A stretch of 64,000 nucleotides of DNA from positions 32,001 to 96,000 of IMG/VR virus record IMGVR_UViG_3300023179_000037; one strand, written 5' to 3'. The notes under the pieces are model-generated. The model was not told where the DNA came from, did no database searches, and saw only the letters and a list, made by a program, of their open reading frames with translations. The position numbers and the translations under genes are program-made. Below, piece after piece: positions 1-64,000 of this stretch (positions within the stretch are counted from its first letter, which is position 1; every line of letters begins with the position of its first letter). Source of the DNA: a virus.

Positions 1-61
1 TGTATCTAGAATCACATCCTGCTAGAAAAAGAATACTAAGAAGTAGAATAATCTTTTTCAT
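1..61 (-). CDS. Lipoprotein, partial (runs off window start)
   Basis: Manual translation MKKIILLLSILFLAGCDSRY...; signal peptide with LAGC lipobox. Confidence 0.7.
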   Translation of the reverse strand, partial: MKKIILLLSILFLAGCDSRY

Positions 62-85
62 TTACATCTTTCCAAGAAATTTTTA

Positions 86-433
86 TTAATTAATGACTTT
101 ATCATTATAGTCATTCTCCTTTTTTTTATTCAAGTATTTATCTAAAATAGCATTTCCAACCCAAGTAGCCATGTAACCGACGAAATACCATTCACTAAAT
201 CTTTCTTCTACAATTAAGTACACAAATCCCCACGTACTTACTATCCAAGCGCCAAATCTAACAAATTTCTTTTCATCAAGTTTACCATCGGAACATATTA
301 AATCTTTAAGATCAAGACTATTTTCGCTATTACGATGCCAAACCCAAAGTAATAAAATAAGAAATACAACCACTATAATCAAAATGGTAGACATTGTAAA
401 TTGTGTTTTATTGATATCAATCCAATCTATCAT
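86..433 (-). CDS. Small membrane protein, possibly holin-like
   Basis: 115 aa with 2-3 hydrophobic segments and charged C-tail; overlaps upstream gene by 4 nt. Confidence 0.6.
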   Translation of the reverse strand: MIDWIDINKTQFTMSTILIIVVVFLILLLWVWHRNSENSLDLKDLICSDGKLDEKKFVRFGAWIVSTWGFVYLIVEERFSEWYFVGYMATWVGNAILDKYLNKKKENDYNDKVIN

Positions 434-1116
434 TTATTTGCTAAAGGATTATCCAGAGCTTTCTTGAGCTTATCATCTATGTCCCTCTCCAGTTTTTTCA
501 TTTTGGCATCGATGTCTTTGTTGTTGGCATTTATGGCCTTAGTATTTTCTGCTGTCATTGAAGATACAGCCTTGGTATTTTCTGCTGCCATGCGATTCAT
601 TTCTTTAGTAGCAGCATTAATTGATGCATCAGCTTGCTTTTGAATGTTTCTTACATCAGTTTTTACTTCAGCTACCGTCTTATCAATTTCTCTTTGTTGA
701 GTTTTGTTACCACGTTCTACATCTTCAACTGTTTTCTCGAGGCGACGAATATCTGCCTTCAAATCATTTTTAATATCACGGGTGTATTCTGCAGTTTTAT
801 CGCTTCCTTCTTGAACTGCCTTGGCTGTCTTGCTGGCATTTTCCTCTATCAGAGCTAATCGCTTGTCAAATTCCGAAAAGTCCGGACTGACATATTCAGC
901 AATTTTTTTCTTCATGCTCATGTAGTCTTTGTATATCTCAAAGGTACCATACAGACCACCTAGAATAGATGACACCAAAGTAAATGCTACCATGAGTTTT
1001 GCTGGCGTAAATTCGTAACCGCCTATACTAATAACTGTATCTTTACTAGCATACTTTTTAACTGCTGCTTCGGCATCGTCAATTTTTTTGTTGACGTCTT
1101 TGATTTCTTCGGTCAT
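430..1116 (-). CDS. Membrane-anchored coiled-coil protein
   Basis: One TM segment (LMVAFTLVSSILGGLYG) followed by long heptad-rich K/E/D region. Confidence 0.7.
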   Translation of the reverse strand: MTEEIKDVNKKIDDAEAAVKKYASKDTVISIGGYEFTPAKLMVAFTLVSSILGGLYGTFEIYKDYMSMKKKIAEYVSPDFSEFDKRLALIEENASKTAKAVQEGSDKTAEYTRDIKNDLKADIRRLEKTVEDVERGNKTQQREIDKTVAEVKTDVRNIQKQADASINAATKEMNRMAAENTKAVSSMTAENTKAINANNKDIDAKMKKLERDIDDKLKKALDNPLANK

Positions 1117-1124
1117 TTTAACCC

Positions 1125-1220
1125 CTATTCTTCTTTTTTACCGGTAGAAGCTGCCAGAATCATTAAACCAAATACGAATAATATAACGTGAAACAATGGC
1201 AAATAATTGTAGTTTTCCAT
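1125..1220 (-). CDS. 31-aa single-TM microprotein (not in ORF track)
   Basis: MENYNYLPLFHVILFVFGLMILAASTGKKEE; strong SD AGGAGA just upstream; fills the gap between flanking genes. Confidence 0.65.
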   Translation of the reverse strand: MENYNYLPLFHVILFVFGLMILAASTGKKEE

Positions 1221-1221
1221 G

Positions 1222-3843
1222 TTATCTCCTGTATTGTTGATCGACCATTTCCTGATGAAGTCTGTCGCTTGATAGTTGTCTTAATGCCCTTACATTATCC
1301 ACAGTTCGTTGATTTCTGTATATCTCTTTGGGAGCATAAAAATTAACATCTGATAAAGCAACCAAATAGGTATTAAATCCCACTGGCGCTCTGGCCAGAT
1401 TATCTATAGAAACTCCAGCAGCTGCATCGTTGTCTTGAATATTTTGTTTTGTGGTATACTGAGTATTAGTTTGTCTTTCTGGTTCCGGAGTAGTTGGTTT
1501 TGTATCTAGAATGTTGTTTATAGGATTAGTTCTATCGATTAAAAAATTACCTGCAGTTTGAGGAATTTCTAACTGTGTAACAGGAGCTATGGCAACTGTC
1601 TGTGTTGTAACTGGTTGAACTTCTGCACTTTGTATTTGTGGAGGTTGTACTAGGTTTATCTGTATGGCTCCAGCATTGGTAACAATATTTTCTGACTGTA
1701 ATTGTTCCTGTTTATCAGATAACTGCATCATCGGCGGAGTATATTGACTACTTGTTTGTGTTTGAGTTGCAGCAACAGCAGAACTAGTTGGTGGCAGTAA
1801 AGGACTAGCAGTGCCTGTTTCAGATCTTCTTTCCTCGATAATTGGCGCTGTACTCACATTTATATTTACAAAGGTTTGTACTGAACCTGTATTTTGTTGA
1901 ATGGTCTGATTAGATGTATTAAAGATTTGTACCGGATTAACTATGACTACACTAGTATTTGTACTAGTTTGCTCGGTCTGTGCAACAGATGTTATGGGTT
2001 TTAATGATACCATGCCTAAAACTTCTGCACTATTCTGAGTATTTTGTTGGTTATTTACTGTAGCACTGGAATCTGATTTATTGAAAACTATGCTAGTGCT
2101 GCCTGGTGCTGGGCCAACTATAAAGGTTTCAGATTTATTTGTGCCAGCTATGGATTCTGTAGAGCCAGAAGATTTCTGAGAACTTATATCTGAAGAACTT
2201 TTCTGAGCCAAATCCAAAGCCAATGTTTCTGCCTGTTTTATGCCTGCTACAGCGCTTATCTGTGCATTTTCTACAGCAGTCTGACTAGCCTGCAGAGCTA
2301 TGTTGTTCTCTCTTTGTTGATTTTGTTTGATTATAGATAATGCCAGAGCTGTAGAATCAGACTGTGCAGGATTATCAAGTCTTGAAATAGATTTGCCTGT
2401 TGATTCAGATACGCTCATGGTCAATGAAGTTACGGGCGATGGTGCTCCAGGTGGAGGGGCGGAACCTGGAAGTGGGGGAGATCCCAGTGGAGGTTTACCA
2501 GAATCACTATCAATAATGGCTACTTTTATTTTGGGATTAGTAGATTCTGGATCTTCCAGAGGAGCAGGTATTTTTCCTGCAGGAGGCGGAGTGGATGCAG
2601 TAATAATTTCATTCAATGATGTTTGTTGAATTTTATTTTGTTCGTCTGCCAATCGTTTTATTTCAGCATTAAAGTTGCTGCAGTTTGGACTATATAATGG
2701 CTGTGTATAACAGGGATCTGGACTCCATATGGGTTTAGTATAGGGTGCTATGCCCATGTTGTCGCCATATCCTCCCCATACATTCCAACTTATTCTGCCC
2801 ATGTTAAGACTATTCTGCGATTCAACAAAAAGAACTCGTCCAGATCTGCTGCCCCCACTGTAATTTCCTTCGACCCACCAGCTATCATTGTACAGACTAG
2901 TACCAAATTTATCGTTTATATTAAAACTAACATTTCTTCCATTGGCGCCACTGGAAGCCCAACAAATTATAAAACTAGCAGTACAATAATCACCAGCATA
3001 ATACCCGAATCCATAGTCAAAACCATGTAACTGTACACCGCCACCTATGTGAGGAAGTGTTTTAGCAATATCATAGTTCCACCAAAAGGTTGGACTCAAA
3101 GATCCTTGTACAACACTGCTAAATCCCGGACAACCTGAACTAAAAGCAGGATTTAGTATGCAGGGATCTACACTGTAATTCACATGCATGTAGGCATCTT
3201 TTACCTGCGGTCCATAGCATTGGTTTCCAGAACAGGCCCAAAATCCTGTATCCATGCCAGTGATGCTTAGCTTGGCTGTGCCCACTGTTGACAACATCTT
3301 GGCCCCGGAAAATGTATAGGTTTCGGCCAAGGATTGCCAGGTAGGATTATAAGGGGGATTTCCGTCATTGATATTTTTTAAACCAAGCTGATGCAGTTGT
3401 GAATGCTCTATGGCTCCGGACTTGTTAAAATATTCAAAGGTTGCACTCAGATTATCCTGCATTCCAGATACATCTTCACAATATCCACCGATTTTATTTG
3501 CACAGGGAAATCTATACTGAAAACCATAGCTTATTCCAGTAACAAAAATAGCGCTCGTGTTCTGATAATTAACTGGAAAATTACCTGCATTTACTGTTTG
3601 CGATACTGTGCTGTTGGAATAAGAAAAAGTATAACCATCGGTCACAAAACTACCAGGCATTCCGCTGACATTCCAGCCATTGTTGGTTTTTAGGCTACTG
3701 TCATAGTTTAGTAAATTGCCGGTCTGTAGATCTATGCTATAACCGCTGGGCGTATTAATGGATCCTGAACTGGTAGCCTGAGCCAGAACAGCAGAGCTCT
3801 GCGTCAGCAACAATAAGCACAGTATAATCTTTAAAAAATTCAT
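1222..3843 (-). CDS. Large secreted protein with Cys-containing repeated modules and Pro/Ser/Thr/Gln-rich C-half
   Basis: Sec-type signal peptide; two DPC-x3-P-x2-S-x2-C motifs; low-complexity linker. Confidence 0.7.
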   Translation of the reverse strand: MNFLKIILCLLLLTQSSAVLAQATSSGSINTPSGYSIDLQTGNLLNYDSSLKTNNGWNVSGMPGSFVTDGYTFSYSNSTVSQTVNAGNFPVNYQNTSAIFVTGISYGFQYRFPCANKIGGYCEDVSGMQDNLSATFEYFNKSGAIEHSQLHQLGLKNINDGNPPYNPTWQSLAETYTFSGAKMLSTVGTAKLSITGMDTGFWACSGNQCYGPQVKDAYMHVNYSVDPCILNPAFSSGCPGFSSVVQGSLSPTFWWNYDIAKTLPHIGGGVQLHGFDYGFGYYAGDYCTASFIICWASSGANGRNVSFNINDKFGTSLYNDSWWVEGNYSGGSRSGRVLFVESQNSLNMGRISWNVWGGYGDNMGIAPYTKPIWSPDPCYTQPLYSPNCSNFNAEIKRLADEQNKIQQTSLNEIITASTPPPAGKIPAPLEDPESTNPKIKVAIIDSDSGKPPLGSPPLPGSAPPPGAPSPVTSLTMSVSESTGKSISRLDNPAQSDSTALALSIIKQNQQRENNIALQASQTAVENAQISAVAGIKQAETLALDLAQKSSSDISSQKSSGSTESIAGTNKSETFIVGPAPGSTSIVFNKSDSSATVNNQQNTQNSAEVLGMVSLKPITSVAQTEQTSTNTSVVIVNPVQIFNTSNQTIQQNTGSVQTFVNINVSTAPIIEERRSETGTASPLLPPTSSAVAATQTQTSSQYTPPMMQLSDKQEQLQSENIVTNAGAIQINLVQPPQIQSAEVQPVTTQTVAIAPVTQLEIPQTAGNFLIDRTNPINNILDTKPTTPEPERQTNTQYTTKQNIQDNDAAAGVSIDNLARAPVGFNTYLVALSDVNFYAPKEIYRNQRTVDNVRALRQLSSDRLHQEMVDQQYRR

Positions 3844-5426
3844 TAGTTATACTCGCCCGATGTATAACCCTTTACTGTTTTTGCTTCGGCGGGCTGAGTT
3901 TTATAATCATACTGAGGTATTTTTTCGGGATTGGCTTGCCATAAATCTTTGGCCTGATCACCTATTTTTCCTTCATAAGGACAGGGAGTACCAGCTGCCA
4001 TCATGGCTTCCCATACTCTGCGATCCTGACACATGGTAGCCACAGCAGCAACCTTCATGCCCATGTCAAATAAGGTTTTACTAAGCTTTAATCTTTCGCA
4101 GTTTAAATCTCGTTGAGTACCACCCAATGCCATACCGAACATCTGAGTTTGCAGCGCACCGCTGGCACCTGTAGTGCACAGATCAGCACCCCCGCCAGAC
4201 ATCATGGCAGGAGCTATGGCTGTTGGGGGCGGCTGTATGACACGCTGTGTAATAGTGGTTTCGTTGATGTTTCTATTGGTCATGTCTCCAGTCTGGACAT
4301 TCTGATTAATATTAGTGTTGTTATTCTGATTTATATTTGTGTTGGTTGATGTAGCAGTGGACTGATTAATGTTGCGATTGGTCATGTCTCCAGTCTGGAC
4401 ATTGGTATTATTATTGTTGGTTGTAGCTGTCGTCTGGTTAATGTTGCGATTGGTCATGTCTCCAGTCTGAACATTGTTGTTGGTGTTTACATTGTTGGCT
4501 GTACTGGTGCTATTGTTGTTATTATTATAGGTCATGGTGCCAGTATTGACGTTATTATTGGTGTTAACACTGGTGGAGTTATTGGTGTTTATGCTGGTAC
4601 TCGTCGATGTATTGATGTTGCGATTGGTCATATCTCCAGTATTAATATTATTATTTGTAGCAGTGCTGGTACTGGTATTGACATTGTTGTTATTGTAGGT
4701 AACAGTTCCAGACATAATAGTTCTATTGGTACTGTCACTAGTACTGGTATTTTGATTGATGTTGGTTATTTGTCCAGACTGAATATTGTGATTTGTATTA
4801 ACATTAGTCGCAGTACTGGTGCTGGTATTTTGATTGATGTTAGTTATCTGCCCAGACTGAATATTATTGTTGGTATTTACATTGTTATTTGTACTGGTGC
4901 TAGTACTGGTATTTTGATTGATGTTGGTTATCTGCCCAGACTGAATATTATTGTTGGTATTTACATTGTTGTTTGTACTTACACTGGTGCTGGTTGATGT
5001 GTTGTTATTGTTATTGGTCATGGTACCAGTATTTACATTATTATTGTTGTAGGTAACCGATCCACTCATATTATTGTTGTTGTTATTGGTTACTGTGCCG
5101 CTCTGCACATTATTATTGGTATTTACATTTGTGCTTGTACTGGTGCTGGCGTTGACATTATTGTTGGTATTAGTACTAATACTGTTTACTGTACTGTTAT
5201 TAGTATTTGTACTTGTACTAACACTGGTATTATTGGTTTGTACAGAACTGGTGCTGTTAGATGTCGAATTGGTATCTACAAGACTTTTGGAATCGTAACT
5301 GCCTTGGTTTATGGGGTTAGTAGTACTGGTAGTAGTTCCGTTAGATGTTGACTGAGTACTGGTGTTTTGCGCTGATGCTATCGCCGTAAACATAATTAAA
5401 AGCGCTGCTAGAGCCGCTTTTAACAT
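3843..5426 (-). CDS. Secreted Asn/Thr-rich repeat protein with Cys-rich C-terminal domain
   Basis: Signal peptide ending ASA|Q; about 350 aa of N/T/S repeats; C-terminal PPPTAIAP..DLC..NCERLKL..MCQD..GTPCP domain; SD AGGAG. Confidence 0.75.
   Translation of the reverse strand: MLKAALAALLIMFTAIASAQNTSTQSTSNGTTTSTTNPINQGSYDSKSLVDTNSTSNSTSSVQTNNTSVSTSTNTNNSTVNSISTNTNNNVNASTSTSTNVNTNNNVQSGTVTNNNNNNMSGSVTYNNNNVNTGTMTNNNNNTSTSTSVSTNNNVNTNNNIQSGQITNINQNTSTSTSTNNNVNTNNNIQSGQITNINQNTSTSTATNVNTNHNIQSGQITNINQNTSTSDSTNRTIMSGTVTYNNNNVNTSTSTATNNNINTGDMTNRNINTSTSTSINTNNSTSVNTNNNVNTGTMTYNNNNNSTSTANNVNTNNNVQTGDMTNRNINQTTATTNNNNTNVQTGDMTNRNINQSTATSTNTNINQNNNTNINQNVQTGDMTNRNINETTITQRVIQPPPTAIAPAMMSGGGADLCTTGASGALQTQMFGMALGGTQRDLNCERLKLSKTLFDMGMKVAAVATMCQDRRVWEAMMAAGTPCPYEGKIGDQAKDLWQANPEKIPQYDYKTQPAEAKTVKGYTSGEYN
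4743..4990 (-). repeat. Coding tandem repeat, about 78-84 nt unit (TNNNIQSGQITNINQNTSTSTS...) x3
   Basis: Near-identical units ...ggtattttgattgatgttggttatctgcccagactgaatatt...; related QTGDMTNRNIN units at 4260-4640. Confidence 0.85.
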
Positions 5427-5533
5427 GAAGTTCTCCTTTTAAGTTAGTAATGAGCAACGTCACTTTAACAAAATCAGAGTTCAACAATAAATATTAATGC
5501 ACATACACCATAAGTATTTTGATCAAACTTCTA

Positions 5534-5562
5534 TTGACATCCCTGTCTATTTTATTTATAAT
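5534..5562 (+). promoter_or_regulatory. Consensus sigma70 promoter for gene 43A
   Basis: TTGACA 5534-5539, 17-nt spacer, TATAAT 5557-5562. Confidence 0.85.
5553..5560 (-). promoter_or_regulatory. T4-type late promoter for the minus-strand operon
   Basis: TATTTATA on plus = TATAAATA on minus, about 127 nt upstream of the 5426 start. Confidence 0.6.
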
Positions 5563-5585
5563 TATAGAGTCTATGGAGATTCTTG

Positions 5586-7046
5586 ATGCGCTTTTATACT
5601 AATGTAGTAAGTTTTGGTAACAAAATACTTGTTCGAGGAATAAACAACGGTAAAAGAGTACAAGATCGAATTGATTTCGGCCCAACTCTTTTTATTAGAT
5701 CAAACAAATCATCTGAATATAAATCCTTATATGGTCAAAACTTAGAATCAATTGCCTTTGAATCAATTAATGAAACTAGGGATTTTATAAAGCGATATAA
5801 AGAAGTAAAAGATTTCCCCATATTTGGTAATACTAATTTTGCATATCAATATATTACTAAAGAATTTCCTGAAGATATAGAATTCGATATTAGTCAGATA
5901 AAAATATGGACAATCGATATTGAAACTTCTGCAGAATTTGGTTTTCCCGATGTTTCTGATCCGATTGAAGAACTATTACTAATTACCATTCAAGATTTTA
6001 ATACTAAAGAAATAGTTTCGTTCGGCACTAGACATTGTAATTCTATAAAAGAAAATCATACATATCATCGCTGTAAAGATGAATATGATCTCTTTAAGAA
6101 ATTTATTGACTTTATGTCTAACGACTATCCTCATATTATTACGGGTTGGAATATTGAATTTTTTGACATTCCTTATCTATGCAATAGAATTCGTAAGATT
6201 CTCGGTGAGGATATTTTAAAACAATTATCTCCCTGGAATGTGGTCAATCAAAGAGAAATTAGTAGATTCAAAAGTATAGAAACAGTTTTTGATATTTTGG
6301 GGATATCTATTTTAGATTATTTAGATTTATATAGAAAATTCACATATACTGCACAAGAATCCTACAAATTAGATCACATTGCTAAAGTAGAACTTGGAAA
6401 AGAAAAAATTGACTATGGTGAATACGATTCGTTTAGAATGTTTTATAAAAATAATTGGCAAAAGTTTGTTGAATATAACGTAGTTGACGTTGAACTTGTA
6501 GATCAACTTGAAGATAAAATGAAGTTGATTGAATTGATTCTTACAATGGCATATGATGCTAAATGTAATTACGTTGATGTATTTTCAGCAGTAAGGACAT
6601 GGGATTGTATTTTGTGGAATCATCTTTGGAAAAAGAACATTGTTGCTCATCAGAGGGATGAGTCTAGAAGTGGTAGACAAATTGAAGGGGCATTTGTACA
6701 AGAACCCAAACCCGGTAAATATGATTGGGTGGTATCTTTCGATGCAACAAGTCTATATCCAAGTATTATTATGCAGTATAATATGTCACCCGAAACAATT
6801 ATGCCGGGAAAAGAAGATGTAACAGTTGATACATTAATTAATAAAGAGCATTCACTTGATACATTGAAAAAAGATAAACTTTGTATGGCAGCAAATGGTT
6901 ATAAGTTTAAAACAGATAAGCAAGGTATTTTTCCTGAAATTGTACAAAAATTATTTGATGACCGGCAAAAGTATAAAAAATTGATGATTGCCGCTCAAAA
7001 AGAGATGCAGTTAATAGAAGAAGAAATACGAAGAAGATCGTCATAA
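5586..7046 (+). CDS. 43A: DNA polymerase family B, N-terminal subunit gp43A (exonuclease, motif A, first fingers helix)
   Basis: Exo motifs DIET, GWNIEFFDIPY, YNVVD; motif A SFDATSLYPSII; ends in fingers region; SD GGAG before ATG 5586. Confidence 0.95.
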   Translation: MRFYTNVVSFGNKILVRGINNGKRVQDRIDFGPTLFIRSNKSSEYKSLYGQNLESIAFESINETRDFIKRYKEVKDFPIFGNTNFAYQYITKEFPEDIEFDISQIKIWTIDIETSAEFGFPDVSDPIEELLLITIQDFNTKEIVSFGTRHCNSIKENHTYHRCKDEYDLFKKFIDFMSNDYPHIITGWNIEFFDIPYLCNRIRKILGEDILKQLSPWNVVNQREISRFKSIETVFDILGISILDYLDLYRKFTYTAQESYKLDHIAKVELGKEKIDYGEYDSFRMFYKNNWQKFVEYNVVDVELVDQLEDKMKLIELILTMAYDAKCNYVDVFSAVRTWDCILWNHLWKKNIVAHQRDESRSGRQIEGAFVQEPKPGKYDWVVSFDATSLYPSIIMQYNMSPETIMPGKEDVTVDTLINKEHSLDTLKKDKLCMAANGYKFKTDKQGIFPEIVQKLFDDRQKYKKLMIAAQKEMQLIEEEIRRRSS

Positions 7047-7238
7047 TATTCAAAAAGCAATAGAGAAAAGAATTGGAAGTAAGGATTCCCTCGAAACCAT
7101 CTTTAAAAGAGCAAACTCGGTGAAGAATTTTTATTCTAACAATGTGAGCATTTTAAAGGACGTACCAAAATCAGCAGAACATAAACCGCCATCAATATGA
7201 AAAGATGGCATTTTGAACGTTGCAAAAGGAAAATATGA
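7042..7238 (+). pseudogene. Collapsed homing-endonuclease remnant between 43A and 43B
   Basis: Frame 1: KAIEKRIGSKDSLETIFKRANSVK...LKDVPKSAEHK (NUMOD3-like); frame 2: AINMKRWHFERCKRKI* (typical phage HE C-terminus) whose TGA overlaps the 43B ATG; no start codon or nuclease domain. Confidence 0.65.
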
Positions 7239-8342
7239 ACCTTAAAAATCTTTCTATGGAGGAACTGCAAGCGCTTCGAAAAGACACTGAGAAGAAAATT
7301 TCTAGTTTGAATAATTATCAAATGGCTAGAAAAATTCAACTCAATAGTCTTTTCGGTGCGCTTGGTTAACTAAGGTAACGAATACTTTAGATTTTATGAT
7401 GATAGAATAGCAGAAGGCATTACAATTACTGGGCAGTATACAATTAGGACTGTAGGCAAAGCTCTAAATGAATATCTTAATAAGGTATGTAGTACTAACG
7501 ACTATACTTATTCTTTTTATTCAGATACTGATGCATGTTATATTACGCTTGATCCCTTAGTGCAAAAATTTTATAAAGATATGCCTAAGGACAAAGTTGT
7601 GGAAATTCTTGATAAAATCTGCGATGAAAAGATAGAAAAGGCAATCAATAAGGCATGCGATGATCTCATGTCTTATACCAATTCCTTTGAACGAAAGGTA
7701 TACTTTAAACGAGAAGTAATTGCTGATAGAGGTATTTGGGTAGCAAAGAAAAGATATGCTTTGAATGTCTATAACAATGAAGGCGTACAGTATAAAGAGC
7801 CAAAGTTAAAAGTAATGGGTTTAGAAATTGTTAGATCTTCCACTCCAGAGCCTGTTAGAAAGGCATTAAAAGAAGCAGTAAATTTAGCATTGACTAAAAC
7901 AGAATTACATATTCAAAAATATATTAAAGATTTCGAAGAGGAGTATAAGACACTTAAAGTAGAAGATATTGCTTTTCCTAGAAGTGTAAATGGTATTAAC
8001 AAATATAGTGACAAGTCAAGTATTTATAGACAAAGTACTCCAATGCACGTAAGAGGTTCTCTTTTATATAATTTCCATTTAAAGAATAAAAACTTAGATA
8101 AAAAATATGAGTTGATTAGAGAGGGAGACAAGATTAAATTTATATATTTGAAAGAACCAAATACTATAGGAGAAAATTGTATTGCATTTATTTCATCCAT
8201 ACCCGACGAATTTCAATTGACACAGTATGTCGATTATAATATAATGTTTGAGAAGTCTTTTCTTGAACCATTAACAACTATTTTAAATGGTATTGGTTGG
8301 AATGCTAAACCAATAGCAACTTTGGAAGGTTTGTTTGCATAG
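7235..8342 (+). CDS. 43B: DNA polymerase C-terminal subunit gp43B, interrupted by a 10-nt coding gap (join 7235-7366 + 7377-8342, 365 aa)
   Basis: SD AGGA, ATG 7235; MNLKN...RKIQLNSLFGALG then TAA; +1 frame continues NEYFRFYDDRIAEGITITGQ...YSDTDA (motif C)...KKRYAL...KVMGLE...LEGLFA (clamp-binding tail). Confidence 0.85.
7361..7376 (+). other. Candidate translational bypass site (take-off GGT 7364-7366, stop TAA, landing GGT 7374-7376)
   Basis: Removing TAACTAAGGT restores the conserved GALGN; hairpin CUUGG-UUAA-CUAAG. Confidence 0.6.
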
Positions 8343-8351
8343 GAGTTTTTT

Positions 8352-9413
8352 ATGTCTCTATTAGAAAAATTAAAAAAGAATTCTACAATAAAGGAAACAG
8401 AAGTATTGGACAAGTCCAAATTCTTTTTGAAAAAGGATATGATTCAAACTTCTGTACCAATGATAAATGTTGCTTTATCGGGATCTTTAGAAGGAGGATT
8501 GTCGCCGGGACTTACAGTATTTGCCGGCCCATCCAAGCATTTTAAAACCGCGTTTTCTTTACTATGTGCAAAGGCTTATTTAGACAAATATGAAGATGCT
8601 ATTATTTTATTTTACGATTCTGAGTTTGGTAGCCCTCAGTCTTATTTTGATAACTTCAGTATCGACACATCCCGTGTTCTTCATACGCCCATAACTGATA
8701 TTGAGCAATTAAAATTTGATAGTATGCAACAGATCAATAATATTGAGCGCGGAGATCACGTAATGATTGTAGTTGATTCTGTAGGCAATCTTGCATCCAA
8801 GAAAGAAGTAGAAGATGCTTTAGAAGGCAAATCGGTTGCGGACATGACACGTGCTAAACAAATGAAATCTTTGTTTAGAATGATTACCCCACATCTAACA
8901 ATCAAAGATATCCCAATGGTTGTAGTTAACCACACATATTCGGAAATAGGATTATTTCCGAAACAAATTGTTTCCGGTGGCACTGGATTAGTTTACTCAG
9001 CAGATAATATTTTCATTATTGGACGCCAACAAGAAAAAGATGGTGCTGATGTAGTAGGGTTTAACTTTATTATAAATGTAGAGAAATCTAGATTCGTCAG
9101 AGAAAAATCTAAAATTCCGATCGAGGTATCTTTTGAGGGTGGTATCAGCACATGGTCGGGTCTACTTGATGTTGCTATGGATGGTGGATTTGTTGTTAAA
9201 CCTAGTAACGGTTGGTATTCGCATAAAGGGACTGAAAAGAAACATAGACATAAGGATACGTATACTAAAGAGTTTTGGATGCCTATTTTAACTAGCAAAG
9301 AGTTCCGAGATTATATAGAATCAAGATTTAAAATTGCTGGTACAGATATGTTACAAACAAGATTAACAGATGAGGATTTAGACCAGGAGTTTGATAATGC
9401 TAGTGAAGTATGA
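8352..9413 (+). CDS. uvsX: UvsX RecA-like recombinase
   Basis: Walker A GPSKHFKT, YDSEFG, DSVGNLASKKE, SGG; T4 synteny 43-uvsX-40-41. Confidence 0.95.
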   Translation: MSLLEKLKKNSTIKETEVLDKSKFFLKKDMIQTSVPMINVALSGSLEGGLSPGLTVFAGPSKHFKTAFSLLCAKAYLDKYEDAIILFYDSEFGSPQSYFDNFSIDTSRVLHTPITDIEQLKFDSMQQINNIERGDHVMIVVDSVGNLASKKEVEDALEGKSVADMTRAKQMKSLFRMITPHLTIKDIPMVVVNHTYSEIGLFPKQIVSGGTGLVYSADNIFIIGRQQEKDGADVVGFNFIINVEKSRFVREKSKIPIEVSFEGGISTWSGLLDVAMDGGFVVKPSNGWYSHKGTEKKHRHKDTYTKEFWMPILTSKEFRDYIESRFKIAGTDMLQTRLTDEDLDQEFDNASEV

Positions 9414-9690
9414 ACCATGGAATATTGAAGATACTACTTGGGGTATAGAAATTGTAGAAGGAGAATTCAAGGGAACAAAAATTAGTATTAATGATATTTC
9501 TATGCCAAAAGAAAATGGGGATGAGATGTTATTAGATTTTAATTTTATAAAAATACCTGAGGGAAAGACTGATCAAGATATGAATTCCGATGAATTTAAT
9601 ATTACAATAAATTTTATTCTCAACGATATCTTAACTAAAGCTATAGATGAATTTCAAAATAGAAACCGTAATACTTCAAAATCTGATTAA
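9397..9690 (+). CDS. 40: gp40-like head vertex assembly chaperone
   Basis: Position between uvsX and 41 with overlaps on both sides; size; SD AGGAG before ATG 9397. Confidence 0.55.
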   Translation: MLVKYEPWNIEDTTWGIEIVEGEFKGTKISINDISMPKENGDEMLLDFNFIKIPEGKTDQDMNSDEFNITINFILNDILTKAIDEFQNRNRNTSKSD

Positions 9691-10276
9691 TAACGAAGAA
9701 TACATGCGTAAAGTTATTCCGTTTTTAAAACGAGAATATTTTACTAGTAATATGGAGCAACAAATATATGATGAGGTAAAAAAATTTATAGATGAATACA
9801 ATACGTTGCCCAGCAGAGATGCGTTAGTTATTGCTTTTCAAAATAATAGAAACCTAAATGAAGAGCAATACAAAGAGGTAATAGAATATGTAAATACACT
9901 TGAAACGACAAACCACAATAAAGATTGGCTCTTGGATCAGACTGAAAAATTTTGCAAAGACAAAGCAATTTATAATGCAATACTGAGCTCTATTTCCATT
10001 ATTGATGGTCGTAATAAAAATTTATCTACAGATGGAATACCAAGTTTATTACAAGAAGCTCTTGCAGTATGTTTCGATAATAATGTAGGGCATGACTATA
10101 TTGACAATGCGAATGCTAGATATGATTTTTATCATAAGGTAGAGTCAAGAATACCCTTTGATCTTGATTATTTTAATAAGATCACTAATGGTGGTCTTCC
10201 TAATAAGACATTAAATGTAGTTTTAGCTGGGTGTGTACACCCCAATACTAAAGTTAGAATTCGTTTTAAAAAGTAG
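9647..10276 (+). CDS. 41: Replicative helicase gp41 N-terminal part fused to a 14-aa N-intein
   Basis: gp41-like FCKDKAIYNA, VGHDY, NKITNGGLPNKTLNVVLAG, then CVHPNTKVRIRFKK*. Confidence 0.92.
   Translation: MNFKIETVILQNLINNEEYMRKVIPFLKREYFTSNMEQQIYDEVKKFIDEYNTLPSRDALVIAFQNNRNLNEEQYKEVIEYVNTLETTNHNKDWLLDQTEKFCKDKAIYNAILSSISIIDGRNKNLSTDGIPSLLQEALAVCFDNNVGHDYIDNANARYDFYHKVESRIPFDLDYFNKITNGGLPNKTLNVVLAGCVHPNTKVRIRFKK
10232..10273 (+). mobile_element. Split intein N-fragment (14 aa)
   Basis: Begins with Cys1 inside the Walker A loop; block A-like CVHPNTKVRI; stop follows immediately. Confidence 0.85.
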
Positions 10277-10406
10277 CACCAAGGCGATATCCTTAATTGG
10301 TTTTCTCGTCCTCTTTGAACCCAAATAGCCCGTTTCTCTTTAGAAAAACCATGAAAACCTATTTTATTATCCCTGCAATATTCTATTTGTATTTTTAGGA
10401 GTTTTA
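10277..10406 (-). pseudogene. Possible remnant of an inverted free-standing endonuclease between intein halves
   Basis: Minus-strand open stretch QIEYCRDNKIGFHGFSKEKRAIW resembles phage HE DNA-binding repeats; lies where fractured gp41 loci carry endonucleases. Confidence 0.4.
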
Positions 10407-10793
10407 ATGAAAGATTGGATAGTAAAAGATGTAGAAATTCAAGAAATAAACAATCTTTTGCAACAAGGATATGAAGTTCAAGTTGATAGCCCCGATGGTT
10501 GGATAGATGTAGATCTATTTGTCGATAAGGGAATGTGGCCAGAATATGTTCTAAATACATCTAATGGATATATTGTTAAATGTAATGAAAATCATTTATT
10601 TGAAACAACCTCTGGTTGGGTAAGAGCCAAAGAATTATTGGATTTCCAATCTTCTCAGGTCATAACTGTTCTAACAGATAAAGGATGGCTTACTGCAAAT
10701 ATTGAAAAAACGAGTAACCTTATTCCCATAGTAGATATCAGAGTCAATCATCCAAACCATAGGTACTATACCAATGGAGTAAGTTCGCATAAT
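10407..10793 (+). mobile_element. Split intein C-fragment (mini-intein, no endonuclease)
   Basis: Terminal His-Asn (CAT AAT 10788-10793) followed by Thr+1; block B His present. Confidence 0.88.
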
Positions 10794-11609
10794 ACAGGTG
10801 TTGGAAAATCTTTATTTATGTGTCACGTTGCTGCATCTATTTTATCGCAAGGTAAAAATGTTCTGTATATTACTTTGGAGATGGCAGAGGAAAGAATTGC
10901 CGAAAGAATAGATGCCAATTTAATGAATATAACAATGGATCAATTAAAAGATTTACCTAAGCCGCTATTCACTAATAGAATAGAAAAAATACGAAATAAA
11001 ACTAATGGTAAATTAGTTATCAAAGAATATCCAACTACTAGCGCACACGTGGGACATTTTAAATCTTTACTTAACGAATTACAACTAAAAAGACAATTCA
11101 AACCCCATATAATTGTTGTAGATTATTTAAATATCTGCGCATCATCTAGATTTAAAGCTGGTGCTAATATAAATTCCTATACATTAATTAAATCTATTGC
11201 TGAAGAACTAAGAGGATTGGCAGTAGAAGAGAACTTACCCATTTTATCTGCGACTCAAACTACCAGAGGCGGGTATGGAAATACTGACGTTGAACTTACA
11301 GATACTTCAGAATCATTTGGTCTTCCTGCTACAGTTGATCTCATGTTTGCTCTTATTGCAACTGAAGAACTAGATCAATTAAATCAGATAATGGTCAAAC
11401 AACTTAAAAATAGATATAACGATCCAACAATAAATAAAAGATTCGTAATAGGTATTGATAGAGCAAAAATGAAATTATATGATTTGGAACAGACAGCACA
11501 AAAGGGTTTATCTGATTCTGGTATTAAGTTAGATGAGAATAAACTTGAGCAATATGATTTAAGTAATGTTTTTAAAAAATCCAGAGATTTTTCTGGTATC
11601 AAAATATAG
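10407..11609 (+). CDS. 41: C-intein (129 aa) fused to gp41 helicase C-terminal part
   Basis: SD AGGAG; Hint motifs KCNENHLF and IVDIRV..HRYYTNGVSSHN, then TGVGKS, ITLEM, VVDYLNIC, SESFGLPATVD, KQLKNRY. Confidence 0.92.
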   Translation: MKDWIVKDVEIQEINNLLQQGYEVQVDSPDGWIDVDLFVDKGMWPEYVLNTSNGYIVKCNENHLFETTSGWVRAKELLDFQSSQVITVLTDKGWLTANIEKTSNLIPIVDIRVNHPNHRYYTNGVSSHNTGVGKSLFMCHVAASILSQGKNVLYITLEMAEERIAERIDANLMNITMDQLKDLPKPLFTNRIEKIRNKTNGKLVIKEYPTTSAHVGHFKSLLNELQLKRQFKPHIIVVDYLNICASSRFKAGANINSYTLIKSIAEELRGLAVEENLPILSATQTTRGGYGNTDVELTDTSESFGLPATVDLMFALIATEELDQLNQIMVKQLKNRYNDPTINKRFVIGIDRAKMKLYDLEQTAQKGLSDSGIKLDENKLEQYDLSNVFKKSRDFSGIKI

Positions 11610-11617
11610 GAGGCAAC

Positions 11618-11773
11618 ATGCTTTTTCCGCACCCAAACAAACAAACAGTCCAAGAACAAATTGATGAAGAAAAATTACTTCTTAAAGAAGTATTAAATGA
11701 TAAACCAAAAAAAATTAAGAAGATAGAAGAAGAATTATTTAATCAAGAACCATCTTCTATATTAGATAAATAA
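11618..11773 (+). CDS. Hypothetical 51-aa protein
   Basis: SD AGGAGG; MLFPHPNKQTVQEQIDEEK... (manual translation). Confidence 0.55.
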   Translation: MLFPHPNKQTVQEQIDEEKLLLKEVLNDKPKKIKKIEEELFNQEPSSILDK

Positions 11774-11779
11774 TAGTAA

Positions 11780-11857
11780 CAGAAAGCTTGGGAAATAGAA
11801 GCATTTAAGTTAGAGGGGGAAATGTTAAATTATTTTAGGAGAAATACTGGTACATAA
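11780..11857 (+). pseudogene. Possible C-terminal fragment of a phage Zn-metallopeptidase-like gene
   Basis: Startless QKAWEIEAFKLEGEMLNYFRRNTGT*; WEIEA resembles the PWEIEA motif that follows HExxH in T4-like peptidases. Confidence 0.35.
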
Positions 11858-11873
11858 TTAAGAAAGGATTAGT

Positions 11874-12035
11874 ATGAACTCAATAACATTTACGTTAATT
11901 GACCTTGGACAAATTGCTTTACTATTGGCAGCATGTTATGGATGTTATATTAAGGGAGTTAATAAGGGAATAGGCGATACTTTAGAGTTCTTTGAGGAAC
12001 AAGGATTAATAGAAAAAGAAGAAATAAGCGAATAA
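11874..12035 (+). CDS. 53-aa small membrane-associated protein
   Basis: SD AAGGA; MNSITFTLIDLGQIALLLAACYGCYIKG... Confidence 0.6.
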   Translation: MNSITFTLIDLGQIALLLAACYGCYIKGVNKGIGDTLEFFEEQGLIEKEEISE

Positions 12036-12078
12036 TAGTTACGATGTTGTTTTTTCACAACACTAAGTACCCGAGCAT

Positions 12079-12107
12079 TTGACTCGGGTTACTTTTTCTA
12101 TTATAAT
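12079..12107 (+). promoter_or_regulatory. sigma70 early promoter, probably leaderless transcript
   Basis: TTGACT-17-TATAAT; ATG at 12114; inverted repeat ACCCGAG/CTCGGGT overlaps the -35. Confidence 0.75.
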
Positions 12108-12113
12108 AATGAT

Positions 12114-12494
12114 ATGAACTTAGAAATCGGAAAATTCGTAGAGCTCAAAATACGTCAATATTCTTATCTTTATAAGAATGAGGGGTGGATTGAGAAAACT
12201 ATAAAAGGACAAATCGTTCCTAATCCCAAATGGTTAGACGACGATTACGTTAGTATTTTGACAGATCAATCACATTTTCCTGTTTCAATGGTTTTTAAAC
12301 AAAACATTATAGGGCTAGATATAGCAAAAGGTAGAACTGCTAGTAGATTTTTTAATGTAAAATCAAAAAAGACAGGTAAACAATATAAAGTAATTTCAAG
12401 TAATGGTTCAGTTACTTGTGATTGTATTGGTTTTCAGTATCGTAAGTCATGTAAGCATTCATTGGCTGTAAAGAAATTTATTCAAAATGCTTGA
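12114..12494 (+). CDS. SWIM zinc-finger protein
   Basis: C-terminal CDCIGFQYRKSCKH (CxC...CxH). Confidence 0.75.
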   Translation: MNLEIGKFVELKIRQYSYLYKNEGWIEKTIKGQIVPNPKWLDDDYVSILTDQSHFPVSMVFKQNIIGLDIAKGRTASRFFNVKSKKTGKQYKVISSNGSVTCDCIGFQYRKSCKHSLAVKKFIQNA

Positions 12495-12519
12495 CATTGT
12501 ATACAAATGAATTTATAAT
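12491..12519 (+). promoter_or_regulatory. Consensus sigma70 promoter
   Basis: TTGACA 12491-12496, 17 nt, TATAAT 12514-12519. Confidence 0.85.
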
Positions 12520-12567
12520 TTAAGTGTAGTAGTTAATTTATTCAATTTTTTGAGAGGTAATATTATT

Positions 12568-12993
12568 ATGTCAGATTCATATTTCACAGTAGCGGGTGTT
12601 TCTACTCAAAATGGTTCCACTAAGGTTCGTTTTGCCAATGACCTAGCATCTCGTGTTAAATTGCTTGCAAGGGGTGGCCATAGTCCATTGGAACTTATTC
12701 AGCTTCCAACAGCAATGACGAAGGCAGAAGCTTGCCAATACTTGCTAGATTTTGGGGGTGTTTTTACGCAGTGGAACGCGCTTATCACAGAAACTATTGG
12801 TAAGAAATCCGGTGTTTCGGCTGTACATAAAGCTGCAGCAACATCTAAAGCGCCGAAAGTTGCTAAGGCGCAGGCAACGGTCAATGCTCCTGTTAAGACC
12901 AAAGCTGTAAAGCAACCCAAGATTGTCGTAGCCCCCAAAGCTGAAGACGAGGATCTTGAGATCGAAGAGCTGAAGCAAATTGCAGCCGTATAA
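12568..12993 (+). CDS. Early hypothetical protein with Ala/Lys/Pro-rich tail
   Basis: SD GAGG; FTVAGVS..KVRFAND domain; histone-like AKAPKVAK tail and acidic end. Confidence 0.7.
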   Translation: MSDSYFTVAGVSTQNGSTKVRFANDLASRVKLLARGGHSPLELIQLPTAMTKAEACQYLLDFGGVFTQWNALITETIGKKSGVSAVHKAAATSKAPKVAKAQATVNAPVKTKAVKQPKIVVAPKAEDEDLEIEELKQIAAV

Positions 12994-13086
12994 CGTCGGG
13001 AGACGTTAATTAAGGGGGAGCGGCATACAATGCCTGTTCTTAAATAACAATAGTGTGCCCAAATACGCATATCCATACCAACAATT

Positions 13087-13170
13087 ACCACCGAGCCCGA
13101 TATCGGTCTTCTAAATCGATCCTTAGATTCGGGTGGAAGGCATGAGGTTCGATTCCTCCCGGTGGTGCCA
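13087..13170 (+). ncRNA. Atypical tRNA-like RNA (anticodon UCU, Arg) lacking a D-arm
   Basis: Acceptor ACCACCG/CGGTGGT + G + CCA; T-arm GAGG-TTCGATT-CCTC; anticodon arm ATCGGT-CTTCTAA-ATCGAT; extra helix GCCCGA/TCGGGT. Confidence 0.65.
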
Positions 13171-13230
13171 AAACATAAAAAAACAAATGATATTGCTTGT
13201 TACTAATAACTAATTACTATAAAATAGAGC

Positions 13231-13788
13231 ATGAATAGAAATTTAGAGCATTACATGAAATTTTATCGAAATCATCTAAATAATGATTTGGTAAAAAGAA
13301 CAATGGGTGAATTACTAACTACTGATTATAATAAACATACATTTTACAATGTAACAAGTAATTCTAATCATTCGTATGATGACGATTTGTTTATAACTTA
13401 CAATACTTCAACATCTGACGAAATTATGAAAAGAATCTGGGAAGGAATTTATTCCTACTATCAAGATATGAATTTTTCTTGGTTTTCAGGTTGGAAAGGA
13501 TTTTCTAAAGTTAGATTTAACAAGTATCCTGTAGGAACAAATATGAAACCGCACTGCGACCATATACATAGTTTATTTGATGGTAGTATAAAAGGTATTC
13601 CTATTTTAAGTGTTTTAGGAAGCTTAAATGATGACTATGAAGGCGGTGAATTAATTTTTTTCGATAACCAAAAAATAGTATTAAATGCTGGTGACATAGT
13701 TATTTTTCCTTCTAATTTTTTATTTCCTCATGCTGTGAAAAATGTTACTAAAGGAACAAGATATAGTTTTGTATCTTGGGTTTGGTAA
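13231..13788 (+). CDS. 2OG-Fe(II) oxygenase (prolyl-hydroxylase-like)
   Basis: HCD, LNDDYEGGEL, FPSNFLFPHAV, RYSFVSW. Confidence 0.9.
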   Translation: MNRNLEHYMKFYRNHLNNDLVKRTMGELLTTDYNKHTFYNVTSNSNHSYDDDLFITYNTSTSDEIMKRIWEGIYSYYQDMNFSWFSGWKGFSKVRFNKYPVGTNMKPHCDHIHSLFDGSIKGIPILSVLGSLNDDYEGGELIFFDNQKIVLNAGDIVIFPSNFLFPHAVKNVTKGTRYSFVSWVW

Positions 13789-13793
13789 GTATT

Positions 13794-13876
13794 GGGGATG
13801 TGGTGAAATTGGTAGACACACCTGGTTTAAGCCCAGACGTTTCGACGTGAGAGTTCGAATCTCTCCATCCCCACCA
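13794..13876 (+). tRNA. tRNA-Leu(TAA)
   Basis: GGGGATG/CATCCCC acceptor, D-loop TGGTAG, anticodon TAA, long variable arm ACGT-TTCG-ACGT, TTCGAAT T-loop, encoded CCA. Confidence 0.92.
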
Positions 13877-13890
13877 ATAGGTTTCTTTGT

Positions 13891-13964
13891 GCGACCATAG
13901 CTCAGAGGTCAGCAGCGCCCGGCTCATAACCGGTGGGTCCCTGGTTCGAATCCAGGTGGTCGCA
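13891..13964 (+). tRNA. tRNA with CAT anticodon (Met or Ile2), no encoded CCA
   Basis: GCGACCA/TGGTCGC acceptor, CCGG-CTCATAA-CCGG anticodon arm, CCTGG-TTCGAAT-CCAGG T-arm; irregular D-stem. Confidence 0.75.
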
Positions 13965-13980
13965 CAAAGAAACTTATAGG

Positions 13981-13988
13981 TATAAATA
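13981..13988 (+). promoter_or_regulatory. T4-type late promoter
   Basis: Exact TATAAATA, intergenic, 28 nt before ATG 14017. Confidence 0.7.
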
Positions 13989-14016
13989 ACTAATTAAATT
14001 TTTACGAGGCAAAATT

Positions 14017-14589
14017 ATGGTAAGAGAATGGGTAGTTTTTGAAAAAGCATTTTCACCGGACGCATGCGACACTCTAATAGCTTTATGTAATATGTTGCCA
14101 AAAGAAAATGCCAATATTGGTCCCGCAGGCACTACGGTAAATGATGATTATCGAAAAAGTGATATTGCTTTTATACAAGTAGATAATACTAAATTTAGTG
14201 GTCTTTTCGACAGTTTGTGGAAATTAATTTGGGCATCAAATTCCCAATTTTTTGATTTTCATATTAGTAAATTAGACTTTATGCAGTATGCCGAATATAC
14301 AGCTGATAAGAAAAGTGAGTATAAAAAGCATCAAGATGTTTTTTGGATAAATAATGCTCCGTATTATCATAGAAAACTTACTGCTGTTCTACAATTAAGT
14401 GATGAAACCGCTTATGAGGGTGGAAATTTGGAATTTTATGATCTAAACGAAAACCCAGACAATACTATAGTCAGAAAACAAGGAAGTCTAATAATTTTTC
14501 CCTCTTTTTATTATCATTGTGTAACCCCTGTTACTAAAGGTAAAAGAGAAAGTATTACAGCTTGGGTTGATGGACCCAAATGGCGATAA
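14017..14589 (+). CDS. 2OG-Fe(II) oxygenase (PKHD-type)
   Basis: HQD, RKLTAVLQLS, YEGGNL, FPSFYYHCVTPVTKGKRES. Confidence 0.9.
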   Translation: MVREWVVFEKAFSPDACDTLIALCNMLPKENANIGPAGTTVNDDYRKSDIAFIQVDNTKFSGLFDSLWKLIWASNSQFFDFHISKLDFMQYAEYTADKKSEYKKHQDVFWINNAPYYHRKLTAVLQLSDETAYEGGNLEFYDLNENPDNTIVRKQGSLIIFPSFYYHCVTPVTKGKRESITAWVDGPKWR

Positions 14590-14592
14590 AGT

Positions 14593-15405
14593 ATGAATAT
14601 TCTAATCACCGGACATAAAGGGTTTATTGGTCAGAATATGGTGAAGGCATTATCTGATCATAATCTTTACTTTTATGAATGGGGAGATAATGTAAATATT
14701 AATGATATAAAAAAGTTAGATTGGGTTGTTCATCTTGGAGCCATAACTTCTACCACTGAAACTAATGTTGAAAAAGTATATAGACAAAACGTAGAATTTA
14801 CATTAGTTCTTAGTAAAATATGCAGAGAATTAAATATAAATTTACAATATGCAAGCTCTGCTAGTGTTTATGGCTCTAACACAAATTTTGAGGAAAATGC
14901 GCCAAAATCTCCTCAAAGCCCATATGCCTGGTCAAAATTTTTAATAGACAAGTATATGGACGGAATGTATTTTAAAAACAAACAAAATATTATTGTACAA
15001 GGTTTAAGATATTTTAATGTCTATGGTCCCCACGAAGACCATAAAGGTGATCAAGCTAGTCCTTTCTTTAAATTTAAAAAACAAGCAGAAGAGACAGGAG
15101 TGATAACTATTTTTGAAAATAGTGAAAACTATAGAAGAGATTTCATTCATGTAGATACAGTATGTAATATTCACAAAATAATGTTAAGAAAAGAAGTATC
15201 AGGAATTTTTAATGTCGGTATGGGGGACACTAAATCTTTTCTAGAGATTGCAAAAGAGATTGCAGATGTATATAATGCAAAAATAGAATTTATTCCTATG
15301 CCAGAAAATATTAAAAGGCAGTATCAAGCTTATACTTGTGCAGATGTAACTAAACTAAATGAGGTATTAAATGGCACGAATAACGTCGGAAGTGGCATCG
15401 AATAA
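14593..15405 (+). CDS. NAD-dependent epimerase, ADP-L-glycero-D-manno-heptose-6-epimerase (HldD/RfaD)-like
   Basis: TGHKGFIG, HLGAITSTTE, YASSASVYG, YAWSK, RYFNVYGPHE.HKG, YQAYTCAD. Confidence 0.85.
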   Translation: MNILITGHKGFIGQNMVKALSDHNLYFYEWGDNVNINDIKKLDWVVHLGAITSTTETNVEKVYRQNVEFTLVLSKICRELNINLQYASSASVYGSNTNFEENAPKSPQSPYAWSKFLIDKYMDGMYFKNKQNIIVQGLRYFNVYGPHEDHKGDQASPFFKFKKQAEETGVITIFENSENYRRDFIHVDTVCNIHKIMLRKEVSGIFNVGMGDTKSFLEIAKEIADVYNAKIEFIPMPENIKRQYQAYTCADVTKLNEVLNGTNNVGSGIE

Positions 15406-15595
15406 AATTGGTAGTAAATATGACATGATTTTAATTGCTGCGGTTCGAGCAAGAGAACTGTCAAGGGGATATAAATCTACATTAGGAGAAAAAAATAGGC
15501 CTATTGTTACTGCCATTAAAGAAATTGAACAAGGTATAATTGGCAGAGAATATCTTAGGAAAGTAAAAAATGCTTCAAAAACAAAAAGGAAGTAA
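15371..15595 (+). CDS. rpoZ: RNA polymerase omega subunit homolog
   Basis: MARIT...KYDMILIAAVRAREL...PIVTAIKEIEQG matches the omega pattern. Confidence 0.85.
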   Translation: MARITSEVASNKIGSKYDMILIAAVRARELSRGYKSTLGEKNRPIVTAIKEIEQGIIGREYLRKVKNASKTKRK

Positions 15596-15737
15596 AACAG
15601 TTTGTATTCATTCTAGAACTTTTGGTGGTTATAGATTATTTTTATATAATGCGTATTATGATTCCCAGGAAGAATTATACTTCGAATCATTAGAACAAGC
15701 AGAAGATTATGCAAATATTTGGCTAACTTCAGATTGA
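15570..15737 (+). CDS. Hypothetical 55-aa protein
   Basis: SD AGGA; MLQKQKGSKTVCIH...LEQAEDYANIW (manual translation). Confidence 0.55.
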   Translation: MLQKQKGSKTVCIHSRTFGGYRLFLYNAYYDSQEELYFESLEQAEDYANIWLTSD

Positions 15738-15762
15738 CATCTATATCAAATAATATTAAAAT
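15734..15762 (+). promoter_or_regulatory. sigma70 promoter
   Basis: TTGACA 15734-15739, 17 nt, TAAAAT 15757-15762. Confidence 0.75.
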
Positions 15763-15817
15763 AAGAAATGGTGACATTCGCACACCTTAATGCGAATTTT
15801 TTTTAAATGGAGTAATT

Positions 15818-16066
15818 ATGCTTAAAACTCGTGTATTGAAAGTACTACAATCTGGTCATCAGTTTACCCCAGCACAACTTGCAGGTTTGACAAATTCTTC
15901 TGAAGACAGCATTCGCCCTCGTATTAGCGAGCTTCGTTCTGAAGGATATGCTATCTATACCAATACCACTAAAAATGGAAAATCAGCATATCGTCTTGGT
16001 AAACCAAGTCGTGCTATGGTAGCTGCTGCATATAAACAAGCAGGCAGTGAAGCATTTTCAGCCTAA
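15818..16066 (+). CDS. Winged helix-turn-helix DNA-binding protein
   Basis: TPAQLA...SIRPRISELRSEGYAI..YRLG. Confidence 0.8.
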   Translation: MLKTRVLKVLQSGHQFTPAQLAGLTNSSEDSIRPRISELRSEGYAIYTNTTKNGKSAYRLGKPSRAMVAAAYKQAGSEAFSA

Positions 16067-16073
16067 TTGATAT

Positions 16074-16097
16074 GCCGAGGGACTCCCTCGGCTTTTT
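16074..16097 (+). terminator. Intrinsic terminator
   Basis: GCCGAGGG-ACT-CCCTCGGC followed by TTTTT. Confidence 0.8.
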
Positions 16098-16100
16098 ACT

Positions 16101-16661
16101 ATGAATACATTTGATTTTACTGAGAAGGCATTAGTTAAAGAAGCTAGACGTCTTAATCTTGTCAAGAAAGTTGGCGAACGAAACTTAACTGAAGATGAAA
16201 CTAGTCTATTGGTAGCGTTTACTAAATACGAATACCAACTAAAGAAAGAAAAACTTAAGAATCTACCTGAAAGTAAATTACGAAAACTAAAAGAAAGGCA
16301 TGGTGCCAGTTATCGTAGACGCAAAGCTGATCCTTTACGTTTCGGTAAAATGGAACATACTGCTCTCAAAACAAGAGCAAAATCAAAAGATCTTAAATTT
16401 GATCTTACTCCAGAATACATTCAAAAGAAATTTGACGAATGTGACGGAAAATGTGCTATTACCAAAATTCCCTTTAGTATGGAGATGGGTACCAAAGGAA
16501 AACGAAATCCTTATAGACCCAGTGTAGATCGAATTAACTCAAATAGAGGATATATTAAAGGGAATATTCAAGTAGTATTAGCTGTCGTAAATACTATGAA
16601 AATGGATTATACCAATGATATTTTACACCCTGTAGTTAAAGCATGGGCAGAAAATATTTAA
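16101..16661 (+). CDS. His-Me finger / HNH-like endonuclease
   Basis: CAITKIPF..PSVDRINSNRGYIKGNIQVV..VN.MK; flanked by terminators. Confidence 0.75.
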   Translation: MNTFDFTEKALVKEARRLNLVKKVGERNLTEDETSLLVAFTKYEYQLKKEKLKNLPESKLRKLKERHGASYRRRKADPLRFGKMEHTALKTRAKSKDLKFDLTPEYIQKKFDECDGKCAITKIPFSMEMGTKGKRNPYRPSVDRINSNRGYIKGNIQVVLAVVNTMKMDYTNDILHPVVKAWAENI

Positions 16662-16678
16662 TTTTAATCACTATCTTC

Positions 16679-16703
16679 AGGGGCCTTCGGGCCCTTTCTT
16701 TTT
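16679..16703 (+). terminator. Intrinsic terminator with UUCG tetraloop
   Basis: AGGGGCC-TTCG-GGCCCTT then TCTTTTT. Confidence 0.85.
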
Positions 16704-16755
16704 GATTTTCTAGAACTAATAAATATTAGAATAAATTTGTTCTAATGGAGAAAAA

Positions 16756-17880
16756 ATGGCCTCACTTTTTAAAAATTTTAGGCAAAAACTTGATGAAGCT
16801 AGGGGATTTATTAGCAGCTATGGTAATGAAGCAGAAAAACATAAAATGAAATATCTAGATCCATACGTTGGTTCTGAAAATCCCACACATGAGGTTGGAA
16901 CCAAACATGAAAATTTAAAAATTGGATCTAAAGTTAGATTACATTCTGTCTATACTGGAAATGATAAAAAAAATTATGCTGTAGTTTCCGGTGAAGATAA
17001 AAAACAAGTTACTATTCCTGTTTCTAAGTTATTAAAACCCGGTGAGGAAAAGGTTAATCTTGGTACTAAATACGAATCAGACTTTGTGGATAGACTTAGA
17101 AAACATGGATTAGTTCCAGAAAAATTTCAAGCTGCAGGATCTACTGCAGGCGCAGATGTTATGGTTTTGAATAAAAAGAAAAATATTACACACCCAGGTC
17201 GAGTGATGAGTGGGGATAGTGTGTTTCAAGGCGAGGTCAAACAAGATATAACCGCAGCTATGGGGCAGTTAACAATTAGACACAATAAAGAAAAAGGATG
17301 GCATATTCCAGATGATGCAAGAGCCAAAAGACCTAAATATGCCGCCGAAATAGAAAAGGCAGGCATTTTAGAACACATGAATAAAACAATACCCGATCCA
17401 AATACAGCAGAAACAACCGCTAGTGGTAGAGCCAAAAGTATTGTTTTGAAACATTCTGATCTATCTCCTGCAGATGCGTATTTACAAGATCATCATGTTG
17501 ATTTTGTTCAAGTAGGTTCGGGGTTCGGTACCTATAAGGTAGGAGACAAGGATAAAACAGAGCATGGATTGCCCGGATTACGAGGTAACGGGAAATGGAC
17601 TATTAGAGAAAAACAAGCAGGCAATAAGAATTCTAGAACAGTAATGTTTCAACCCGATGGTAAAAAGGGTTTGATAAAAAGTCATGTAAATTTAGATGAT
17701 GATAAACATTTAGAAGATTTTAAAAAGACTCTTGGTCATAGTGTAGTAAATAAAACTAAAGAAAACCAAAACGTACCTGAAACAAAGCAATCTGCAACTA
17801 AAAATGCACAGTTATCTGCAGAACCTTCTCATATTATTGTCCATGCTGGTGATACGAATAAAAAAATAAGAATAAAATAA
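16756..17880 (+). CDS. Putative internal head protein with PD-(D/E)xK-like motif
   Basis: N-terminus FKNFRQKLDEA; E..AGADV..GEVK; AATAAATA late-promoter-like element at 16718. Confidence 0.55.
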   Translation: MASLFKNFRQKLDEARGFISSYGNEAEKHKMKYLDPYVGSENPTHEVGTKHENLKIGSKVRLHSVYTGNDKKNYAVVSGEDKKQVTIPVSKLLKPGEEKVNLGTKYESDFVDRLRKHGLVPEKFQAAGSTAGADVMVLNKKKNITHPGRVMSGDSVFQGEVKQDITAAMGQLTIRHNKEKGWHIPDDARAKRPKYAAEIEKAGILEHMNKTIPDPNTAETTASGRAKSIVLKHSDLSPADAYLQDHHVDFVQVGSGFGTYKVGDKDKTEHGLPGLRGNGKWTIREKQAGNKNSRTVMFQPDGKKGLIKSHVNLDDDKHLEDFKKTLGHSVVNKTKENQNVPETKQSATKNAQLSAEPSHIIVHAGDTNKKIRIK

Positions 17881-19043
17881 TGTATTCCTTTAAGTCATAT
17901 TTTTATGAATCAGTGACGGATGAGAGCAAACTAACTCATCTTGAACATTTAGAAGACCATGTGATAAATGCTGGATCGGAAGGATTTCACCATGCTGTTA
18001 ACAATCTAGTACAGACGCACAATCTTTTAACTGGAAAAAAATCTAATGCTTCCATTTCCACAAAATATGATGGAAGTCCAAGTATAATAGCCGGACATAA
18101 TCCTGAGAATGGTAAATTCTTTGTGGCATCAAAATCCGTATTCAATAAAAACCCAAAATTAAATTATACAATCGAGGATATAGCTAAAAATCATGGCCAT
18201 GCGCCTGGATTAGTATCTAAATTAAGTCATGCATTAAAATATCTACCAAAGGTGATACCCCCGGGTAAAGTATATCAAGGCGATCTAATGTATAGTAAAG
18301 ATGACGGTGATGTGCAAGAGACTAAAGATAGTTATCACTTTAAACCCAATACTATTACTTATTCAGTAAAAAAGAATAATCCAGAAGCCAATAAAATTAA
18401 AAAAGCTAAATTAGGTGTTGCTTTTCATACTGCATATAGTGGACCTAGTTTAGACAATATGAAGGCAGAATATAATGCCGACACCGGACATCTAAAAGCT
18501 AACGACAATGTTCATATCATCAATACAAAGTTTGATCATACCGCTGCTACGTTAACTCCTAAAGCAAATGAAGAATATAATAAACATTTTTCTGCTGCTA
18601 TTGCTGAACACAATAAATTACAAAATTATGGACATCAGAATGGCCATGAGGATAGAATGAAGGAATATATTAATCAAACAGTTAAAGATGAATCAACGCC
18701 TAATACTAATGATTACAAAAAGTATCTAAAATCTTGGCATAGTAAACAGATAGATAAGGTGAAGACTCAAGTAGCCAAACAAAGAAAAACTAATGAGATG
18801 AATAGTGTTCTAAATCACGTTGATACTCATAAATCTCATTTTGATTCAAGTTTTAAGATACACCATCATCTACAAAAGGCTAAAGACATTTTGACACACT
18901 CTATGGCAGCTGCAGACTTTGATTATAACCATAGTATAAATGGAAAAGCAGCAAAACCAGAAGGTTTTGTAGTTGCCATAAATAACCGACCAACTAAATT
19001 TGTTGACAGAGAAGAATTTAGTAAAGCTAATTTTCAAAGATGA
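17880..19043 (+). CDS. Conserved T4-like protein with ligase-like KxDG and EGxV motifs
   Basis: KLTHLEHLED, TKYDGSP, FFVASKSVFNK, YQGDLMY, PEGFVV, KFVDREEFS. Confidence 0.65.
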   Translation: MYSFKSYFYESVTDESKLTHLEHLEDHVINAGSEGFHHAVNNLVQTHNLLTGKKSNASISTKYDGSPSIIAGHNPENGKFFVASKSVFNKNPKLNYTIEDIAKNHGHAPGLVSKLSHALKYLPKVIPPGKVYQGDLMYSKDDGDVQETKDSYHFKPNTITYSVKKNNPEANKIKKAKLGVAFHTAYSGPSLDNMKAEYNADTGHLKANDNVHIINTKFDHTAATLTPKANEEYNKHFSAAIAEHNKLQNYGHQNGHEDRMKEYINQTVKDESTPNTNDYKKYLKSWHSKQIDKVKTQVAKQRKTNEMNSVLNHVDTHKSHFDSSFKIHHHLQKAKDILTHSMAAADFDYNHSINGKAAKPEGFVVAINNRPTKFVDREEFSKANFQR

Positions 19044-19555
19044 AATCATTTAGAGATTACAATAAACAAAAAGAAATTATTAGAGATTTCGTAGAATATA
19101 CTAGTAAAGAACTTGGACTTAAAGAAGTCCCTAAAGTTTTCTTTAGTGATTCAAAAAAAGAAGCATTTGATAATACAAGCTTCGGACATTATAATCCAAG
19201 CGAAAACAAAATAATGGTAAATACTGCAGGTAGGCATCTTGCAGACATACTCAGAACATTAGGTCACGAAATGGTTCATCATAAACAAAACGAAGATGGT
19301 AGACTTCATGCATTAGCTGGTGAAACAGGATCATCCTTTGAAAATGAAGCAAATTCTATGGCTGGTATACTTCTTCGTAATTTCGGTAGATCTAATCCAA
19401 CTATATACGAAGACTATGAAAACCATTATCGCTTCGATTGGGGAACTCCCGAAGGAACAAAATATATGATGAGCTTACATCCTTGGAATATAATATCACC
19501 TACAACAGCTAAAGAAATAATCAAAAATAAAATTAAAAATAGAAATTTAAAGTAA
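19040..19555 (+). CDS. Zn-metallopeptidase-like protein
   Basis: RTLGHEMVHHKQ (HExxH) and ENEANSMAG. Confidence 0.75.
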   Translation: MKSFRDYNKQKEIIRDFVEYTSKELGLKEVPKVFFSDSKKEAFDNTSFGHYNPSENKIMVNTAGRHLADILRTLGHEMVHHKQNEDGRLHALAGETGSSFENEANSMAGILLRNFGRSNPTIYEDYENHYRFDWGTPEGTKYMMSLHPWNIISPTTAKEIIKNKIKNRNLK

Positions 19556-19601
19556 CTTTATCATCTAGGCTCATAGTAAATAATAACACCTTGTCAATAG
19601 A

Positions 19602-20366
19602 ATGTCTATAAAATCTATCAAAGAAAAGCAACTTTTGGTCAACTTAGCCAATTATTTTGGACAGAAAGTCGATAAATCTATAATTGAGGATGTGAATATA
19701 CGCAATAATTTAGTTAATAATATAAAAGAAAATATTCGCTCTAATGTTTTTGAAGATTTATCGGATGCATTGGATCTTATAAAGAATGAAACAAATAAAG
19801 TATCACAATTGCAAAATAATACTTTACCAAATATATCAGATCATCTAATAGAAAAAAAAGTTATTATAGTAGAAGAAAAAAATGAAGAGATAGGTTTTAG
19901 CCGAAGTCTTACTGATCTTGCCTCGGAAGCTATTACTGCTAGCGCAAAAAGAGACTCCTTCCAGCAACCTGATCCCTTGTTGGTGGCGCCAGATATAAAT
20001 TCTATTCAAAAGAAAATTAGATATCTTGAGCAATGGATAGCTAAATTATCTGAAACAGGTCCAGGAGGGGGAGCAGGATCAGTAGCTAGATTAGATCATG
20101 AAACTAAACTGGTAACTACTCCTTATTATGAAATAACAACCAAAGATTTTTATATAGGTATAAATTACAATGGTAATGTTACTATTACTTTGCCAAGTAT
20201 TATAAATGCTGGTAGAATGTATATTATAAAAGATGAATCTGGAAACTGTTCTGTAAATCCAATAACTGTTTTAGGGACAGTTGACAATGATGCAGGTGGT
20301 TTTATTTTACAACAAGATAATGGCGGTGTACAATTAATTTATAGAAATGGTTGGAGAATAGTATGA
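19602..20366 (+). CDS. Hypothetical protein with C-terminal beta-rich structural module
   Basis: GPGGG hinge then ITLP..GRMYIIKDESG. Confidence 0.6.
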   Translation: MSIKSIKEKQLLVNLANYFGQKVDKSIIEDVNIRNNLVNNIKENIRSNVFEDLSDALDLIKNETNKVSQLQNNTLPNISDHLIEKKVIIVEEKNEEIGFSRSLTDLASEAITASAKRDSFQQPDPLLVAPDINSIQKKIRYLEQWIAKLSETGPGGGAGSVARLDHETKLVTTPYYEITTKDFYIGINYNGNVTITLPSIINAGRMYIIKDESGNCSVNPITVLGTVDNDAGGFILQQDNGGVQLIYRNGWRIV

Positions 20367-21649
20367 CTTATCTATTTACTACTAGTAATACAGCTACTAT
20401 AGTTAACGAAGTAGAAATAAAAAATAATTCTGGCAATGCTATATCTGTGGTACTTGCCGAAACTAATTACGATTCTTTTGGTAGATTTAGAACTACAACG
20501 CCCTATACTCTATTTGATTCCTCACAAAGATATGCCGATAATGGCAAATTTGCAACATCTAATACTGCAACCACCAGCTATTCTTTTCAGGCAAATACAG
20601 CTAGCATAGATATGGTGGTTGATACAACAGCTAATGCTAAAGTTTATAGAGAAAGCTACAGAGTATTTGCCTATCAACCAGGCAAATCCTTGCAGATTAT
20701 TAACACATTTGTCATGAATGCCAGCAAGGCAAATCTCAGACAGCGTGTAGGATATTTTAGTACAGACAATGGTATTTTTCTAGAGCAGTCAGATGATGTA
20801 TATTTTGTAAAACGATCCAAGGTAACTGGATCAGTTATAGATACAAAAATTGCACAATCTAATTGGAACATAGATCCCATGAATGGAACTGGTCCTTCAG
20901 GATTGACGTTAAATCTAAACTATCCGCAAATCTTTTGGATGGACATAGAATGGTTGGGTGTTGGCACAGTAAGAATGGGATTTGTAGTTAATGGTCGATT
21001 TATTCATTGTCATTCCATACACCATGCAAATCTTTCTAGCTCGCCTGCTGGCGCTTATATGCAAACAGCATGTCTGCCGGTAAGATATGAAATAGAAAAC
21101 ACTGGAGCAACTGCGAGTTCTTCTACTCTTAAGCAAATATGCTCTACAGTGATTTCAGAGGGTGGTTATGAACTAGCAGGAAAAATGCGAACCATAGGTA
21201 TGCAACCTATTACTGCTGCTAATTATAATCTAGCAACAGCCAATGTATTTTATCCAGTGGCCAGTATTAGATTAAAATCCACTCATTTAGATGCCATTGT
21301 CATTCCTAAGAACATAGCTTTGGTTGGTACAACACAAAGTGATTTTAGATACAAGATTATTTCTAATGCTAATGTTACTGGAGGTTCTTGGGTTTCTGAC
21401 GGCGCAGATTCTGCTGTAGAATACAACCTCTCTGGCACTTCTTTTACTGGAGGAACAGACTTAAGATCTTCTTATCTAATATCTACAGGTAGCCAGAGCT
21501 TAACTGTTGATCTCAGAGATGGTGATTTTAAATTTCAATTAGAAAGAGATAGTTTTACTGCAACTCCCATAACCTTTACCCTAGTAGCTGCTGCTAAAAA
21601 TAATAATGATAAAGTATTGGCTTCTATAGATTGGGAAGAAATCACATAG
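20363..21649 (+). CDS. Putative virion structural protein
   Basis: SD GGAG, ATGA overlap; DSFGRFR, YQPGKS, DIEWLGVG.VRMG motifs; beta-rich. Confidence 0.6.
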   Translation: MTYLFTTSNTATIVNEVEIKNNSGNAISVVLAETNYDSFGRFRTTTPYTLFDSSQRYADNGKFATSNTATTSYSFQANTASIDMVVDTTANAKVYRESYRVFAYQPGKSLQIINTFVMNASKANLRQRVGYFSTDNGIFLEQSDDVYFVKRSKVTGSVIDTKIAQSNWNIDPMNGTGPSGLTLNLNYPQIFWMDIEWLGVGTVRMGFVVNGRFIHCHSIHHANLSSSPAGAYMQTACLPVRYEIENTGATASSSTLKQICSTVISEGGYELAGKMRTIGMQPITAANYNLATANVFYPVASIRLKSTHLDAIVIPKNIALVGTTQSDFRYKIISNANVTGGSWVSDGADSAVEYNLSGTSFTGGTDLRSSYLISTGSQSLTVDLRDGDFKFQLERDSFTATPITFTLVAAAKNNNDKVLASIDWEEIT

Positions 21650-21672
21650 TAATTAACCAAAATATCTAATTT

Positions 21673-21680
21673 TATAAATA
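21673..21680 (+). promoter_or_regulatory. T4-type late promoter
   Basis: Exact TATAAATA in intergenic region before 21710. Confidence 0.7.
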
Positions 21681-21709
21681 AATAGATAACTATATTCTAA
21701 TGGACAACT

Positions 21710-23434
21710 ATGGCAATTAACGAATCAAAACACGAGGATCATGCTTTTGCAATAGGCGGATTCTCGCCCTTTACCCTAGGTCATCAAGCTGTAGCAAGGG
21801 AAATGCAAAAGGGTAAACACGCCAGTGTTAGTGTATACACCACTAAAGCTACCACTAGACCTATTCCTGTTGACAAAAAAGTAGAATATATCAAAAAATC
21901 TGTTGCGCCTTCCATACATGTGGGTGCAACAGTTACTCCACTTCACGCTCTATCAGATATGCACTCTAGAGGTTTGAGAGGATCCGTCACTTTCTATGGT
22001 GGTTCTGACAGAAAACCTATAGTTGACAGATTAAAACAATATAATGGTAAAGAGGGAGGACATGGTTATTATAAATTTGATGCTATTCATTTCAAACAGG
22101 TAGGCGGAGAAAGAAAAGAGGGAGCAAGTGGTCTAGCTGGTATTTCTGGTACTGCTGCCAGAGCTTCTAAGTCGCCCGAAGAACTGAAAAAGTTTATTCC
22201 GAAAGAATTGCACAAGCACGCTACTGAGATATTTAATCATATTCAAGATAAAACAAGTCAAAAGAAACCTATAAGGGAAAGATATATAAACGAGGAATTA
22301 TTTAATCTGTTAGATACTGTAGAGACGAAAGAGGGCCATATTGGAGAAATAGTATACAGAGGTTCAAATTATGTTACTATTCAATTACCAAATAATCAAA
22401 CAGTTAAGTCTTGGATTTATGAAATAAAAGAATCAAAACAAAATAAAATAGTAATAGAAAATACATTACCTGCAGAAAAAGAAAATACCTATGTTGTTAG
22501 ATATAGGCATAAAATAAATGAAAAAATTCCTGCTCTATTATTACCATCAAAAAAATTAATAGAAGAAATGGGACAAGTAAAATACGATGATTATACTACT
22601 AAAAATTTAGAAATAGATAAAACAGCTGGAAGATTACTAAAATCTATATCAACTAGAAATGATCTTAATCCAAAATATGTTAAACAGGCTATCATGGCAG
22701 TAGATAAAATGTTTGATATTGAAAAACAGGCAGCTAAAGGTAAAATTCCACCGGAAAAAGTGCACGATTTTACAATGTATGCTTCTATTGCGCATGATAC
22801 TCTTAATCTTCTTGGATATCAAGATAAAGAAATAATGTTTGTACAAAAACATTACATAGATTTTTCTAAAAATGTTGATGAAGATGATGCGGATCTTCAA
22901 GATGATGCCCCTGGACATTTAGTTGGGATTCATGGTGGGGGTGAAATCGATGAATGGACCGCCCCAGAAGAAAATAGATTTATTCAAAAGGGAAGAGCAA
23001 GTCCTGGCATGTTTAAAAAAATATCAACTGCTGACTACGAGACCAGAACCAGCCCTGATGGTAAAACTTATAAAGTAAAAAAACAAATTATTAGTAAAGG
23101 TCATCAAAAAATAGATGATAAAGATAAATCTAATGTACAACCATTTGTAGGAATGTACGAGGAAAAAATGAAATTTAACTACGATAAACCTATTAAAAAT
23201 CTAACTCATGATACAACTAAACCTGATAATAGAGTAGGATTAGTACCATTTAGTGATTTTTTAAAAATGAAACTTGATCAAAAAAATAAAGTATTTGGAA
23301 CAGAGATAGGAGGATCAAGTATTCAACAGCCTCCCCCAACATCTAATCAGACGAATTCAAAAAGTTTAGATTTAATTTCTAAAACAAAACAGGCAAAAAC
23401 AGCAGCAAAAAGAATTCAAATGGGACTTGATTGA
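21710..23434 (+). CDS. Cytidyltransferase-like (HxGH nucleotidyltransferase) multidomain protein
   Basis: GGFSPFTLGH, YGGSDR, ISGTAAR in N-terminal domain. Confidence 0.7.
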   Translation: MAINESKHEDHAFAIGGFSPFTLGHQAVAREMQKGKHASVSVYTTKATTRPIPVDKKVEYIKKSVAPSIHVGATVTPLHALSDMHSRGLRGSVTFYGGSDRKPIVDRLKQYNGKEGGHGYYKFDAIHFKQVGGERKEGASGLAGISGTAARASKSPEELKKFIPKELHKHATEIFNHIQDKTSQKKPIRERYINEELFNLLDTVETKEGHIGEIVYRGSNYVTIQLPNNQTVKSWIYEIKESKQNKIVIENTLPAEKENTYVVRYRHKINEKIPALLLPSKKLIEEMGQVKYDDYTTKNLEIDKTAGRLLKSISTRNDLNPKYVKQAIMAVDKMFDIEKQAAKGKIPPEKVHDFTMYASIAHDTLNLLGYQDKEIMFVQKHYIDFSKNVDEDDADLQDDAPGHLVGIHGGGEIDEWTAPEENRFIQKGRASPGMFKKISTADYETRTSPDGKTYKVKKQIISKGHQKIDDKDKSNVQPFVGMYEEKMKFNYDKPIKNLTHDTTKPDNRVGLVPFSDFLKMKLDQKNKVFGTEIGGSSIQQPPPTSNQTNSKSLDLISKTKQAKTAAKRIQMGLD

Positions 23435-23865
23435 TGGAACAATTGCAATTAGTTTTAAATAAAGTTTTAGCTGACACATTTGGTATGTATTATAAGGCAC
23501 ATACTTATCATTGGAATATTGAAGGTCCCAATTTTCCTCAATATCATACTTTTTTAAACAATCTATATGAAGAATTATTTGAAGCTGTAGATAATATAGC
23601 TGAATTTTTAAAAGCTATAGATGGATATCCACCGAAAAAATTATCGGCATTACAAAATATGATGTCCATAATTGAATCTGAACCTGATACGGCATTAGAG
23701 ATGATTAATGATTTAAACATTACTAATAACTTAGTTTTGATTTCATTAATGAGGGCATATCAATTAGCAGATGATGCTGATGAATTAGGTTTAGCTAATT
23801 TTATTCAAGATAGAATAGGTGTTCATCAGAAACATGGTTGGATGTTAAAAACAATACTAAAATGA
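23434..23865 (+). CDS. dps: Dps/ferritin-like protein
   Basis: HTYHWNIEGPNFPQYH..L..LYE..D.IAE, KHGWML. Confidence 0.88.
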   Translation: MEQLQLVLNKVLADTFGMYYKAHTYHWNIEGPNFPQYHTFLNNLYEELFEAVDNIAEFLKAIDGYPPKKLSALQNMMSIIESEPDTALEMINDLNITNNLVLISLMRAYQLADDADELGLANFIQDRIGVHQKHGWMLKTILK

Positions 23866-24332
23866 AAAAATTTAACGAATTTCTAACTGAAGGTAGAATT
23901 AAAGAAGAACAACTTAATGATTGGATTTCTGTTTTTACCTGGGAAGATATAAGTGATTTGTATGGTCTACACGAATTTGAATCTACCCCCGAAACTTTAT
24001 CTGAAAAAATTTCTGCCACAACAAGATTAAGAAAAAGTCAGCAACTAAAAACTAAATCTGCAAAATTACAAATGGCAAGGCAGATGAAGCTACTTCGTAC
24101 TTCTACACCGGCAATATTGAATAGAAGAGCTAAAGAAGCAGCGAGAAGAATGTTGATAAAAAAGCTTTTACAAGGTAAAGATAAATCACAATTATCTGCT
24201 CAAGAAAGGGATAGAATAGAACAAAGCGTATCTAATCTTATTTCTACAAATCCCGTATTTGTTCAAAAAATGATTATGAAAGTTAAAAAATTAGAACAAT
24301 CAAGATTAATCAGTAAAAATAATACTAAATGA
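23862..24332 (+). CDS. Putative internal head / prohead core-type protein
   Basis: Starts MKKFNEFLTE (similar to the T4 IP targeting peptide); basic helical C-half. Confidence 0.6.
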   Translation: MKKFNEFLTEGRIKEEQLNDWISVFTWEDISDLYGLHEFESTPETLSEKISATTRLRKSQQLKTKSAKLQMARQMKLLRTSTPAILNRRAKEAARRMLIKKLLQGKDKSQLSAQERDRIEQSVSNLISTNPVFVQKMIMKVKKLEQSRLISKNNTK

Positions 24333-26830
24333 AGATTCCTATAACTAATGAGGATCTAAGAACCTGGTTTAGACAAAAATGGGTTCGAATGGATACTAAA
24401 GGTAATATAAAGGGTGACTGCGCTAGAGAAGAAGGTGAAGGTAAACCAAAATGCTTGCCCTTGGCTAAAGCATCATCAATGAGTAAAACTGATAGAGCAG
24501 CTGCAGTAAAAAGAAAAAGAAGAGAAGATCCTATAGCAGATAGATTCGGTAAAGGCGGTAAACCAATAAATGTTAGGACAGAGAAAATGGATTTAGAGGA
24601 AGAAAATAAACCAACGAAACCTGATCTATGGGCAAGAGCAAAGGCATTGGCAAAATCTAAATTCGATGTTTACCCTTCTGCTTATGCTAATGGTTGGGCG
24701 GCTAAATGGTATAAATCTAAAGGTGGGAGTTGGAAATCTGTCAGTGAGGGTATAGATGACGAAGGTGGAATGGCTAAAGGTGATTTGGAAACTATAGCAT
24801 CTAAAGCTAAAGAATTGTCTAAAATGATGAAAAAAAATAAACAACTTGATGCTTGGGTACAATCTAAAATAACTAAAGCTGATGATTATATCGGTTCAGT
24901 GCATGATTTTTTAAAGAATGGAAAACAAGAAGTAGATGAACAAATGCAAAAGAAAACATTTTTTACACTTAGAGAACAACTTGATTCTGTTTGTATAGAT
25001 TGTGATGATTCTCTTTATGGATCGGTAGAAGAAGATTTTGAACCAACAGGTGAAGAACAATATGAGAATTGGGATCTACAGGAATCTACATATTCGTACG
25101 ATCCTTTCAAATCAATTACAAAATTTAATACAACGTCTAAAGGGCACACAGTTGTAGGTATAACCAAGGATGAGCAAGGACGAAAAGGTGCAAATATTTT
25201 AAAACATAAAAGTGGAGGATATTTTGCATCACCCGGATCATTAACTAGACCAGAGGGCGATATACATAAAACACCCGAAGAAGCTGCTAAAGCATTTCAT
25301 ACGAAGCGTAATGAAAAACTAGTTGAAGCTGAAACACCATTGTCCTATATGCTTAAAAATCCAGGCAAAAAAGTGCCCTTTCATTTAGATCCAAATAGAC
25401 CATTTGACCCAGATATGCCTAAGAAAAATCCAGTGGCCAAAGCAGGCAAATATGGGCAAGGTTTCTCTACAGCAAAACACTTGGCTAAACAGGGCATGGC
25501 AAGTGTTAGTAAAAAGAAAATCAAAGAAACACATGATCAAGCATATCAATCATCTTATGGTGATAATAATGCTATAGATATTTTACAAAACTGGAAAAAT
25601 GAGGTTCCGGCGCAATATGCTGAGCATTTAATGAATACTTTTGGTGAACCCGATGATATAACTAGTGATCTGGTAATATGGAAAAATACCGATGGATTTA
25701 AACGAATAGAAATTAAAGATGAATATGTAATGCATACTAGTCCAGAACCACATTATGATTATTGTTATTGTTTTATTGATCTTAAAGTGCCTCATATGCT
25801 TGCTACATCATTAGCTGATTGTAGCGAAAGTATTTTAATAGATTTTTTAAAAAATGAGGTAGGTGCAAGATGTGCAAGCTTAGCGGCAAATGCTGTGACA
25901 CTAAATTTTGTAATGGATGTAGTTGCCGGCAGAGCGAAACCAACTAAACAAGAATATGAATCTAGAATAATGAAAATGCATGATGCATTTGATCAGGGAA
26001 AAACCTTTAAAATAGATTGGTGGCCAGACGAAAGTCATGATACTGATCCCAATAATCCTTACTACGCTGAGGATACTGAGGGTGATTTGTATGAAGCAAA
26101 AAATCTTGCACAGCAAGCAGCAATTGCAATTGCTATGAAAAAAGCAGGTATACCCCCTAAGAATGTAGATGAAGCCAAATATCAAAAATTAACTCCTCGA
26201 CAAAAATTTACTAATTCTTTAGCACGTGCAGGCTATGATGTAAATGCCAGTTCAAAACGAATACAAGACTTATTAGCTAAGCAAAAGAAAGAGCGTGAAG
26301 AAAGAGAAAAGCAAAGTGTGGCGGAAGGCGCTAAATGGCGTAAACACCCAGATGCATATGATGTAGATGATGAGGGTAATAAAACACCTCGTAATCCTAA
26401 TAGTTCTAAGTTTGGTTACGATCCACTTCAACGCAGAGCAGATACAGCAAATGATGCTAAAACTTCCAAAGGTAAGGTATCAGCATTAAAAACCTCATTG
26501 AAAATGGCTAAAGGTCAGAAAGGTGTGGCGGAAGGCATTGAACTACAAGAAGCAGAAAAGAATGGTAGAACTGTTCAGCTAAATAAACCATTTAGAACAT
26601 CTGATGGCAAAGGAAAATTTGCTGTTTATACAAAGAATGATAAAGGCAATGTGGTAAAGGTTAATTTTGGAGATACTACAGGATTAACCATAAAGACTGG
26701 TAATCCAGAAAGACGTCGAAGTTTTAGAGCTAGACATAATTGTGATGATCCGGGGCCTCGTTATAAAGCGCGTTTCTGGGCATGCAAAAGTTGGTCCAAA
26801 GATACTGTTTCTGCAGGCTTAGGTACTTAA
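24329..26830 (+). CDS. Large modular putative internal head polyprotein
   Basis: Small domains separated by (L/V/I)xE-type linkers; YPSAYANGW and RRRSFRARHNC modules. Confidence 0.6.
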   Translation: MKIPITNEDLRTWFRQKWVRMDTKGNIKGDCAREEGEGKPKCLPLAKASSMSKTDRAAAVKRKRREDPIADRFGKGGKPINVRTEKMDLEEENKPTKPDLWARAKALAKSKFDVYPSAYANGWAAKWYKSKGGSWKSVSEGIDDEGGMAKGDLETIASKAKELSKMMKKNKQLDAWVQSKITKADDYIGSVHDFLKNGKQEVDEQMQKKTFFTLREQLDSVCIDCDDSLYGSVEEDFEPTGEEQYENWDLQESTYSYDPFKSITKFNTTSKGHTVVGITKDEQGRKGANILKHKSGGYFASPGSLTRPEGDIHKTPEEAAKAFHTKRNEKLVEAETPLSYMLKNPGKKVPFHLDPNRPFDPDMPKKNPVAKAGKYGQGFSTAKHLAKQGMASVSKKKIKETHDQAYQSSYGDNNAIDILQNWKNEVPAQYAEHLMNTFGEPDDITSDLVIWKNTDGFKRIEIKDEYVMHTSPEPHYDYCYCFIDLKVPHMLATSLADCSESILIDFLKNEVGARCASLAANAVTLNFVMDVVAGRAKPTKQEYESRIMKMHDAFDQGKTFKIDWWPDESHDTDPNNPYYAEDTEGDLYEAKNLAQQAAIAIAMKKAGIPPKNVDEAKYQKLTPRQKFTNSLARAGYDVNASSKRIQDLLAKQKKEREEREKQSVAEGAKWRKHPDAYDVDDEGNKTPRNPNSSKFGYDPLQRRADTANDAKTSKGKVSALKTSLKMAKGQKGVAEGIELQEAEKNGRTVQLNKPFRTSDGKGKFAVYTKNDKGNVVKVNFGDTTGLTIKTGNPERRRSFRARHNCDDPGPRYKARFWACKSWSKDTVSAGLGT

Positions 26831-26871
26831 TCAAATAAATATAATAATAAGAATTAATAAAAGGAACTACA

Positions 26872-28173
26872 ATGATTAGAATCACTAATAATCTTTTTGA
26901 GGCGATTCAAAAAGTTACGCAAGGCAATAATAATCCTTCAAAACTAAATGAAGAGCATCTGGATGTTTCTGACGATGTCATTTCTAAAATGGTAGATGAA
27001 CTATCGGATGACGAATTTGTTGAAGCTTTGGAAGAAGCCAGTTATTCAGCTAAAGCTGCTCGTGCTGGTAAAGACATTGGTAAGCCGGGCAAAATGTTTG
27101 CGAAGATTGCTGCTTCTGCTGCCAAGCGTTATGGTTCGGAAGAGCGAGGCAAGAAAGTTGCTGGTGCTGTTCTAGCTAAACTTCGCAAAATGGAAGAAGC
27201 TGAAGAGTTGGATGAATTAGATAAATCTACTTTAGGTTCTTATGTTAAAAAAGCTGCCAGGGATGTGCAACAAAATACTTATAGATCGGGATTATCTGCT
27301 GCTAGAGGTGTTACTAATGAACCAAGTATTAGTAAGACTCAAAAAAGACAAACGGGTATTGCTAAAGCAGTGAATAGACTTACTAGTGAAGATATTGAGC
27401 AGACCAATGAAGCACAGACCAGTGCTGCAGCCAGATATGCTAAAGCTAAAATGAGTTCGCAAGCTAAAACAACTATGAAGCATGTTGCTAATCCTACTGC
27501 TGGAGAAATGCAAGCTGCAAAGGATATCAAACCTGGTATTGCTGGGTATCGTGACCGTGCAGCAATGCTTAAGTCTGCAGAAAAAGACGGGCGCCTAAAA
27601 GAAGGTATGGATTCAGTAGGCAAAGAGGATTCGGATATCAACAATGACGGTAAGACAGATAAGTCAGATTCTTATTTACTCAATCGCCGTAAAGCAATTA
27701 AGACTGCAATGAAGGAACAAATAGAAGTAAAGTATTATGTTGAAGAAACGGCAACTGTTGAAGTTCCCGCAGATCCAACTTATGCTGATTATCTTGATGC
27801 AGTACAAACTATTGTAGGTTCAGATGATCATGAATTACAACAAGATATAATAGCTATTGCTGAAGAAGCATTTGACAAACAAGAGTTTAATATTATTCTT
27901 GAAGCGGCAATCACAAAACAGCAAAAGAAAGATTTAAAACAAAAAATGAATTATTATTTTGGTGATTTTAAACCAACAATGAAACCAGAAACTATTAAAA
28001 GAACTGTTGGCGCCAGACATGACATTGAAACAAAAGGCGGAGTAACAAAAGCAACTGCTAGGCTCGCTCATACCACCGGAGAAAGTCCAGAAGAAGCAAA
28101 AGCAAGAAGAGCTGTCGATAAAAGAGAAAAGCAACTTGCAAAGATGGCTAAAGTTCTAAAATCAAGAAAATAG
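26872..28173 (+). CDS. Modular Glu/Lys/Ala-rich putative head protein
   Basis: LDELDKSTLGSYVKKA, GKEDSDINNDGKTDKSD modules; AATAAATA upstream. Confidence 0.6.
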   Translation: MIRITNNLFEAIQKVTQGNNNPSKLNEEHLDVSDDVISKMVDELSDDEFVEALEEASYSAKAARAGKDIGKPGKMFAKIAASAAKRYGSEERGKKVAGAVLAKLRKMEEAEELDELDKSTLGSYVKKAARDVQQNTYRSGLSAARGVTNEPSISKTQKRQTGIAKAVNRLTSEDIEQTNEAQTSAAARYAKAKMSSQAKTTMKHVANPTAGEMQAAKDIKPGIAGYRDRAAMLKSAEKDGRLKEGMDSVGKEDSDINNDGKTDKSDSYLLNRRKAIKTAMKEQIEVKYYVEETATVEVPADPTYADYLDAVQTIVGSDDHELQQDIIAIAEEAFDKQEFNIILEAAITKQQKKDLKQKMNYYFGDFKPTMKPETIKRTVGARHDIETKGGVTKATARLAHTTGESPEEAKARRAVDKREKQLAKMAKVLKSRK

Positions 28174-28194
28174 CCAATACAAAAGGGGAAAAAA

Positions 28195-28728
28195 ATGTCT
28201 CAATGGGGAAAATTAGATAGAATAAACCTATCTGGTGTAACAGCAATAGCAAATTTAAACAGTACAACTGTAACAACTACTACTAGTTCTTTTGTAACTG
28301 CCAATGTTAAAGTCGGTGATGCATTAGTTATTGAGAACGTGGCTTATAGAGTAAATCAAATTAATAATGCAAATACAATTGTTTTAGATGTAGCGTATAC
28401 GAGTGCTAATTCTGCTATCTTAACTTTAGGAGTACAACAGTCACCAAAAGAATTAACCACATATGGTTGGGGTAATGCTGCGATTGGTTTGTGGAATTCT
28501 AAACGTAACGTGTACGGCGTAGATAGTGTTGAAGTTGGTGTTAATGCAAATAAGGCAAATGGTATTAGTCACACCGGTTGGGTAAGATATGAACGATATA
28601 CTTCATCTAACGGTAGTACTAGAAATAAATCAGAAGTATTAGTGGCAATGTCTAAGAATTTTAATAGAAATAATGCCGGTACACTACAAACTGATGCAAA
28701 CGACGATACGATAATCAAAGACGCATAA
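28195..28728 (+). CDS. Putative virion structural protein
   Basis: MSQWG start; HTGWV..R.KSEVLVAM motif. Confidence 0.6.
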   Translation: MSQWGKLDRINLSGVTAIANLNSTTVTTTTSSFVTANVKVGDALVIENVAYRVNQINNANTIVLDVAYTSANSAILTLGVQQSPKELTTYGWGNAAIGLWNSKRNVYGVDSVEVGVNANKANGISHTGWVRYERYTSSNGSTRNKSEVLVAMSKNFNRNNAGTLQTDANDDTIIKDA

Positions 28729-28736
28729 GTTTTTAA

Positions 28737-31700
28737 ATGGCTGATCTTAAAGTCTCTGAACTAGAATCAGCTAATGTAGTACAGAGAGGTGATTTACTTT
28801 ATATTGTTCAGGATGGAACCAGTAAAAATGTAAATGCTGGTATTCTATTTGCATCCTTATCTGATCCTAGATTAGCTGGTAATGTACAACTAGGTGGAAA
28901 CGTACAAGTACTTTCCACTTCTGGTGTAATTAGTTTAACTGTTCCCAGAACAGAATTAATTGGTGGTAATGTTGCTAATACCACCGCTATTACTGATGGT
29001 ACAGCATTACCGGCAACAATCTTTATGTATACTCCCAATGTGTCTGGTACAGGATTGGGATTTACATTCACTGAAGGCGTAAGTTTTACTAAGAATATAG
29101 TTGTTAGTTACGCTAACAATAAAATAAAGTTAAACGGTTACTTCCCAAATGAATGGGCAGGATCGGGTGTAAATAAACCATTCCCAAGCGGATTGACCTT
29201 TGTTAAAGGCGCAAATTATGTCTTTAATGTTAGTGATCCTACCAATATTGGAAATACTTTATCGTTTTCCACATCCATAGATGGTACCAATACTCTAGGT
29301 ACTGAATACACTGCCAACGTTGTTAGAAACGGAACTGCAGGTTCTGCTGGTGCTAATATAACATTTATTCCTGCTAATGTAAGAATAGATGATGGTGGCC
29401 TAAAATATATTGATATCGCAAAAGGAACAGATGGCCAATTAAAGATTATTACTTTAACTAGCACCAGTGGAGGTAGCTATAGTTTAAGTAGTAATATTTT
29501 AAATAATCTTAATATAAAATTTACTAAATCTGGCGAAACAGCTTTCTTAATGTATTCAGGCAATGCTTGGATATTAGTTGGAGCAACGCCTGGATTTCAA
29601 ACCACATTCTCTGGTACTTCCGATGATGTGCCTGAGGGATCGAAATTATATTTTACTAATGCGAGAGCAAGAGCAGCAATTTCTGCATTTGATAATAGTA
29701 TTATATACGATTCTGTTTCTGGTACTATAAAAGCAAATGCTGCGTTCTTAGGCAACATTAGTATTTCTTCTATAGCAACTACAGATGAAATTCCCGAAGG
29801 ACCAATTGCTTTAGCAAATTTAAATTATGGTAGATCATATTTTACAAATGCTAGAGCTATTGCTGCAGTTACAGACGTTATACGATCTCAAACTGCTAAT
29901 CTTAATGCTGTAGCAAATATAACCTTTGCCAATGTAGCCAATGTTATTTACGTTACTTGTACTGGTAATGATGCTAATGATGGAAGGTCTATACAAAAAC
30001 CTTTGGCTAATATTCATACCGCATTAGCTAGATCAAAGGCATGGGATACTATTAAAGTAAGTAGTGGGCAATATGTGTTGTATAATCAACCTGTTACTAT
30101 TCCCACAAGAGTTTCTTTAGTTGGTGATAGTTTAAGAACTACTTCAGTATATCCATATCAAGCTAATGTTGATATGTTTTATGTTAATAATGGATGTTAT
30201 GTAACCGGATTCACATTTAGAAATCATGTTTCACCTGCTGCAGTATTTTCATACAATCCTAATGGATCTGCTGGATTTATTGTAACTAGTCCATATATTC
30301 AAAATTGTTCATCAATTACAACTACTGGTTGTGGTATGAGAGTTAATGGAAATTATGTTTCCGGTTTACGATCCATGGTAGTAGATTCCTATACCCAAAC
30401 CAATGAGGGTGGTATTGGAATTCATATGTTAAATAGAGGATATACGCAACTGGTATCTGTTTTTACTATTTGCTGTAATATTGCTATTTTATGTGAAAAT
30501 GGCGGATTTTGTTCTATTACCAATTCCAATTCATCCTTTGGTACTTATGGTTTGGTAGCTAGGGGAGTAAGTTTTCCTTTGTACTTTGGAACATTATTGT
30601 ATCAAGATGGCAATAATTTGACTCTGGGTAATTTAAATCAAAAACCAAATTATGGAGATGCAGTTTTAATTGCTGATTTTGATCAAAGTAAGTGCTCAAG
30701 AGATACGGGATTGATAGTAGATGCATTATTATTTGATTTAGCATACAACGGTAATACTGAAGCTACTTTTGCTGGGTTGCAGTATTTTGCTCAGTCAAGT
30801 TCTGCAATACCTGGGCAAGCCACTGAAACAATCAATGCCTTAAATTATGCGAAAAGATTGGCAACCAATGTTATTCTTAATATTGCAGTAACTCCTACAT
30901 ATCAATTAGCAAATTCGCAAGTTATTGTTGCGGGCCCAGTGGGGGGCCAAGATGGTGTTTATAAAATAAATAATGAATTTTATCTAATTACTGATATCAT
31001 TCAAAATGGGACGGTTGGAGTAACTGATAGAATAATTCCAAATAAGTATCCTGCTAATAGTGCTCCAAATATTAATCTATCAGCTAATATTCTTTATGCA
31101 AATAAAAATTTTATTCAGTCAGAAGTAGTAGCTTATGTTGCTAATGTATATCCCGCTTTCTCTTTTAATACAGCTAAATGTTTTAGAGATGTTGGCTATA
31201 TTATAGATAGTATTGTATTTGATTTAAGACACGATGGAAATAAACAAGCCATTACATCCGGGGTATACTATTATAACTTTAATGCGAATGTTTCACAAAT
31301 TAATAATCAAGTAGTGCAAACGAGATACGCATACAATTATATTGGTAGTTTAGTAACAAATTTAATACAAAATAAATCTGTAGCCAACTACAATGAGGCA
31401 AAGTGCAGGCGTGATACCGGATTGATAGTTGATTCATTGGTTATTGATTTGGCATATCAAAGTAATACTCAAGCAGTATTTGCCGGTTTACAATATTGGG
31501 CCCAAAGTTCTTCTGCTATTCCAGGTCAAGCTACAGAAACAATAGCAGCAATTGGATATGCCAAAAATTTAGCTACTAATGTTTTAGCTAATGTAACTAT
31601 TACTAATCTTAGACAAACCAATGTAGCTCAAGTTAGGGGATTGGGTGGTACAGCTATTGAAAAAGCGAATGTAGCAACGAATTTTGATCTAGTTGCCAAT

Positions 31701-33041
31701 ATTATTGGTGGTGGAACAGTAGGTGTAACTGATAGAATTATATCTAATAGATATCCAAAAACAGCAAATGCAACCATTAATAATGCAGCTAATTTATTGT
31801 ATTTAAATAATACTTTTATATCATCAGAAGTAGTAGCTTTTGTAAATCAAACTTATCCTTCTTTTACGTACAATGCTAATACTTGTGCAAGAGATGTTGG
31901 TTTTATTGTAGATAGTATTGTATTTGATTTAAGACATGGTGGAAATAGACAATCCATTATGTCTGGTGTCTATTATTATAACTTTAGCGCTAGTAATACT
32001 CAAATAAATGATCAAATTGTTCAAACAGGTGAAGCTTATAGATTTATTGGATCCATAATTGATGAAATAGTAACTGCAAATACGATTACAAGAACATTTC
32101 AAACTGCAGTAACTCAAAACACTACAGCAGCACCTGCGGCAACAACTTCACAATCTGCATATGTGGCAACTGATATTGATTTGATTGCGAATATAATAAC
32201 AAATGGTCCAAATGTCGCTCCCCCGAGACGTCCAATCACTTACAAAGAAAATATAAACATAAATGATAATAGAGCTGCTTTATTAATAGATGCAAATAGA
32301 CAATTTATTATAGAAGAAACTATAGGTTACGTTAATTCTGCATTTTTTAGTCCTCCTTATCAAGATGCAGTGAAACAAAATACGAATTCCGCCCCAGCTT
32401 CAACTACAGCAATTGCCAATGTAATATTGAATAATATAAATCTTATTACTAATATCATTTCAAATGGGCCAAGTGTAGCACCTGAAAAAAAACCAATAAG
32501 TTTAACGGCAAATACGGAACCGAATGTTATAAATGCAGCAAAAATACTTTATAACAATAGAGACTTTATCAAGGCAGAAGTTTTAGAGTACACCAATCAA
32601 AATTGGGCAAATCTTGGAAATAATAATTATGTATTCTATACTGTAAATGCATCAACTCCACTATTAAGTAATGTAGTTCATGGAAATACATCTGTTATTT
32701 CTTTACTTGAAACAATAAATGATACCTTTAGAATTGGAACTCGATTATCCTTTCATCAGCCAAGTTACATTTCCGGCTCAGGGCATACGTTTGAATACGT
32801 GGGTGCAGGTGATTCTTTATCTAATTCTTTACCATTTTTGGGGGGCGTACCTATTCAAGAAAATGAAGTAATCTCAGAAAGGGGCGGCTCAGTTTATTAT
32901 ACTAGTACAGATCATAAAGGGGATTTTAGAATCGGAGATAATCTATTGATTAACAGAACAGATGGTACTATTTCGGGAAGAACTTTTGTTAAAGCTTTGT
33001 TTGCAACTATGACCCCATATATATTAGCATTAGAAGGGTAA
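28737..33041 (+). CDS. Large virion structural protein with pectin-lyase-like region and internal repeats
   Basis: YV..GND.NDG..P, SPYIQNC; four C.RD.G.I.D repeats in two ~240-aa units. Confidence 0.7.
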   Translation: MADLKVSELESANVVQRGDLLYIVQDGTSKNVNAGILFASLSDPRLAGNVQLGGNVQVLSTSGVISLTVPRTELIGGNVANTTAITDGTALPATIFMYTPNVSGTGLGFTFTEGVSFTKNIVVSYANNKIKLNGYFPNEWAGSGVNKPFPSGLTFVKGANYVFNVSDPTNIGNTLSFSTSIDGTNTLGTEYTANVVRNGTAGSAGANITFIPANVRIDDGGLKYIDIAKGTDGQLKIITLTSTSGGSYSLSSNILNNLNIKFTKSGETAFLMYSGNAWILVGATPGFQTTFSGTSDDVPEGSKLYFTNARARAAISAFDNSIIYDSVSGTIKANAAFLGNISISSIATTDEIPEGPIALANLNYGRSYFTNARAIAAVTDVIRSQTANLNAVANITFANVANVIYVTCTGNDANDGRSIQKPLANIHTALARSKAWDTIKVSSGQYVLYNQPVTIPTRVSLVGDSLRTTSVYPYQANVDMFYVNNGCYVTGFTFRNHVSPAAVFSYNPNGSAGFIVTSPYIQNCSSITTTGCGMRVNGNYVSGLRSMVVDSYTQTNEGGIGIHMLNRGYTQLVSVFTICCNIAILCENGGFCSITNSNSSFGTYGLVARGVSFPLYFGTLLYQDGNNLTLGNLNQKPNYGDAVLIADFDQSKCSRDTGLIVDALLFDLAYNGNTEATFAGLQYFAQSSSAIPGQATETINALNYAKRLATNVILNIAVTPTYQLANSQVIVAGPVGGQDGVYKINNEFYLITDIIQNGTVGVTDRIIPNKYPANSAPNINLSANILYANKNFIQSEVVAYVANVYPAFSFNTAKCFRDVGYIIDSIVFDLRHDGNKQAITSGVYYYNFNANVSQINNQVVQTRYAYNYIGSLVTNLIQNKSVANYNEAKCRRDTGLIVDSLVIDLAYQSNTQAVFAGLQYWAQSSSAIPGQATETIAAIGYAKNLATNVLANVTITNLRQTNVAQVRGLGGTAIEKANVATNFDLVANIIGGGTVGVTDRIISNRYPKTANATINNAANLLYLNNTFISSEVVAFVNQTYPSFTYNANTCARDVGFIVDSIVFDLRHGGNRQSIMSGVYYYNFSASNTQINDQIVQTGEAYRFIGSIIDEIVTANTITRTFQTAVTQNTTAAPAATTSQSAYVATDIDLIANIITNGPNVAPPRRPITYKENININDNRAALLIDANRQFIIEETIGYVNSAFFSPPYQDAVKQNTNSAPASTTAIANVILNNINLITNIISNGPSVAPEKKPISLTANTEPNVINAAKILYNNRDFIKAEVLEYTNQNWANLGNNNYVFYTVNASTPLLSNVVHGNTSVISLLETINDTFRIGTRLSFHQPSYISGSGHTFEYVGAGDSLSNSLPFLGGVPIQENEVISERGGSVYYTSTDHKGDFRIGDNLLINRTDGTISGRTFVKALFATMTPYILALEG

Positions 33042-33042
33042 A

Positions 33043-33396
33043 ATGGCAACAGCACTTAATATATTCAGAACAATAACATCAAATATATTTACTTCGGGAA
33101 ATGTAATCTATACTGCTCCTTCCAACAGAACAACTATTATTTTAACATGCTTAATTTCTAATTTGTCTCAAAATACAGCTAATGTAAGTTTATATCACAG
33201 GGCTAATTCTGCGGTTGGGTTTTCAAATACTTTAATTGTTGATAAGTTTGATATTCCAACAAAAGATGCCGCCACACTTGTTGGTGGAGGTGTTGGCAAA
33301 CTAGTTCTTGAAACTGGTCAAAGTTTATATGCAAAATCAGGATCTGATAATACTTTACAGATAGTATTGAGCGTTTTAGAAACAGCAAATGACTAA
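33043..33396 (+). CDS. Small structural protein
   Basis: IYTAP..KLVLETG..SVLE pattern; coupled to neighbours. Confidence 0.6.
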   Translation: MATALNIFRTITSNIFTSGNVIYTAPSNRTTIILTCLISNLSQNTANVSLYHRANSAVGFSNTLIVDKFDIPTKDAATLVGGGVGKLVLETGQSLYAKSGSDNTLQIVLSVLETAND

Positions 33397-36300
33397 ACTT
33401 CTCTCAGGTCGTGTTAAAAAGATACCTAGTGCAAATGTAAGTTCAACTAGGTATCAATTCTTAAAGTTAGAGGAAACTGAACCAGATTTAGGTCTTCCTT
33501 CAACCGACGGTCAAGCACTTTTAAGTAATGTAACCGGTTATAGATACTGGGGCAATGTTTTTGCTACTATTTCTGATGCGGACAAAGCAAATATTGCAAA
33601 TACAGTCCTCGGTCAGGTTCAAGCAGCAACAACTTCAGGATTTGCAAATTTAGCAGGTTATGCTAATGTTTCTCAAAATGCTAACGTAGCAAATATAGTT
33701 TTATCACTTTCAAATTTCACCACATCAAATTTAAGTGAAGGTACAAATCTTTACTTTACCAATGCTAGAGTAGCAGCAAACGTTTCACTTCTTAGTATTA
33801 ATGTATTGTATGATGTTGATACTACAGGAGCAAGCACAAATCAAGTTTTAACATGGAACGGTACTCGATGGGTAGCAAATAATATTTCAAGTATTGGCAC
33901 CGCGAGCTCTGCTACTAATGCAAATACTGCTTCAATTGCCAATACTGCATTGACAGCAAATGTATCGAATACTGTTTTATCCATAAGCAATTTTACAACT
34001 AGTAATTTAACCGAAGGCACAAATCTTTACTTCAGCAATGCTAGAGCAATAACGGCTGCCATTCCGGCAGTTACACAATTAAAACCCAATATTGGGGGAG
34101 GTGCACCTTCCTCAGTATTTTATTGGTTATTTGATGATAATCAGTATTTAGGGACAAATCCTACAGTTTATGTCACTGCGGGCGAAACGATTTCATTTGA
34201 TTTAAACAATATCAGTATAGATACATTTGGTTTAGTTAAAGCATCCACTGGTAGTAACGTTACAACAGGATTAACACACGTATCTCCAGCAGGAACAATA
34301 ACCACTGGTGCCGGTGCTCAAGGAAAAACTAGCGGTAAATTATTTTGGAAGGTTCCGTTTGAGGAACAAGGTAATGTTTATAACTACACCAGTTTCAGCA
34401 GATCTTTTACTGGTAATATAGTAGTACAAAAACCCACTGCGTTACTTAGTACTTTTCATATTCCGGAAAACGGAAATCTTTATTATACAGATACAAGAGT
34501 ATTAACTAATGTATCATCCATGAGTATAAATGTTTTAGCAGACGTTAATACTACAGGAGCATCTTCAGGGCAGATATTAGGTTGGAATGGATCTGAATGG
34601 ATTCCAACATCTGTAGCAGGAGTAACATCAAGTACATTTGCTAATTATGCAAATACTGCTAACATTGCTCGTACTGCCAATCTTGCCAATTTTGCTAATG
34701 TAGCTAATTTTGCTAATACGTCAAATATAGCGAATTCAGTATTATCATTAAGTAATTTTACTACAAGTAATTTAACAGAGGGAACAAATCTTTACTTTAC
34801 AAATGCTAGAGTAACAGCTAATGTATCCTTATTAAGTATAAATGTTTTATATGATGTTGATACAACAGGATTAGCCACAAATAAAGTATTGACATGGAAT
34901 GGTACTGCTTGGGTACCGACAGATGTTTTGGGTACTGGTGTAGCAGCATTTGCTAATACATCTTTGCTAGCAGGGTTTGCTAATTCTGCCGGGCAGGCGA
35001 ATCAAGCAAATACTGCGTTAACAGCGGCAACAGCAACTATTGCATTCCTGGCTTCTTTAGCTACCTCTGCGGTGTCAGCTACTACTGCTTCCGTGGCTGA
35101 TATTGCCAATGTAGCTAATTTTGCCAATGTCGCCAAAGTTTCCAACACAACCAATTTTGCCAACGTTGCCAATATAGCAAATCTAGTAGTATCATTAGAA
35201 AATTTTACTACAAGTAATCTATTAGAAGGCAATAATTTATATTATACGAATGCCAGAGTATTATCTAATGTTTCTGTAATGAGCATAAATGTTCTTGCAG
35301 ATGTCAATACTAGCGGCTTAACAGATGGACAAGTATTAGTATGGCAAGGATCAAGTAATAATTGGATACCAGGAACAATTTCTTTAGTTAATGCTTCTAA
35401 TATTTCTGCTCTTGCTAATTATGCCAATGTATCAGGGGGAGCTAATGTAGCCAATGTTGTATTAACCATAAGTAATTTTACTACAAGTAATCTTGCTGAA
35501 GGCAATAATTTATATTATACGAATGCTAGAGTTTATTCTAATGTAATAAATGTATTAACAACTTATAATGGAAATATAAGTGCTGGAAACATCAATCTTA
35601 GTGGTAGATACTATGGTAATGGTTCAGCACTACTAGGTATTACTACAGCACAAGTAAAAGAAAGCGGAAACTTATTATATTTTACTAATGCGCTTTCAAG
35701 ATTATCTGTATCAAGCGCTAATGGTATAGATTATCAACCAAACACTGGCGTATTTCAATTAGCCAACACTGTTACATTTACAGAAGTTAGAACAGTAGTA
35801 ACAACCTTTGAATCTGGTACTGCTAACTCGTTAACAATACTTGGAAATCTTACAGTATATGGTAATGTTGTTGGATTTTTCTCTAATACATTAATTGTAA
35901 ATGATCCTCTAATTCAATTGGGTTACAGCAATCCTTCAGATGCAATTGATTTAGGTTTTATTGGTCATTATAATCAAAGTGGCACAGAAAGGCATGCGGG
36001 ATTATTTAGAGATGCATCTGAAACTGATAAAAGATTCAAATTCTTTGAAGGTTATACACTTGAACCCAATACTGCAGTTATAGCTACAACTGACCCATCA
36101 TTTGCATTGGCAAATGTGGAAGCTAAAGAGTTTATCGGCAATATAAATTGGAATAGAATTCTTAATGTTCCCGATCCAAGAATAACAGTTAATATTACTG
36201 GTGATGTATCTGGTTCAGCATATGGCGATATTATTGATCTACAAAATAATACAATCAATATTGTTACTGCTATTAATCCAAATAGCGTTGCCCTTGGTAC

Positions 36301-39300
36301 AGATACAACTGGAGATTACGTCGCCAATTTAATAGCTGGTACTGGTGTATTTATTTCTGGATTAACAGGTGAGAGTGCAACACCGACAATAGCTATTGGG
36401 CAAAATATAGCACCAACTGCAAATGTAACATTCAATAAGATTACTGCCGATGGGTCAAATATTACTAACTTATCTACAGATCAGATAAGAGAGGGTAGTA
36501 CTAATCTTTATTATACAAATACAAGAGTATTTTCAAACGTATCATTAATGAGTATTGATGTACTAGCTGATGTTAGTACAGTTGGTGTTCAAACAGGTAA
36601 TACTTTATATTTCGACGGTAGTTATTGGGTCCCGGGTCCAAACTTCGTAGAAACTCCAACAGTTGCATCAACAGCAAATCTAGTATTAAGTTTAGATAAC
36701 TTTACTACATCTAATTTAATAGAGGGTAGTAATCTTTACTTTACAAATGCTAGAGCAAGAGCAGCATTTACCGCAGGTTCTGGTATTTTCATTACACCGA
36801 GTGGTGTTATTTCTGCAAATGCTTCATCATTGTATGTTGACCAGATAAAATACACCTTTACGTCTGTAGGCAATCAATCAGTATTTAATGGAAATGATGA
36901 TAACGGACAAAATTTAGTTATTGCTTCACCAAACAAGGTACTCGTTTTCTTAAACGGTGTTCTATTGATGAAGGATATAGATTATACTGCTAATAGTATA
37001 GCAGTTGTTCTAAATGATTCTGTCACAGCTAATGATGTAGTCACAGTATTTGACGGTGTTCTTGTTGGTGCACAAAATACTATTGTAGATTATTTACAAA
37101 ATGTTAATGCTAATTTATTGCCTTTTATAGATAACTACTATAGTATTGGATCTTCTACGTTATCTTGGAAAGATTTGTATCTTGCCAATGGTATTATTAC
37201 ATTTAAAAATGCTGGTATATTGAATGCCAAAGCCAATGCTATAATTTATTATGATACTACTGGTAATATTATTTTTGAAGCAAATGCCAATAGTAGAACC
37301 ATAACACCTTTACTTGGAGTACAAGGTACTTATGGTAATGCAACGATTATTCCAGCATTTTCTGTTGATCAGTTTGGTAGAATAATAAGTATTTCAAATG
37401 TTAATGTTGCAGGAATTAGTGCTGGTTCAGCAACATCTGCTGAGTCTGCAAATGTTGCAAATATTGTTTTATCTATAAGTAATTTTACAACTGCAAATTT
37501 AACAGAAGGATCTAATCAGTACTTTACAAATGCCCGAGTTGCAGCTAATGTGGCACTGTTAAGTATAAATGTTCTAGCTGATGTAGATACCACCGGTGTT
37601 TCTACAGGTAATGCTTTAATATGGAACGGAACAAATTGGGTACCCGGTACAGCATCTGGAGCAGGAAGTGCAAGTACTGCTATCTTTGCTCAAACTGCTA
37701 ATGTTGCTAACAGCGCAAGTACAGCAACTTTTGCCCAAATAGCCAATGTATCCAATACGGTACTTTCAATTAGCAATTTTACTACAGCTAATTTAACAGA
37801 GGGAACAAATCTTTACTTTACAAATGCTAGAGTAACAGCTAATGTTTCACTACTTAGTATTAATGTTTTATATGATGTTGATACAACAAATGTTAGAACT
37901 GGTAATGTTTTAACTTGGAATGGTACTCAATGGATAGCAGCTAACGTTGTTTCTAGTGGAGGCGGCACTGTTGATCTTGCCACATATGGTGGTAACATCT
38001 TAGCAAGTAACGTTGTTGTTACTGGTAATTTAACTGTAAGTAATATTAATTTTATTGGTGGTTCAACATTAGGATTTTCTTCTGATAATAATACAATAAT
38101 AAGATCAGGCGTATTTGTATCAAGATTTGAAGATTCTGGTAATGTATTCTTACCAAATTTAATAGTATCTGGTAAATACTTTGGTGATGGCTCATCATTA
38201 ACAGGCGTACTGACTCTAGCAAGTTTATCTAATTCTTATATTTCAAATATTTCTATAGGTAATGTTGCAGCTGGTAATATTACTGCAGGAAATATAATTG
38301 TAACCGGTAGATTTATAGGTGATGGTTCTGGATTGACTGGTATCACAGCTTCTGCAATTAGTATTACTACTAGTTCTGTAGCAGAAGGAACAAATCTTTA
38401 CTATACCAATGCAAGAGTTATATCGGCAATACAAAATAACTATCTTGGTAATATTACTGCCGGCAATGCATATATCGCCAATCTAGTTGTCGGCAATCTA
38501 GTATCAACTGGTAATATTACTTCCATATCATTTAGATCAGATAACAATACCATAATTAGAGCTGGTATTTTTGATTCAACATTTACCGATACTGGTAATG
38601 TATTGGTGCCTAATTTGTATGTCTATGGTAATATCTATGGTGATGGACAATATTTAACGGGGGTATTAACTAGAGCATCCCTTGCAAATACTTTTGTTTC
38701 CAATATTTCTGTTGGATCATTAAGTGTCACAGGCAATATAAATGCCGGCAACATTATACTAACAGGTAAAATTACAGGGGATGGATCTGGTATTAGTAAC
38801 ATATCAGCTGCTGGTATTATATTATCTACATCCAATGTTTTTGAGGGATCTAATCTATATTTTACTAATACCAGAGTAATTACAGCAGTACAAAATTCAT
38901 ATTTTGCCAATCTTTCCGTAGGAAATTTATCTGTAGGAAACATAAACACCAACAATGGTCAGCTAGTTATTTCTGTTTCACAAGACAATAATACAATAAT
39001 AAGATCTGGTATTTTTGCAACTACATTTACCGATACTGGTAATGTAACAGTTCCAAATCTTATTATAACTGGTGGTATATTTGGAAATGCTTCTACACTG
39101 ACAGGCGTAGTAACAACGTCAAGTCTTAATAGTTATTCTTTTGGAAATATTAGTGCCGGCAATGTTATTGTAACAGGTAAATTTATTGGAGATGGTTCTG
39201 GATTGACCGGCATTACCGCCTCTGCTATCAGTATAACTACTTCAGCAGTAGCTGAAGGTTCTAATTTATATTATACTAATGCAAGAGTAATTTCGGCAAT

Positions 39301-40705
39301 TCAAAATAATTATTTAGGTAATATTTCTGCGGGCAATGCTTACATAGGAAATTTAATTGTCGGTAACATAACATCTACTGGCAATGTTACGGCATTTAGT
39401 TTTAGAAATGATAACAATACCATAATTAGAGCTGGTATTTTTGATTCAACATTTACCGATACTGGTAATGTTATATTGCCCAATTTATATGTTTCTGGTG
39501 TTGTTTCTGGTAATGGTGCCGGACTAATAAATGTTCCGACAACAATTACGTCTACTACTTTAGTATCATATGGTGGTAGTATTCTTTCTAGTAATATTGT
39601 TGTAACAGGTAATGTAAGTGCCAATTCATTCATAGCAACCGGCAACGTAAATGCTGCTCAAATAGGTGTTACTGGTAATTTAATTGCTAATAATGCTACA
39701 ATTATAAATGATATTCTTTTACCTGCAGATAGAGCTAATAGTATTGTTTTCTTGAATGCAGGTAAGTATGTTACTACTAGTTCTGCATTGACATTTGATG
39801 GTAATGTAATGTCCATCACCGGCAATTTAAATGTTAGTGGTAATATTAATTTTGCTGGAAACACAAGCTTATTATTCGTTAATGATAACAATACTGTTAT
39901 TAGAGCTGGTATTTTTACAACTACATTTACAGATACAGGTAATATTCTTGCTCCAAATATTTACGCATCGGGTATTATATCTGGAGATGGCTCTGGCCTA
40001 ACAAATCTTAGACCCAATCTATTATTAACTATTCCGACTTATACTGGTAGTATTGCTGCCACTAATGTAACTGTTGCTGGTAATGTAACAGCACAGAATG
40101 TTGTTGTGTCTGCAAATACAATTACCGGTAATTTAACTGTTATAAATGATATCAGTTTACCGTCAGATATTTCAAATGCTATTTTATATTTAAATTCAAG
40201 TAAATATATATCATCAAGTAATTCATTTACATATGATGGATATACTGTTAATTTAACTGGTAATTTAAATGTTGGCAATGTCAATACTACAGGTGGCGTA
40301 TCCGCTATTAGTTTTAGTAATGACAATAATACTATCATAAGAGCAGGCATATATCAATCTGTTTTTAGTGATACGGGCAATGTCACAATGCCAAATCTAG
40401 TTGTCACTGGTACAGTTACGGCAACTGATTTAAATACAACATCAGATATGACATTAAAAAATAATGTTGATACAATAAGAAATCCATTTAATATTTTAAA
40501 TTATGTTAGAGGTGTTCAATTTAATTGGAAAGAATCTGGAGAAAAGTCATATGGTGTTATTGCTCAAGAGTTACAAAGATTTCTACCAGAATTGGTTAAA
40601 GATTCCAGTATGGGAAAGACAGTTTCATATTTACCATTAATCGCATTTTTAGTTGAAGCAGTAAAAGATTTACAAAATCAAATAAATGACCTTAAGAGAA
40701 AATAG
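33389..40705 (+). CDS. Long repeat-rich tail fibre with C-terminal S74 intramolecular chaperone
   Basis: Many TTSNLxEGxNLYFTNAR and DVDTT..LxWNG.W repeats; six DNNTIIRxG repeats; TSDMTLKNN..GVIAQE. Confidence 0.85.
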   Translation: MTKLLSGRVKKIPSANVSSTRYQFLKLEETEPDLGLPSTDGQALLSNVTGYRYWGNVFATISDADKANIANTVLGQVQAATTSGFANLAGYANVSQNANVANIVLSLSNFTTSNLSEGTNLYFTNARVAANVSLLSINVLYDVDTTGASTNQVLTWNGTRWVANNISSIGTASSATNANTASIANTALTANVSNTVLSISNFTTSNLTEGTNLYFSNARAITAAIPAVTQLKPNIGGGAPSSVFYWLFDDNQYLGTNPTVYVTAGETISFDLNNISIDTFGLVKASTGSNVTTGLTHVSPAGTITTGAGAQGKTSGKLFWKVPFEEQGNVYNYTSFSRSFTGNIVVQKPTALLSTFHIPENGNLYYTDTRVLTNVSSMSINVLADVNTTGASSGQILGWNGSEWIPTSVAGVTSSTFANYANTANIARTANLANFANVANFANTSNIANSVLSLSNFTTSNLTEGTNLYFTNARVTANVSLLSINVLYDVDTTGLATNKVLTWNGTAWVPTDVLGTGVAAFANTSLLAGFANSAGQANQANTALTAATATIAFLASLATSAVSATTASVADIANVANFANVAKVSNTTNFANVANIANLVVSLENFTTSNLLEGNNLYYTNARVLSNVSVMSINVLADVNTSGLTDGQVLVWQGSSNNWIPGTISLVNASNISALANYANVSGGANVANVVLTISNFTTSNLAEGNNLYYTNARVYSNVINVLTTYNGNISAGNINLSGRYYGNGSALLGITTAQVKESGNLLYFTNALSRLSVSSANGIDYQPNTGVFQLANTVTFTEVRTVVTTFESGTANSLTILGNLTVYGNVVGFFSNTLIVNDPLIQLGYSNPSDAIDLGFIGHYNQSGTERHAGLFRDASETDKRFKFFEGYTLEPNTAVIATTDPSFALANVEAKEFIGNINWNRILNVPDPRITVNITGDVSGSAYGDIIDLQNNTINIVTAINPNSVALGTDTTGDYVANLIAGTGVFISGLTGESATPTIAIGQNIAPTANVTFNKITADGSNITNLSTDQIREGSTNLYYTNTRVFSNVSLMSIDVLADVSTVGVQTGNTLYFDGSYWVPGPNFVETPTVASTANLVLSLDNFTTSNLIEGSNLYFTNARARAAFTAGSGIFITPSGVISANASSLYVDQIKYTFTSVGNQSVFNGNDDNGQNLVIASPNKVLVFLNGVLLMKDIDYTANSIAVVLNDSVTANDVVTVFDGVLVGAQNTIVDYLQNVNANLLPFIDNYYSIGSSTLSWKDLYLANGIITFKNAGILNAKANAIIYYDTTGNIIFEANANSRTITPLLGVQGTYGNATIIPAFSVDQFGRIISISNVNVAGISAGSATSAESANVANIVLSISNFTTANLTEGSNQYFTNARVAANVALLSINVLADVDTTGVSTGNALIWNGTNWVPGTASGAGSASTAIFAQTANVANSASTATFAQIANVSNTVLSISNFTTANLTEGTNLYFTNARVTANVSLLSINVLYDVDTTNVRTGNVLTWNGTQWIAANVVSSGGGTVDLATYGGNILASNVVVTGNLTVSNINFIGGSTLGFSSDNNTIIRSGVFVSRFEDSGNVFLPNLIVSGKYFGDGSSLTGVLTLASLSNSYISNISIGNVAAGNITAGNIIVTGRFIGDGSGLTGITASAISITTSSVAEGTNLYYTNARVISAIQNNYLGNITAGNAYIANLVVGNLVSTGNITSISFRSDNNTIIRAGIFDSTFTDTGNVLVPNLYVYGNIYGDGQYLTGVLTRASLANTFVSNISVGSLSVTGNINAGNIILTGKITGDGSGISNISAAGIILSTSNVFEGSNLYFTNTRVITAVQNSYFANLSVGNLSVGNINTNNGQLVISVSQDNNTIIRSGIFATTFTDTGNVTVPNLIITGGIFGNASTLTGVVTTSSLNSYSFGNISAGNVIVTGKFIGDGSGLTGITASAISITTSAVAEGSNLYYTNARVISAIQNNYLGNISAGNAYIGNLIVGNITSTGNVTAFSFRNDNNTIIRAGIFDSTFTDTGNVILPNLYVSGVVSGNGAGLINVPTTITSTTLVSYGGSILSSNIVVTGNVSANSFIATGNVNAAQIGVTGNLIANNATIINDILLPADRANSIVFLNAGKYVTTSSALTFDGNVMSITGNLNVSGNINFAGNTSLLFVNDNNTVIRAGIFTTTFTDTGNILAPNIYASGIISGDGSGLTNLRPNLLLTIPTYTGSIAATNVTVAGNVTAQNVVVSANTITGNLTVINDISLPSDISNAILYLNSSKYISSSNSFTYDGYTVNLTGNLNVGNVNTTGGVSAISFSNDNNTIIRAGIYQSVFSDTGNVTMPNLVVTGTVTATDLNTTSDMTLKNNVDTIRNPFNILNYVRGVQFNWKESGEKSYGVIAQELQRFLPELVKDSSMGKTVSYLPLIAFLVEAVKDLQNQINDLKRK
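38540..39471 (+). repeat. Internal duplication in tail fibre; identical 62-nt blocks at 38540-38601 and 39410-39471
   Basis: gataacaataccataattagagctggtatttttgattcaacatttaccgatactggtaatgt occurs twice, 870 nt apart. Confidence 0.85.
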
Positions 40706-40728
40706 CCGAGTAACCTAGGGGGACGAAG

Positions 40729-42675
40729 ATGGCAATTAAAGTAAAAGGATTAACATTACTACCCGATGAAAACGGTAATGCGAGAAATAATACCGGATTG
40801 GGTATTAATACTCTTCTTGGCATAACTACTGGCACAGACAACGTTGCTGTTGGTTATCAGGCATTGGATGCGAATACGACTGGCTCGGCTAACACTGCGA
40901 TGGGGTCTGGTGCGTTGGGGGCCAACACCACCGGAGCAAACAACACAGCAGTTGGTTATCAATCTCTCTACGCCAACACCACGGCCTCCAACCTTACTGC
41001 AATTGGCTATCAAGCTATGTACACGGAGAATGGAGCAGGAGGTGGTGGTCAAAACAACGTAGCACTTGGTTATCGAGCGTTTTATTTATTAAATGGCACT
41101 GGTGGAGGTATAGCCCAATCAAACACGGCCTTAGGTTCTCAAGCTGGGTACAACACTACCGGAGCCGGTGTAAATAATAATACTTTTGTAGGTGCTTTTG
41201 CCGCATATACTAATACTGGCGGTTACGGCAACACCGCTTTAGGATCATCAGCCCTCTACGCCAACACCACTGGCACAAACAACGTTGCTGTTGGTTATGA
41301 GGCATTAAGAGCCAACACCACCGCCTCCGGCAACACCGCTGTTGGTTACCAAGCCCTCACCGCAAATCAAACTGGCACTGAGAATACTGCTGTTGGCGGA
41401 CTTGCTCTCGGAAACAATACAACCGGAAATTATAACACAGCCTTTGGGGGGAACATAGGAAGCGGTGGTATTCTATGGTATCCGGCACTGAGATTTAACT
41501 CAACGGGCAGTCATAACGCTGCTTTTGGTGATGGTGCTGCGGCTAGTAATACCACTGGTAGTTATAACACAGCCATTGGCACTGCCGCACTTTACACCGC
41601 CCAAACTCCTTCTGCTAACACCGCTGTAGGCTACCAATCTCTCTATTCAACAACCACGGGCGGAGGGTTAGTTGCAATTGGCTATCAGGCTCTAAACGGT
41701 AACACTACTGGCGCAAACAACACCGCTGTTGGCTATCAATCCCTCGCCAACAACACCACTGGCGCAAATAACACCGCTGTTGGTTATCAGGCAATGAGTA
41801 GTAATTACATTACAGGTTCTAATAACGTTGCTATTGGCACTCAAGCCCTCTACGCCAACACCACTGGCGCAAACAACACCGCTGTTGGTTATCAATCTCT
41901 CTTCTCCAACAGCACAGGCACAAACAATGTCGCTGTTGGTTATCAATCCCTCTACGCCAACACCACTGGCCTACAAAATACCGCTGTTGGTTATCAGGCG
42001 TTAGATGCGGCTACTAGTAGTGACAATGCGGCCTTTGGAGCTGCTTCACTAGGTTCTAACACCACAGGAAGATATAACGTGGCAGTTGGAGCTAGTGCGG
42101 GTGGTGGTGTAACAACGGGTGAACATCATGTTTCTCTTGGTTTTAACGCTGGAAACACCGTAACCACTGGTTCATATGGTGTTTATATAGGTTCATCATC
42201 AGCAGCATCGTCTTCTTCAGCAAGTAGCGAAATAGTAATATGTCATTACAACCAAACAGGCAAGGGATCAAACACAGGGTATATGGTTCCTGGATCTGGA
42301 GGTATGTACCAAGGCAATAACTCATCTTCTTGGTCAACCACCTCTGACCGCAGGCTTAAAAAGAACATCGTTGATAACAACGAAGGCTTAGACAAGATTA
42401 GCCAGATTCGGGTTCGCAACTTTGAATATCGCTTGCCTGAAGAAGTTGATCCGGAACTTAAACCAACAGATGCTGTAAAAAAAGAAGGCATCCAACTTGG
42501 TGTCATTGCTCAGGAACTTCAAGAAGTCTGCCCTGACTGCGTGAAAGAAGAAACCACGGGCGTGTTATCCGTAGACTCCGACAACGTGTTCTGGCATATG
42601 GTTAATGCTATTAAAGATCTCTCATCACAATTAAATTTAGCTTTACAACGTATAGCAGTTTTAGAAAACGCTTAA
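40729..42675 (+). CDS. Tail fibre/spike with 14-aa NTAVGYQAL repeats and S74 chaperone
   Basis: YadA-head-like repeats; TSDRRLKKNI..GVIAQE. Confidence 0.85.
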   Translation: MAIKVKGLTLLPDENGNARNNTGLGINTLLGITTGTDNVAVGYQALDANTTGSANTAMGSGALGANTTGANNTAVGYQSLYANTTASNLTAIGYQAMYTENGAGGGGQNNVALGYRAFYLLNGTGGGIAQSNTALGSQAGYNTTGAGVNNNTFVGAFAAYTNTGGYGNTALGSSALYANTTGTNNVAVGYEALRANTTASGNTAVGYQALTANQTGTENTAVGGLALGNNTTGNYNTAFGGNIGSGGILWYPALRFNSTGSHNAAFGDGAAASNTTGSYNTAIGTAALYTAQTPSANTAVGYQSLYSTTTGGGLVAIGYQALNGNTTGANNTAVGYQSLANNTTGANNTAVGYQAMSSNYITGSNNVAIGTQALYANTTGANNTAVGYQSLFSNSTGTNNVAVGYQSLYANTTGLQNTAVGYQALDAATSSDNAAFGAASLGSNTTGRYNVAVGASAGGGVTTGEHHVSLGFNAGNTVTTGSYGVYIGSSSAASSSSASSEIVICHYNQTGKGSNTGYMVPGSGGMYQGNNSSSWSTTSDRRLKKNIVDNNEGLDKISQIRVRNFEYRLPEEVDPELKPTDAVKKEGIQLGVIAQELQEVCPDCVKEETTGVLSVDSDNVFWHMVNAIKDLSSQLNLALQRIAVLENA

Positions 42676-42687
42676 AAGATATAAACA

Positions 42688-44127
42688 ATGGCATCTAAAG
42701 CAAGATATATAGCAAATTTTATAATAGCCGGCAATAATATTGCCAACAGCACTATTACCTTTTCTGACATTGGATTGTTATTTACATCTAATGTAAATGA
42801 ACTTGGAAATCTTTACTACACCAATGCCAGAGTATTTTCTAATGTATCTCTGATGAGTATTGATGTTCTTGCTGATGTGGATACAACCGGTAAACAAGTA
42901 GGTAACACTTTAGTATGGAATGGTAGTTATTGGGTACCGGGTGCAGTGGGTTCAGGTGGCGGCGTTAATCTTTCAGAAACAGCGAATGTTGCAAATACAG
43001 TTGTATCCATCAGTAACTTTACTACTGCAAATTTAGCAGAAGGATCAAATTTATACTTTACTAATGCAAGAGCTCTTGCTGCAGTTCAGTATCAAGATTT
43101 AAGTATAGATGATTTGTTTGTTGCCGGCAATTTAACAGTTCAAGGTAATGTAGTTACTTTAAATACTGCAACTGTTATAGTTGAGGATAAGAATATAATA
43201 CTTGCCAATGGTGCAGGATCAGCAGCAGCTGCAGATGGTGCCGGTATTACTATCGATGGAGCAAGTGCATCGTTAACATATGTCTATTCTGTTGACAGAT
43301 TTAGATTTGATAAAAATGTAGACATTAGTGGTAATCAAGTTTTAACTACAGCAAGTTCTACGACAAATCTACCAGAAGGTTCAAATTTATATTTTTCAAA
43401 TGCTAGAGTAGCAGCCAATGTATCTTTATTAAGTATTAATGCTCTAGTCGATGTAGATACTACTGGAGCAGTAAGTGGAAATGCATTAGTTTGGAATGGA
43501 ACCAATTGGGTACCGGGGACGGTAGCTGCCGGATCTGCTACTGCATCTTTAACTGCAAATTTCGCCAATCTGGCAGCAAATGCTAACTTAGTTCTTTCTT
43601 TAAGTAATTTTACTACTTCAAATCTTACTGAAGGAGTAAATCTTTACTACACCAATGCTAGAGTATGGGCTAACATAACGGGCGGTATAACAACCTCATA
43701 TGTACCTGAAGGTTCAAATCTTTACTATACCAATGCAAGAGTAAGATCTGCTATAACGGCAGGTAATACTTTAAGTTATAATAGTAGTACTGGCAACATT
43801 ACAATGACTCCTTCGGGCGTAACACCTGGAGTTTATGGTAATTCGACAATAGTGCCGGTTGTTACTGTCGATCAATTTGGTAGAGTAACCAATGTCTCGA
43901 ATATAAATATAACGGCATCAGTAAGTGGCGGAGGCGGAAGTCCAACGACAGATTCTTCTAATGCCAATGTATTTACATCAATGAATGGTATTTTTATTAA
44001 TTCAGCGAATGTAACATTGAATTATACTATAGGATCTGGGTATAATGGATTATCTGCAGGACCTATTACGATTTCTGCAAATACTAATGTTATTGTTTCT
44101 GCTGGTAGTTTTTGGACTATAATATAA
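42688..44127 (+). CDS. Tail-fibre-associated repeat protein
   Basis: NLYYTNAR repeats, VEDKNIILA, YGNST.VTVDQFGRVT. Confidence 0.75.
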   Translation: MASKARYIANFIIAGNNIANSTITFSDIGLLFTSNVNELGNLYYTNARVFSNVSLMSIDVLADVDTTGKQVGNTLVWNGSYWVPGAVGSGGGVNLSETANVANTVVSISNFTTANLAEGSNLYFTNARALAAVQYQDLSIDDLFVAGNLTVQGNVVTLNTATVIVEDKNIILANGAGSAAAADGAGITIDGASASLTYVYSVDRFRFDKNVDISGNQVLTTASSTTNLPEGSNLYFSNARVAANVSLLSINALVDVDTTGAVSGNALVWNGTNWVPGTVAAGSATASLTANFANLAANANLVLSLSNFTTSNLTEGVNLYYTNARVWANITGGITTSYVPEGSNLYYTNARVRSAITAGNTLSYNSSTGNITMTPSGVTPGVYGNSTIVPVVTVDQFGRVTNVSNINITASVSGGGGSPTTDSSNANVFTSMNGIFINSANVTLNYTIGSGYNGLSAGPITISANTNVIVSAGSFWTII

Positions 44128-44140
44128 TGAGTACATTATA

Positions 44141-45271
44141 ATGAGTATATTAAAATTTTCAGGTAATTTATTTGGCACTGGTTCTGTTACAATAACTTCG
44201 CCAAATACCAATGCTACCTATAGTATTACTTTGCCAGCATCTTCCGGTGAATTAGTTTCCACTGGAAATTTTAATACTGGTATAGTTACAGAAGGTACAA
44301 ATTTATATTTTACAAATGCAAGAGTAATTGCTGCAGTATCTGATGGACTTTCAACTAGTAATATAGCAGAAGGTTCAAATTTATATTTTACAAATGCTCG
44401 TGTTGCTGCTAATGTAGCTTTACTAAGTATAAATGTATTATATGATGTAGATACTACAAATGCTGTAGCCGGAAATGCATTGGTATGGAATGGATCTACC
44501 TGGGTACCGGGAACGGTTGCAGCTGGATCAGCATCTACAGCATTAACATCCAATTTTGCCACTCTAGCAGCAAATGCCAATCTAGTAGTTTCCATTAGTA
44601 ACTTTACTACAAGTAATCTTGCTGAGGGCAATAATCTATACTATACAAATGCTCGTGTTCGTTCAGCTATAACTGCTGGTAATACATTATATTATGATCA
44701 AACTACGGGTAATGTTACTTTAACCAGATCCGGTGTTACTGTTGGTGTTTATGGTAATTCATCAACTATTGCTGTAGTAACAGTGGATCAGTTTGGAAGA
44801 GTAACAAACGCTCAAAATACTGTTGTTTCAAGTTCTGCTGTTGCAGCATCAGGTAGTGATAGGCAAATTCAATACAACAATGCTGGATCTTTTGCTGGCG
44901 CTTCATCTTTTACATTTGACGGGTCGAATGTAACTATTGGAAATGCCGGACAACTAAGATTTGCCAATACAAATTCTACTCGATATGTTTCATTTAGAGC
45001 AAACACAGTATTATCCGCTAATGTTACTTGGACATTGCCTGGAACAGATGGTTCTGCTAATAGTGCACTGTTAACTGACGGATCTGGAAATTTATCTTTT
45101 GGTCGATCAGCTAATTCGCAAGCAGCCGCTGGTTTGTTTGAAAATTCAAATCTAATAGTAACAAGTTATACAATTAGAGAAGGATACAATGCTATCAGTG
45201 CTGGACCAATAGGTGTTGCTCCCGGAGTCACTGTTACTGTTCCTGCTGGAAGTACTTGGTTGGTGTTGTAA
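44141..45271 (+). CDS. Tail-fibre-associated repeat protein
   Basis: Same repeat family; C-terminal NAISAGPI..TVP.GS.W. Confidence 0.75.
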   Translation: MSILKFSGNLFGTGSVTITSPNTNATYSITLPASSGELVSTGNFNTGIVTEGTNLYFTNARVIAAVSDGLSTSNIAEGSNLYFTNARVAANVALLSINVLYDVDTTNAVAGNALVWNGSTWVPGTVAAGSASTALTSNFATLAANANLVVSISNFTTSNLAEGNNLYYTNARVRSAITAGNTLYYDQTTGNVTLTRSGVTVGVYGNSSTIAVVTVDQFGRVTNAQNTVVSSSAVAASGSDRQIQYNNAGSFAGASSFTFDGSNVTIGNAGQLRFANTNSTRYVSFRANTVLSANVTWTLPGTDGSANSALLTDGSGNLSFGRSANSQAAAGLFENSNLIVTSYTIREGYNAISAGPIGVAPGVTVTVPAGSTWLVL

Positions 45272-46389
45272 TGAGTCAATTAGTTTTATTGGGTAATGTT
45301 TTAGGAACAGGAGAGATTACATTATCTGCTCCGGAAACAATTAACAATCCAACACTCGTTTTACCCCCAAATTCTAATACCTTAGTATTAAAATCTTATT
45401 TTACTACGGATACTGTTACTGAGGTAGCATCAAATCTTTACTTTACAAATGCAAGAGCGAGATCTGCTTTTGCATCAGTAACAAGTTCTAATATTAGTGA
45501 AGGTACTAATTTATATTTAACTAATGCTAGAATTGCAGCAAACGTGGCATTATTGAATTTTAAAGATTTTTTCGATGTTGATGATACGGGATTAGTTGCC
45601 GGCAATGCAATAGTATGGAACGGTTCTCAGTGGTTACCAGGAACAGTATCAGCTGGTGCAGTATCGACAGCAAATACTGTTAATTTTTCCACCTTAGCTG
45701 CAAATGCTAATCTTGTAGTTTCTTTAAATAATCTATCTACATCGAATCTGGCAGAAGATACAAATTTATATTATACAAATGCAAGAGTAATTTCTGCTAT
45801 TACTGCAGGAAATACATTAAATTATAGTAATGGAAATATAACACTAACTACTAGTGGTGTTTCGGCCGGTGTTTATGGTGGCGGATCTAATATAGCAATA
45901 TTAACAATTGATCAGTTTGGTAGAATAACATCTGCATCTAATGTATCAGTTACAGCATTATCAATAGCTGCAGCTGGATCAAATTCACAAATAATGTATA
46001 ATAATGCAGGAATTTTTGCAGGTTCATCTAATTTTATATACGATGGAATAAATATTCAAGTAGGAAGTAGTGGTGCTGTTAGATTAGCAAATATTCTTGG
46101 TGGATTTGCAGGATTAAAAGCTCCAGCTACGATAACGAGTAATATAAATTTTAGATTGCCTGTATCAAATACTGGCAATGCAGAATTAATTACAGATGGT
46201 TCTGGTAATCTAGATTGGGGAAGATCGATTCAGCAAATGGCTGATTCGGGAATGGTGGAAATGGCAAATTCTATAAGTTCTGCTTATACAATTCGAAATG
46301 GTTACAATGCTTTTAGTGTTGGTAATTTAACAATTCAATCTACAGGAAACGTAACATTACCTGATGGTAGTGTTTGGGCTATTTACTAA
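45271..46389 (+). CDS. Tail-fibre-associated repeat protein (paralog of previous gene)
   Basis: Collinear similarity to 44141-45271; TAATG coupling. Confidence 0.75.
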   Translation: MSQLVLLGNVLGTGEITLSAPETINNPTLVLPPNSNTLVLKSYFTTDTVTEVASNLYFTNARARSAFASVTSSNISEGTNLYLTNARIAANVALLNFKDFFDVDDTGLVAGNAIVWNGSQWLPGTVSAGAVSTANTVNFSTLAANANLVVSLNNLSTSNLAEDTNLYYTNARVISAITAGNTLNYSNGNITLTTSGVSAGVYGGGSNIAILTIDQFGRITSASNVSVTALSIAAAGSNSQIMYNNAGIFAGSSNFIYDGINIQVGSSGAVRLANILGGFAGLKAPATITSNINFRLPVSNTGNAELITDGSGNLDWGRSIQQMADSGMVEMANSISSAYTIRNGYNAFSVGNLTIQSTGNVTLPDGSVWAIY

Positions 46390-47030
46390 TGAGTACAGTT
46401 AAACTTCAAGGCAATTCTGCAGGATCTGGTTCAGTGACCGTTGTATCTCCGAATACAAACAACAGTTATAGTCTAACTTTACCATCTGCTAGTGGTGAAT
46501 TAATTACTAAAACCATTACTGGAGGAGTAAGTATATCTGCTGGTAATCTTTCATTTGATTCTGGATACGGCATAGATTTCTCCGCAACGGCTGGGACAGG
46601 TACGAGTGAGCTGTTTAATGATTATGAGGAAGGGACATTTACCCCCGCATACAACACATCCAATTCAAACATGACGGTGACAGACAACGGAACTGGCACT
46701 TACACAAAAATTGGAAGAGTTGTACACGTTTATATGAGATTTTTGGTTTCTGCAATTTCTTCTGCCGGAACAGGCGATCTAAGAATTACTGGGTTGCCAT
46801 TTACGCAAGCATCTGGATCGCCAGTTGGGGTTGTTTCGGTAATCTATGAATCAAACTTTGCTACCAACACCTTTCCAACAGCAGGGCGAATAGATCAAGG
46901 AAAAACTTATATTGATTTGTATAAACGCTCTGGTTCTGATGCCAGATCAGCTTTGAACGTCCTTAATGTTGCCGCAGATTTAGCAGCAAACTCAGGATTC
47001 GATTGGTATTACGCTTGTTATTACGTTTAA
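46389..47030 (+). CDS. Tail fibre tip-like protein
   Basis: DYEEGTFTP..YTKIGRVV..ITGLPF motif. Confidence 0.7.
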   Translation: MSTVKLQGNSAGSGSVTVVSPNTNNSYSLTLPSASGELITKTITGGVSISAGNLSFDSGYGIDFSATAGTGTSELFNDYEEGTFTPAYNTSNSNMTVTDNGTGTYTKIGRVVHVYMRFLVSAISSAGTGDLRITGLPFTQASGSPVGVVSVIYESNFATNTFPTAGRIDQGKTYIDLYKRSGSDARSALNVLNVAADLAANSGFDWYYACYYV

Positions 47031-47049
47031 GCAAATAAAGGAACCCAAA

Positions 47050-47292
47050 ATGTCTCTTACCAAACAAACCGTTGTTGACCAAATAACAGTCACCGAGAAC
47101 GGCATCGTGCTTTATCGTGAAGCCACTCGCATTATTGAAGATGAAAAGATACTGACACAAACCTATCACCGCTCAAGCCTGACACCAGGACAAGACCTAA
47201 CCGGACAGCCTGAGAAGGTCGTAGCCATTGCTCAAGTAGCATGGACACCTGAAGTCATTGCGGCGTATCAAGCTTCAATGGCAAACAATTAG
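47050..47292 (+). CDS. Small tail-fibre-associated protein
   Basis: 80 aa, YHRSSLTPG..AWTPEVIAAY. Confidence 0.6.
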   Translation: MSLTKQTVVDQITVTENGIVLYREATRIIEDEKILTQTYHRSSLTPGQDLTGQPEKVVAIAQVAWTPEVIAAYQASMANN

Positions 47293-47301
47293 GAGTAAAG
47301 A

Positions 47302-49548
47302 ATGCCAATAACATTAGATGGTACTGCGGGTATTACGACACCGGCGGTAACTAGTACCGGTACAACGTCTATAGCTAATGTAAATCTCAGTTCTACGACA
47401 ACAGCACCAGCAACAGGGATATATCTTCCAAGTTCTGGCACATTAGGATTCTCTACAGGCAGTACTCAAAGAACTACTATAAATTCTTCGGGTGTTTTAT
47501 CCCATTCAGGTAATGTAGCAATAGATACTAATGTATTGTTTGTAGATGGGGTATCTAATAGAGTTGGAATTGGTACAACTACTCCTGAGACAGTGTTTTC
47601 AATTAGTTCTGGTCAAGCATCTTTTCCAGCGGGATCAGTTTCAGCACCCTCCATCACCACGACAGGTGATACGAATACGGGTGTGTTCTTCCCCGCTGCG
47701 GATACGGCTGCTATTAGTACGGGTGGTAGCGAGCGGATGCGGGTTGATTCGTCGGGTAATGTTGGGATTGGGACGAGTTCACCCATATCAAACTTCCATG
47801 TGTCATCAACAAGGACTTCGGTATCGTGGGGCACACATTCCACGCCAATGCAACTTGTAGCATCTGTTGTTGTTGGTGATATTGGAACAGCTGGTGGCAG
47901 TTTTGCTGTTCGCACCGGCTCAATTAATAGTAATTTCAGCTCAGGTTTAGGAGTAGACGGATATTATTCTGGTGGCCCGGACTTCACATCGACAGTTAAC
48001 CTTAAAGCGTTTGGTCCGCAAACCAACGGATATTTTGGAGACATGGCATTCAGCACAACGTTCAATGATGGCATTAGAGAGCGTATGCGAATTCGCGGCA
48101 ACAGTAATAATGACTCTCAAATTTATCTAGGAAACGGCAAAACGCACTCCGGCGTAGTTACAAATGCCATTATAAATGGTACAGACGCAGTAACTACTGC
48201 TAATACATTTGGGTCCAATATTTCCATAGTTGGAGGAGCTTGTACAGGTTCTGCAGAAGGTGGAATGATAAAATTTTTTACTGGACTTAATTATGGTAAT
48301 ACCGCTGCCACTACTTGGACTGCTCAAAACGCAGTTTATGAAGTGATGCGAGTACGAAACTTCAGTGTTATAATTAATGGCGGCGGCCTTAGAAAGAAAG
48401 TAGACGAATCTACTGCAATAACTGAGGATGGCAATCGAAAAACATATGCAGCCGGTTTAATGGTGTCACCTCGGGCTAAAGATTATTTTGATATCGATTT
48501 AAATGGAGGTGGATATACTACAGGGGGCGGTCAAGCTAATGGGGGATATGGCTGGACCTATAGTAAACATCCCGGCTATGGGGCAGATGGTGTACCGCCT
48601 GGTATGTTTGCTGATGGTAGTCCCGGTGATCTAAATACAAGCGGAACCAGTGTTGGTTTAGTTTGCAGAGGAGGTTCGGCCGGTACTTATTCATCTGCTG
48701 CCGCAGGTTTGTATTGTGAGGCAGGAAATGCATTTGTACGAGGTGGCCAGGCGCCTGCTTCTGCTGTATTTAGAAGTTGGGATAATCCGACAATAATAGT
48801 TGATAGATTTTCAACTGATGGCACCATAATAGATATACGACAAGGTAACACAACTGAGGGTACTATTTCTGTATCTGGTACAACAGTTTCTTATAACGCT
48901 TTTATGGGATCACACTGGGCAACTCTGTCAGATTGGTCCAGACCAGATATTAAAGTCGGTACTATATTAGAATCTATTGGTTCTTTAGTAGAATATAAAG
49001 TAGCAGTTTTTGATGTCCCATTGAGAACCCCTATTAGAGATTCGGAAAATGATGAAATTAATGGTGTAGAAAATGCTCTTGATGAAAATGGTAATCAAAT
49101 ATTTTCTAAAATGAAAATTTGTTATAATGGCAATGAACCAACTGGGTCAATTGTTTCTATAGATTTTCATGATAATACATATAGTGCAGTTTTAGAACTT
49201 GAAAAAGATAAAGAATTCACCAAGGGCGTTCAAGTAAAAATTAGTGATACTGTAGGATCTAAAGCAGTTTATGGGGTATTTCATCAATGGAATAATGATA
49301 AATTATATGATGGTGGTATATGGAATGATATGCATGTTGCCGGTTTGGGTAACTATGTTATTCGAATGGCGGCAGATCAAAATCCACAAATTGGTGATCT
49401 AATTGAATCTAACGGCGATGGGTGTGGTAAAGTACAAGATAATGATAACGTAACATCAAAAACAGTAGCAAAAATAACTAGTAATCTAAAACAAGTAACT
49501 TATGAGGATGGTTCCTTTTTAGTCTCTTGTGTTTTATATTGCGGATAA
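47302..49548 (+). CDS. Tail fibre protein with C-terminal chaperone-like domain
   Basis: RVGIGTTTP and ERMRVDSSGNVGIG repeats; GSHW..GDLIESNGDG..VAK. Confidence 0.75.
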   Translation: MPITLDGTAGITTPAVTSTGTTSIANVNLSSTTTAPATGIYLPSSGTLGFSTGSTQRTTINSSGVLSHSGNVAIDTNVLFVDGVSNRVGIGTTTPETVFSISSGQASFPAGSVSAPSITTTGDTNTGVFFPAADTAAISTGGSERMRVDSSGNVGIGTSSPISNFHVSSTRTSVSWGTHSTPMQLVASVVVGDIGTAGGSFAVRTGSINSNFSSGLGVDGYYSGGPDFTSTVNLKAFGPQTNGYFGDMAFSTTFNDGIRERMRIRGNSNNDSQIYLGNGKTHSGVVTNAIINGTDAVTTANTFGSNISIVGGACTGSAEGGMIKFFTGLNYGNTAATTWTAQNAVYEVMRVRNFSVIINGGGLRKKVDESTAITEDGNRKTYAAGLMVSPRAKDYFDIDLNGGGYTTGGGQANGGYGWTYSKHPGYGADGVPPGMFADGSPGDLNTSGTSVGLVCRGGSAGTYSSAAAGLYCEAGNAFVRGGQAPASAVFRSWDNPTIIVDRFSTDGTIIDIRQGNTTEGTISVSGTTVSYNAFMGSHWATLSDWSRPDIKVGTILESIGSLVEYKVAVFDVPLRTPIRDSENDEINGVENALDENGNQIFSKMKICYNGNEPTGSIVSIDFHDNTYSAVLELEKDKEFTKGVQVKISDTVGSKAVYGVFHQWNNDKLYDGGIWNDMHVAGLGNYVIRMAADQNPQIGDLIESNGDGCGKVQDNDNVTSKTVAKITSNLKQVTYEDGSFLVSCVLYCG

Positions 49549-49556
49549 GGTAAAGA

Positions 49557-51758
49557 ATGAGTACAGTAAAAACAAATAATTTACAAATAGGGTTGTCATC
49601 GACAGCTTCTCAAAACTTCACGATTTATCAACCTACAGCACCGGATGGGACAGTTAGATTGGGTTTTGGTAATTCTGGTTCTGTTACTGATCTTATTAGA
49701 ATAGCAAATACAAGTATTACTGCTTTTGGTGGAGGTGCTGTTTCTACAAATACAGCATTCGGTGACCAAGCATTACTAAGTAATACGACTGGTGCAAACA
49801 ATACGGCTGTTGGTTATCAGGCTTTGGACGTTAATACGAGTGGCGCAAGTAACACCGCATTAGGGTCTGGCGCGTTGGGAGCCAACACCACCGGACAAGG
49901 CAATATCGCGGTTGGGTATCAGGCACTTTATACAAGAACAACAGGTTCAAGCAATATTGCGGTTGGCTGGAACGCCATGCGAAACGGAGATGGTAACGGT
50001 TATGACAATATAGCTATTGGCTCATACGATGTATCAACAAATTGGAACGGACCTTTACTGAGTGTATCCACAGGTAACTCAAATATTGGTATAGGTGGTG
50101 GTGCAATACAAACCTTAACCACTGGCTCAAACAATGTGGCTATAGGAAATAGAGCCGGTCTTCGTATAACAACGGCTAGTAACAATACTGCAATTGGGTA
50201 CCAAGCGCTTCAAGAAACTACCACTGGCACAGACAACGTTGCTGTTGGTTATCAGGCTTTGGATGCGAATACGACTGGATTTAACAATGCGGCAGTTGGG
50301 TCTGGAGCATTAGGAAACAACACTACTGGGTCGGAGAATACAGCATTTGGAACAACGGCTATGCGTGTTGCATCAACAGCAAGTTCTTGTGTTTCTGTTG
50401 GTCATGGGTCTCTTTATGCCTTAACTACAGGTAATTCAAATACGGCCTTGGGGTATGTATCTCTATATTCTAATACTACTGGAATTGAAAATACTGCTGT
50501 TGGTCGAAATGCAATAACATACAACGTCACCGGCTCCGCTAACGTAGCTGTTGGTCATAATGCGTTGTATGGTGTTTCAGGAAATTCACATTCAAACAAC
50601 ACCGCCATAGGCCACTCTGCCCTCTACGCCAATACCACTGGCGCAGGCAACGTCGCTGTTGGTTATCAATCCCTCTACACCAACAACATCGCCTCCAACA
50701 ACACTGCTGTTGGTTACCAATCCCTCTACTCCAATACCGCTGGCGCAAACAATGTGGCGGTCGGCGCTCTTTCGGGTTATGCCGTAGTTTCTACTGGCGG
50801 TGGATCTAACGGAGCCGCTAACGTATTGCTCGGTTACAAGGCGGGGTATGGCATCACCACTGGTTTCCGAAATGTTGCAATCGGTTCTCAAGACCCTGTG
50901 TACAGCGATCCGGCTCCAATGATGACAGGCCCAGTTACGGGCTATAGAAATGTCGCTATTGGGCCGCGTACGATGGTCAATTTAACTTCTGGCTATGACA
51001 ACGTCGCTATCGGTGATTATGCATTAAATGCCAACAACACAGGTACTGGCAATACTGCAATTGCTTCGTCTGCGCTCGGCGGAAACACCACTGGCTCAAA
51101 CAACACCGCTTTAGGATCATCAGCCCTCGCCGCCAGCACCACCGCCTCCTACAACACCGCTATAGGCTACATAGCCCTCAGCGCCGTCACCACTGGCTTT
51201 CAAAATACCGCTGTTGGCTATGGAGCGGGAAATACAATCACGACGGGGATAGTGAACACTTGCATTGGAAACGCTACCGCATCGGCTGCATCAGGTAGTT
51301 GGCAAATCGTTATTGGCAATCAGAGTGGTTCGCCAATAACAGGCAAAGGTGATAGCACTGGGTTTATCAACCCCAACGGCGGCGGCGTCTACCAAGGCAA
51401 TAACTCTTCATCGTGGTCTACAGCCTCAGATCGCAGACTCAAAAAGAACATCGTTGATAACAACGAAGGCTTAGACAAGATCAGCCAGATTCGTGTTCGC
51501 AACTTTGAATATCGCTTGCCTGAAGAAGTTGATGGTGGGTTGCAACCGACTGATGCGGTTAATAAAATAGGCGTTCAACTTGGCGTTATTGCTCAGGAAC
51601 TTCAAGAAGTCTGTTCTGACTGCGTGAAGGAAGAAACCACGGGCGTGTTATCCGTAGACTCCGACAACGTGTTCTGGCATATGCTTAACGCCATCAAGCA
51701 ACTCAATACCCGCTTACAAGCAGCCGAAGCTGAAATCGCAACCCTTAAAGGAGCTTAA
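49557..51758 (+). CDS. Tail fibre/spike with NTAVG repeats and S74 chaperone (paralog of 40729-42675)
   Basis: Same repeats; near-identical SDRRLKKNI domain. Confidence 0.85.
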   Translation: MSTVKTNNLQIGLSSTASQNFTIYQPTAPDGTVRLGFGNSGSVTDLIRIANTSITAFGGGAVSTNTAFGDQALLSNTTGANNTAVGYQALDVNTSGASNTALGSGALGANTTGQGNIAVGYQALYTRTTGSSNIAVGWNAMRNGDGNGYDNIAIGSYDVSTNWNGPLLSVSTGNSNIGIGGGAIQTLTTGSNNVAIGNRAGLRITTASNNTAIGYQALQETTTGTDNVAVGYQALDANTTGFNNAAVGSGALGNNTTGSENTAFGTTAMRVASTASSCVSVGHGSLYALTTGNSNTALGYVSLYSNTTGIENTAVGRNAITYNVTGSANVAVGHNALYGVSGNSHSNNTAIGHSALYANTTGAGNVAVGYQSLYTNNIASNNTAVGYQSLYSNTAGANNVAVGALSGYAVVSTGGGSNGAANVLLGYKAGYGITTGFRNVAIGSQDPVYSDPAPMMTGPVTGYRNVAIGPRTMVNLTSGYDNVAIGDYALNANNTGTGNTAIASSALGGNTTGSNNTALGSSALAASTTASYNTAIGYIALSAVTTGFQNTAVGYGAGNTITTGIVNTCIGNATASAASGSWQIVIGNQSGSPITGKGDSTGFINPNGGGVYQGNNSSSWSTASDRRLKKNIVDNNEGLDKISQIRVRNFEYRLPEEVDGGLQPTDAVNKIGVQLGVIAQELQEVCSDCVKEETTGVLSVDSDNVFWHMLNAIKQLNTRLQAAEAEIATLKGA

Positions 51759-51760
51759 AA

Positions 51761-52018
51761 ATGTCTGAAATTATTCCCACACAGGAAGAACTTGACCGTC
51801 ACTTCTCAGCAATGGGAGACTCGGTGAGTTTGATTGAAGGTTATGTCGCTGGTGAATACGGCAACCGAGTCATCGTCAAGAACGCTGAAAATCTAGCAAC
51901 CGTTGAGCGTAATGTCGGTCACTTGAAACTCATGCGTGATAAGCCTTGGTGGAATGGTTTTGACCTGACCGCTGTCAACAATGCTATCACCATCGGAGAT
52001 GAATACATAGCTAATTGA
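51761..52018 (+). CDS. Small tail-fibre-associated protein
   Basis: 85 aa, SD AGGAG; AMGDSV..RNVGHLKLM. Confidence 0.6.
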   Translation: MSEIIPTQEELDRHFSAMGDSVSLIEGYVAGEYGNRVIVKNAENLATVERNVGHLKLMRDKPWWNGFDLTAVNNAITIGDEYIAN

Positions 52019-52019
52019 T

Positions 52020-52889
52020 ATGAAACCTATAGGTGGATCTGAAATACTTTATTATAAACTATCTTCGTTATTAGATTTAAGTAAAGTAAATTTAATTTTA
52101 TCAGTTTGTTCCTGGAGAAATATTAGTAACACAAAACCTAATATTCTCTGGCAGCATCTTGATGTAAATCAACAAGCAGTAGAACAAATGCAAAATGAAG
52201 CATTTGTTGATTCTTTAGATGCTATTGTATTTGTATCACACTGGCAATATGAACAGTATAGAAAAAAATATAATATACCAGGTAAAAAGTGTTTTGTGAT
52301 AAAAAATGCTATTGATTCTATAGAAATACATTCAAAACCAAAAGATGTAAAATTAATATATACATCTATGCCTGATAGGGGTTTAGAACTACTTATAGAT
52401 GCATATGAATTATTGAAAAATAAAGTTGAAGTGGAAATATATTCTGGAACAAAGATATATGGGCAGCAATATCACGAAGCAACAAAAAATAAATATACTG
52501 CACTGTATAAAAGAATTAAAAAATTAAATTTACAACACTTTGATTATGCACCAAATGATAAAGTAATCGATGCGTTAAAAAGATCACATATTCTTGCATA
52601 CCCAAGTATATTTCAAGAAACAAGTTGTTTATCAGCAATTCAAGCATTAGCTGCCGGATGTACAGTAGTTACAACTAATTTTGGTGCATTACCGGAAACT
52701 TGCTGTGATTGGGCAACTTTTGTCCCATTAGATAATAGACAAGATTTTGTTAAAAGATTTGCTAGTACATTAGATGAAACTATTCTTGAATATAGATATA
52801 ATGAAGATCAGGTAAGATATTATAATAAATATTGGACTTGGAATACTCGAATAAAAGAATGGGAGAAGTTATTTGGAAAGTTATGCTAA
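52020..52889 (+). CDS. Glycosyltransferase, GT-B (GT4-like)
   Basis: GGSE, FVSHWQ, YTSMPDRGL, YPSIFQETSCLSAIQALAAG. Confidence 0.85.
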   Translation: MKPIGGSEILYYKLSSLLDLSKVNLILSVCSWRNISNTKPNILWQHLDVNQQAVEQMQNEAFVDSLDAIVFVSHWQYEQYRKKYNIPGKKCFVIKNAIDSIEIHSKPKDVKLIYTSMPDRGLELLIDAYELLKNKVEVEIYSGTKIYGQQYHEATKNKYTALYKRIKKLNLQHFDYAPNDKVIDALKRSHILAYPSIFQETSCLSAIQALAAGCTVVTTNFGALPETCCDWATFVPLDNRQDFVKRFASTLDETILEYRYNEDQVRYYNKYWTWNTRIKEWEKLFGKLC

Positions 52890-53490
52890 AAGATTTGGGA
52901 TTTTAAAATCTCAAGGTGTTGAAATTGAAGAAGTTTTAGATATTGGCGCATACAGAGGTGAATTTACAGATATAGTTAAAATATTTTGGCCAAACTGTAA
53001 TGTACAGCAATTCGAAGCAGATGAAAGACAAAAACCTTACATACCAAATGCTAAATTTGTTTTACTTGGTGACAAAGATAGAAAGGTAGATTTCTATACT
53101 TTAAGTGAAAAAAGTAATACCTCTGGTAGTTCTATTTTTTTAGAAAATACGAGTTACTACGATGAGCATTTAATAATCAAAAAGAAAATGACTACATTGG
53201 ATAAAGTAGTCAAAATGCAAGGTAATTGGTCAAAGGGTTTAATTAAAATTGATACTCAGGGTTCTGAATTATTAATTTTACAAGGCGCTAAAAAATTATT
53301 AGCAAACAAACCTAGATATATAATTTTAGAATGTTCGGTGCAAGAATATAATATCGAAGCACCACTAATTGATGAAGTAATAAAAACAATGCAAAGTTAT
53401 AATTATAGAATACATGATATTATGGAAATTGCATATAAAGAAACAGGTGAGTTATTACAAATGGATATATTATTTGAGGTATTGAAATGA
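52873..53490 (+). CDS. FkbM-family SAM methyltransferase
   Basis: LDIGAYRGEF, IKIDTQGSELLIL; TTG start with SD GGAG. Confidence 0.85.
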   Translation: MESYAKRFGILKSQGVEIEEVLDIGAYRGEFTDIVKIFWPNCNVQQFEADERQKPYIPNAKFVLLGDKDRKVDFYTLSEKSNTSGSSIFLENTSYYDEHLIIKKKMTTLDKVVKMQGNWSKGLIKIDTQGSELLILQGAKKLLANKPRYIILECSVQEYNIEAPLIDEVIKTMQSYNYRIHDIMEIAYKETGELLQMDILFEVLK

Positions 53491-54182
53491 GAAAAGTATT
53501 GATTGGTACTCCCGCACACGATGGTCGATTGGATGTTTGGTATGCTACTTCGGTAATTAATTCTGTTCGACTTGCACAGAATAAAGATATTTTTTTGCAT
53601 CCAGTCTTTATGTCTTATGATGCATTAGTACAAAGAGCAAGAAATGATTTATTTGGATTAGTAATTGACGGCAGTTATGATGATTTAATCTTTATAGATA
53701 GTGATATAGAATTTGATCCTCATTGGTTACTTGAATTATTAGACAGACCAGAAGATGTAGTTGGTGGTACATATAGAAAAAAGACTGATGATGAAGAATT
53801 GTATGTAGTAAAGACAAAAAATCTTAAAATGGAAAAAAATGGTTTAGTGAAAGTTGAGGGTTTAGGTATGGGTTTTGTAAAATTTTCTCACAAAGCGTGC
53901 AAAGCATTGTGGGATAATTCAACAGAATATAAAAATGAAGGTAAAGTGAGAAGAATGATTTGTGACATTGCGATAGTTAACGGAGAATTACATTCCGAGG
54001 ATACCAACGTTTTTAATAAACTGGTAGATTTAAATTTTGACATTTGGTTAGACCCCAAAATGACCTGTGTACACATGGGACCTAAGAAATTTTATGGAAA
54101 TTTTTTAGATTTCAGAAAAAGAATTGTAGATAAAGTTTCGGACAAGAGCAATATCTATAAAGTGGGAAAAAGACGTAAATAA
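53487..54182 (+). CDS. Glycosyltransferase, GT-A-like
   Basis: IGTPAH, RARN, FIDSDI (DxD), SED..F, H.G. Confidence 0.75.
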   Translation: MRKVLIGTPAHDGRLDVWYATSVINSVRLAQNKDIFLHPVFMSYDALVQRARNDLFGLVIDGSYDDLIFIDSDIEFDPHWLLELLDRPEDVVGGTYRKKTDDEELYVVKTKNLKMEKNGLVKVEGLGMGFVKFSHKACKALWDNSTEYKNEGKVRRMICDIAIVNGELHSEDTNVFNKLVDLNFDIWLDPKMTCVHMGPKKFYGNFLDFRKRIVDKVSDKSNIYKVGKRRK

Positions 54183-54206
54183 ATAATTTTTTATAAGGAA
54201 ATAATT

Positions 54207-54440
54207 ATGCAACCAATTAAATTAATGTTAACCGTTGAAGAAATCAATAGAATCTTTAATGCTATGGGACAAGTGCCTTATGCAAGTATTGCTGATCTTT
54301 TTGATAAAATTAGATCACAGGCATCTCCACAAATTGCAGCAATGCAGGCATTGGAAGAAGCTGAAGTAAAACAGGAACAATCTGCTGCGCCTAATGTTGC
54401 GCCAAAAAATGGTAAGTCTAAAAAGGAAACCGTGCAGTAA
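54207..54440 (+). CDS. Hypothetical protein
   Basis: 77 aa, SD AAGGA. Confidence 0.6.
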   Translation: MQPIKLMLTVEEINRIFNAMGQVPYASIADLFDKIRSQASPQIAAMQALEEAEVKQEQSAAPNVAPKNGKSKKETVQ

Positions 54441-55472
54441 ATGGCAAAACAAAAGTTATCAGAATTAGAAGTAACAAAAACAATAGGTCAAGATGATCTG
54501 TTGTATGTAGTGCAATCCAATACAAGTAAAGCAGTAAATGTAAAGGTGATTGCTTCTTCTTTAGTTACTGCTAATATTCGAGAACATTCAAGTAATTTAT
54601 ATTTTACCAACACTAGAGCCAGATCAGCTATAACAGTTACAGGTTCTGCTACATATGACACAGCAAATGGCATTATCTTTGTTACTGGAGTAGCGCAAAC
54701 TTATGTAGCTAATGTTAATGGGCAAAACGGTGAAGTTACTTTAACTACAGCAAATGTAAACGAATCTGATAACTTATACTATACGAATGCAAGAGTATTT
54801 GCTAATGTTTCTTCTTTACTTAATTTAAAGGCTAATGTTGGTGATTTGACTACAGCAAATGTAATAGAAAATAACAATTTATATTTTAATAATGCTAGAT
54901 CAATTCTTGCAAATATTCCAGCAACAAATCAAATTGTAGTTTCAACTCCAGTATTTAACTATAATTTTGATCAATATTCTGGCGACAATCCAACCATTTA
55001 TGTATCAGCAGGCGAAACAATATCTTTTGAATTGACGCAATCTAGCGCTCATCCTTTTGCAATTAGAGAATCTAACGGTGGTCCAAATTACAATACTGGA
55101 CTTACTCATATTGCACTTAATGGAACATTAAGTACAGGTTCTTCGGCTCAGGGGAAAACATCTGGTAAATTATTTTGGAAAATTCCTTTTAATCTAGCTG
55201 GAAATACCTATGTATATCAATGTACTGTTCATTCAAGTATGGTTGGCAGTATTGTAATACAAAAACCTTTAGCTACTTTAACTACTACAGATATAAGTGA
55301 AGGAAATAATTTTTACTTTTCTAATAACAGAGTAACACAATATTTCACTAATACTGCTCCAGTCTCTTCTAGTTCATCGGGTACAACTGGAGAAATAAGA
55401 TTCGATTCTGATTATATCTATGTTTGTGTTGCCTCTGGATCTTGGAAAAGAGCAAATCTAACGATTTGGTAA
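54441..55472 (+). CDS. Structural protein with cupredoxin-like domain
   Basis: NLYFTNxR repeats; HPF...YQCTVHSSM; C-terminal GEIRFDSDYIYVCV..WKR. Confidence 0.7.
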   Translation: MAKQKLSELEVTKTIGQDDLLYVVQSNTSKAVNVKVIASSLVTANIREHSSNLYFTNTRARSAITVTGSATYDTANGIIFVTGVAQTYVANVNGQNGEVTLTTANVNESDNLYYTNARVFANVSSLLNLKANVGDLTTANVIENNNLYFNNARSILANIPATNQIVVSTPVFNYNFDQYSGDNPTIYVSAGETISFELTQSSAHPFAIRESNGGPNYNTGLTHIALNGTLSTGSSAQGKTSGKLFWKIPFNLAGNTYVYQCTVHSSMVGSIVIQKPLATLTTTDISEGNNFYFSNNRVTQYFTNTAPVSSSSSGTTGEIRFDSDYIYVCVASGSWKRANLTIW

Positions 55473-55473
55473 T

Positions 55474-55863
55474 ATGAATTTTGAATTGACCGATGAAAAT
55501 TTTATTATGTACGCCATTAAATACTATGACAATCCTTATTGCAAAGGCATGGCAGAATTTTTAGATGATTTAAAAAGATTTAAATATCTTAAAAGATTAT
55601 TTAGAAAATATAGTGCTACTAATGATTTAAAGGAAAGATTAATTCTAAATCATCTAATAGTAATTTACAATTTATTTGGTGCAGAAGCAGCAACAAAAAT
55701 GTTATTCTTTAAGATTGAAAAGAAATACTGGTCACAGTTAAAGACCTTTTTAGTATTTCTCAATTATATGCCGTTAACCGTTATAGTATCTAAAGGTATT
55801 GAAGTATTAGAAAGTGATATACCTTTAGACGATAGAATTATAGAAATTTTAAGAAAGATATAA
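55474..55863 (+). CDS. Conserved T4-like hypothetical protein
   Basis: YDNP.C..EF.DDLKRFKY.KRL..ERLILNH motif. Confidence 0.7.
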   Translation: MNFELTDENFIMYAIKYYDNPYCKGMAEFLDDLKRFKYLKRLFRKYSATNDLKERLILNHLIVIYNLFGAEAATKMLFFKIEKKYWSQLKTFLVFLNYMPLTVIVSKGIEVLESDIPLDDRIIEILRKI

Positions 55864-56406
55864 ATGGGTAGATTTGTAGATTCAATGATTGCTTTAAGAA
55901 TTTTAACTCTTTTGGTTACACCTTTTGTACAAACACCTGCCTATAAACTTGGTATTATTGATAAAAACGGTAAAGAATTAAAAACAATGCAGCAGCTTAA
56001 TACTGCTGAAGAAAGAGATGCATATACTCTATTACATAGATTAGTTTATAGATTAAAACGTATTATTGAAAAGGTACCTATTGAAAACAAAAAATTGGTA
56101 TCTCTTGCGGCCGCATATGCGTTAATACGAGAATCATTACAACAAGAAAAAGAACCAATAGATTTAGAAAAGAAGTATTTAAATAAGTTAAATGAAAATC
56201 TTGTCCAAGAATTGGTTATTGTAGAAGATTTTTTACATAAAAATAAAATGTTTACTTTTAAACAATATTCTGAACAAGAAGGTGGTGAAGGTGCTGCAAC
56301 AGTGCCTACTAATAATATAGCTCAAGATACCCAAGCCATTGAAAAACCAGAGGGTTTTCCTATTTTCAAAAGAAGAAAAATTTTAAGGAGAAAACGATAT
56401 GTTTAA
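55864..56406 (+). CDS. Conserved T4-like hypothetical protein upstream of primase
   Basis: LVTPF..AYKLGIIDKNG..AYT.LHRLV. Confidence 0.7.
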   Translation: MGRFVDSMIALRILTLLVTPFVQTPAYKLGIIDKNGKELKTMQQLNTAEERDAYTLLHRLVYRLKRIIEKVPIENKKLVSLAAAYALIRESLQQEKEPIDLEKKYLNKLNENLVQELVIVEDFLHKNKMFTFKQYSEQEGGEGAATVPTNNIAQDTQAIEKPEGFPIFKRRKILRRKRYV

Positions 56407-56635
56407 TTGGTTAAGAAATCTTTTTATTGGTGAAAAAGTTGCAGTACAAAAAAATGAGATTATTGAACAAAAAACTGAGGTTGTCATACCAGAAGTAAAA
56501 GAAGAAGTAGAGAAAATTGTTACTGATACTTTAGATGCCAATAAGAATGAAAAAGTAGATTCGCAAGAGGTGAAACTTGCTACTTCTAAAGTAAAAGAAA
56601 AAATAAAAACCAAGGTTAAAAATAAAAAAAAATAA
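56399..56635 (+). CDS. Hypothetical protein
   Basis: MFNWLRNLF amphipathic start, DANKNEKVD, Lys-rich end. Confidence 0.55.
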   Translation: MFNWLRNLFIGEKVAVQKNEIIEQKTEVVIPEVKEEVEKIVTDTLDANKNEKVDSQEVKLATSKVKEKIKTKVKNKKK

Positions 56636-56941
56636 ATGGCGACATCACAATCGAGAATTTCTGTGCTTGAAACCAAAGTAGAATCAATAAAAGAGGATAT
56701 CGTTGAAATTAAAGGCGATATCAAGAACGTCCAATCTAGAATAATTGAAGATAAAAAAGAATTAACTACTCAATTAGAAAAAATGTATAATGCTTCGTGT
56801 GAGCAGCATAGTCAATTGGCGAAAGAAATACGAGAATTGAAGCAGTTTAAAAATAAATGGATTTATATTTCTATGGGTGGACTTACAATGTTAGGTTGGA
56901 TAGTGGCTTATTATGATAAATTGGCATTATTTTTACATTAG
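56636..56941 (+). CDS. Coiled-coil protein with C-terminal TM segment
   Basis: RISVLETKV heptads; WIYISMGGLTMLGWIV. Confidence 0.6.
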   Translation: MATSQSRISVLETKVESIKEDIVEIKGDIKNVQSRIIEDKKELTTQLEKMYNASCEQHSQLAKEIRELKQFKNKWIYISMGGLTMLGWIVAYYDKLALFLH

Positions 56942-56943
56942 TA

Positions 56944-56972
56944 TTGATTCTATTTACTAGCTATAATATAAT
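56944..56972 (+). promoter_or_regulatory. sigma70 promoter for the primase operon
   Basis: TTGATT 56944-56949, 17 nt, TATAAT 56967-56972. Confidence 0.7.
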
Positions 56973-56992
56973 AGTCTAATACGAGGACTATT

Positions 56993-58012
56993 ATGTTATA
57001 CATTGATCTTAAATATCTAAAGCTGATTCAAAATCGGCTACCGTTGTTTAAACAAAAGAGTGACCACGTTTATACATGTAGATGTATTATCTGTGGTGAT
57101 TCAAGAAAAAAGGCAAATAAAACAAGAGGACATTTTTATATTATCAAAAATAGTGTTTTGTATAAATGTTTTAATTGTGATGCCAGTATGCAGTTCGGTA
57201 CATTTCTTAAAAATTTAGATAAAATTTTATATGACCAATATGTATTAGAAAGATATAGTGCCGGTTTGCCTTTTAATAAACCTCACCAAGATGCTTCAGA
57301 TGTTTTTAAAACCAAACCATTAAAAATAGAAAATACATCTATCGCGTTTCTCGATAATACGTTGAATCGATTAGATAAATTATCAGATGAGCACGAGGCA
57401 GTACAATTTTGTATTAAAAGAAAAATACCTAAAAGCTCTTTCAAGCGATTATATTTTGTAAATGACATACGAAAAATAGAACAACTATCAGACAAGTATA
57501 AAGATAAATTAAAAACATCTGAGCCTAGATTGGTTATTCCTTTTATTGATAAAACTGGGCAATTAATAGGTGTTACATGCAGAGCTTTAAGGGGTGAGGA
57601 ATTAAGATACATTACAATCAAAGTACAAGAAGATGTTCCTTTTATTTTTGGTATGGATATTATCGATACTAATAAAAAAGTATTTGCAGTTGAAGGTCCG
57701 CTTGATTCATTGTTCATAAAAAATGCTATTGCTGTAGGTGGAACTACATTTAATAAACTTGAATCTATAGGTATTTCGAAAGAAAATTTAGTTATCGTTT
57801 TTGATAATCAACCTAGAAATAAAGAAGTGGTGAAATTAGTAAATAAAGCAATTGAAAACAATTTTAATGTTGTAATTTGGCCTCAAAATTTAATAGAAAA
57901 AGATATAAATGATATGGTAATTGCCGGAAAAAATATAGAAAAGATTTTAAATGCAAATATTTTTAATGGTTTAGAAGCAAAAATGAATTTTACAGTATGG
58001 AAGAGAGTATGA
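56993..58012 (+). CDS. 61: DNA primase gp61
   Basis: Zn finger CIICGDS..KCFNC; TOPRIM VEGPLDSLF, FDNQPRN, KDIND. Confidence 0.95.
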   Translation: MLYIDLKYLKLIQNRLPLFKQKSDHVYTCRCIICGDSRKKANKTRGHFYIIKNSVLYKCFNCDASMQFGTFLKNLDKILYDQYVLERYSAGLPFNKPHQDASDVFKTKPLKIENTSIAFLDNTLNRLDKLSDEHEAVQFCIKRKIPKSSFKRLYFVNDIRKIEQLSDKYKDKLKTSEPRLVIPFIDKTGQLIGVTCRALRGEELRYITIKVQEDVPFIFGMDIIDTNKKVFAVEGPLDSLFIKNAIAVGGTTFNKLESIGISKENLVIVFDNQPRNKEVVKLVNKAIENNFNVVIWPQNLIEKDINDMVIAGKNIEKILNANIFNGLEAKMNFTVWKRV

Positions 58013-58710
58013 AAGTAAAATTAATTAGTTATTCGCAGCATGCGTTTGATCCTGCTTTAGGAGATAAAATTGAATCAGATATTTTTAATCAACAAGATCT
58101 TATTGCCTACTGCGCCAGAGTCTCGAACCCAACGAATCAATCCAACACAGAAACCTCGGACCGATTACTTCGATACCTTATTAAACACAAACACTGGTCA
58201 CCCTTCGAAATGGTCAGTGCCTGTCTCGAAATCACCACTACCCGTGACATTGCAAGACAAATCCTCAGACACCGAAGTTTTAGTTTTCAAGAGTTCAGCC
58301 AGCGATATGCTGATCCAGTTAAAGAACTCAATTTTGTTCTTAGAGACGCAAGGCTACAAGACCCCAATAATAGACAAAACTCGATTGAACTTGATTTTAG
58401 ACAGCAAGAGCACAGAGAAATTTCAGAATGGTGGATAACTTCACAGCATGAGCTTCTGAAGAAAACAAAGGAAATATATACTACAGCCGTCAGATTAGGT
58501 ATAGCAAAAGAACAAGCAAGAGCAGTATTGCCCGAAGGCTTAACGGAGTCAAAAATGTATGTTAATGGAACCTTGAGGTCTTGGATTCATTACTGTGAAT
58601 TGAGATCAGATAATGGAACACAATTAGAACACAGGGAAATTGCAAAGGCTTGCGCGCAAGTTATTTCCAAAATATTCCCATTGATGAATAACTTTGTAGG
58701 AACAACATGA
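58009..58710 (+). CDS. thyX: Flavin-dependent thymidylate synthase
   Basis: HWSPFE, RHRSFSFQEFSQRY, KEQARAVLP, TQLEH. Confidence 0.95.
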   Translation: MKVKLISYSQHAFDPALGDKIESDIFNQQDLIAYCARVSNPTNQSNTETSDRLLRYLIKHKHWSPFEMVSACLEITTTRDIARQILRHRSFSFQEFSQRYADPVKELNFVLRDARLQDPNNRQNSIELDFRQQEHREISEWWITSQHELLKKTKEIYTTAVRLGIAKEQARAVLPEGLTESKMYVNGTLRSWIHYCELRSDNGTQLEHREIAKACAQVISKIFPLMNNFVGTT

Positions 58711-59087
58711 ATACTAAAATAGATGTCGCTGCTTTTATGTTTGCAGGAAATCATAACGTAGAAACAACTAATCCTGGTTTTTATCCTGGTAGAATCGACC
58801 AAATAAATCTCTATGCAAATTTGATTAAAGAAGAATACGAAGAATTAACTGCAGCACTTGCCAAAAAAGATATTGTTGAAACAGCTGATGCTTGTATTGA
58901 TTTGATCTGGGTTATTGAAGGACTAATGTACAGTGCCGGCATTGATCCCCAAACGGTATGGGATGAAATAGCTAAATCAAATCATAGCAAAACTGTAGAT
59001 GGCAAATTAATGAAAAGAGAAGATGGTAAGATACTAAAGCCAGAGACTTTTCGACCACCCAATATTCAAAGAGCACTGGGGCTATAA
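58707..59087 (+). CDS. MazG-like / PRA-PH nucleotide pyrophosphohydrolase
   Basis: EEYEEL..ETADACID, SN.SK..KREDGKILKP. Confidence 0.85.
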   Translation: MNTKIDVAAFMFAGNHNVETTNPGFYPGRIDQINLYANLIKEEYEELTAALAKKDIVETADACIDLIWVIEGLMYSAGIDPQTVWDEIAKSNHSKTVDGKLMKREDGKILKPETFRPPNIQRALGL

Positions 59088-59618
59088 ATGACACTATTCA
59101 CTTTTCTAATTGAATTCATACCAGATTTAGTATGGGTTCTTCTTTTCTTTGTAGGTGTAACTATGATGATCGCTGGGCAATTTCTGCGCGGCGTACCAAT
59201 TATCATGCAATACAGACTGCCTTTGATGTTTATAGGTTTCTTTATTTTAATGATAAGTGTATGGTCACTTGGGGCTCTTGCCAATGAATCTAAATGGCAA
59301 GATCGTCTAAAAGAAGTTGAAGAACAAGTGAAAACCCAGGAAACAAGAGCAGAAGAAATAAATAAACAGCTTGAAAAAGAAATCGCTGATAAAAAAGAAT
59401 TAGCTGAAAAGAAAAATAAAGTAATCACAAATGAAATAGTTAAGTGGCAGACAAAGGAAGTTCTAAAAGAAGTTACAGTGCAAGGACCCGAAAGAGTAAA
59501 AATTGAAAAAGTTATTGAATATATTGAAAACTGTCCAGTGCCTAAAGAAATGTTAGATATACACAATAAAGCTGCAGTACCTATAATTGAAAAGAATAAA
59601 GAAGGGGAAAAGAAATGA
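59088..59618 (+). CDS. Putative inner-membrane spanin (Rz-like)
   Basis: N-terminal TMs, coiled coil, C-terminal CPVP..HNKAA; followed by a lipoprotein gene. Confidence 0.6.
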   Translation: MTLFTFLIEFIPDLVWVLLFFVGVTMMIAGQFLRGVPIIMQYRLPLMFIGFFILMISVWSLGALANESKWQDRLKEVEEQVKTQETRAEEINKQLEKEIADKKELAEKKNKVITNEIVKWQTKEVLKEVTVQGPERVKIEKVIEYIENCPVPKEMLDIHNKAAVPIIEKNKEGEKK

Positions 59619-59899
59619 AACTAATTTTAGCTTTTCTTCTTGCAATTACCATATCTGGTTGTACCATGGTAGAAAGATTTATGCCAGCCAAGCCGAAATG
59701 GCCCTCTGTTCAAAAAGAATTAACTGACCCATGCCCAGATTTAAAAACTATAGAAGGTGATCAAGTAGCAATCACTGAACTACTGAAGGCGGTTGTCAAC
59801 AATTACACGTTATATTATGAATGCTCTTTGAAGAATGATGGTTGGAATAAATGGTACAAGGAGCAAAAAAATAACTACGAGAAGGGCGGTAAAAAATGA
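59615..59899 (+). CDS. Putative outer-membrane spanin lipoprotein (Rz1-like)
   Basis: Lipobox ISGC; Pro-rich; PCPDL..NY..Y.EC. Confidence 0.65.
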   Translation: MKLILAFLLAITISGCTMVERFMPAKPKWPSVQKELTDPCPDLKTIEGDQVAITELLKAVVNNYTLYYECSLKNDGWNKWYKEQKNNYEKGGKK

Positions 59900-60795
59900 A
59901 AAAATTATTACTTATAGTACCATTAATTATGCTAGCAGGTTGTGCCTCATCTGGTCCTAGCAATTACCAACTTTATGCCGAAACACAAGCAAAAATAGCT
60001 CAAGCTCATGCTGTAGCCGAAACTGCAAGATTCAATGCATTGGCTGAAATTGCAAAGAACGGTGATGCTGCAAGTAAAGTAGCAGCAGTTTTAAGTATTC
60101 AAATGAGTGGTGGATCAAATCAGCAAAGGCAGAATCAACAAGTTGCACCTCCCGAAACATTTGCTGATACAGCATTGAAATGGACAAGTGTTTTATTGCC
60201 GAACTTTACACAGTTTTATAGTATAAATCGTAATAGCGCTGTTGCTATGCGTCAAAGTGATAATCAAGCTGCTATAGCAGTCAGTACAAATCAAGCATTT
60301 ACGGGTATTGCAACAGCAGGTCATAATGCAAATAGTAACATAGCAGCAAGCGGGTTTAATGCAATAAATCAATCTAACACAGCGGGATTTAATGCTTTGA
60401 ACACACAAAGTACCAACGCATTTAATGCTTTGAACACACAAAGTACCAACGCATTTAATGCTTTAAATACGCAAAACACTTCCGCATTTAATAGCTTACA
60501 AAGTGTTGGAATAGCAGGTTTCAATGCGCTAAAAGATACTGCAAGCAAGATTCAAGCACCAACACCCAACATTACAGTGCAAGGCAATTATAATATTGGT
60601 GAAAATAGTGGCAATACGGGAAAGATTGCAGGTGGTGCAATAACTGATAGCACTTCAACACCAACGGTAGTAACTCAGCCTGCACCGACAATTGTAAACC
60701 CAGTTGTTGTGACTCAACCGGCTCCTGTTATAGTTGAAAAAACGGTAACAACCACAACCAATAATACAACGCAATCTAGCGGAACTGGTAAATAA
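59896..60795 (+). CDS. Lipoprotein with 11-aa repeats
   Basis: Lipobox LAGC; FNALNTQSTNA repeats; TQPAP repeats. Confidence 0.75.
   Translation: MKKLLLIVPLIMLAGCASSGPSNYQLYAETQAKIAQAHAVAETARFNALAEIAKNGDAASKVAAVLSIQMSGGSNQQRQNQQVAPPETFADTALKWTSVLLPNFTQFYSINRNSAVAMRQSDNQAAIAVSTNQAFTGIATAGHNANSNIAASGFNAINQSNTAGFNALNTQSTNAFNALNTQSTNAFNALNTQNTSAFNSLQSVGIAGFNALKDTASKIQAPTPNITVQGNYNIGENSGNTGKIAGGAITDSTSTPTVVTQPAPTIVNPVVVTQPAPVIVEKTVTTTTNNTTQSSGTGK
60388..60486 (+). repeat. 33-nt coding tandem repeat x3 (two exact)
   Basis: tttaatgctttgaacacacaaagtaccaacgca at 60388 and 60421, degenerate third copy. Confidence 0.9.
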
Positions 60796-60819
60796 AGAAA
60801 ATTTCTTTATATCTAAAAT

Positions 60820-61365
60820 ATGAAAATCAATTTGCCATATTACAACACTAGTTACAGTGTTGTAGATAATATCTTTACCTATAATGAAGCAGATAAAATT
60901 TTCTATTGCTGCTTTAATAGTTTTTATACTTTAACAAGAAAATCTGCAGCATATGATGTAAATAGTGTACCACAACTTGAATGTCATGTAACAGAAAAAG
61001 AATTTACTGCATTGCCTTTTATGCATAATAAAAAATTTTTAGATACTGTTGCAATACATGGAACAGATTTAAATATAACAAGAGCTAGAATTATTTGTAA
61101 TAATGCATTAGAGGTATGTAAGCTACATGTGGATGGATACGAAAACAACGATAAAACTATTTTATATTATGCAAATAAAAACTGGGATCATGAATATGGA
61201 GGAGACACAATATTTGCAAATGATGCAGGTGAGACTATAGCGACGATAAATTACAAACCCAATCGATTAGTAATTTTTGATGCTAAAATTCCACACAGAT
61301 CAACTGCAGTATCGCCTGCCGCGAATCAATGGCGATTCACTATAGTAATAAATTTAAGTAAATAA
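60820..61365 (+). CDS. 2OG-Fe(II) oxygenase
   Basis: HVD, TILYYAN..W...GGDT, PNRLVIFD..IPH, R. Confidence 0.85.
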   Translation: MKINLPYYNTSYSVVDNIFTYNEADKIFYCCFNSFYTLTRKSAAYDVNSVPQLECHVTEKEFTALPFMHNKKFLDTVAIHGTDLNITRARIICNNALEVCKLHVDGYENNDKTILYYANKNWDHEYGGDTIFANDAGETIATINYKPNRLVIFDAKIPHRSTAVSPAANQWRFTIVINLSK

Positions 61366-61381
61366 TAATAAGGTAATTTTA

Positions 61382-63175
61382 ATGACGGATATCGCTCACG
61401 GCATAACAATAGACTATTCTCGGGATAATTTGTTTGACGAATTAGGAATAAAAAGATTAAAAGAAAGTTATATGAAAGATGAGGAGAAAAGCCCTCAAGA
61501 AAGATTTGCTTTTGTGTCTAGAACTTTTGGCAGCAATCCAGAGCATGCACAACGATTGTATGACTATTCGAGCAAACATTGGCTTTCATACAGTACCCCG
61601 ATTCTGTCATTTGGAAGAAGCAAACGAGGATTGCCTATCAGTTGCTTTTTGACGTTTCTTCAAGATTCCGCGGAAGGATTAGTTAATACTCTTTCGGAAG
61701 TGAATTGGTTGTCGATGTTAGGGGGTGGAATTGGAATCGGTATTGGAATTCGTAGCGCTGATGATAAGTCTGTTGGCGTTATGCCTCATCTTAAAACATA
61801 TGATGCATCATCTCTTGCATATAGACAGGGTAGGACTCGGCGTGGCAGCTATGCTGCATATCTGGACATTAGTCATCCTGATGTACTTTTATTTCTGGAT
61901 ATGCGTAAACCAACCGGCGATCCTAATATGCGCGCTCCTAATCTTCATCACGGCATCAATATTAGTGATGATTTTATGCGTATCATTGAAAAATGCATGA
62001 TTGATTCCACCGCAGATGATACATTTGAATTAAGAGATCCTCACAATGGTTCTGTGCGAGAAAAAGTATCAGCAAGGGAATTGTGGCAACGTATTTTAGA
62101 ATTAAGAATGCAAACAGGTGAGCCGTATTTACATTTTATTTCAACGAGCAACAAACATCTTCCTGAATTTCAGAAAAAGCTTGGATTAACAATTCGCCAA
62201 AGCAATTTGTGCAGTGAAATCGTTTTACCAACAGATAAAGACAGAACTGCTGTATGTTGCTTGTCCTCAGTAAATCTGGAGTATTATGATGATTGGAAAA
62301 ACGATAAACTTTTTCTTCGGGACATTGCAGAGATGCTTGACAATGTTCTTTCTTACTTTATTGAAAATGCACCCGACACGGTATCTAGAGCCAAATATTC
62401 TGCAGTAAGAGAGCGTAGTATTGGTATTGGTGCCCTCGGTTTTCATGCCTATCTTCAGAAATGTGGATTGCCCTTTGAGTCTGCTCTCGCAGTCAGCAAA
62501 AATAAACAGATATTCAAACACATTCGTGAAGAATTAGATCTTGCAAACATCAAACTGGGAAAGGAAAGAGGTGAGGCTCCGGATGCAATTGGCACTGGAC
62601 AAAGATTCAGTCATATGCTTGCCATAGCTCCTAATGCAAGCTCAAGTATAATCATGGGTAATACAAGTCCTTCCATTGAGCCATATCGCGCTAATGCTTA
62701 TCGACAAGATACTTTATCTGGAGCTTTTCTAAATAAAAATAAATGGTTAGATATTATCATTAAGGAAAAGTGCTCTGCAGATTCTAAGTTGGATTATAAT
62801 GAAATTTGGTCAAGCATTATTGCAAACGATGGTTCAGTTCAACATCTTATATGGATGGATGATTGGACAAAAGACGTATTTAAAACCTCTATGGAAATTG
62901 ATCAAAGATGGATTATACAGCATGCCGCTGATCGCCAGCCATATATTGACCAAGCACAAAGTCTTAATCTCTTTTTCCGACCAGACTCAAACATTAAATA
63001 CATCCATGCAGTTCATTTCATGGCTTGGAAAAATGGATTGAAAACACTTTACTATTGTCGTTCAGAAAAGATCACGAAAGCAGATAAAGTCTCTCGTAAA
63101 ATAGAAAGACAAGTAATTGAGGAATTAGATATGAAAGCATTGGTTGAAGGAGATGAATGTCTAGCATGTCAATAA
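61382..63175 (+). CDS. nrdA: Ribonucleotide reductase class I alpha subunit (short, no evident ATP cone)
   Basis: PISCF, QSNLCSEI, VCCLSS, IAPNASSS, DQAQSLN, KTLYY, C-terminal CLAC. Confidence 0.95.
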   Translation: MTDIAHGITIDYSRDNLFDELGIKRLKESYMKDEEKSPQERFAFVSRTFGSNPEHAQRLYDYSSKHWLSYSTPILSFGRSKRGLPISCFLTFLQDSAEGLVNTLSEVNWLSMLGGGIGIGIGIRSADDKSVGVMPHLKTYDASSLAYRQGRTRRGSYAAYLDISHPDVLLFLDMRKPTGDPNMRAPNLHHGINISDDFMRIIEKCMIDSTADDTFELRDPHNGSVREKVSARELWQRILELRMQTGEPYLHFISTSNKHLPEFQKKLGLTIRQSNLCSEIVLPTDKDRTAVCCLSSVNLEYYDDWKNDKLFLRDIAEMLDNVLSYFIENAPDTVSRAKYSAVRERSIGIGALGFHAYLQKCGLPFESALAVSKNKQIFKHIREELDLANIKLGKERGEAPDAIGTGQRFSHMLAIAPNASSSIIMGNTSPSIEPYRANAYRQDTLSGAFLNKNKWLDIIIKEKCSADSKLDYNEIWSSIIANDGSVQHLIWMDDWTKDVFKTSMEIDQRWIIQHAADRQPYIDQAQSLNLFFRPDSNIKYIHAVHFMAWKNGLKTLYYCRSEKITKADKVSRKIERQVIEELDMKALVEGDECLACQ

Positions 63176-63205
63176 GTAAAATACTAGTATAAAACGAGGC
63201 AAATA

Positions 63206-64000
63206 ATGATTAAAAAAATAAAAACAAAGTTAACCGATGAAAGACAATATTTTAAACCCTTTAACTATCCTTTTTGCTATGAAGCTTGGCTTAAACACGA
63301 ACAATCGCACTGGCTTCACCTTGAAGTTCCAATGCTCGAAGATGTAAAGGATTGGAAAAATAAATTAACTGAAGATGAAAAGAAATTTCTAACACATATT
63401 TTTAGATTTTTCACACAAGGCGACATTGATGTTGCAGGAGGATATGTAAAAAATTATCTTCCCTACTTTCCTCAACCCGAAGTGAGAATGATGTTATGTG
63501 GTTTTGCTGCACGAGAAGCTTTGCATATTGCAGCATACTCCCATTTAATCGAATCGCTTGGCATGCCGGACACCACCTACAATGAATTTCTTGAATATGC
63601 GGAAATGCGAGAGAAACATGATTACATTCTAGATATCAGCTCAAAAAATAGTACTAAGCAATCTACAGCCGAACACATTGCTGCATTTAGCGCATTCACT
63701 GAGGGAATGCAACTTTTTAGTAGTTTTATTATGCTTCTTAATTTTCCTCGTCATGGTGTTATGAAGGGCATGGGGCAAATTATTACATGGTCAATTGCTG
63801 ATGAAACACTGCATTCTGAGTCTATGATTAAACTATTTAGAACATATATAGAAGAAAATAGAGAAATCTGGAATGATGAACTTAAAGGAAAAATTTACAC
63901 AATTGCTACCAAAATGGTGGAGCTTGAAGATAAGTTTATTGATTTGGCATTCGGCATGGTACGCGTGGCTAATCTGGACGCTGGTGACGTTAAACGTTAT
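63206..64000 (+). CDS. nrdB: Ribonucleotide reductase beta subunit, partial (runs off window end)
   Basis: FKPFNYP..HW..EVPM.EDVKDW, FFTQGD, REALHIAAY, EGMQLFSSF, DETLH. Confidence 0.93.
   Translation, partial: MIKKIKTKLTDERQYFKPFNYPFCYEAWLKHEQSHWLHLEVPMLEDVKDWKNKLTEDEKKFLTHIFRFFTQGDIDVAGGYVKNYLPYFPQPEVRMMLCGFAAREALHIAAYSHLIESLGMPDTTYNEFLEYAEMREKHDYILDISSKNSTKQSTAEHIAAFSAFTEGMQLFSSFIMLLNFPRHGVMKGMGQIITWSIADETLHSESMIKLFRTYIEENREIWNDELKGKIYTIATKMVELEDKFIDLAFGMVRVANLDAGDVKRY

Follow-up and report, generated by a model that had tools for sequence, protein, structure and literature searches.

A split DNA polymerase gene with a homing-endonuclease scar and a probable 10-nt ribosomal hop in an uncultured T4-like phage

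Gene 43 of an uncultured T4-like phage was found as two cistrons, 43A (5586-7046) and 43B (7235-8342), with the remains of a GIY-YIG homing endonuclease between them and 10 untranslatable bases inside 43B. These bases lie at a site where related phages have a self-splicing intron, and ribosomes most likely hop over them. Our preferred reading, which we regard as probable, is that the ribosome hops from one GGU codon to another and that the gap, brought in by cassette invasion, protects the site against nuclease attack; we infer the hop, the immunity and the nuclease cut site from sequence comparison. The window is the whole stretch analysed, 64,000 nt of the IMG/VR record IMGVR_UViG_3300023179_000037 (positions 32,001 to 96,000), and all coordinates refer to it. 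The main features are as follows.

5586..7046, plus strand: 43A, with the N-terminal domain, the exonuclease domain and the first half of the fingers of a family B DNA polymerase
7027..7185, plus strand: nuclease remnant block 1, in the frame of 7018, equivalent to residues ~124/136-177/182 of the intact GIY-YIG nuclease
7185..7238, plus strand: nuclease remnant block 2, in a different frame, the last 17 codons TAINMKRWHFERCKRKI and TGA
7235..7366, plus strand: 43B exon 1, 44 codons, with an N-terminal extension (MNLKNLSMEELQALRKDTEKKISSL) and a homology region with motif B (NNYQMARKIQLNSLFGALG)
7367..7376, plus strand: coding gap TAACTAAGGT, with a frame-0 TAA (7367-7369), a +1-frame TAA (7371-7373) and the landing GGT (7374-7376)
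7377..8342, plus strand: 43B exon 2, 321 codons and the stop, with the remaining palm (motif C, YSDTD) and the thumb

The original prediction had placed the break of the polymerase in the fingers domain, and the cistron coordinates, the Pfam matches and the RB69 alignment agree on this. The 43A ORF (span 5583/5586-7046; C-terminus ...QKEMQLIEEEIRRRSS before the stop) matched DNA_pol_B_exo1 (E 3.8e-20) and DNA_pol_B (E 7e-19), and could be aligned with RB69 gp43 as far as residue 504. Its final ~14 codons (EMQLIEEEIRRRSS) are a C-terminal extension carried by the cassette, unlike the KYEETKDKK... found in unsplit relatives. 43B starts at ATG 7235, preceded by AAGGA at 7227-7231; exon 1 ends with GGT 7364-7366, the take-off codon, and is 46% identical to the 43B exon 1 of phage 25 across 41 aa. 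Exon 2 opens at AAC 7377 with the conserved NEYFRFYD...YSDTD, aligns to RB69 gp43 residues 572-887 (E 7e-60) and ends with the stop codon 8340-8342. Jointly, 43A and 43B make up a complete PolB whose fingers domain is interrupted. No second polB was found in the 112-kb record; since this record is a metagenome assembly with an estimated completeness of 66%, a second polymerase could still lie elsewhere. No close named relative turned up when the region was compared by megablast with 50,697 phage records, and the nearest named relatives are cyanophages with ~50% aa identity.

The coding gap, expected about 130 nt into 43B in a conserved motif, was measured to begin 132 nt downstream of the ATG. 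The site reads GGT TAA C TAA GGT AAC, with GALG encoded before it and NEYFRFYD after it, and the break falls at G571/N572 (RB69 numbers), immediately past the residues of motif B. Alignment with 77 relatives showed an insertion of exactly 10 nt, across which the conserved protein is restored exactly. The gap has the properties of a bypass-type gap: the incoming frames run into stops, the landing codon is the same as the take-off codon and the protein sequence is restored exactly. The only cognate triplet within or beyond it is GGU 7374-7376. Plain +1/-2 frameshifting and stop readthrough were rejected because stops are present in both frames, and an alternative genetic code because it could not repair a 10-nt shift. 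No RNA family was detected at window 5000-12500 (Rfam, E<=1), and no tRNA-Gly is encoded within the window.

In the proposed hop, the ribosome would stall when its peptidyl-tRNA(Gly) is paired to GGU 7364-7366 and UAA occupies the A site; this tRNA would then detach from its codon, and the mRNA would slide by 10 nt until pairing resumes at GGU 7374-7376. Decoding would restart at AAC and yield the exact conserved GALG-NEYFRFYD, with the junction peptide ...SLFGALGNEYFR. gp43A and gp43B would be synthesised as two proteins that come together at the fingertip. It is very unlikely that there is no hop and that either the 10 nt are excised from the mRNA by a protein endonuclease and a ligase, or termination at UAA and reinitiation give a three-piece polymerase. 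Such schemes can draw on an exon 2 that is clearly translated, by whatever mechanism, on an SD-like UAAGG present inside the gap, and on Pfu polymerase, also of family B, which is reported to tolerate a fingertip termination-reinitiation split (PMC3061061). However, the exon 2 frame has no ATG, GTG or TTG before GTG 7560, itself beyond the catalytic motif C, and a second start codon was rejected on this ground; the break immediately follows the motif B residues, and such schemes leave it to coincidence that the two GGT codons match and that GALG-N is restored exactly. We know of no bacterial or phage system that splices a 10-nt segment out of mRNA, and the empty Rfam search of 5000-12500 likewise speaks against these schemes. 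With reinitiation, the polymerase would consist of gp43A, a motif B peptide of 44 aa and a third, C-terminal part.

The identical 10-nt gap was found in four further metagenome contigs, at a DNA identity of only 73-87%. All five contigs were independently assembled and are 13-27% diverged, and the other four come from at least three other metagenomes; two of them, L084 with its nuclease intact and L134 with its nuclease lost, occur together in Ga0214917. Among the five cassette lineages, dN/dS of exon 2 was 0.04-0.09 with dS of 1.15-2.5; such ratios at dS >1 indicate that the post-gap frame is translated. That the gene is dead, or that the gap is an assembly or sequencing artefact, is scarcely credible. 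The metagenomic origin and the 66% completeness of the assembly, together with the presence of the gap in 0/77 closest relatives, could be taken that way, but the recurrence in five independently assembled contigs, the low dN/dS downstream of the gap at saturated dS and the single polB in 112 kb effectively refute it. IMG/VR and the JGI metagenomes were scanned with a degenerate pattern for this clade, open to every gap of 4-33 nt that follows motif B and begins with a stop, and the same 10-nt form alone was returned. As the five gaps are identical, they offer neither take-off/landing covariation nor length variation.

The 188-nt spacer between 43A and 43B (7047-7234) contains two out-of-frame GIY-YIG homing endonuclease pieces. 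Two endonuclease-like pieces had been read from the sequence beforehand and this part stood, while their NUMOD3-like label found no confirmation, the spacer peptides giving no endonuclease match in Pfam or PHROGs. The homology was revealed only by the translated search of the spacer that had been suggested with the original prediction: tblastn of the spacer frame (60 aa) against the 50,697 phage records matched 11 records (E 1e-7 to 2e-3), and in 11/11 the match is a nuclease lodged between 43A and 43B in Aeromonas phages. Judging from these matches, the similarity is not a chance one. The stretch 7045-7185 is 51% identical to residues 136-182 of phage 25 helc25, and 7197-7232 (MKRWHFERCKRK) is identical to helc25 residues 254-265 at 9/12 positions (75%). 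An intact-nuclease relative, also sought on the strength of the prediction, was found in contig L084, which carries a nuclease ORF of 265 aa (L084:1698-2495) between 43A and 43B, the same gap and no intron. The L084 nuclease matches PF01541 (GIY-YIG; E 3.7e-6) and is 43% identical to helc25 over its full length (E 8e-72); NUMOD3 is weak in it (E 0.025) and is located in the part deleted from the window. Block 1 is 57% identical to L084 nuclease residues 124-177 (E 9e-12), and block 2 is 78% identical to residues 243-265.

The window remnant is without the GIY-YIG catalytic domain (residues 1-~123 deleted) and without a Pfam or PHROG match, and the window copy is therefore a pseudogene rather than a working member of the family. 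Its membership is seen in the homology of the C-terminal DNA-binding part, the position between 43A and 43B and the stop beside the 43B ATG. This stop, TGA 7236-7238, overlaps the start as ATGA (7235-7238), as had been predicted, and the supposed later decay of the nuclease is supported, the window spacer holding a remnant of a nuclease whose intact counterpart is in L084. Block 2 includes the 43B ribosome-binding site AAGGA and is retained in 5/5 cassette contigs. The predicted co-occurrence of gap and nuclease scar was also borne out (5/5 cassette contigs; 0/77 relatives without the nuclease scar), and each of the suggested checks that is computational in kind favoured the original prediction. 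Gene 43 is unsplit in all cassette-free relatives with enough upstream DNA, except for L060 and L070, which are ambiguous. Spacer lengths in the five cassettes are 838, 188 (window), 116, 82 and 81 nt; the nuclease has decayed in 4/5 known lineages and the gap was kept. Relatives of the L084 nuclease were found at 46 further IMG/VR loci (L087-L132), one of which is the contig L085 already described; the remaining loci do not include any gene-43 cassette, and the polB of L088 is distant and on the opposite strand.

The closest relative of the cassette is that of Aeromonas phage 25, in which 43A and 43B are likewise split and are accompanied by the free-standing GIY-YIG nuclease seg43(25)/helc25 and by 25.g43B, a group I intron with no nuclease of its own (PMC2988022, PMC2993671). 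This type of cassette also occurs in Aes508, phiAS4 and the E. coli phage vB_EcoM_G2285. The order in phage 25, Aes508 and G2285 is 43A, nuclease, short 43B exon 1 and then a group I intron (Intron_gpI 64-73 bits in Rfam for phage 25 and Aes508; record's own annotation for G2285), and all three introns interrupt the Leu codon of GALGN, at a distance of 1-5 nt from the position of the window's gap. The window shares with phage 25 a homologous nuclease (51% and 75% for the remnant blocks, 43% over 265 aa for the L084 copy), a split at the same fingertip position, a nuclease stop abutting the 43B ATG, a short exon 1 (44 codons in the window, 56-57 in the phage 25 type) with a related head LSxxELQ, and an interruption at the Leu/Gly codons of GALGN. 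Hosts and lineage are different, the window coming from an uncultured clade, and a ribozyme of ~340 nt contrasts with the window's 10 nt. Since 10 nt cannot self-splice, the interruption must be handled by the ribosome and not at the RNA level. Collaborative homing involves a group I intron at the nuclease target, and no such intron was found in window 5000-12500 (Rfam, E<=1).

An unlikely explanation of the gap is that it is a tolerated scar, left when an ancestral cassette of nuclease and group I intron, like that of phage 25, lost the intron imprecisely and 10 nt stayed behind, so that hopping merely rescues enough polymerase and the gap was never selected for immunity. The introns of homologous cassettes at 1-5 nt distance would fit this, as would the retention of the gap in the four lineages that lost the nuclease and the first bases of the gap, TAACTAA, next to an intron start of TAAACTAA in phage 25 and TAACCAAATAAC in G2285. 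However, the 7-nt resemblance is short, AT-rich and composed of stop codons, and the insertion points do not coincide exactly. L084 moreover has the gap, an intact nuclease and no intron, so that the gap coexists with a presumably active nuclease, and any 10-nt insertion in the target is expected to disturb recognition, whatever its origin. The same resemblance to the 5' end of the phage 25 intron suggests a further idea that we put forward only tentatively, namely that one nuclease lineage with one target is met by an intron shield in some phages and, in others, by a 10-nt hop element that is the stump of that intron. If true, evolution would have led straight from an intron to translational bypass, and the gap of T4 gene 60 could plausibly have arisen in the same manner. 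As the cassette is homologous to the nuclease-plus-intron cassette of phage 25, hiding an immunity insert at the RNA level and at the ribosome level can be compared directly.

Under the preferred reading of a hop with a shielding gap, a mobile homing-endonuclease cassette would have invaded the DNA polymerase gene of a T4-like phage. It would have supplied the 43A tail, a free-standing GIY-YIG nuclease gene and a new 43B start with a 25-codon head, as well as its own motif B codons and the 10 untranslatable bases directly after GALG. In the DNA, the 10 nt would interrupt the nuclease's target as present in cassette-free phages, and we propose that carriers are thereby immune and that naive genomes receive a copy of the entire unit; the nuclease would have decayed afterwards in four of the five known lineages. 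The phage 25 nuclease reportedly cuts intron-free 43B. Sequence divergence around the cassette was compared among the five contigs, which share the following tract.

~6866..7415, plus strand: low-divergence cassette tract, common to the five cassette contigs

Identity within the tract was 88-100% in exon 1 and around the gap and 61-94% toward the tract edges, and in the flanks it was 48-93%, mostly 60-85%. dS of exon 1 among the five cassettes was merely 0-0.35; between the window and L085 there were 0 differences across the 132 nt of exon 1, yet dS of exon 2 was 1.8. To fit the polymerase tree, the cassette must have been gained or lost at least 2-3 times, and in this tree the cassette-free L002 is sister to the cassette-bearing L085 with support of 99/98. 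The low-divergence tract and the scattered distribution on the tree indicate that the cassette moves horizontally, although nucleotide-level constraint could account for the low divergence of the tract instead of recent transfer. As in a mobile unit, the gap accompanies the nuclease or its scar and is absent from nuclease-free alleles.

The T4 39-mobA-60 element contains a 50-nt translational bypass (Bonocora et al. 2011, PNAS). It comprises an ORF1 with a C-terminal extension, a nuclease, an ORF2 with an N-terminal extension and homology region, and a gap; the insert blocks MobA cutting, and the bypass outlasts loss of the nuclease (Manning & Atkins, 10.1101/2022.08.31.505936). The analogy with this element drawn in the original prediction fits the architecture point by point but not the kinship, the homologous cassette being that of phage 25 and not mobA. 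In both elements an essential replication gene has been split by a nuclease and has gained C- and N-terminal extensions, and the target region is present in ORF2 as a copy of its own. The gap begins ~44-46 codons into ORF2, where a Gly codon serves for take-off and a stop comes next; the landing codon matches that of take-off, the gap persists as the nuclease decays, and insertions are repeated and recent. In contrast, MobA is an HNH nuclease and that of the window cassette GIY-YIG, two unrelated families; the host gene is a topoisomerase gene in T4 and polB in the window, and the gaps of 20-50 nt share no sequence similarity with the 10 nt found here. No homology was found to MobA (HNH) or to the gene 60 bypass sequence. 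With a GIY-YIG nuclease and a 10-nt gap in polB, the window cassette is an independent analogue and does not belong to the MobA element family. It would be, going by sequence, a second, independent version of the gene 60 trick, in which an unrelated nuclease family appears to have reached the same solution in a DNA polymerase. To our knowledge, very few genes have been shown to use programmed translational bypassing. The gene 60 cassette was still called unique in 2022, and confined to topoisomerase genes (10.1101/2022.08.31.505936).

RNA folding near the gap gave two weak candidates.

7299..7332, plus strand: predicted upstream hairpin, 9 bp (UUUCUAGUU/GGCUAGAAA), an RNAalifold consensus of the five cassettes; weak
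7352..7382, plus strand: predicted take-off hairpin, CUUGG:CUAAG, with a UUAA loop holding the stop codon and the landing GGU at its 3' foot; weak

The predicted upstream hairpin sits 32-65 nt 5' of the take-off codon; its pairing survives three U-to-C changes, each on one side only, and there are 0 compensatory pairs. The predicted take-off hairpin has -9.3 kcal/mol and z -1.6, with 13/200 shuffles folding equally well, and its sequence is invariant in 5/5 cassettes, which makes a covariation test impossible. Folds of 81-141 nt around the gap were no better than shuffles (z -0.7 to -0.8), and locally they were marginal. Taken together, the predicted hairpins fall short of significance, at z -0.8 to -1.6 for the larger folds. 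A 10-nt gap with few obvious signals of the nascent-peptide, hairpin or SD kind represents a minimal natural substrate for the requirements of ribosome hopping. In E. coli, short non-programmed hops over stop or hungry codons have a peptidyl-tRNA re-pair with a matching codon a few nt past a slow A-site codon (Weiss et al. 1987; O'Connor et al. 1989; Gallant & Lindsley 1998). Those hops are of low efficiency and occur in synthetic or stress contexts, whereas the window's hop would be obligatory, in an essential enzyme and in five lineages.

Aeromonas phage 44RR also has a split gene 43, with only a short intercistronic untranslated sequence (PMC2988022). In this it resembles the present cassettes, where a short non-coding spacer without a nuclease separates 43A and 43B (81-82 nt in L085 and L134, 188 nt in the window). 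The series of decaying spacers, from 838 nt down to 81 nt, suggests that short intercistronic spacers are nuclease scars, and thereby how the 'intercistronic untranslated sequences' of split phage genes arise. At GALGN, 44RR is said to have neither an intron nor a gap. Polymerases split and interrupted in the manner of the window's gene 43 will be labelled broken by annotation pipelines.

In the window, part of a 112-kb IMG/VR virus whose closest named relatives are T4-like cyanophages (~50% amino-acid identity), the family B DNA polymerase gene 43 occupies two cistrons. Both the 43A/43B split (5586-7046 and 7235-8342) and the coding gap of the original prediction were found, with TAA directly following GGT 7364-7366.

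Features of the split gene 43 in the window
5586-7046, + strand: 43A, aligning to RB69 gp43 through residue 504, near the fingers tip
7047-7234, + strand: spacer between 43A and 43B, 188 nt
7235, + strand: ATG start of 43B, with AAGGA upstream
7235 to GGT 7364-7366, + strand: first 44 codons of 43B, including motif B (KIQLNSLFGALG), then TAA
AAC 7377 to 8342, + strand: conserved continuation NEYFRFYD...YSDTD... in the +1 frame, aligning to RB69 residues 572-887

The gap region reads GGT TAA C TAA GGT AAC, a second GGT (7374-7376) directly preceding AAC 7377. Frame 0 stops immediately and the +1 frame meets TAA at 7371-7373; therefore, readthrough and a simple frameshift were both ruled out as joiners of the 43B parts. 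Deleting exactly 10 nt joins them in frame.

We compared the C-terminal part with 77 IMG/VR relatives (88-48% amino-acid identity). The frame was uninterrupted at the gap position in 77/77, where GAWG, GAMA or GALG is followed directly by N or S, and gene 43 was a single ORF of ~830 codons in all relatives with sufficient upstream DNA, bar L060 and L070. In DNA alignments, ~310 nt of the window stand where relatives have 51 nt (KYEETKDKKYQKDIAKF), and exactly 10 extra nt follow GALG. Split and gap are thus both insertions. In the distant relative L070 (71-1429), a separate ORF (MFRDVKDMTTEELEKELQ...) opens ~131 codons before motif B, a split position different from that of the window; its upstream part is hidden by the contig edge.

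Pfam and PHROGs gave no match in the window spacer. In a tblastn search against all phage records, a 60-aa open frame (7018-7197) matched 11 Aeromonas phage records (E 1e-7 to 2e-3), every match being to the GIY-YIG nuclease that these records annotate in the 43A-43B interval. Residues 136-182 of helc25, the nuclease seg43(25) of Aeromonas phage 25, were matched by 7045-7185 with 51% identity, and its last residues 254-265 were matched 9/12 in a different frame by 7197-7232 (MKRWHFERCKRK). The translated search thus bore out the predicted out-of-frame endonuclease pieces, and the remnant's TGA overlaps the ATG of 43B, as had been proposed. The catalytic domain and ~70 internal residues are missing, and the spacer is what remains of a homing endonuclease.

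An exact-pattern scan found the identical 18-mer in 3 further IMG/VR contigs, and a metagenome scan added a fifth contig; DNA identity of the gap-bearing contigs to the window was only 73-87%. One of them, L084, combines the same gap with a GIY-YIG nuclease that is still intact (265 aa), located between its 43A and 43B (C-terminus ...AINMKRWHFERCKRKI, stop overlapping the 43B ATG). The full-length protein shares 43% identity with helc25 (E 8e-72). The remaining contigs carry independent deletion remnants. Spacers measure 838, 188, 116, 82 and 81 nt, and all five keep the nuclease 3' end, which holds the 43B ribosome-binding site. The expected co-occurrence also held, since all five gap contigs have the nuclease or a remnant and 77/77 relatives are gap-free. 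The gap is genuine, conserved and linked to the nuclease.

Over the 321 codons past the gap, pairwise dN/dS was 0.04-0.09 (dS 1.15-2.5). No ATG, GTG or TTG occurs in this frame before 7560, a point past catalytic motif C, and no second polB was found in the record. These three results exclude, for practical purposes, both a pseudogene and an artefact of assembly, and the post-gap frame is translated. Removal of the 10 nt at the RNA level, or a three-piece enzyme, is very unlikely.

The nuclease of phage 25 is said, from work of Petrov et al. in 2010, to cleave intron-free 43B. Phage 25 and Aes508 both have the nuclease lying between 43A and 43B, and their 43B is a joined feature. It contains a group I intron (Rfam, 64-73 bits) that, by protein continuity, interrupts the Leu codon of GALGN (GCG T|TG GGT AAC), at a distance of 1-5 nt from where the window's 10 nt can be placed. 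This nuclease is also present in E. coli phage vB_EcoM_G2285, again with an intron at that position. The window cassette is homologous to that of phage 25, with the 10-nt gap in place of the intron; that the gap is merely a tolerated scar of intron deletion is unlikely. According to reviews (PMC2988022, PMC2993671), the phage 25 intron has no nuclease of its own and is predicted to rely on the free-standing enzyme; gp43A and gp43B purify together, with polymerase activity. In vB_EcoM_G2285 (MK327933.1, 1407-5208), the polymerase annotation reads 'unable to determine intron/exon boundaries'; its seg43-type GIY-YIG nuclease is 43% identical to that of L084 and its group I intron lies at GCG T|TG GGT AAC, so the Aeromonas cassette also occurs in a Mosigvirus. 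Aes508 43B (4465-7426) is also broken by a split intein after the intron, whose halves flank an ORF for a VSR-like endonuclease, giving three kinds of selfish element in one polymerase gene by the record annotation.

We consider it probable that ribosomes hop the gap and that the gap confers immunity to the nuclease. Judged from the frames, a hop would be the only single event able to join the 43B parts. While UAA occupies the A site, peptidyl-tRNA(Gly) would leave GGU 7364-7366 and land on GGU 7374-7376, with no other cognate triplet downstream, and decoding would restart at AAC. Hairpins are predicted at 7299-7332 and 7352-7382; in the second, the loop holds the stop codon and the landing codon sits at the foot. 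The two resemble the 5' and take-off stem-loops of T4 gene 60; both are without statistical support, and neither has compensatory changes because the sequences hardly vary. L001 (3965-4000) and further relatives that lack the cassette can likewise form 6 bp (UUGCCA/UGGCAA) at the upstream-hairpin position, so this hairpin may not be bypass-specific. Two phage tRNA genes, one for Leu (anticodon UAA) and one for Met (CAU), lie at 13794-13965; the window has no tRNA-Gly.

Manning & Atkins (bioRxiv 10.1101/2022.08.31.505936) report bypass cassettes solely from topoisomerase genes, the gaps being 20-50 nt long, and term the cassette unique. The window architecture parallels T4 39-mobA-60 feature by feature as they describe it, which upholds the proposed polymerase analog, but nuclease family, host gene and gap all differ. 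Homology lies with the nuclease-plus-intron cassette of phage 25; the window cassette is an independent counterpart of T4 39-mobA-60, not a member of its family.

Among cassettes, exon 1 (the 43B head before the gap) had a dS of merely 0-0.35. Window and L085, another cassette contig, showed 0 differences over the 132 nt of exon 1, with an exon 2 dS of 1.8. Within a tract at ~6866-7415, identity was 88-100% in exon 1 and near the gap and lower at the edges, with flanks mostly at 60-85%. A maximum-likelihood tree built from the C-terminal part interleaves genes with and without the cassette, L085 and cassette-free L002 being sisters (support 99/98); at least 2-3 gains or losses are required, and a single origin is allowed in 0 bootstrap trees. 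Motif B of the cassette is GALG, as in T4-type phages, and near neighbours have GAWG, GAMA and similar. These patterns indicate a mobile cassette. L084 and L134, which lost the nuclease and kept the gap, share one source metagenome, so immunity may still be relevant once the nuclease is gone.

Just upstream of gene 43, on the - strand (3843-5426), lies a 527-aa ORF with a signal-peptide-like start, ~350 residues consisting almost entirely of Asn/Thr/Ser repeats, and a C-terminal domain that contains Cys.

Follow-up and report, generated by a model that had tools for sequence, protein, structure and literature searches.

We propose that ribosomes translating the DNA polymerase of an uncultured T4-like phage skip 10 bases of gene 43B by programmed translational bypassing, a reading to which we assign a probability of about 0.8 and which rests on sequence alone, without read, RNA or protein data. 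The polymerase is a family B enzyme of the T4 gp43 type, with an exonuclease domain and motifs A, B and C, and it is divided between two genes, 43A and 43B, which together are the only DNA polymerase gene found in this phage. The 10 bases fall in motif B. Positions below and in Table 1 are those of the window, by which we mean the whole 64,000-nucleotide stretch of viral DNA analysed (positions 32,001 to 96,000 of IMG/VR record IMGVR_UViG_3300023179_000037).

Table 1. Coordinates of the features in and around the split polymerase gene.
Feature	Positions	Strand	Basis
43A, N-terminal part (487 codons) of a T4-type family B DNA polymerase with exonuclease domain, motif A and start of fingers	5583..7046	+	ORF list, translation, Pfam DNA_pol_B_exo1 + DNA_pol_B
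Spacer with two out-of-frame GIY-YIG homing endonuclease remnants	7047..7238	+	tblastn of intact L082 nuclease
Cassette block	7199..7408	+	Sliding identity, variable columns
43B first piece: 44 codons, new N-terminal extension and motif B helix KIQLNSLFGALG	7235..7366	+	Structure alignment, protein clusters
5' RNA structure, 97 nt	7268..7364	+	Folding, covariation
Ten bases predicted to be absent from the protein: TAA stop, CTAA, landing GGT (7374-76)	7367..7376	+	
Predicted 3' hairpin CUAAGGUA-ACGAA-UACUUUAG, includes landing codon	7370..7390	+	Folds
43B second piece: 321 codons past landing Gly, and stop; NEYFRFYD, motif C (YSDTDA), palm, thumb	7377..8342	+	

Gene 43B starts with an ATG at 7235 and runs to ...LNSLFGALG. 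The last codon of this first piece, GGT (Gly44, 7364-7366), is the proposed take-off codon and is followed directly by TAA (7367-7369), CTAA (7370-7373) and a second, matching GGT (7374-7376), with no GGN triplet between the two. From 7374 the +1 frame is open for 322 codons (GNEYFRFYDD...YSDTDA...) up to a stop at 8340-8342. An earlier sequence-only reading of the window had described this layout, and its coordinates, like its other sequence statements, are confirmed. It had also claimed that deleting exactly 10 nt restores motif B, and the solved structures of the T4 and RB69 enzymes bear this out: Gly44 of the first piece and Gly1 of the second align to one residue, G568 of T4 gp43 and G571 of RB69 gp43, so that a single glycine is encoded twice and removal of 10 nt gives exact colinearity. 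Alignments to both structures are contiguous over the gap, and the second piece matches them from G571/G568 on (E = 1e-60). The polymerase is 83-88% identical to the intact 830-aa polymerase of relative L002, to residues 1-485 of which 43A is 83% identical. Motif B is interrupted in none of the 77 relatives that were fetched (48-88% amino-acid identity), which makes the insert a derived feature.

Neither a simple frameshift nor stop readthrough can join the two pieces, as the sequence-only reading had argued, since the +1 frame is closed by TAA at 7371-7373 and readthrough in frame 0 meets TAA at 7376-7378. A hop of a Leu-tRNA from CUU to CUA is likewise rejected, as it runs into AGG and then UAA. 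Nor is the gap one copy of a dispersed repeat: allowing one mismatch, TTAACTAAGG is found 8 times in the window, where 7.5 occurrences are expected. The tRNAs of the genome are Leu(UAA) and two Met, with no Gly tRNA or suppressor tRNA among them.

Comparison with the closest copies indicates that the gap is part of a mobile homing-endonuclease cassette. Among five genomes, positions 7199-7408 are 90-100% identical and the flanks 66-85% in a sliding identity comparison; the invariant core of this block is the 54 nt from 7340 to 7393. In one of these genomes, L082, an intact GIY-YIG gene (265 aa, Pfam GIY-YIG) lies between 43A and 43B. The window retains two remnants of it: the one at about 7047-7185 matches residues 131-177 of the L082 nuclease at 60% identity by tblastn, and the one at 7176-7238 matches residues 246-265 at 90% identity (...NMKRWHFERCKRKI), its TGA overlapping the ATG of 43B. 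Among the five closest copies the nuclease gene is decaying in all but L082: the window, L083, L084 and L135 retain different remnants of it. Across 100% of its length the L082 enzyme shares 42-45% identity with the nucleases of Aeromonas phage 25 (seg43), Aes and G2285. A locus search based on the nuclease gave 46 further homologues, of which only L133 (on the same contig as L083) is situated within a polymerase gene. The cassette would thus consist of the C-terminal tail of 43A (...QKEMQLIEEEIRRRSS), the nuclease gene, the new 43B start with its N-terminal extension, and the gap. By analogy with T4 mobA and gene 60, and with the intron that phage 25 carries at the same site, the gap probably breaks the target of the nuclease in the conserved motif B DNA and leaves the protein unchanged.

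The sequence-only reading had called for related gp43 genes to be searched for the same or other matched-codon gaps, and both kinds are found: the same gap in four contigs, and other Gly-codon gaps, located with degenerate pattern scans, in five more cassette types (L169, +10 nt; L145, +11; L172, +8; L170/L171, +8; L146, +9). In each of the six types a stop stands right after the take-off GGU (UAA in five, UAG in one), and the first GGN triplet thereafter is the Gly codon, GGU or GGA, at which the conserved protein resumes. Take-off and landing codons are GGU and GGU in the window, L169, L145 and L172, and GGU and GGA, a weaker match, in L146 and L170/L171; E. coli-type decoding has no single tRNA for both GGU and GGA. 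In all types the gap comes 41-46 codons past the new start (44 in the window), which upholds the earlier remark that take-off is at nearly the distance seen in T4 gene 60, namely 46 codons. As the gaps span all three frames, no single frameshift explains all of them, although the 8- and 11-nt types have an open -1 frame and could in principle yield a frameshift product longer by 3-4 residues. One candidate, L143, proved to have an ordinary uninterrupted polymerase; L144 and 23 of 27 relaxed gap-pattern matches lie outside polymerase genes and are attributed to chance. The earlier interpretation as a minimal bypass is supported, still as an inference, by the conserved gap, its place in a mobile nuclease cassette, the sister cassettes and the RNA structure described below, with the correction that the case is not an isolated one: the window's gap is one of a family of cassettes with a nuclease akin to seg43 of phage 25.

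RNA folding provides further insight into the signals that may be involved. The strongest predicted element is the 97-nt structure upstream of the gap (z = -7.4), with a 17-bp basal stem in which CAAGCGC.UCGAAAAGAC pairs with GUCUUUUCGG.GCGCUUG. Its closing pair is C7268-G7364, and G7364 is the first base of the take-off codon. The structure is absent from 55 uninterrupted relatives (mean -12.8 kcal/mol, sd 2.9) and from the intron-type cassettes of phage 25 (z = +1.0) and G2285 (z = +0.8), whereas the other gap types give z = -4.2 to -10.4. Every cassette type keeps the same register (-96): the partner of the first take-off base is a C lying 96 nt before it. In an ungapped alignment of seven sequences 88.8% of cells pair, as compared with 35-47% when the partners are slid, and changes on both sides are seen at four pairs (eight cells), one of which takes CG, GC, AU and UA. 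For covariation the alignment scores 0.313 and the shuffles 0.133, and none of 500 shuffles attained the observed value. No covariation is found within the five closest copies, which are too similar, and it appeared only when the more distant types were added. Computed over a 10-nt advance, the energy gain is -10 to -16 kcal/mol; the stems of the natural variants range from -33 to -57 kcal/mol.

The sequence-only reading had instead placed the take-off codon and the stop in a small hairpin, CUUGG-UUAA-CUAAG (7361-7374). This hairpin can form, but it is unremarkable: the local 66-nt fold has z = -0.69, in longer folds both of its arms are taken up by other, stronger helices, and there is no statistical support for it as the key signal, the element that stands out being the 5' structure. 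The predicted 3' hairpin, of 8 bp, is an alternative to the small one; it is invariant in the five closest copies, and hence without a covariation test, and is not conserved in the other cassette types. No Shine-Dalgarno-like element is found 5-7 nt before the landing codon, the gap being too short for one (7 nt between the codons); the window has an AAGG that shares bases with the landing codon, for which L145 offers no counterpart. Compared by eye, the N-terminal peptide has no convincing likeness to the nascent-peptide signal of gene 60, KKYKLQNNVRR, and the residues that resemble it are limited to those common to all polymerases.

A plausible course of events is as follows. A ribosome on 43B would reach GGU (7364-66) in the P site with UAA-C, which stands right after it, in the A site; the peptidyl-tRNA-Gly would release the take-off codon, the mRNA would slide 10 nt through the ribosome, and the same tRNA would re-pair with GGU (7374-76), the first cognate triplet met. 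Decoding would restart at AAC to give ...LNSLFGALG-NEYFRFYD..., a normal motif B, and the predicted junction peptide of the product is ...SLFGALGNEYFR. The driver would probably be the 97-nt structure re-folding behind the ribosome: its last 10-12 bp could form only after leaving the exit channel, and completion of the stem would be worth about -10 to -16 kcal/mol, corresponding to an advance of about 10 nt. Work on gene 60 has assigned a driver role to pairing on the exit side (bioRxiv 10.1101/2024.12.09.627546). It counts against bypassing here that the natural short hops in the literature are inefficient.

Other explanations need to be weighed against the way in which the gap and its surroundings have been preserved. 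The window is a metagenome-assembled contig without a read check, and a sequencing or assembly artefact has to be considered, but we regard it as scarcely credible. The same 10 bases are found in L082, L083, L084, L135 and L169, an exact 31-mer across the gap is shared with the first four, and the polymerase flanks of these four are 77-86% identical to the window; an assembly error would not recur identically in contigs that were assembled independently and differ at 14-23% of the positions nearby, and homologous gaps of other lengths in further contigs speak against one as well. In a set of 5.8 billion proteins the first piece of 43B is represented by five clusters from about 12 contigs, all exactly 44 aa with the same last codon, and no healed 43B form of more than 44 aa turned up in a protein search, which is weak evidence. 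Megablast to cultured phages gave no match; the closest of the cultured phages are cyanomyoviruses, with an amino-acid identity of about 52%. It is also conceivable that a selfish cassette has broken the polymerase and that its carriers survive by complementation or with another polymerase. The decay of the nuclease gene in most of the closest copies fits such a history, and since the genome record reaches only 66% completeness, it remains possible that there is a second polymerase (or a trans-acting RNA). We nevertheless find a dead gene very unlikely: the gap is the assembled allele in at least 7 lineages from at least 10 different metagenomes, a co-varying RNA structure is maintained, and the 322 downstream codons are free of stops and frameshifts in all five closest copies, as had been claimed for the window, with dN/dS of 0.04-0.09 and the cassette itself diverged to dS 0.35. 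Moreover, codons 22-44 of 43B, which include motif B, differ only synonymously among the cassette copies. These observations suggest that 43B has been kept working, although the dN/dS argument is indirect because part of the divergence of the flanks predates the arrival of the cassette.

Two further possibilities accept the gap as real and the enzyme as active. The 10 bases might be removed from the RNA before translation, either as the relic of a group I intron excised by a ribozyme acting in trans, or by an endonuclease cut and rejoining by a phage RNA ligase, and T4-like phages do encode RNA ligases. The homologous cassettes of phage 25 and E. coli phage G2285 carry a group I intron exactly at GAL|GN, the hexamer AACTAA is common to the window's gap and the start of the phage 25 intron, and the large RNA structure ends at the gap, all of which would suit such removal. 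We judge it unlikely all the same, since 10 nt cannot fold as a ribozyme, Rfam detects no group I intron in 112 kb of this genome, and removal from the RNA gives no reason for a stop at the start of the gap and a second Gly codon at its end in six cassette types; we also know of no trans excision system of this kind. Alternatively, three separate polypeptides (43A, the 44-residue peptide and a 322-residue C-terminal piece with its own start) could assemble into the enzyme. A polymerase split into 43A and 43B is active in phage 25 (PMC2988022), and the AAGG at 7372-75 resembles a ribosome-binding site. Yet, in line with the earlier observation that no ATG, GTG or TTG precedes motif C, the first such codon in frame is GTG at 7560, beyond that motif, and none of the five copies has one before it; only near-cognate codons (ATA, ATT) occur, at least 11 codons downstream and without a conserved binding site before them. 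Such an arrangement would divide the motif B helix midway and leave the duplicated Gly codon and the 5' structure without a role, and we consider it highly improbable.

Programmed bypassing, the reading that we prefer, has clear parallels in T4, where in the 39-mobA-60 element a nuclease gene likewise divides an essential gene, the first ORF having a C-terminal tail and the second a new N-terminal extension. Gene 60 also shares the matched Gly take-off and landing codons, the stop directly after take-off and a cassette end shortly past the landing codon, and in gene 60 cassettes too the gap often outlasts the nuclease, which decays or disappears, or in some members is exchanged for one of another family. 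The differences are no less evident. The interrupted region is the Toprim domain of a topoisomerase there and motif B of a DNA polymerase here, the nuclease is MobA (HNH) in T4 and a seg43-like GIY-YIG enzyme here, and the gap is 50 nt in gene 60 (20 in the Aeromonas clade) as opposed to 8-11 nt. A gap of this size has no room for the UUCG-capped take-off stem-loop of gene 60 or for a mini-SD 6 nt before landing; most gene 60 cassettes have a Shine-Dalgarno-like element before the landing codon and the polymerase gap has none. Finally, the 5' structure is much stronger here and closes on the take-off codon itself, that of T4 lying 9 nt upstream. With PolB gp43 as host gene and a GIY-YIG nuclease, the cassette cannot be assigned to the T4 mobA/gene 60 element, and no sequence likeness to the gene 60 cassette is seen. 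Bypass cassettes have been reported only in topoisomerase genes by published survey (Manning and Atkins, bioRxiv 10.1101/2022.08.31.505936; Wills et al., bioRxiv 10.1101/2024.12.09.627546).

The polymerase cassette is also close to the seg43 cassettes of Aeromonas phage 25, the Aes and phiAS4 phages and E. coli phage vB_EcoM_G2285 (PMC2988022; DQ529280, MK327933), which have a homologous nuclease, the same order 43A-nuclease-43B and a second interruption at the same GAL|GN of motif B. In these the site is occupied by a self-splicing group I intron of about 220-350 nt (64-84 bits in Rfam), and no strong structure is seen in the exon before it (z about +1). Rfam group I introns are present in L085 and L086 and absent from the window's genome, L082 and L084. 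The gap may descend from, or substitute for, a group I intron.

Looser parallels exist elsewhere. In the short stop-hopping reported for E. coli (Weiss et al. 1987), one peptidyl-tRNA moves to a matching codon close by when the A-site codon is slow to decode, and for the terminase of the Streptomyces phage phiHau3 a UUA-dependent bypass has been proposed (PMC10732093), which is triggered by a rare sense codon and is regulatory. Both resemble the polymerase gap in the re-pairing of a single tRNA and in being frame-independent with gaps of only a few nt; the hopping in E. coli is reported as low-level and without dedicated signals, whereas the polymerase gap concerns an essential enzyme, is fixed in many lineages and has a dedicated RNA structure. 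The mitochondria of Magnusiomyces capitatus contain many short mobile inserts in essential genes, the 'Byp' elements, that are bypassed via matched codons. However, these belong to a eukaryotic organelle, have gaps of 27-55 nt and no nuclease partner, and are unrelated in sequence.

Taken further, we lean, with less assurance than for bypassing itself, towards a second, independent family of natural ribosome-bypass cassettes, in the replicative DNA polymerase of T4-like phages. In this model a stem closing on the take-off codon would act as a measured mRNA ratchet, its pull approximating the length of the 8-11-nt gap, and the gap would replace the group I intron in its role of providing immunity to the cassette's own nuclease. 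To our knowledge, efficient bypassing in phages rested on T4 gene 60 alone for more than 30 years. The recently described homologues of gene 60 are all within the same topoisomerase gene.

Bypassing in a polymerase gene, for which there are no bench data, would be a very rare way of reading a gene. If it is true, phages have turned to bypassing more than once when invaded by homing endonucleases, in this family with another nuclease, gaps one-fifth as long and an RNA signal that is distinct and very clear. It would also offer a minimal natural system for testing the forward drive of the ribosome and its choice of landing site, with natural variants of 8, 9, 10 and 11 nt and with GGU to GGU or GGU to GGA landing. 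There is a consequence for annotation, as gene callers truncate such polymerases or call them pseudogenes, which affects calls of completeness and function for uncultured T4-like phages. That a group I intron and a bypass gap occupy a single site, in cassettes whose nucleases are homologous, gives a new handle on how selfish elements protect their carriers, and, if the reading is correct, suggests that introns and bypass gaps are interchangeable solutions, perhaps with one evolving into the other.

The layout on which the sequence-only reading rested, in which the second polymerase ORF (43B) runs for 44 codons to GGT, meets TAA-CTAA and a second GGT, and becomes colinear on removal of 10 nt, was confirmed in every detail. 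Stop readthrough and a simple +1 shift each encounter a further TAA in the window sequence, as that reading had claimed. In an alignment with solved structures, the last glycine of the first piece and the first glycine of the second piece correspond to the same residue (T4 gp43 G568, RB69 gp43 G571), so that omission of exactly 10 nt gives a colinear polymerase. We propose that these 10 nt are passed over by programmed translational bypassing, at a probability of about 0.8; this is inferred, without reads, RNA or protein data. The source record is 111,975 bases long (window, bases 32001–96000), with a completeness of 66% as estimated by CheckV.

Layout of the polymerase gene and its 3' neighbour (window coordinates)
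Feature	Position	Remarks
43A, first ORF of T4-type family B DNA polymerase	begins 5583/5586; stop 7044–46	ORF list and translation
Spacer 43A–43B		188 nt
43B start	7235	ATG
Take-off GGT	7364–66	43B codon 44; then TAA, CTAA
TAA blocking +1 frame	7371–73	
Second GGT	7374–76	after CTAA
Second TAA, frame 0	7376–78	
Second piece, +1 frame	7374–8342	322 open codons, including NEYFRFYD and catalytic YSDTDA
ORF 3' of polymerase	8352–9413	353 codons

The counterpart of this 3' ORF in the related contig L082 resembles a UvsX/RecA-type recombinase, and related cyanophage records label the position after the polymerase 'recombination protein'. The phage encodes tRNA-Leu(UAA) and two tRNA-Met(CAU) (window 13794–13965 and L138, 11053–11121), and in the related contig L084 a tRNA-Met lies immediately upstream of the polymerase gene. 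G+C is 0.39–0.44 at 40001–52000, compared with 0.30–0.36 in the rest of the window.

Motif B is uninterrupted in all 77 IMG/VR relatives fetched (48–88% amino-acid identity), the closest two of which (L002 and L003) have a single 830-codon gene, from which the window differs by two lesions, one that splits the gene at the tip of the fingers domain and one formed by the 10-nt insert. We infer from these comparisons that the insert is derived. Judged by sequence, it is part of a homing-endonuclease cassette: positions 7199–7408 are 90–100% identical among five genomes, with 7340–7393 invariant, against 66–85% in the flanks. In L082 an intact GIY-YIG gene of 265 codons separates 43A from 43B, and of this gene the window spacer retains two out-of-frame remnants (60% and 90% identity), the TGA that ends the last remnant overlapping the ATG of 43B; the differing remnants in three further contigs (L083, L084 and L135) indicate that the nuclease decayed independently while the gap stayed. 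Over its full length the L082 nuclease shares 42–45% identity with the nuclease of seg43, a gene within gene 43 in Aeromonas phage 25 and related phages, and with an ORF that E. coli phage G2285 carries; the phage 25-type and G2285 homologues all sit inside split polymerase genes.

Related phage gp43 genes were searched for the same or other matched-codon gaps, as had been advised with the original proposal, and the same 10 nt as well as gaps of 8, 9 and 11 nt were found. Degenerate scans for ...NS[LA][FY]G[AG]LG followed by a stop gave further cassette types in other polymerase clades.

Cassette types in split polymerase genes (L-numbers, related contigs)
Source	Bases between Gly codons	Advance (nt)	Take-off > landing	Between 43A and 43B
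Window, L082, L083, L084, L135	UAACUAA	10	GGU > GGU	GIY-YIG nuclease, intact in L082, remnants in others
L169	UAACUAA	10	GGU > GGU	no nuclease; 43A stop overlaps 43B start
L145	UAACUACU	11	GGU > GGU	SegE-like GIY-YIG
L172	UAACU	8	GGU > GGU	HTH + DUF559/Vsr-like protein
L170/L171	UAAUU	8	GGU > GGA	GIY-YIG
L146	UAGAAA	9	GGU > GGA	NUMOD3 protein

In every type the first piece has 41–46 codons, a stop follows the take-off GGU, and the first downstream GGN triplet is the point at which the conserved protein (GN.YFR.. or GSRFF..) resumes. The shifts needed are +1, +2 and 0, which cannot all be explained by one frameshift or by readthrough; re-pairing of one peptidyl-tRNA-Gly would explain all of the gap frames, with the GGU to GGA landings needing a tRNA that tolerates a wobble mismatch. 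Formally, the 8- and 11-nt types could also be read in the −1 frame to give a product with additional residues.

Some of these loci have features of their own. L169 (minus strand, ~3750–3960), where the stop/start overlap is CAATGA without any nuclease remnant, keeps the 10-nt gap, and its 5' hairpin, at −57.3 kcal/mol, is stronger than any other in the family. The intervening gene of L172 (281–1057; HTH plus DUF559/REase_MTES_1575, Vsr-like) is not GIY-YIG, so that the nucleases accompanying the gap cassette come from more than one family, which has been reported for gene 60 cassettes too. In L146 (5869–7630, minus strand) the N-terminal part of the polymerase lies in two ORFs, one of 134 aa that ends just past the DIE exonuclease motif and one of 421 aa that starts MTIELTTIKEYK, and this polymerase may carry a further split or insertion.

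The RNA structure 5' of the gap is gap-specific and co-varying. Folding energies in the gap types other than the window's run from −33 to −57 kcal/mol (z −4.2 to −10.4), compared with a mean of −12.8 kcal/mol (sd 2.9; mean z +0.4) for the homologous 100 nt in 55 uninterrupted relatives and z = +1.0 and +0.8 for the exons that precede the introns in phage 25 and G2285. In all types the first G of the take-off codon is predicted to pair with a C exactly 96 nt upstream, closing the structure. Covariation was counted for a 14-pair basal helix in seven sequences aligned without gaps: pairing holds in 88.8% of cells, compared with 35–47% with partners slid by 1–3 columns, four pairs (eight cells) have changed on both sides, and the score of 0.313 is reached in none of 500 shuffles (0.133 ± 0.033). 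At the pair involving the wobble base of an Ala codon, CG, GC, AU and UA are all seen. The 5' arm sits in the new N-terminal extension of the cassette, and as the residue that follows Gln (A, A, G, E, V) changes in the way that pairing requires, it appears that RNA pairing rather than protein function dictates those codons. The small CUUGG/CUAAG hairpin stressed by the sequence-only reading is not statistically notable; predicted folds set it in competition with the 5' stem and an 8-bp hairpin (7370–7390).

In the mechanism that we infer as most likely, the ribosome holds GGU in its P site and UAA-C in its A site; the final 10–12 nt of the 3' arm would still be within the ribosome, and the apical part of the structure may already have re-formed behind it. 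Completion of the basal stem would require the 3'-arm nucleotides to exit the channel, and the landing GGU would be the first cognate triplet met by the tRNA. The computed gain on a 10-nt advance, −10 to −16 kcal/mol depending on the number of nucleotides hidden by the ribosome, fits the published proposal that gene 60 bypassing is driven forward by pairing of the mRNA as it exits (bioRxiv 10.1101/2024.12.09.627546). The base of the stem is 9 nt from the take-off codon in T4 gene 60 and 0 nt in the window.

Of the alternatives to bypassing we rank RNA-level removal of the 10 nt highest, ahead of a three-piece enzyme, a dead gene and, last, an artefact. Removal from the RNA has a parallel in the sister cassettes, as 43B of phage 25 and G2285 is broken by a group I intron (64 and 84 bits in Rfam) exactly between GAL and GN of motif B, where the window has its 10 nt; group I introns were not detectable by Rfam search in 112 kb of the window's genome, which is 66% complete. 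Both the gap and the start of the phage 25 intron contain AACTAA, a hint that the gap descends from an intron, though a match of six bases is no proof. The G2285 locus (L086; MK327933.1, E. coli phage vB_EcoM_G2285, 1407–5208), whose polymerase is annotated only 'unable to determine intron/exon boundaries', has the order 43A, seg43-like GIY-YIG gene (2983–3804), 43B exon 1 and group I intron, which starts directly after GGTGCGTTA and ends before GGTAAC.

A polymerase assembled from three pieces would extend a split that already exists, with its last piece begun separately; the downstream frame has no ATG, GTG or TTG upstream of motif C, which bears out the sequence-only reading. That the interrupted gene is simply dead is to be set against a second piece intact in 5/5 copies, free of further frameshifts or stops, as had been noted for the window, with dN/dS of 0.04–0.09. 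The cassette itself has diverged to dS 0.35, with all codon changes in first-piece motif B synonymous, and this lineage has always resided in the polymerase gene of a replicating phage. Low dN/dS is indirect evidence of maintenance, because much of the flank divergence predates arrival of the cassette. An assembly artefact is excluded by recurrence, no reads having been examined: the 31-mer spanning the insert is found exactly in three other IMG/VR contigs (L082, L083, L084) and in the metagenome contig L135, whose polymerases have only 77–86% nucleotide identity to the window, and the 44-residue peptide, searched against 5.8 billion proteins, gave five clusters from ~12 contigs, each of exactly 44 residues and 77–98% identical.

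Homologues of gene 60 have been described by the dozen, every one of them in a topoisomerase gene and with a gap of 20–50 nt (Manning and Atkins, bioRxiv 10.1101/2022.08.31.505936); the other phage case put forward is the terminase of Streptomyces phage phiHau3 (PMC10732093). Reviews on T4-like mobile elements cover seg43 and the split gene 43, with no bypass (PMC2988022), and no paper reporting bypass in a phage DNA polymerase turned up in full-text literature searches. The T4 bypass insert shields its carrier from MobA (Manning and Atkins, bioRxiv 10.1101/2022.08.31.505936). Phage 25 and G2285 have an intron at the motif B site beside a homologous nuclease, whereas the window has the 10-nt gap instead. 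By analogy with T4 and with these two phages, the gap probably breaks the nuclease target in the conserved motif B DNA while leaving the protein unchanged.
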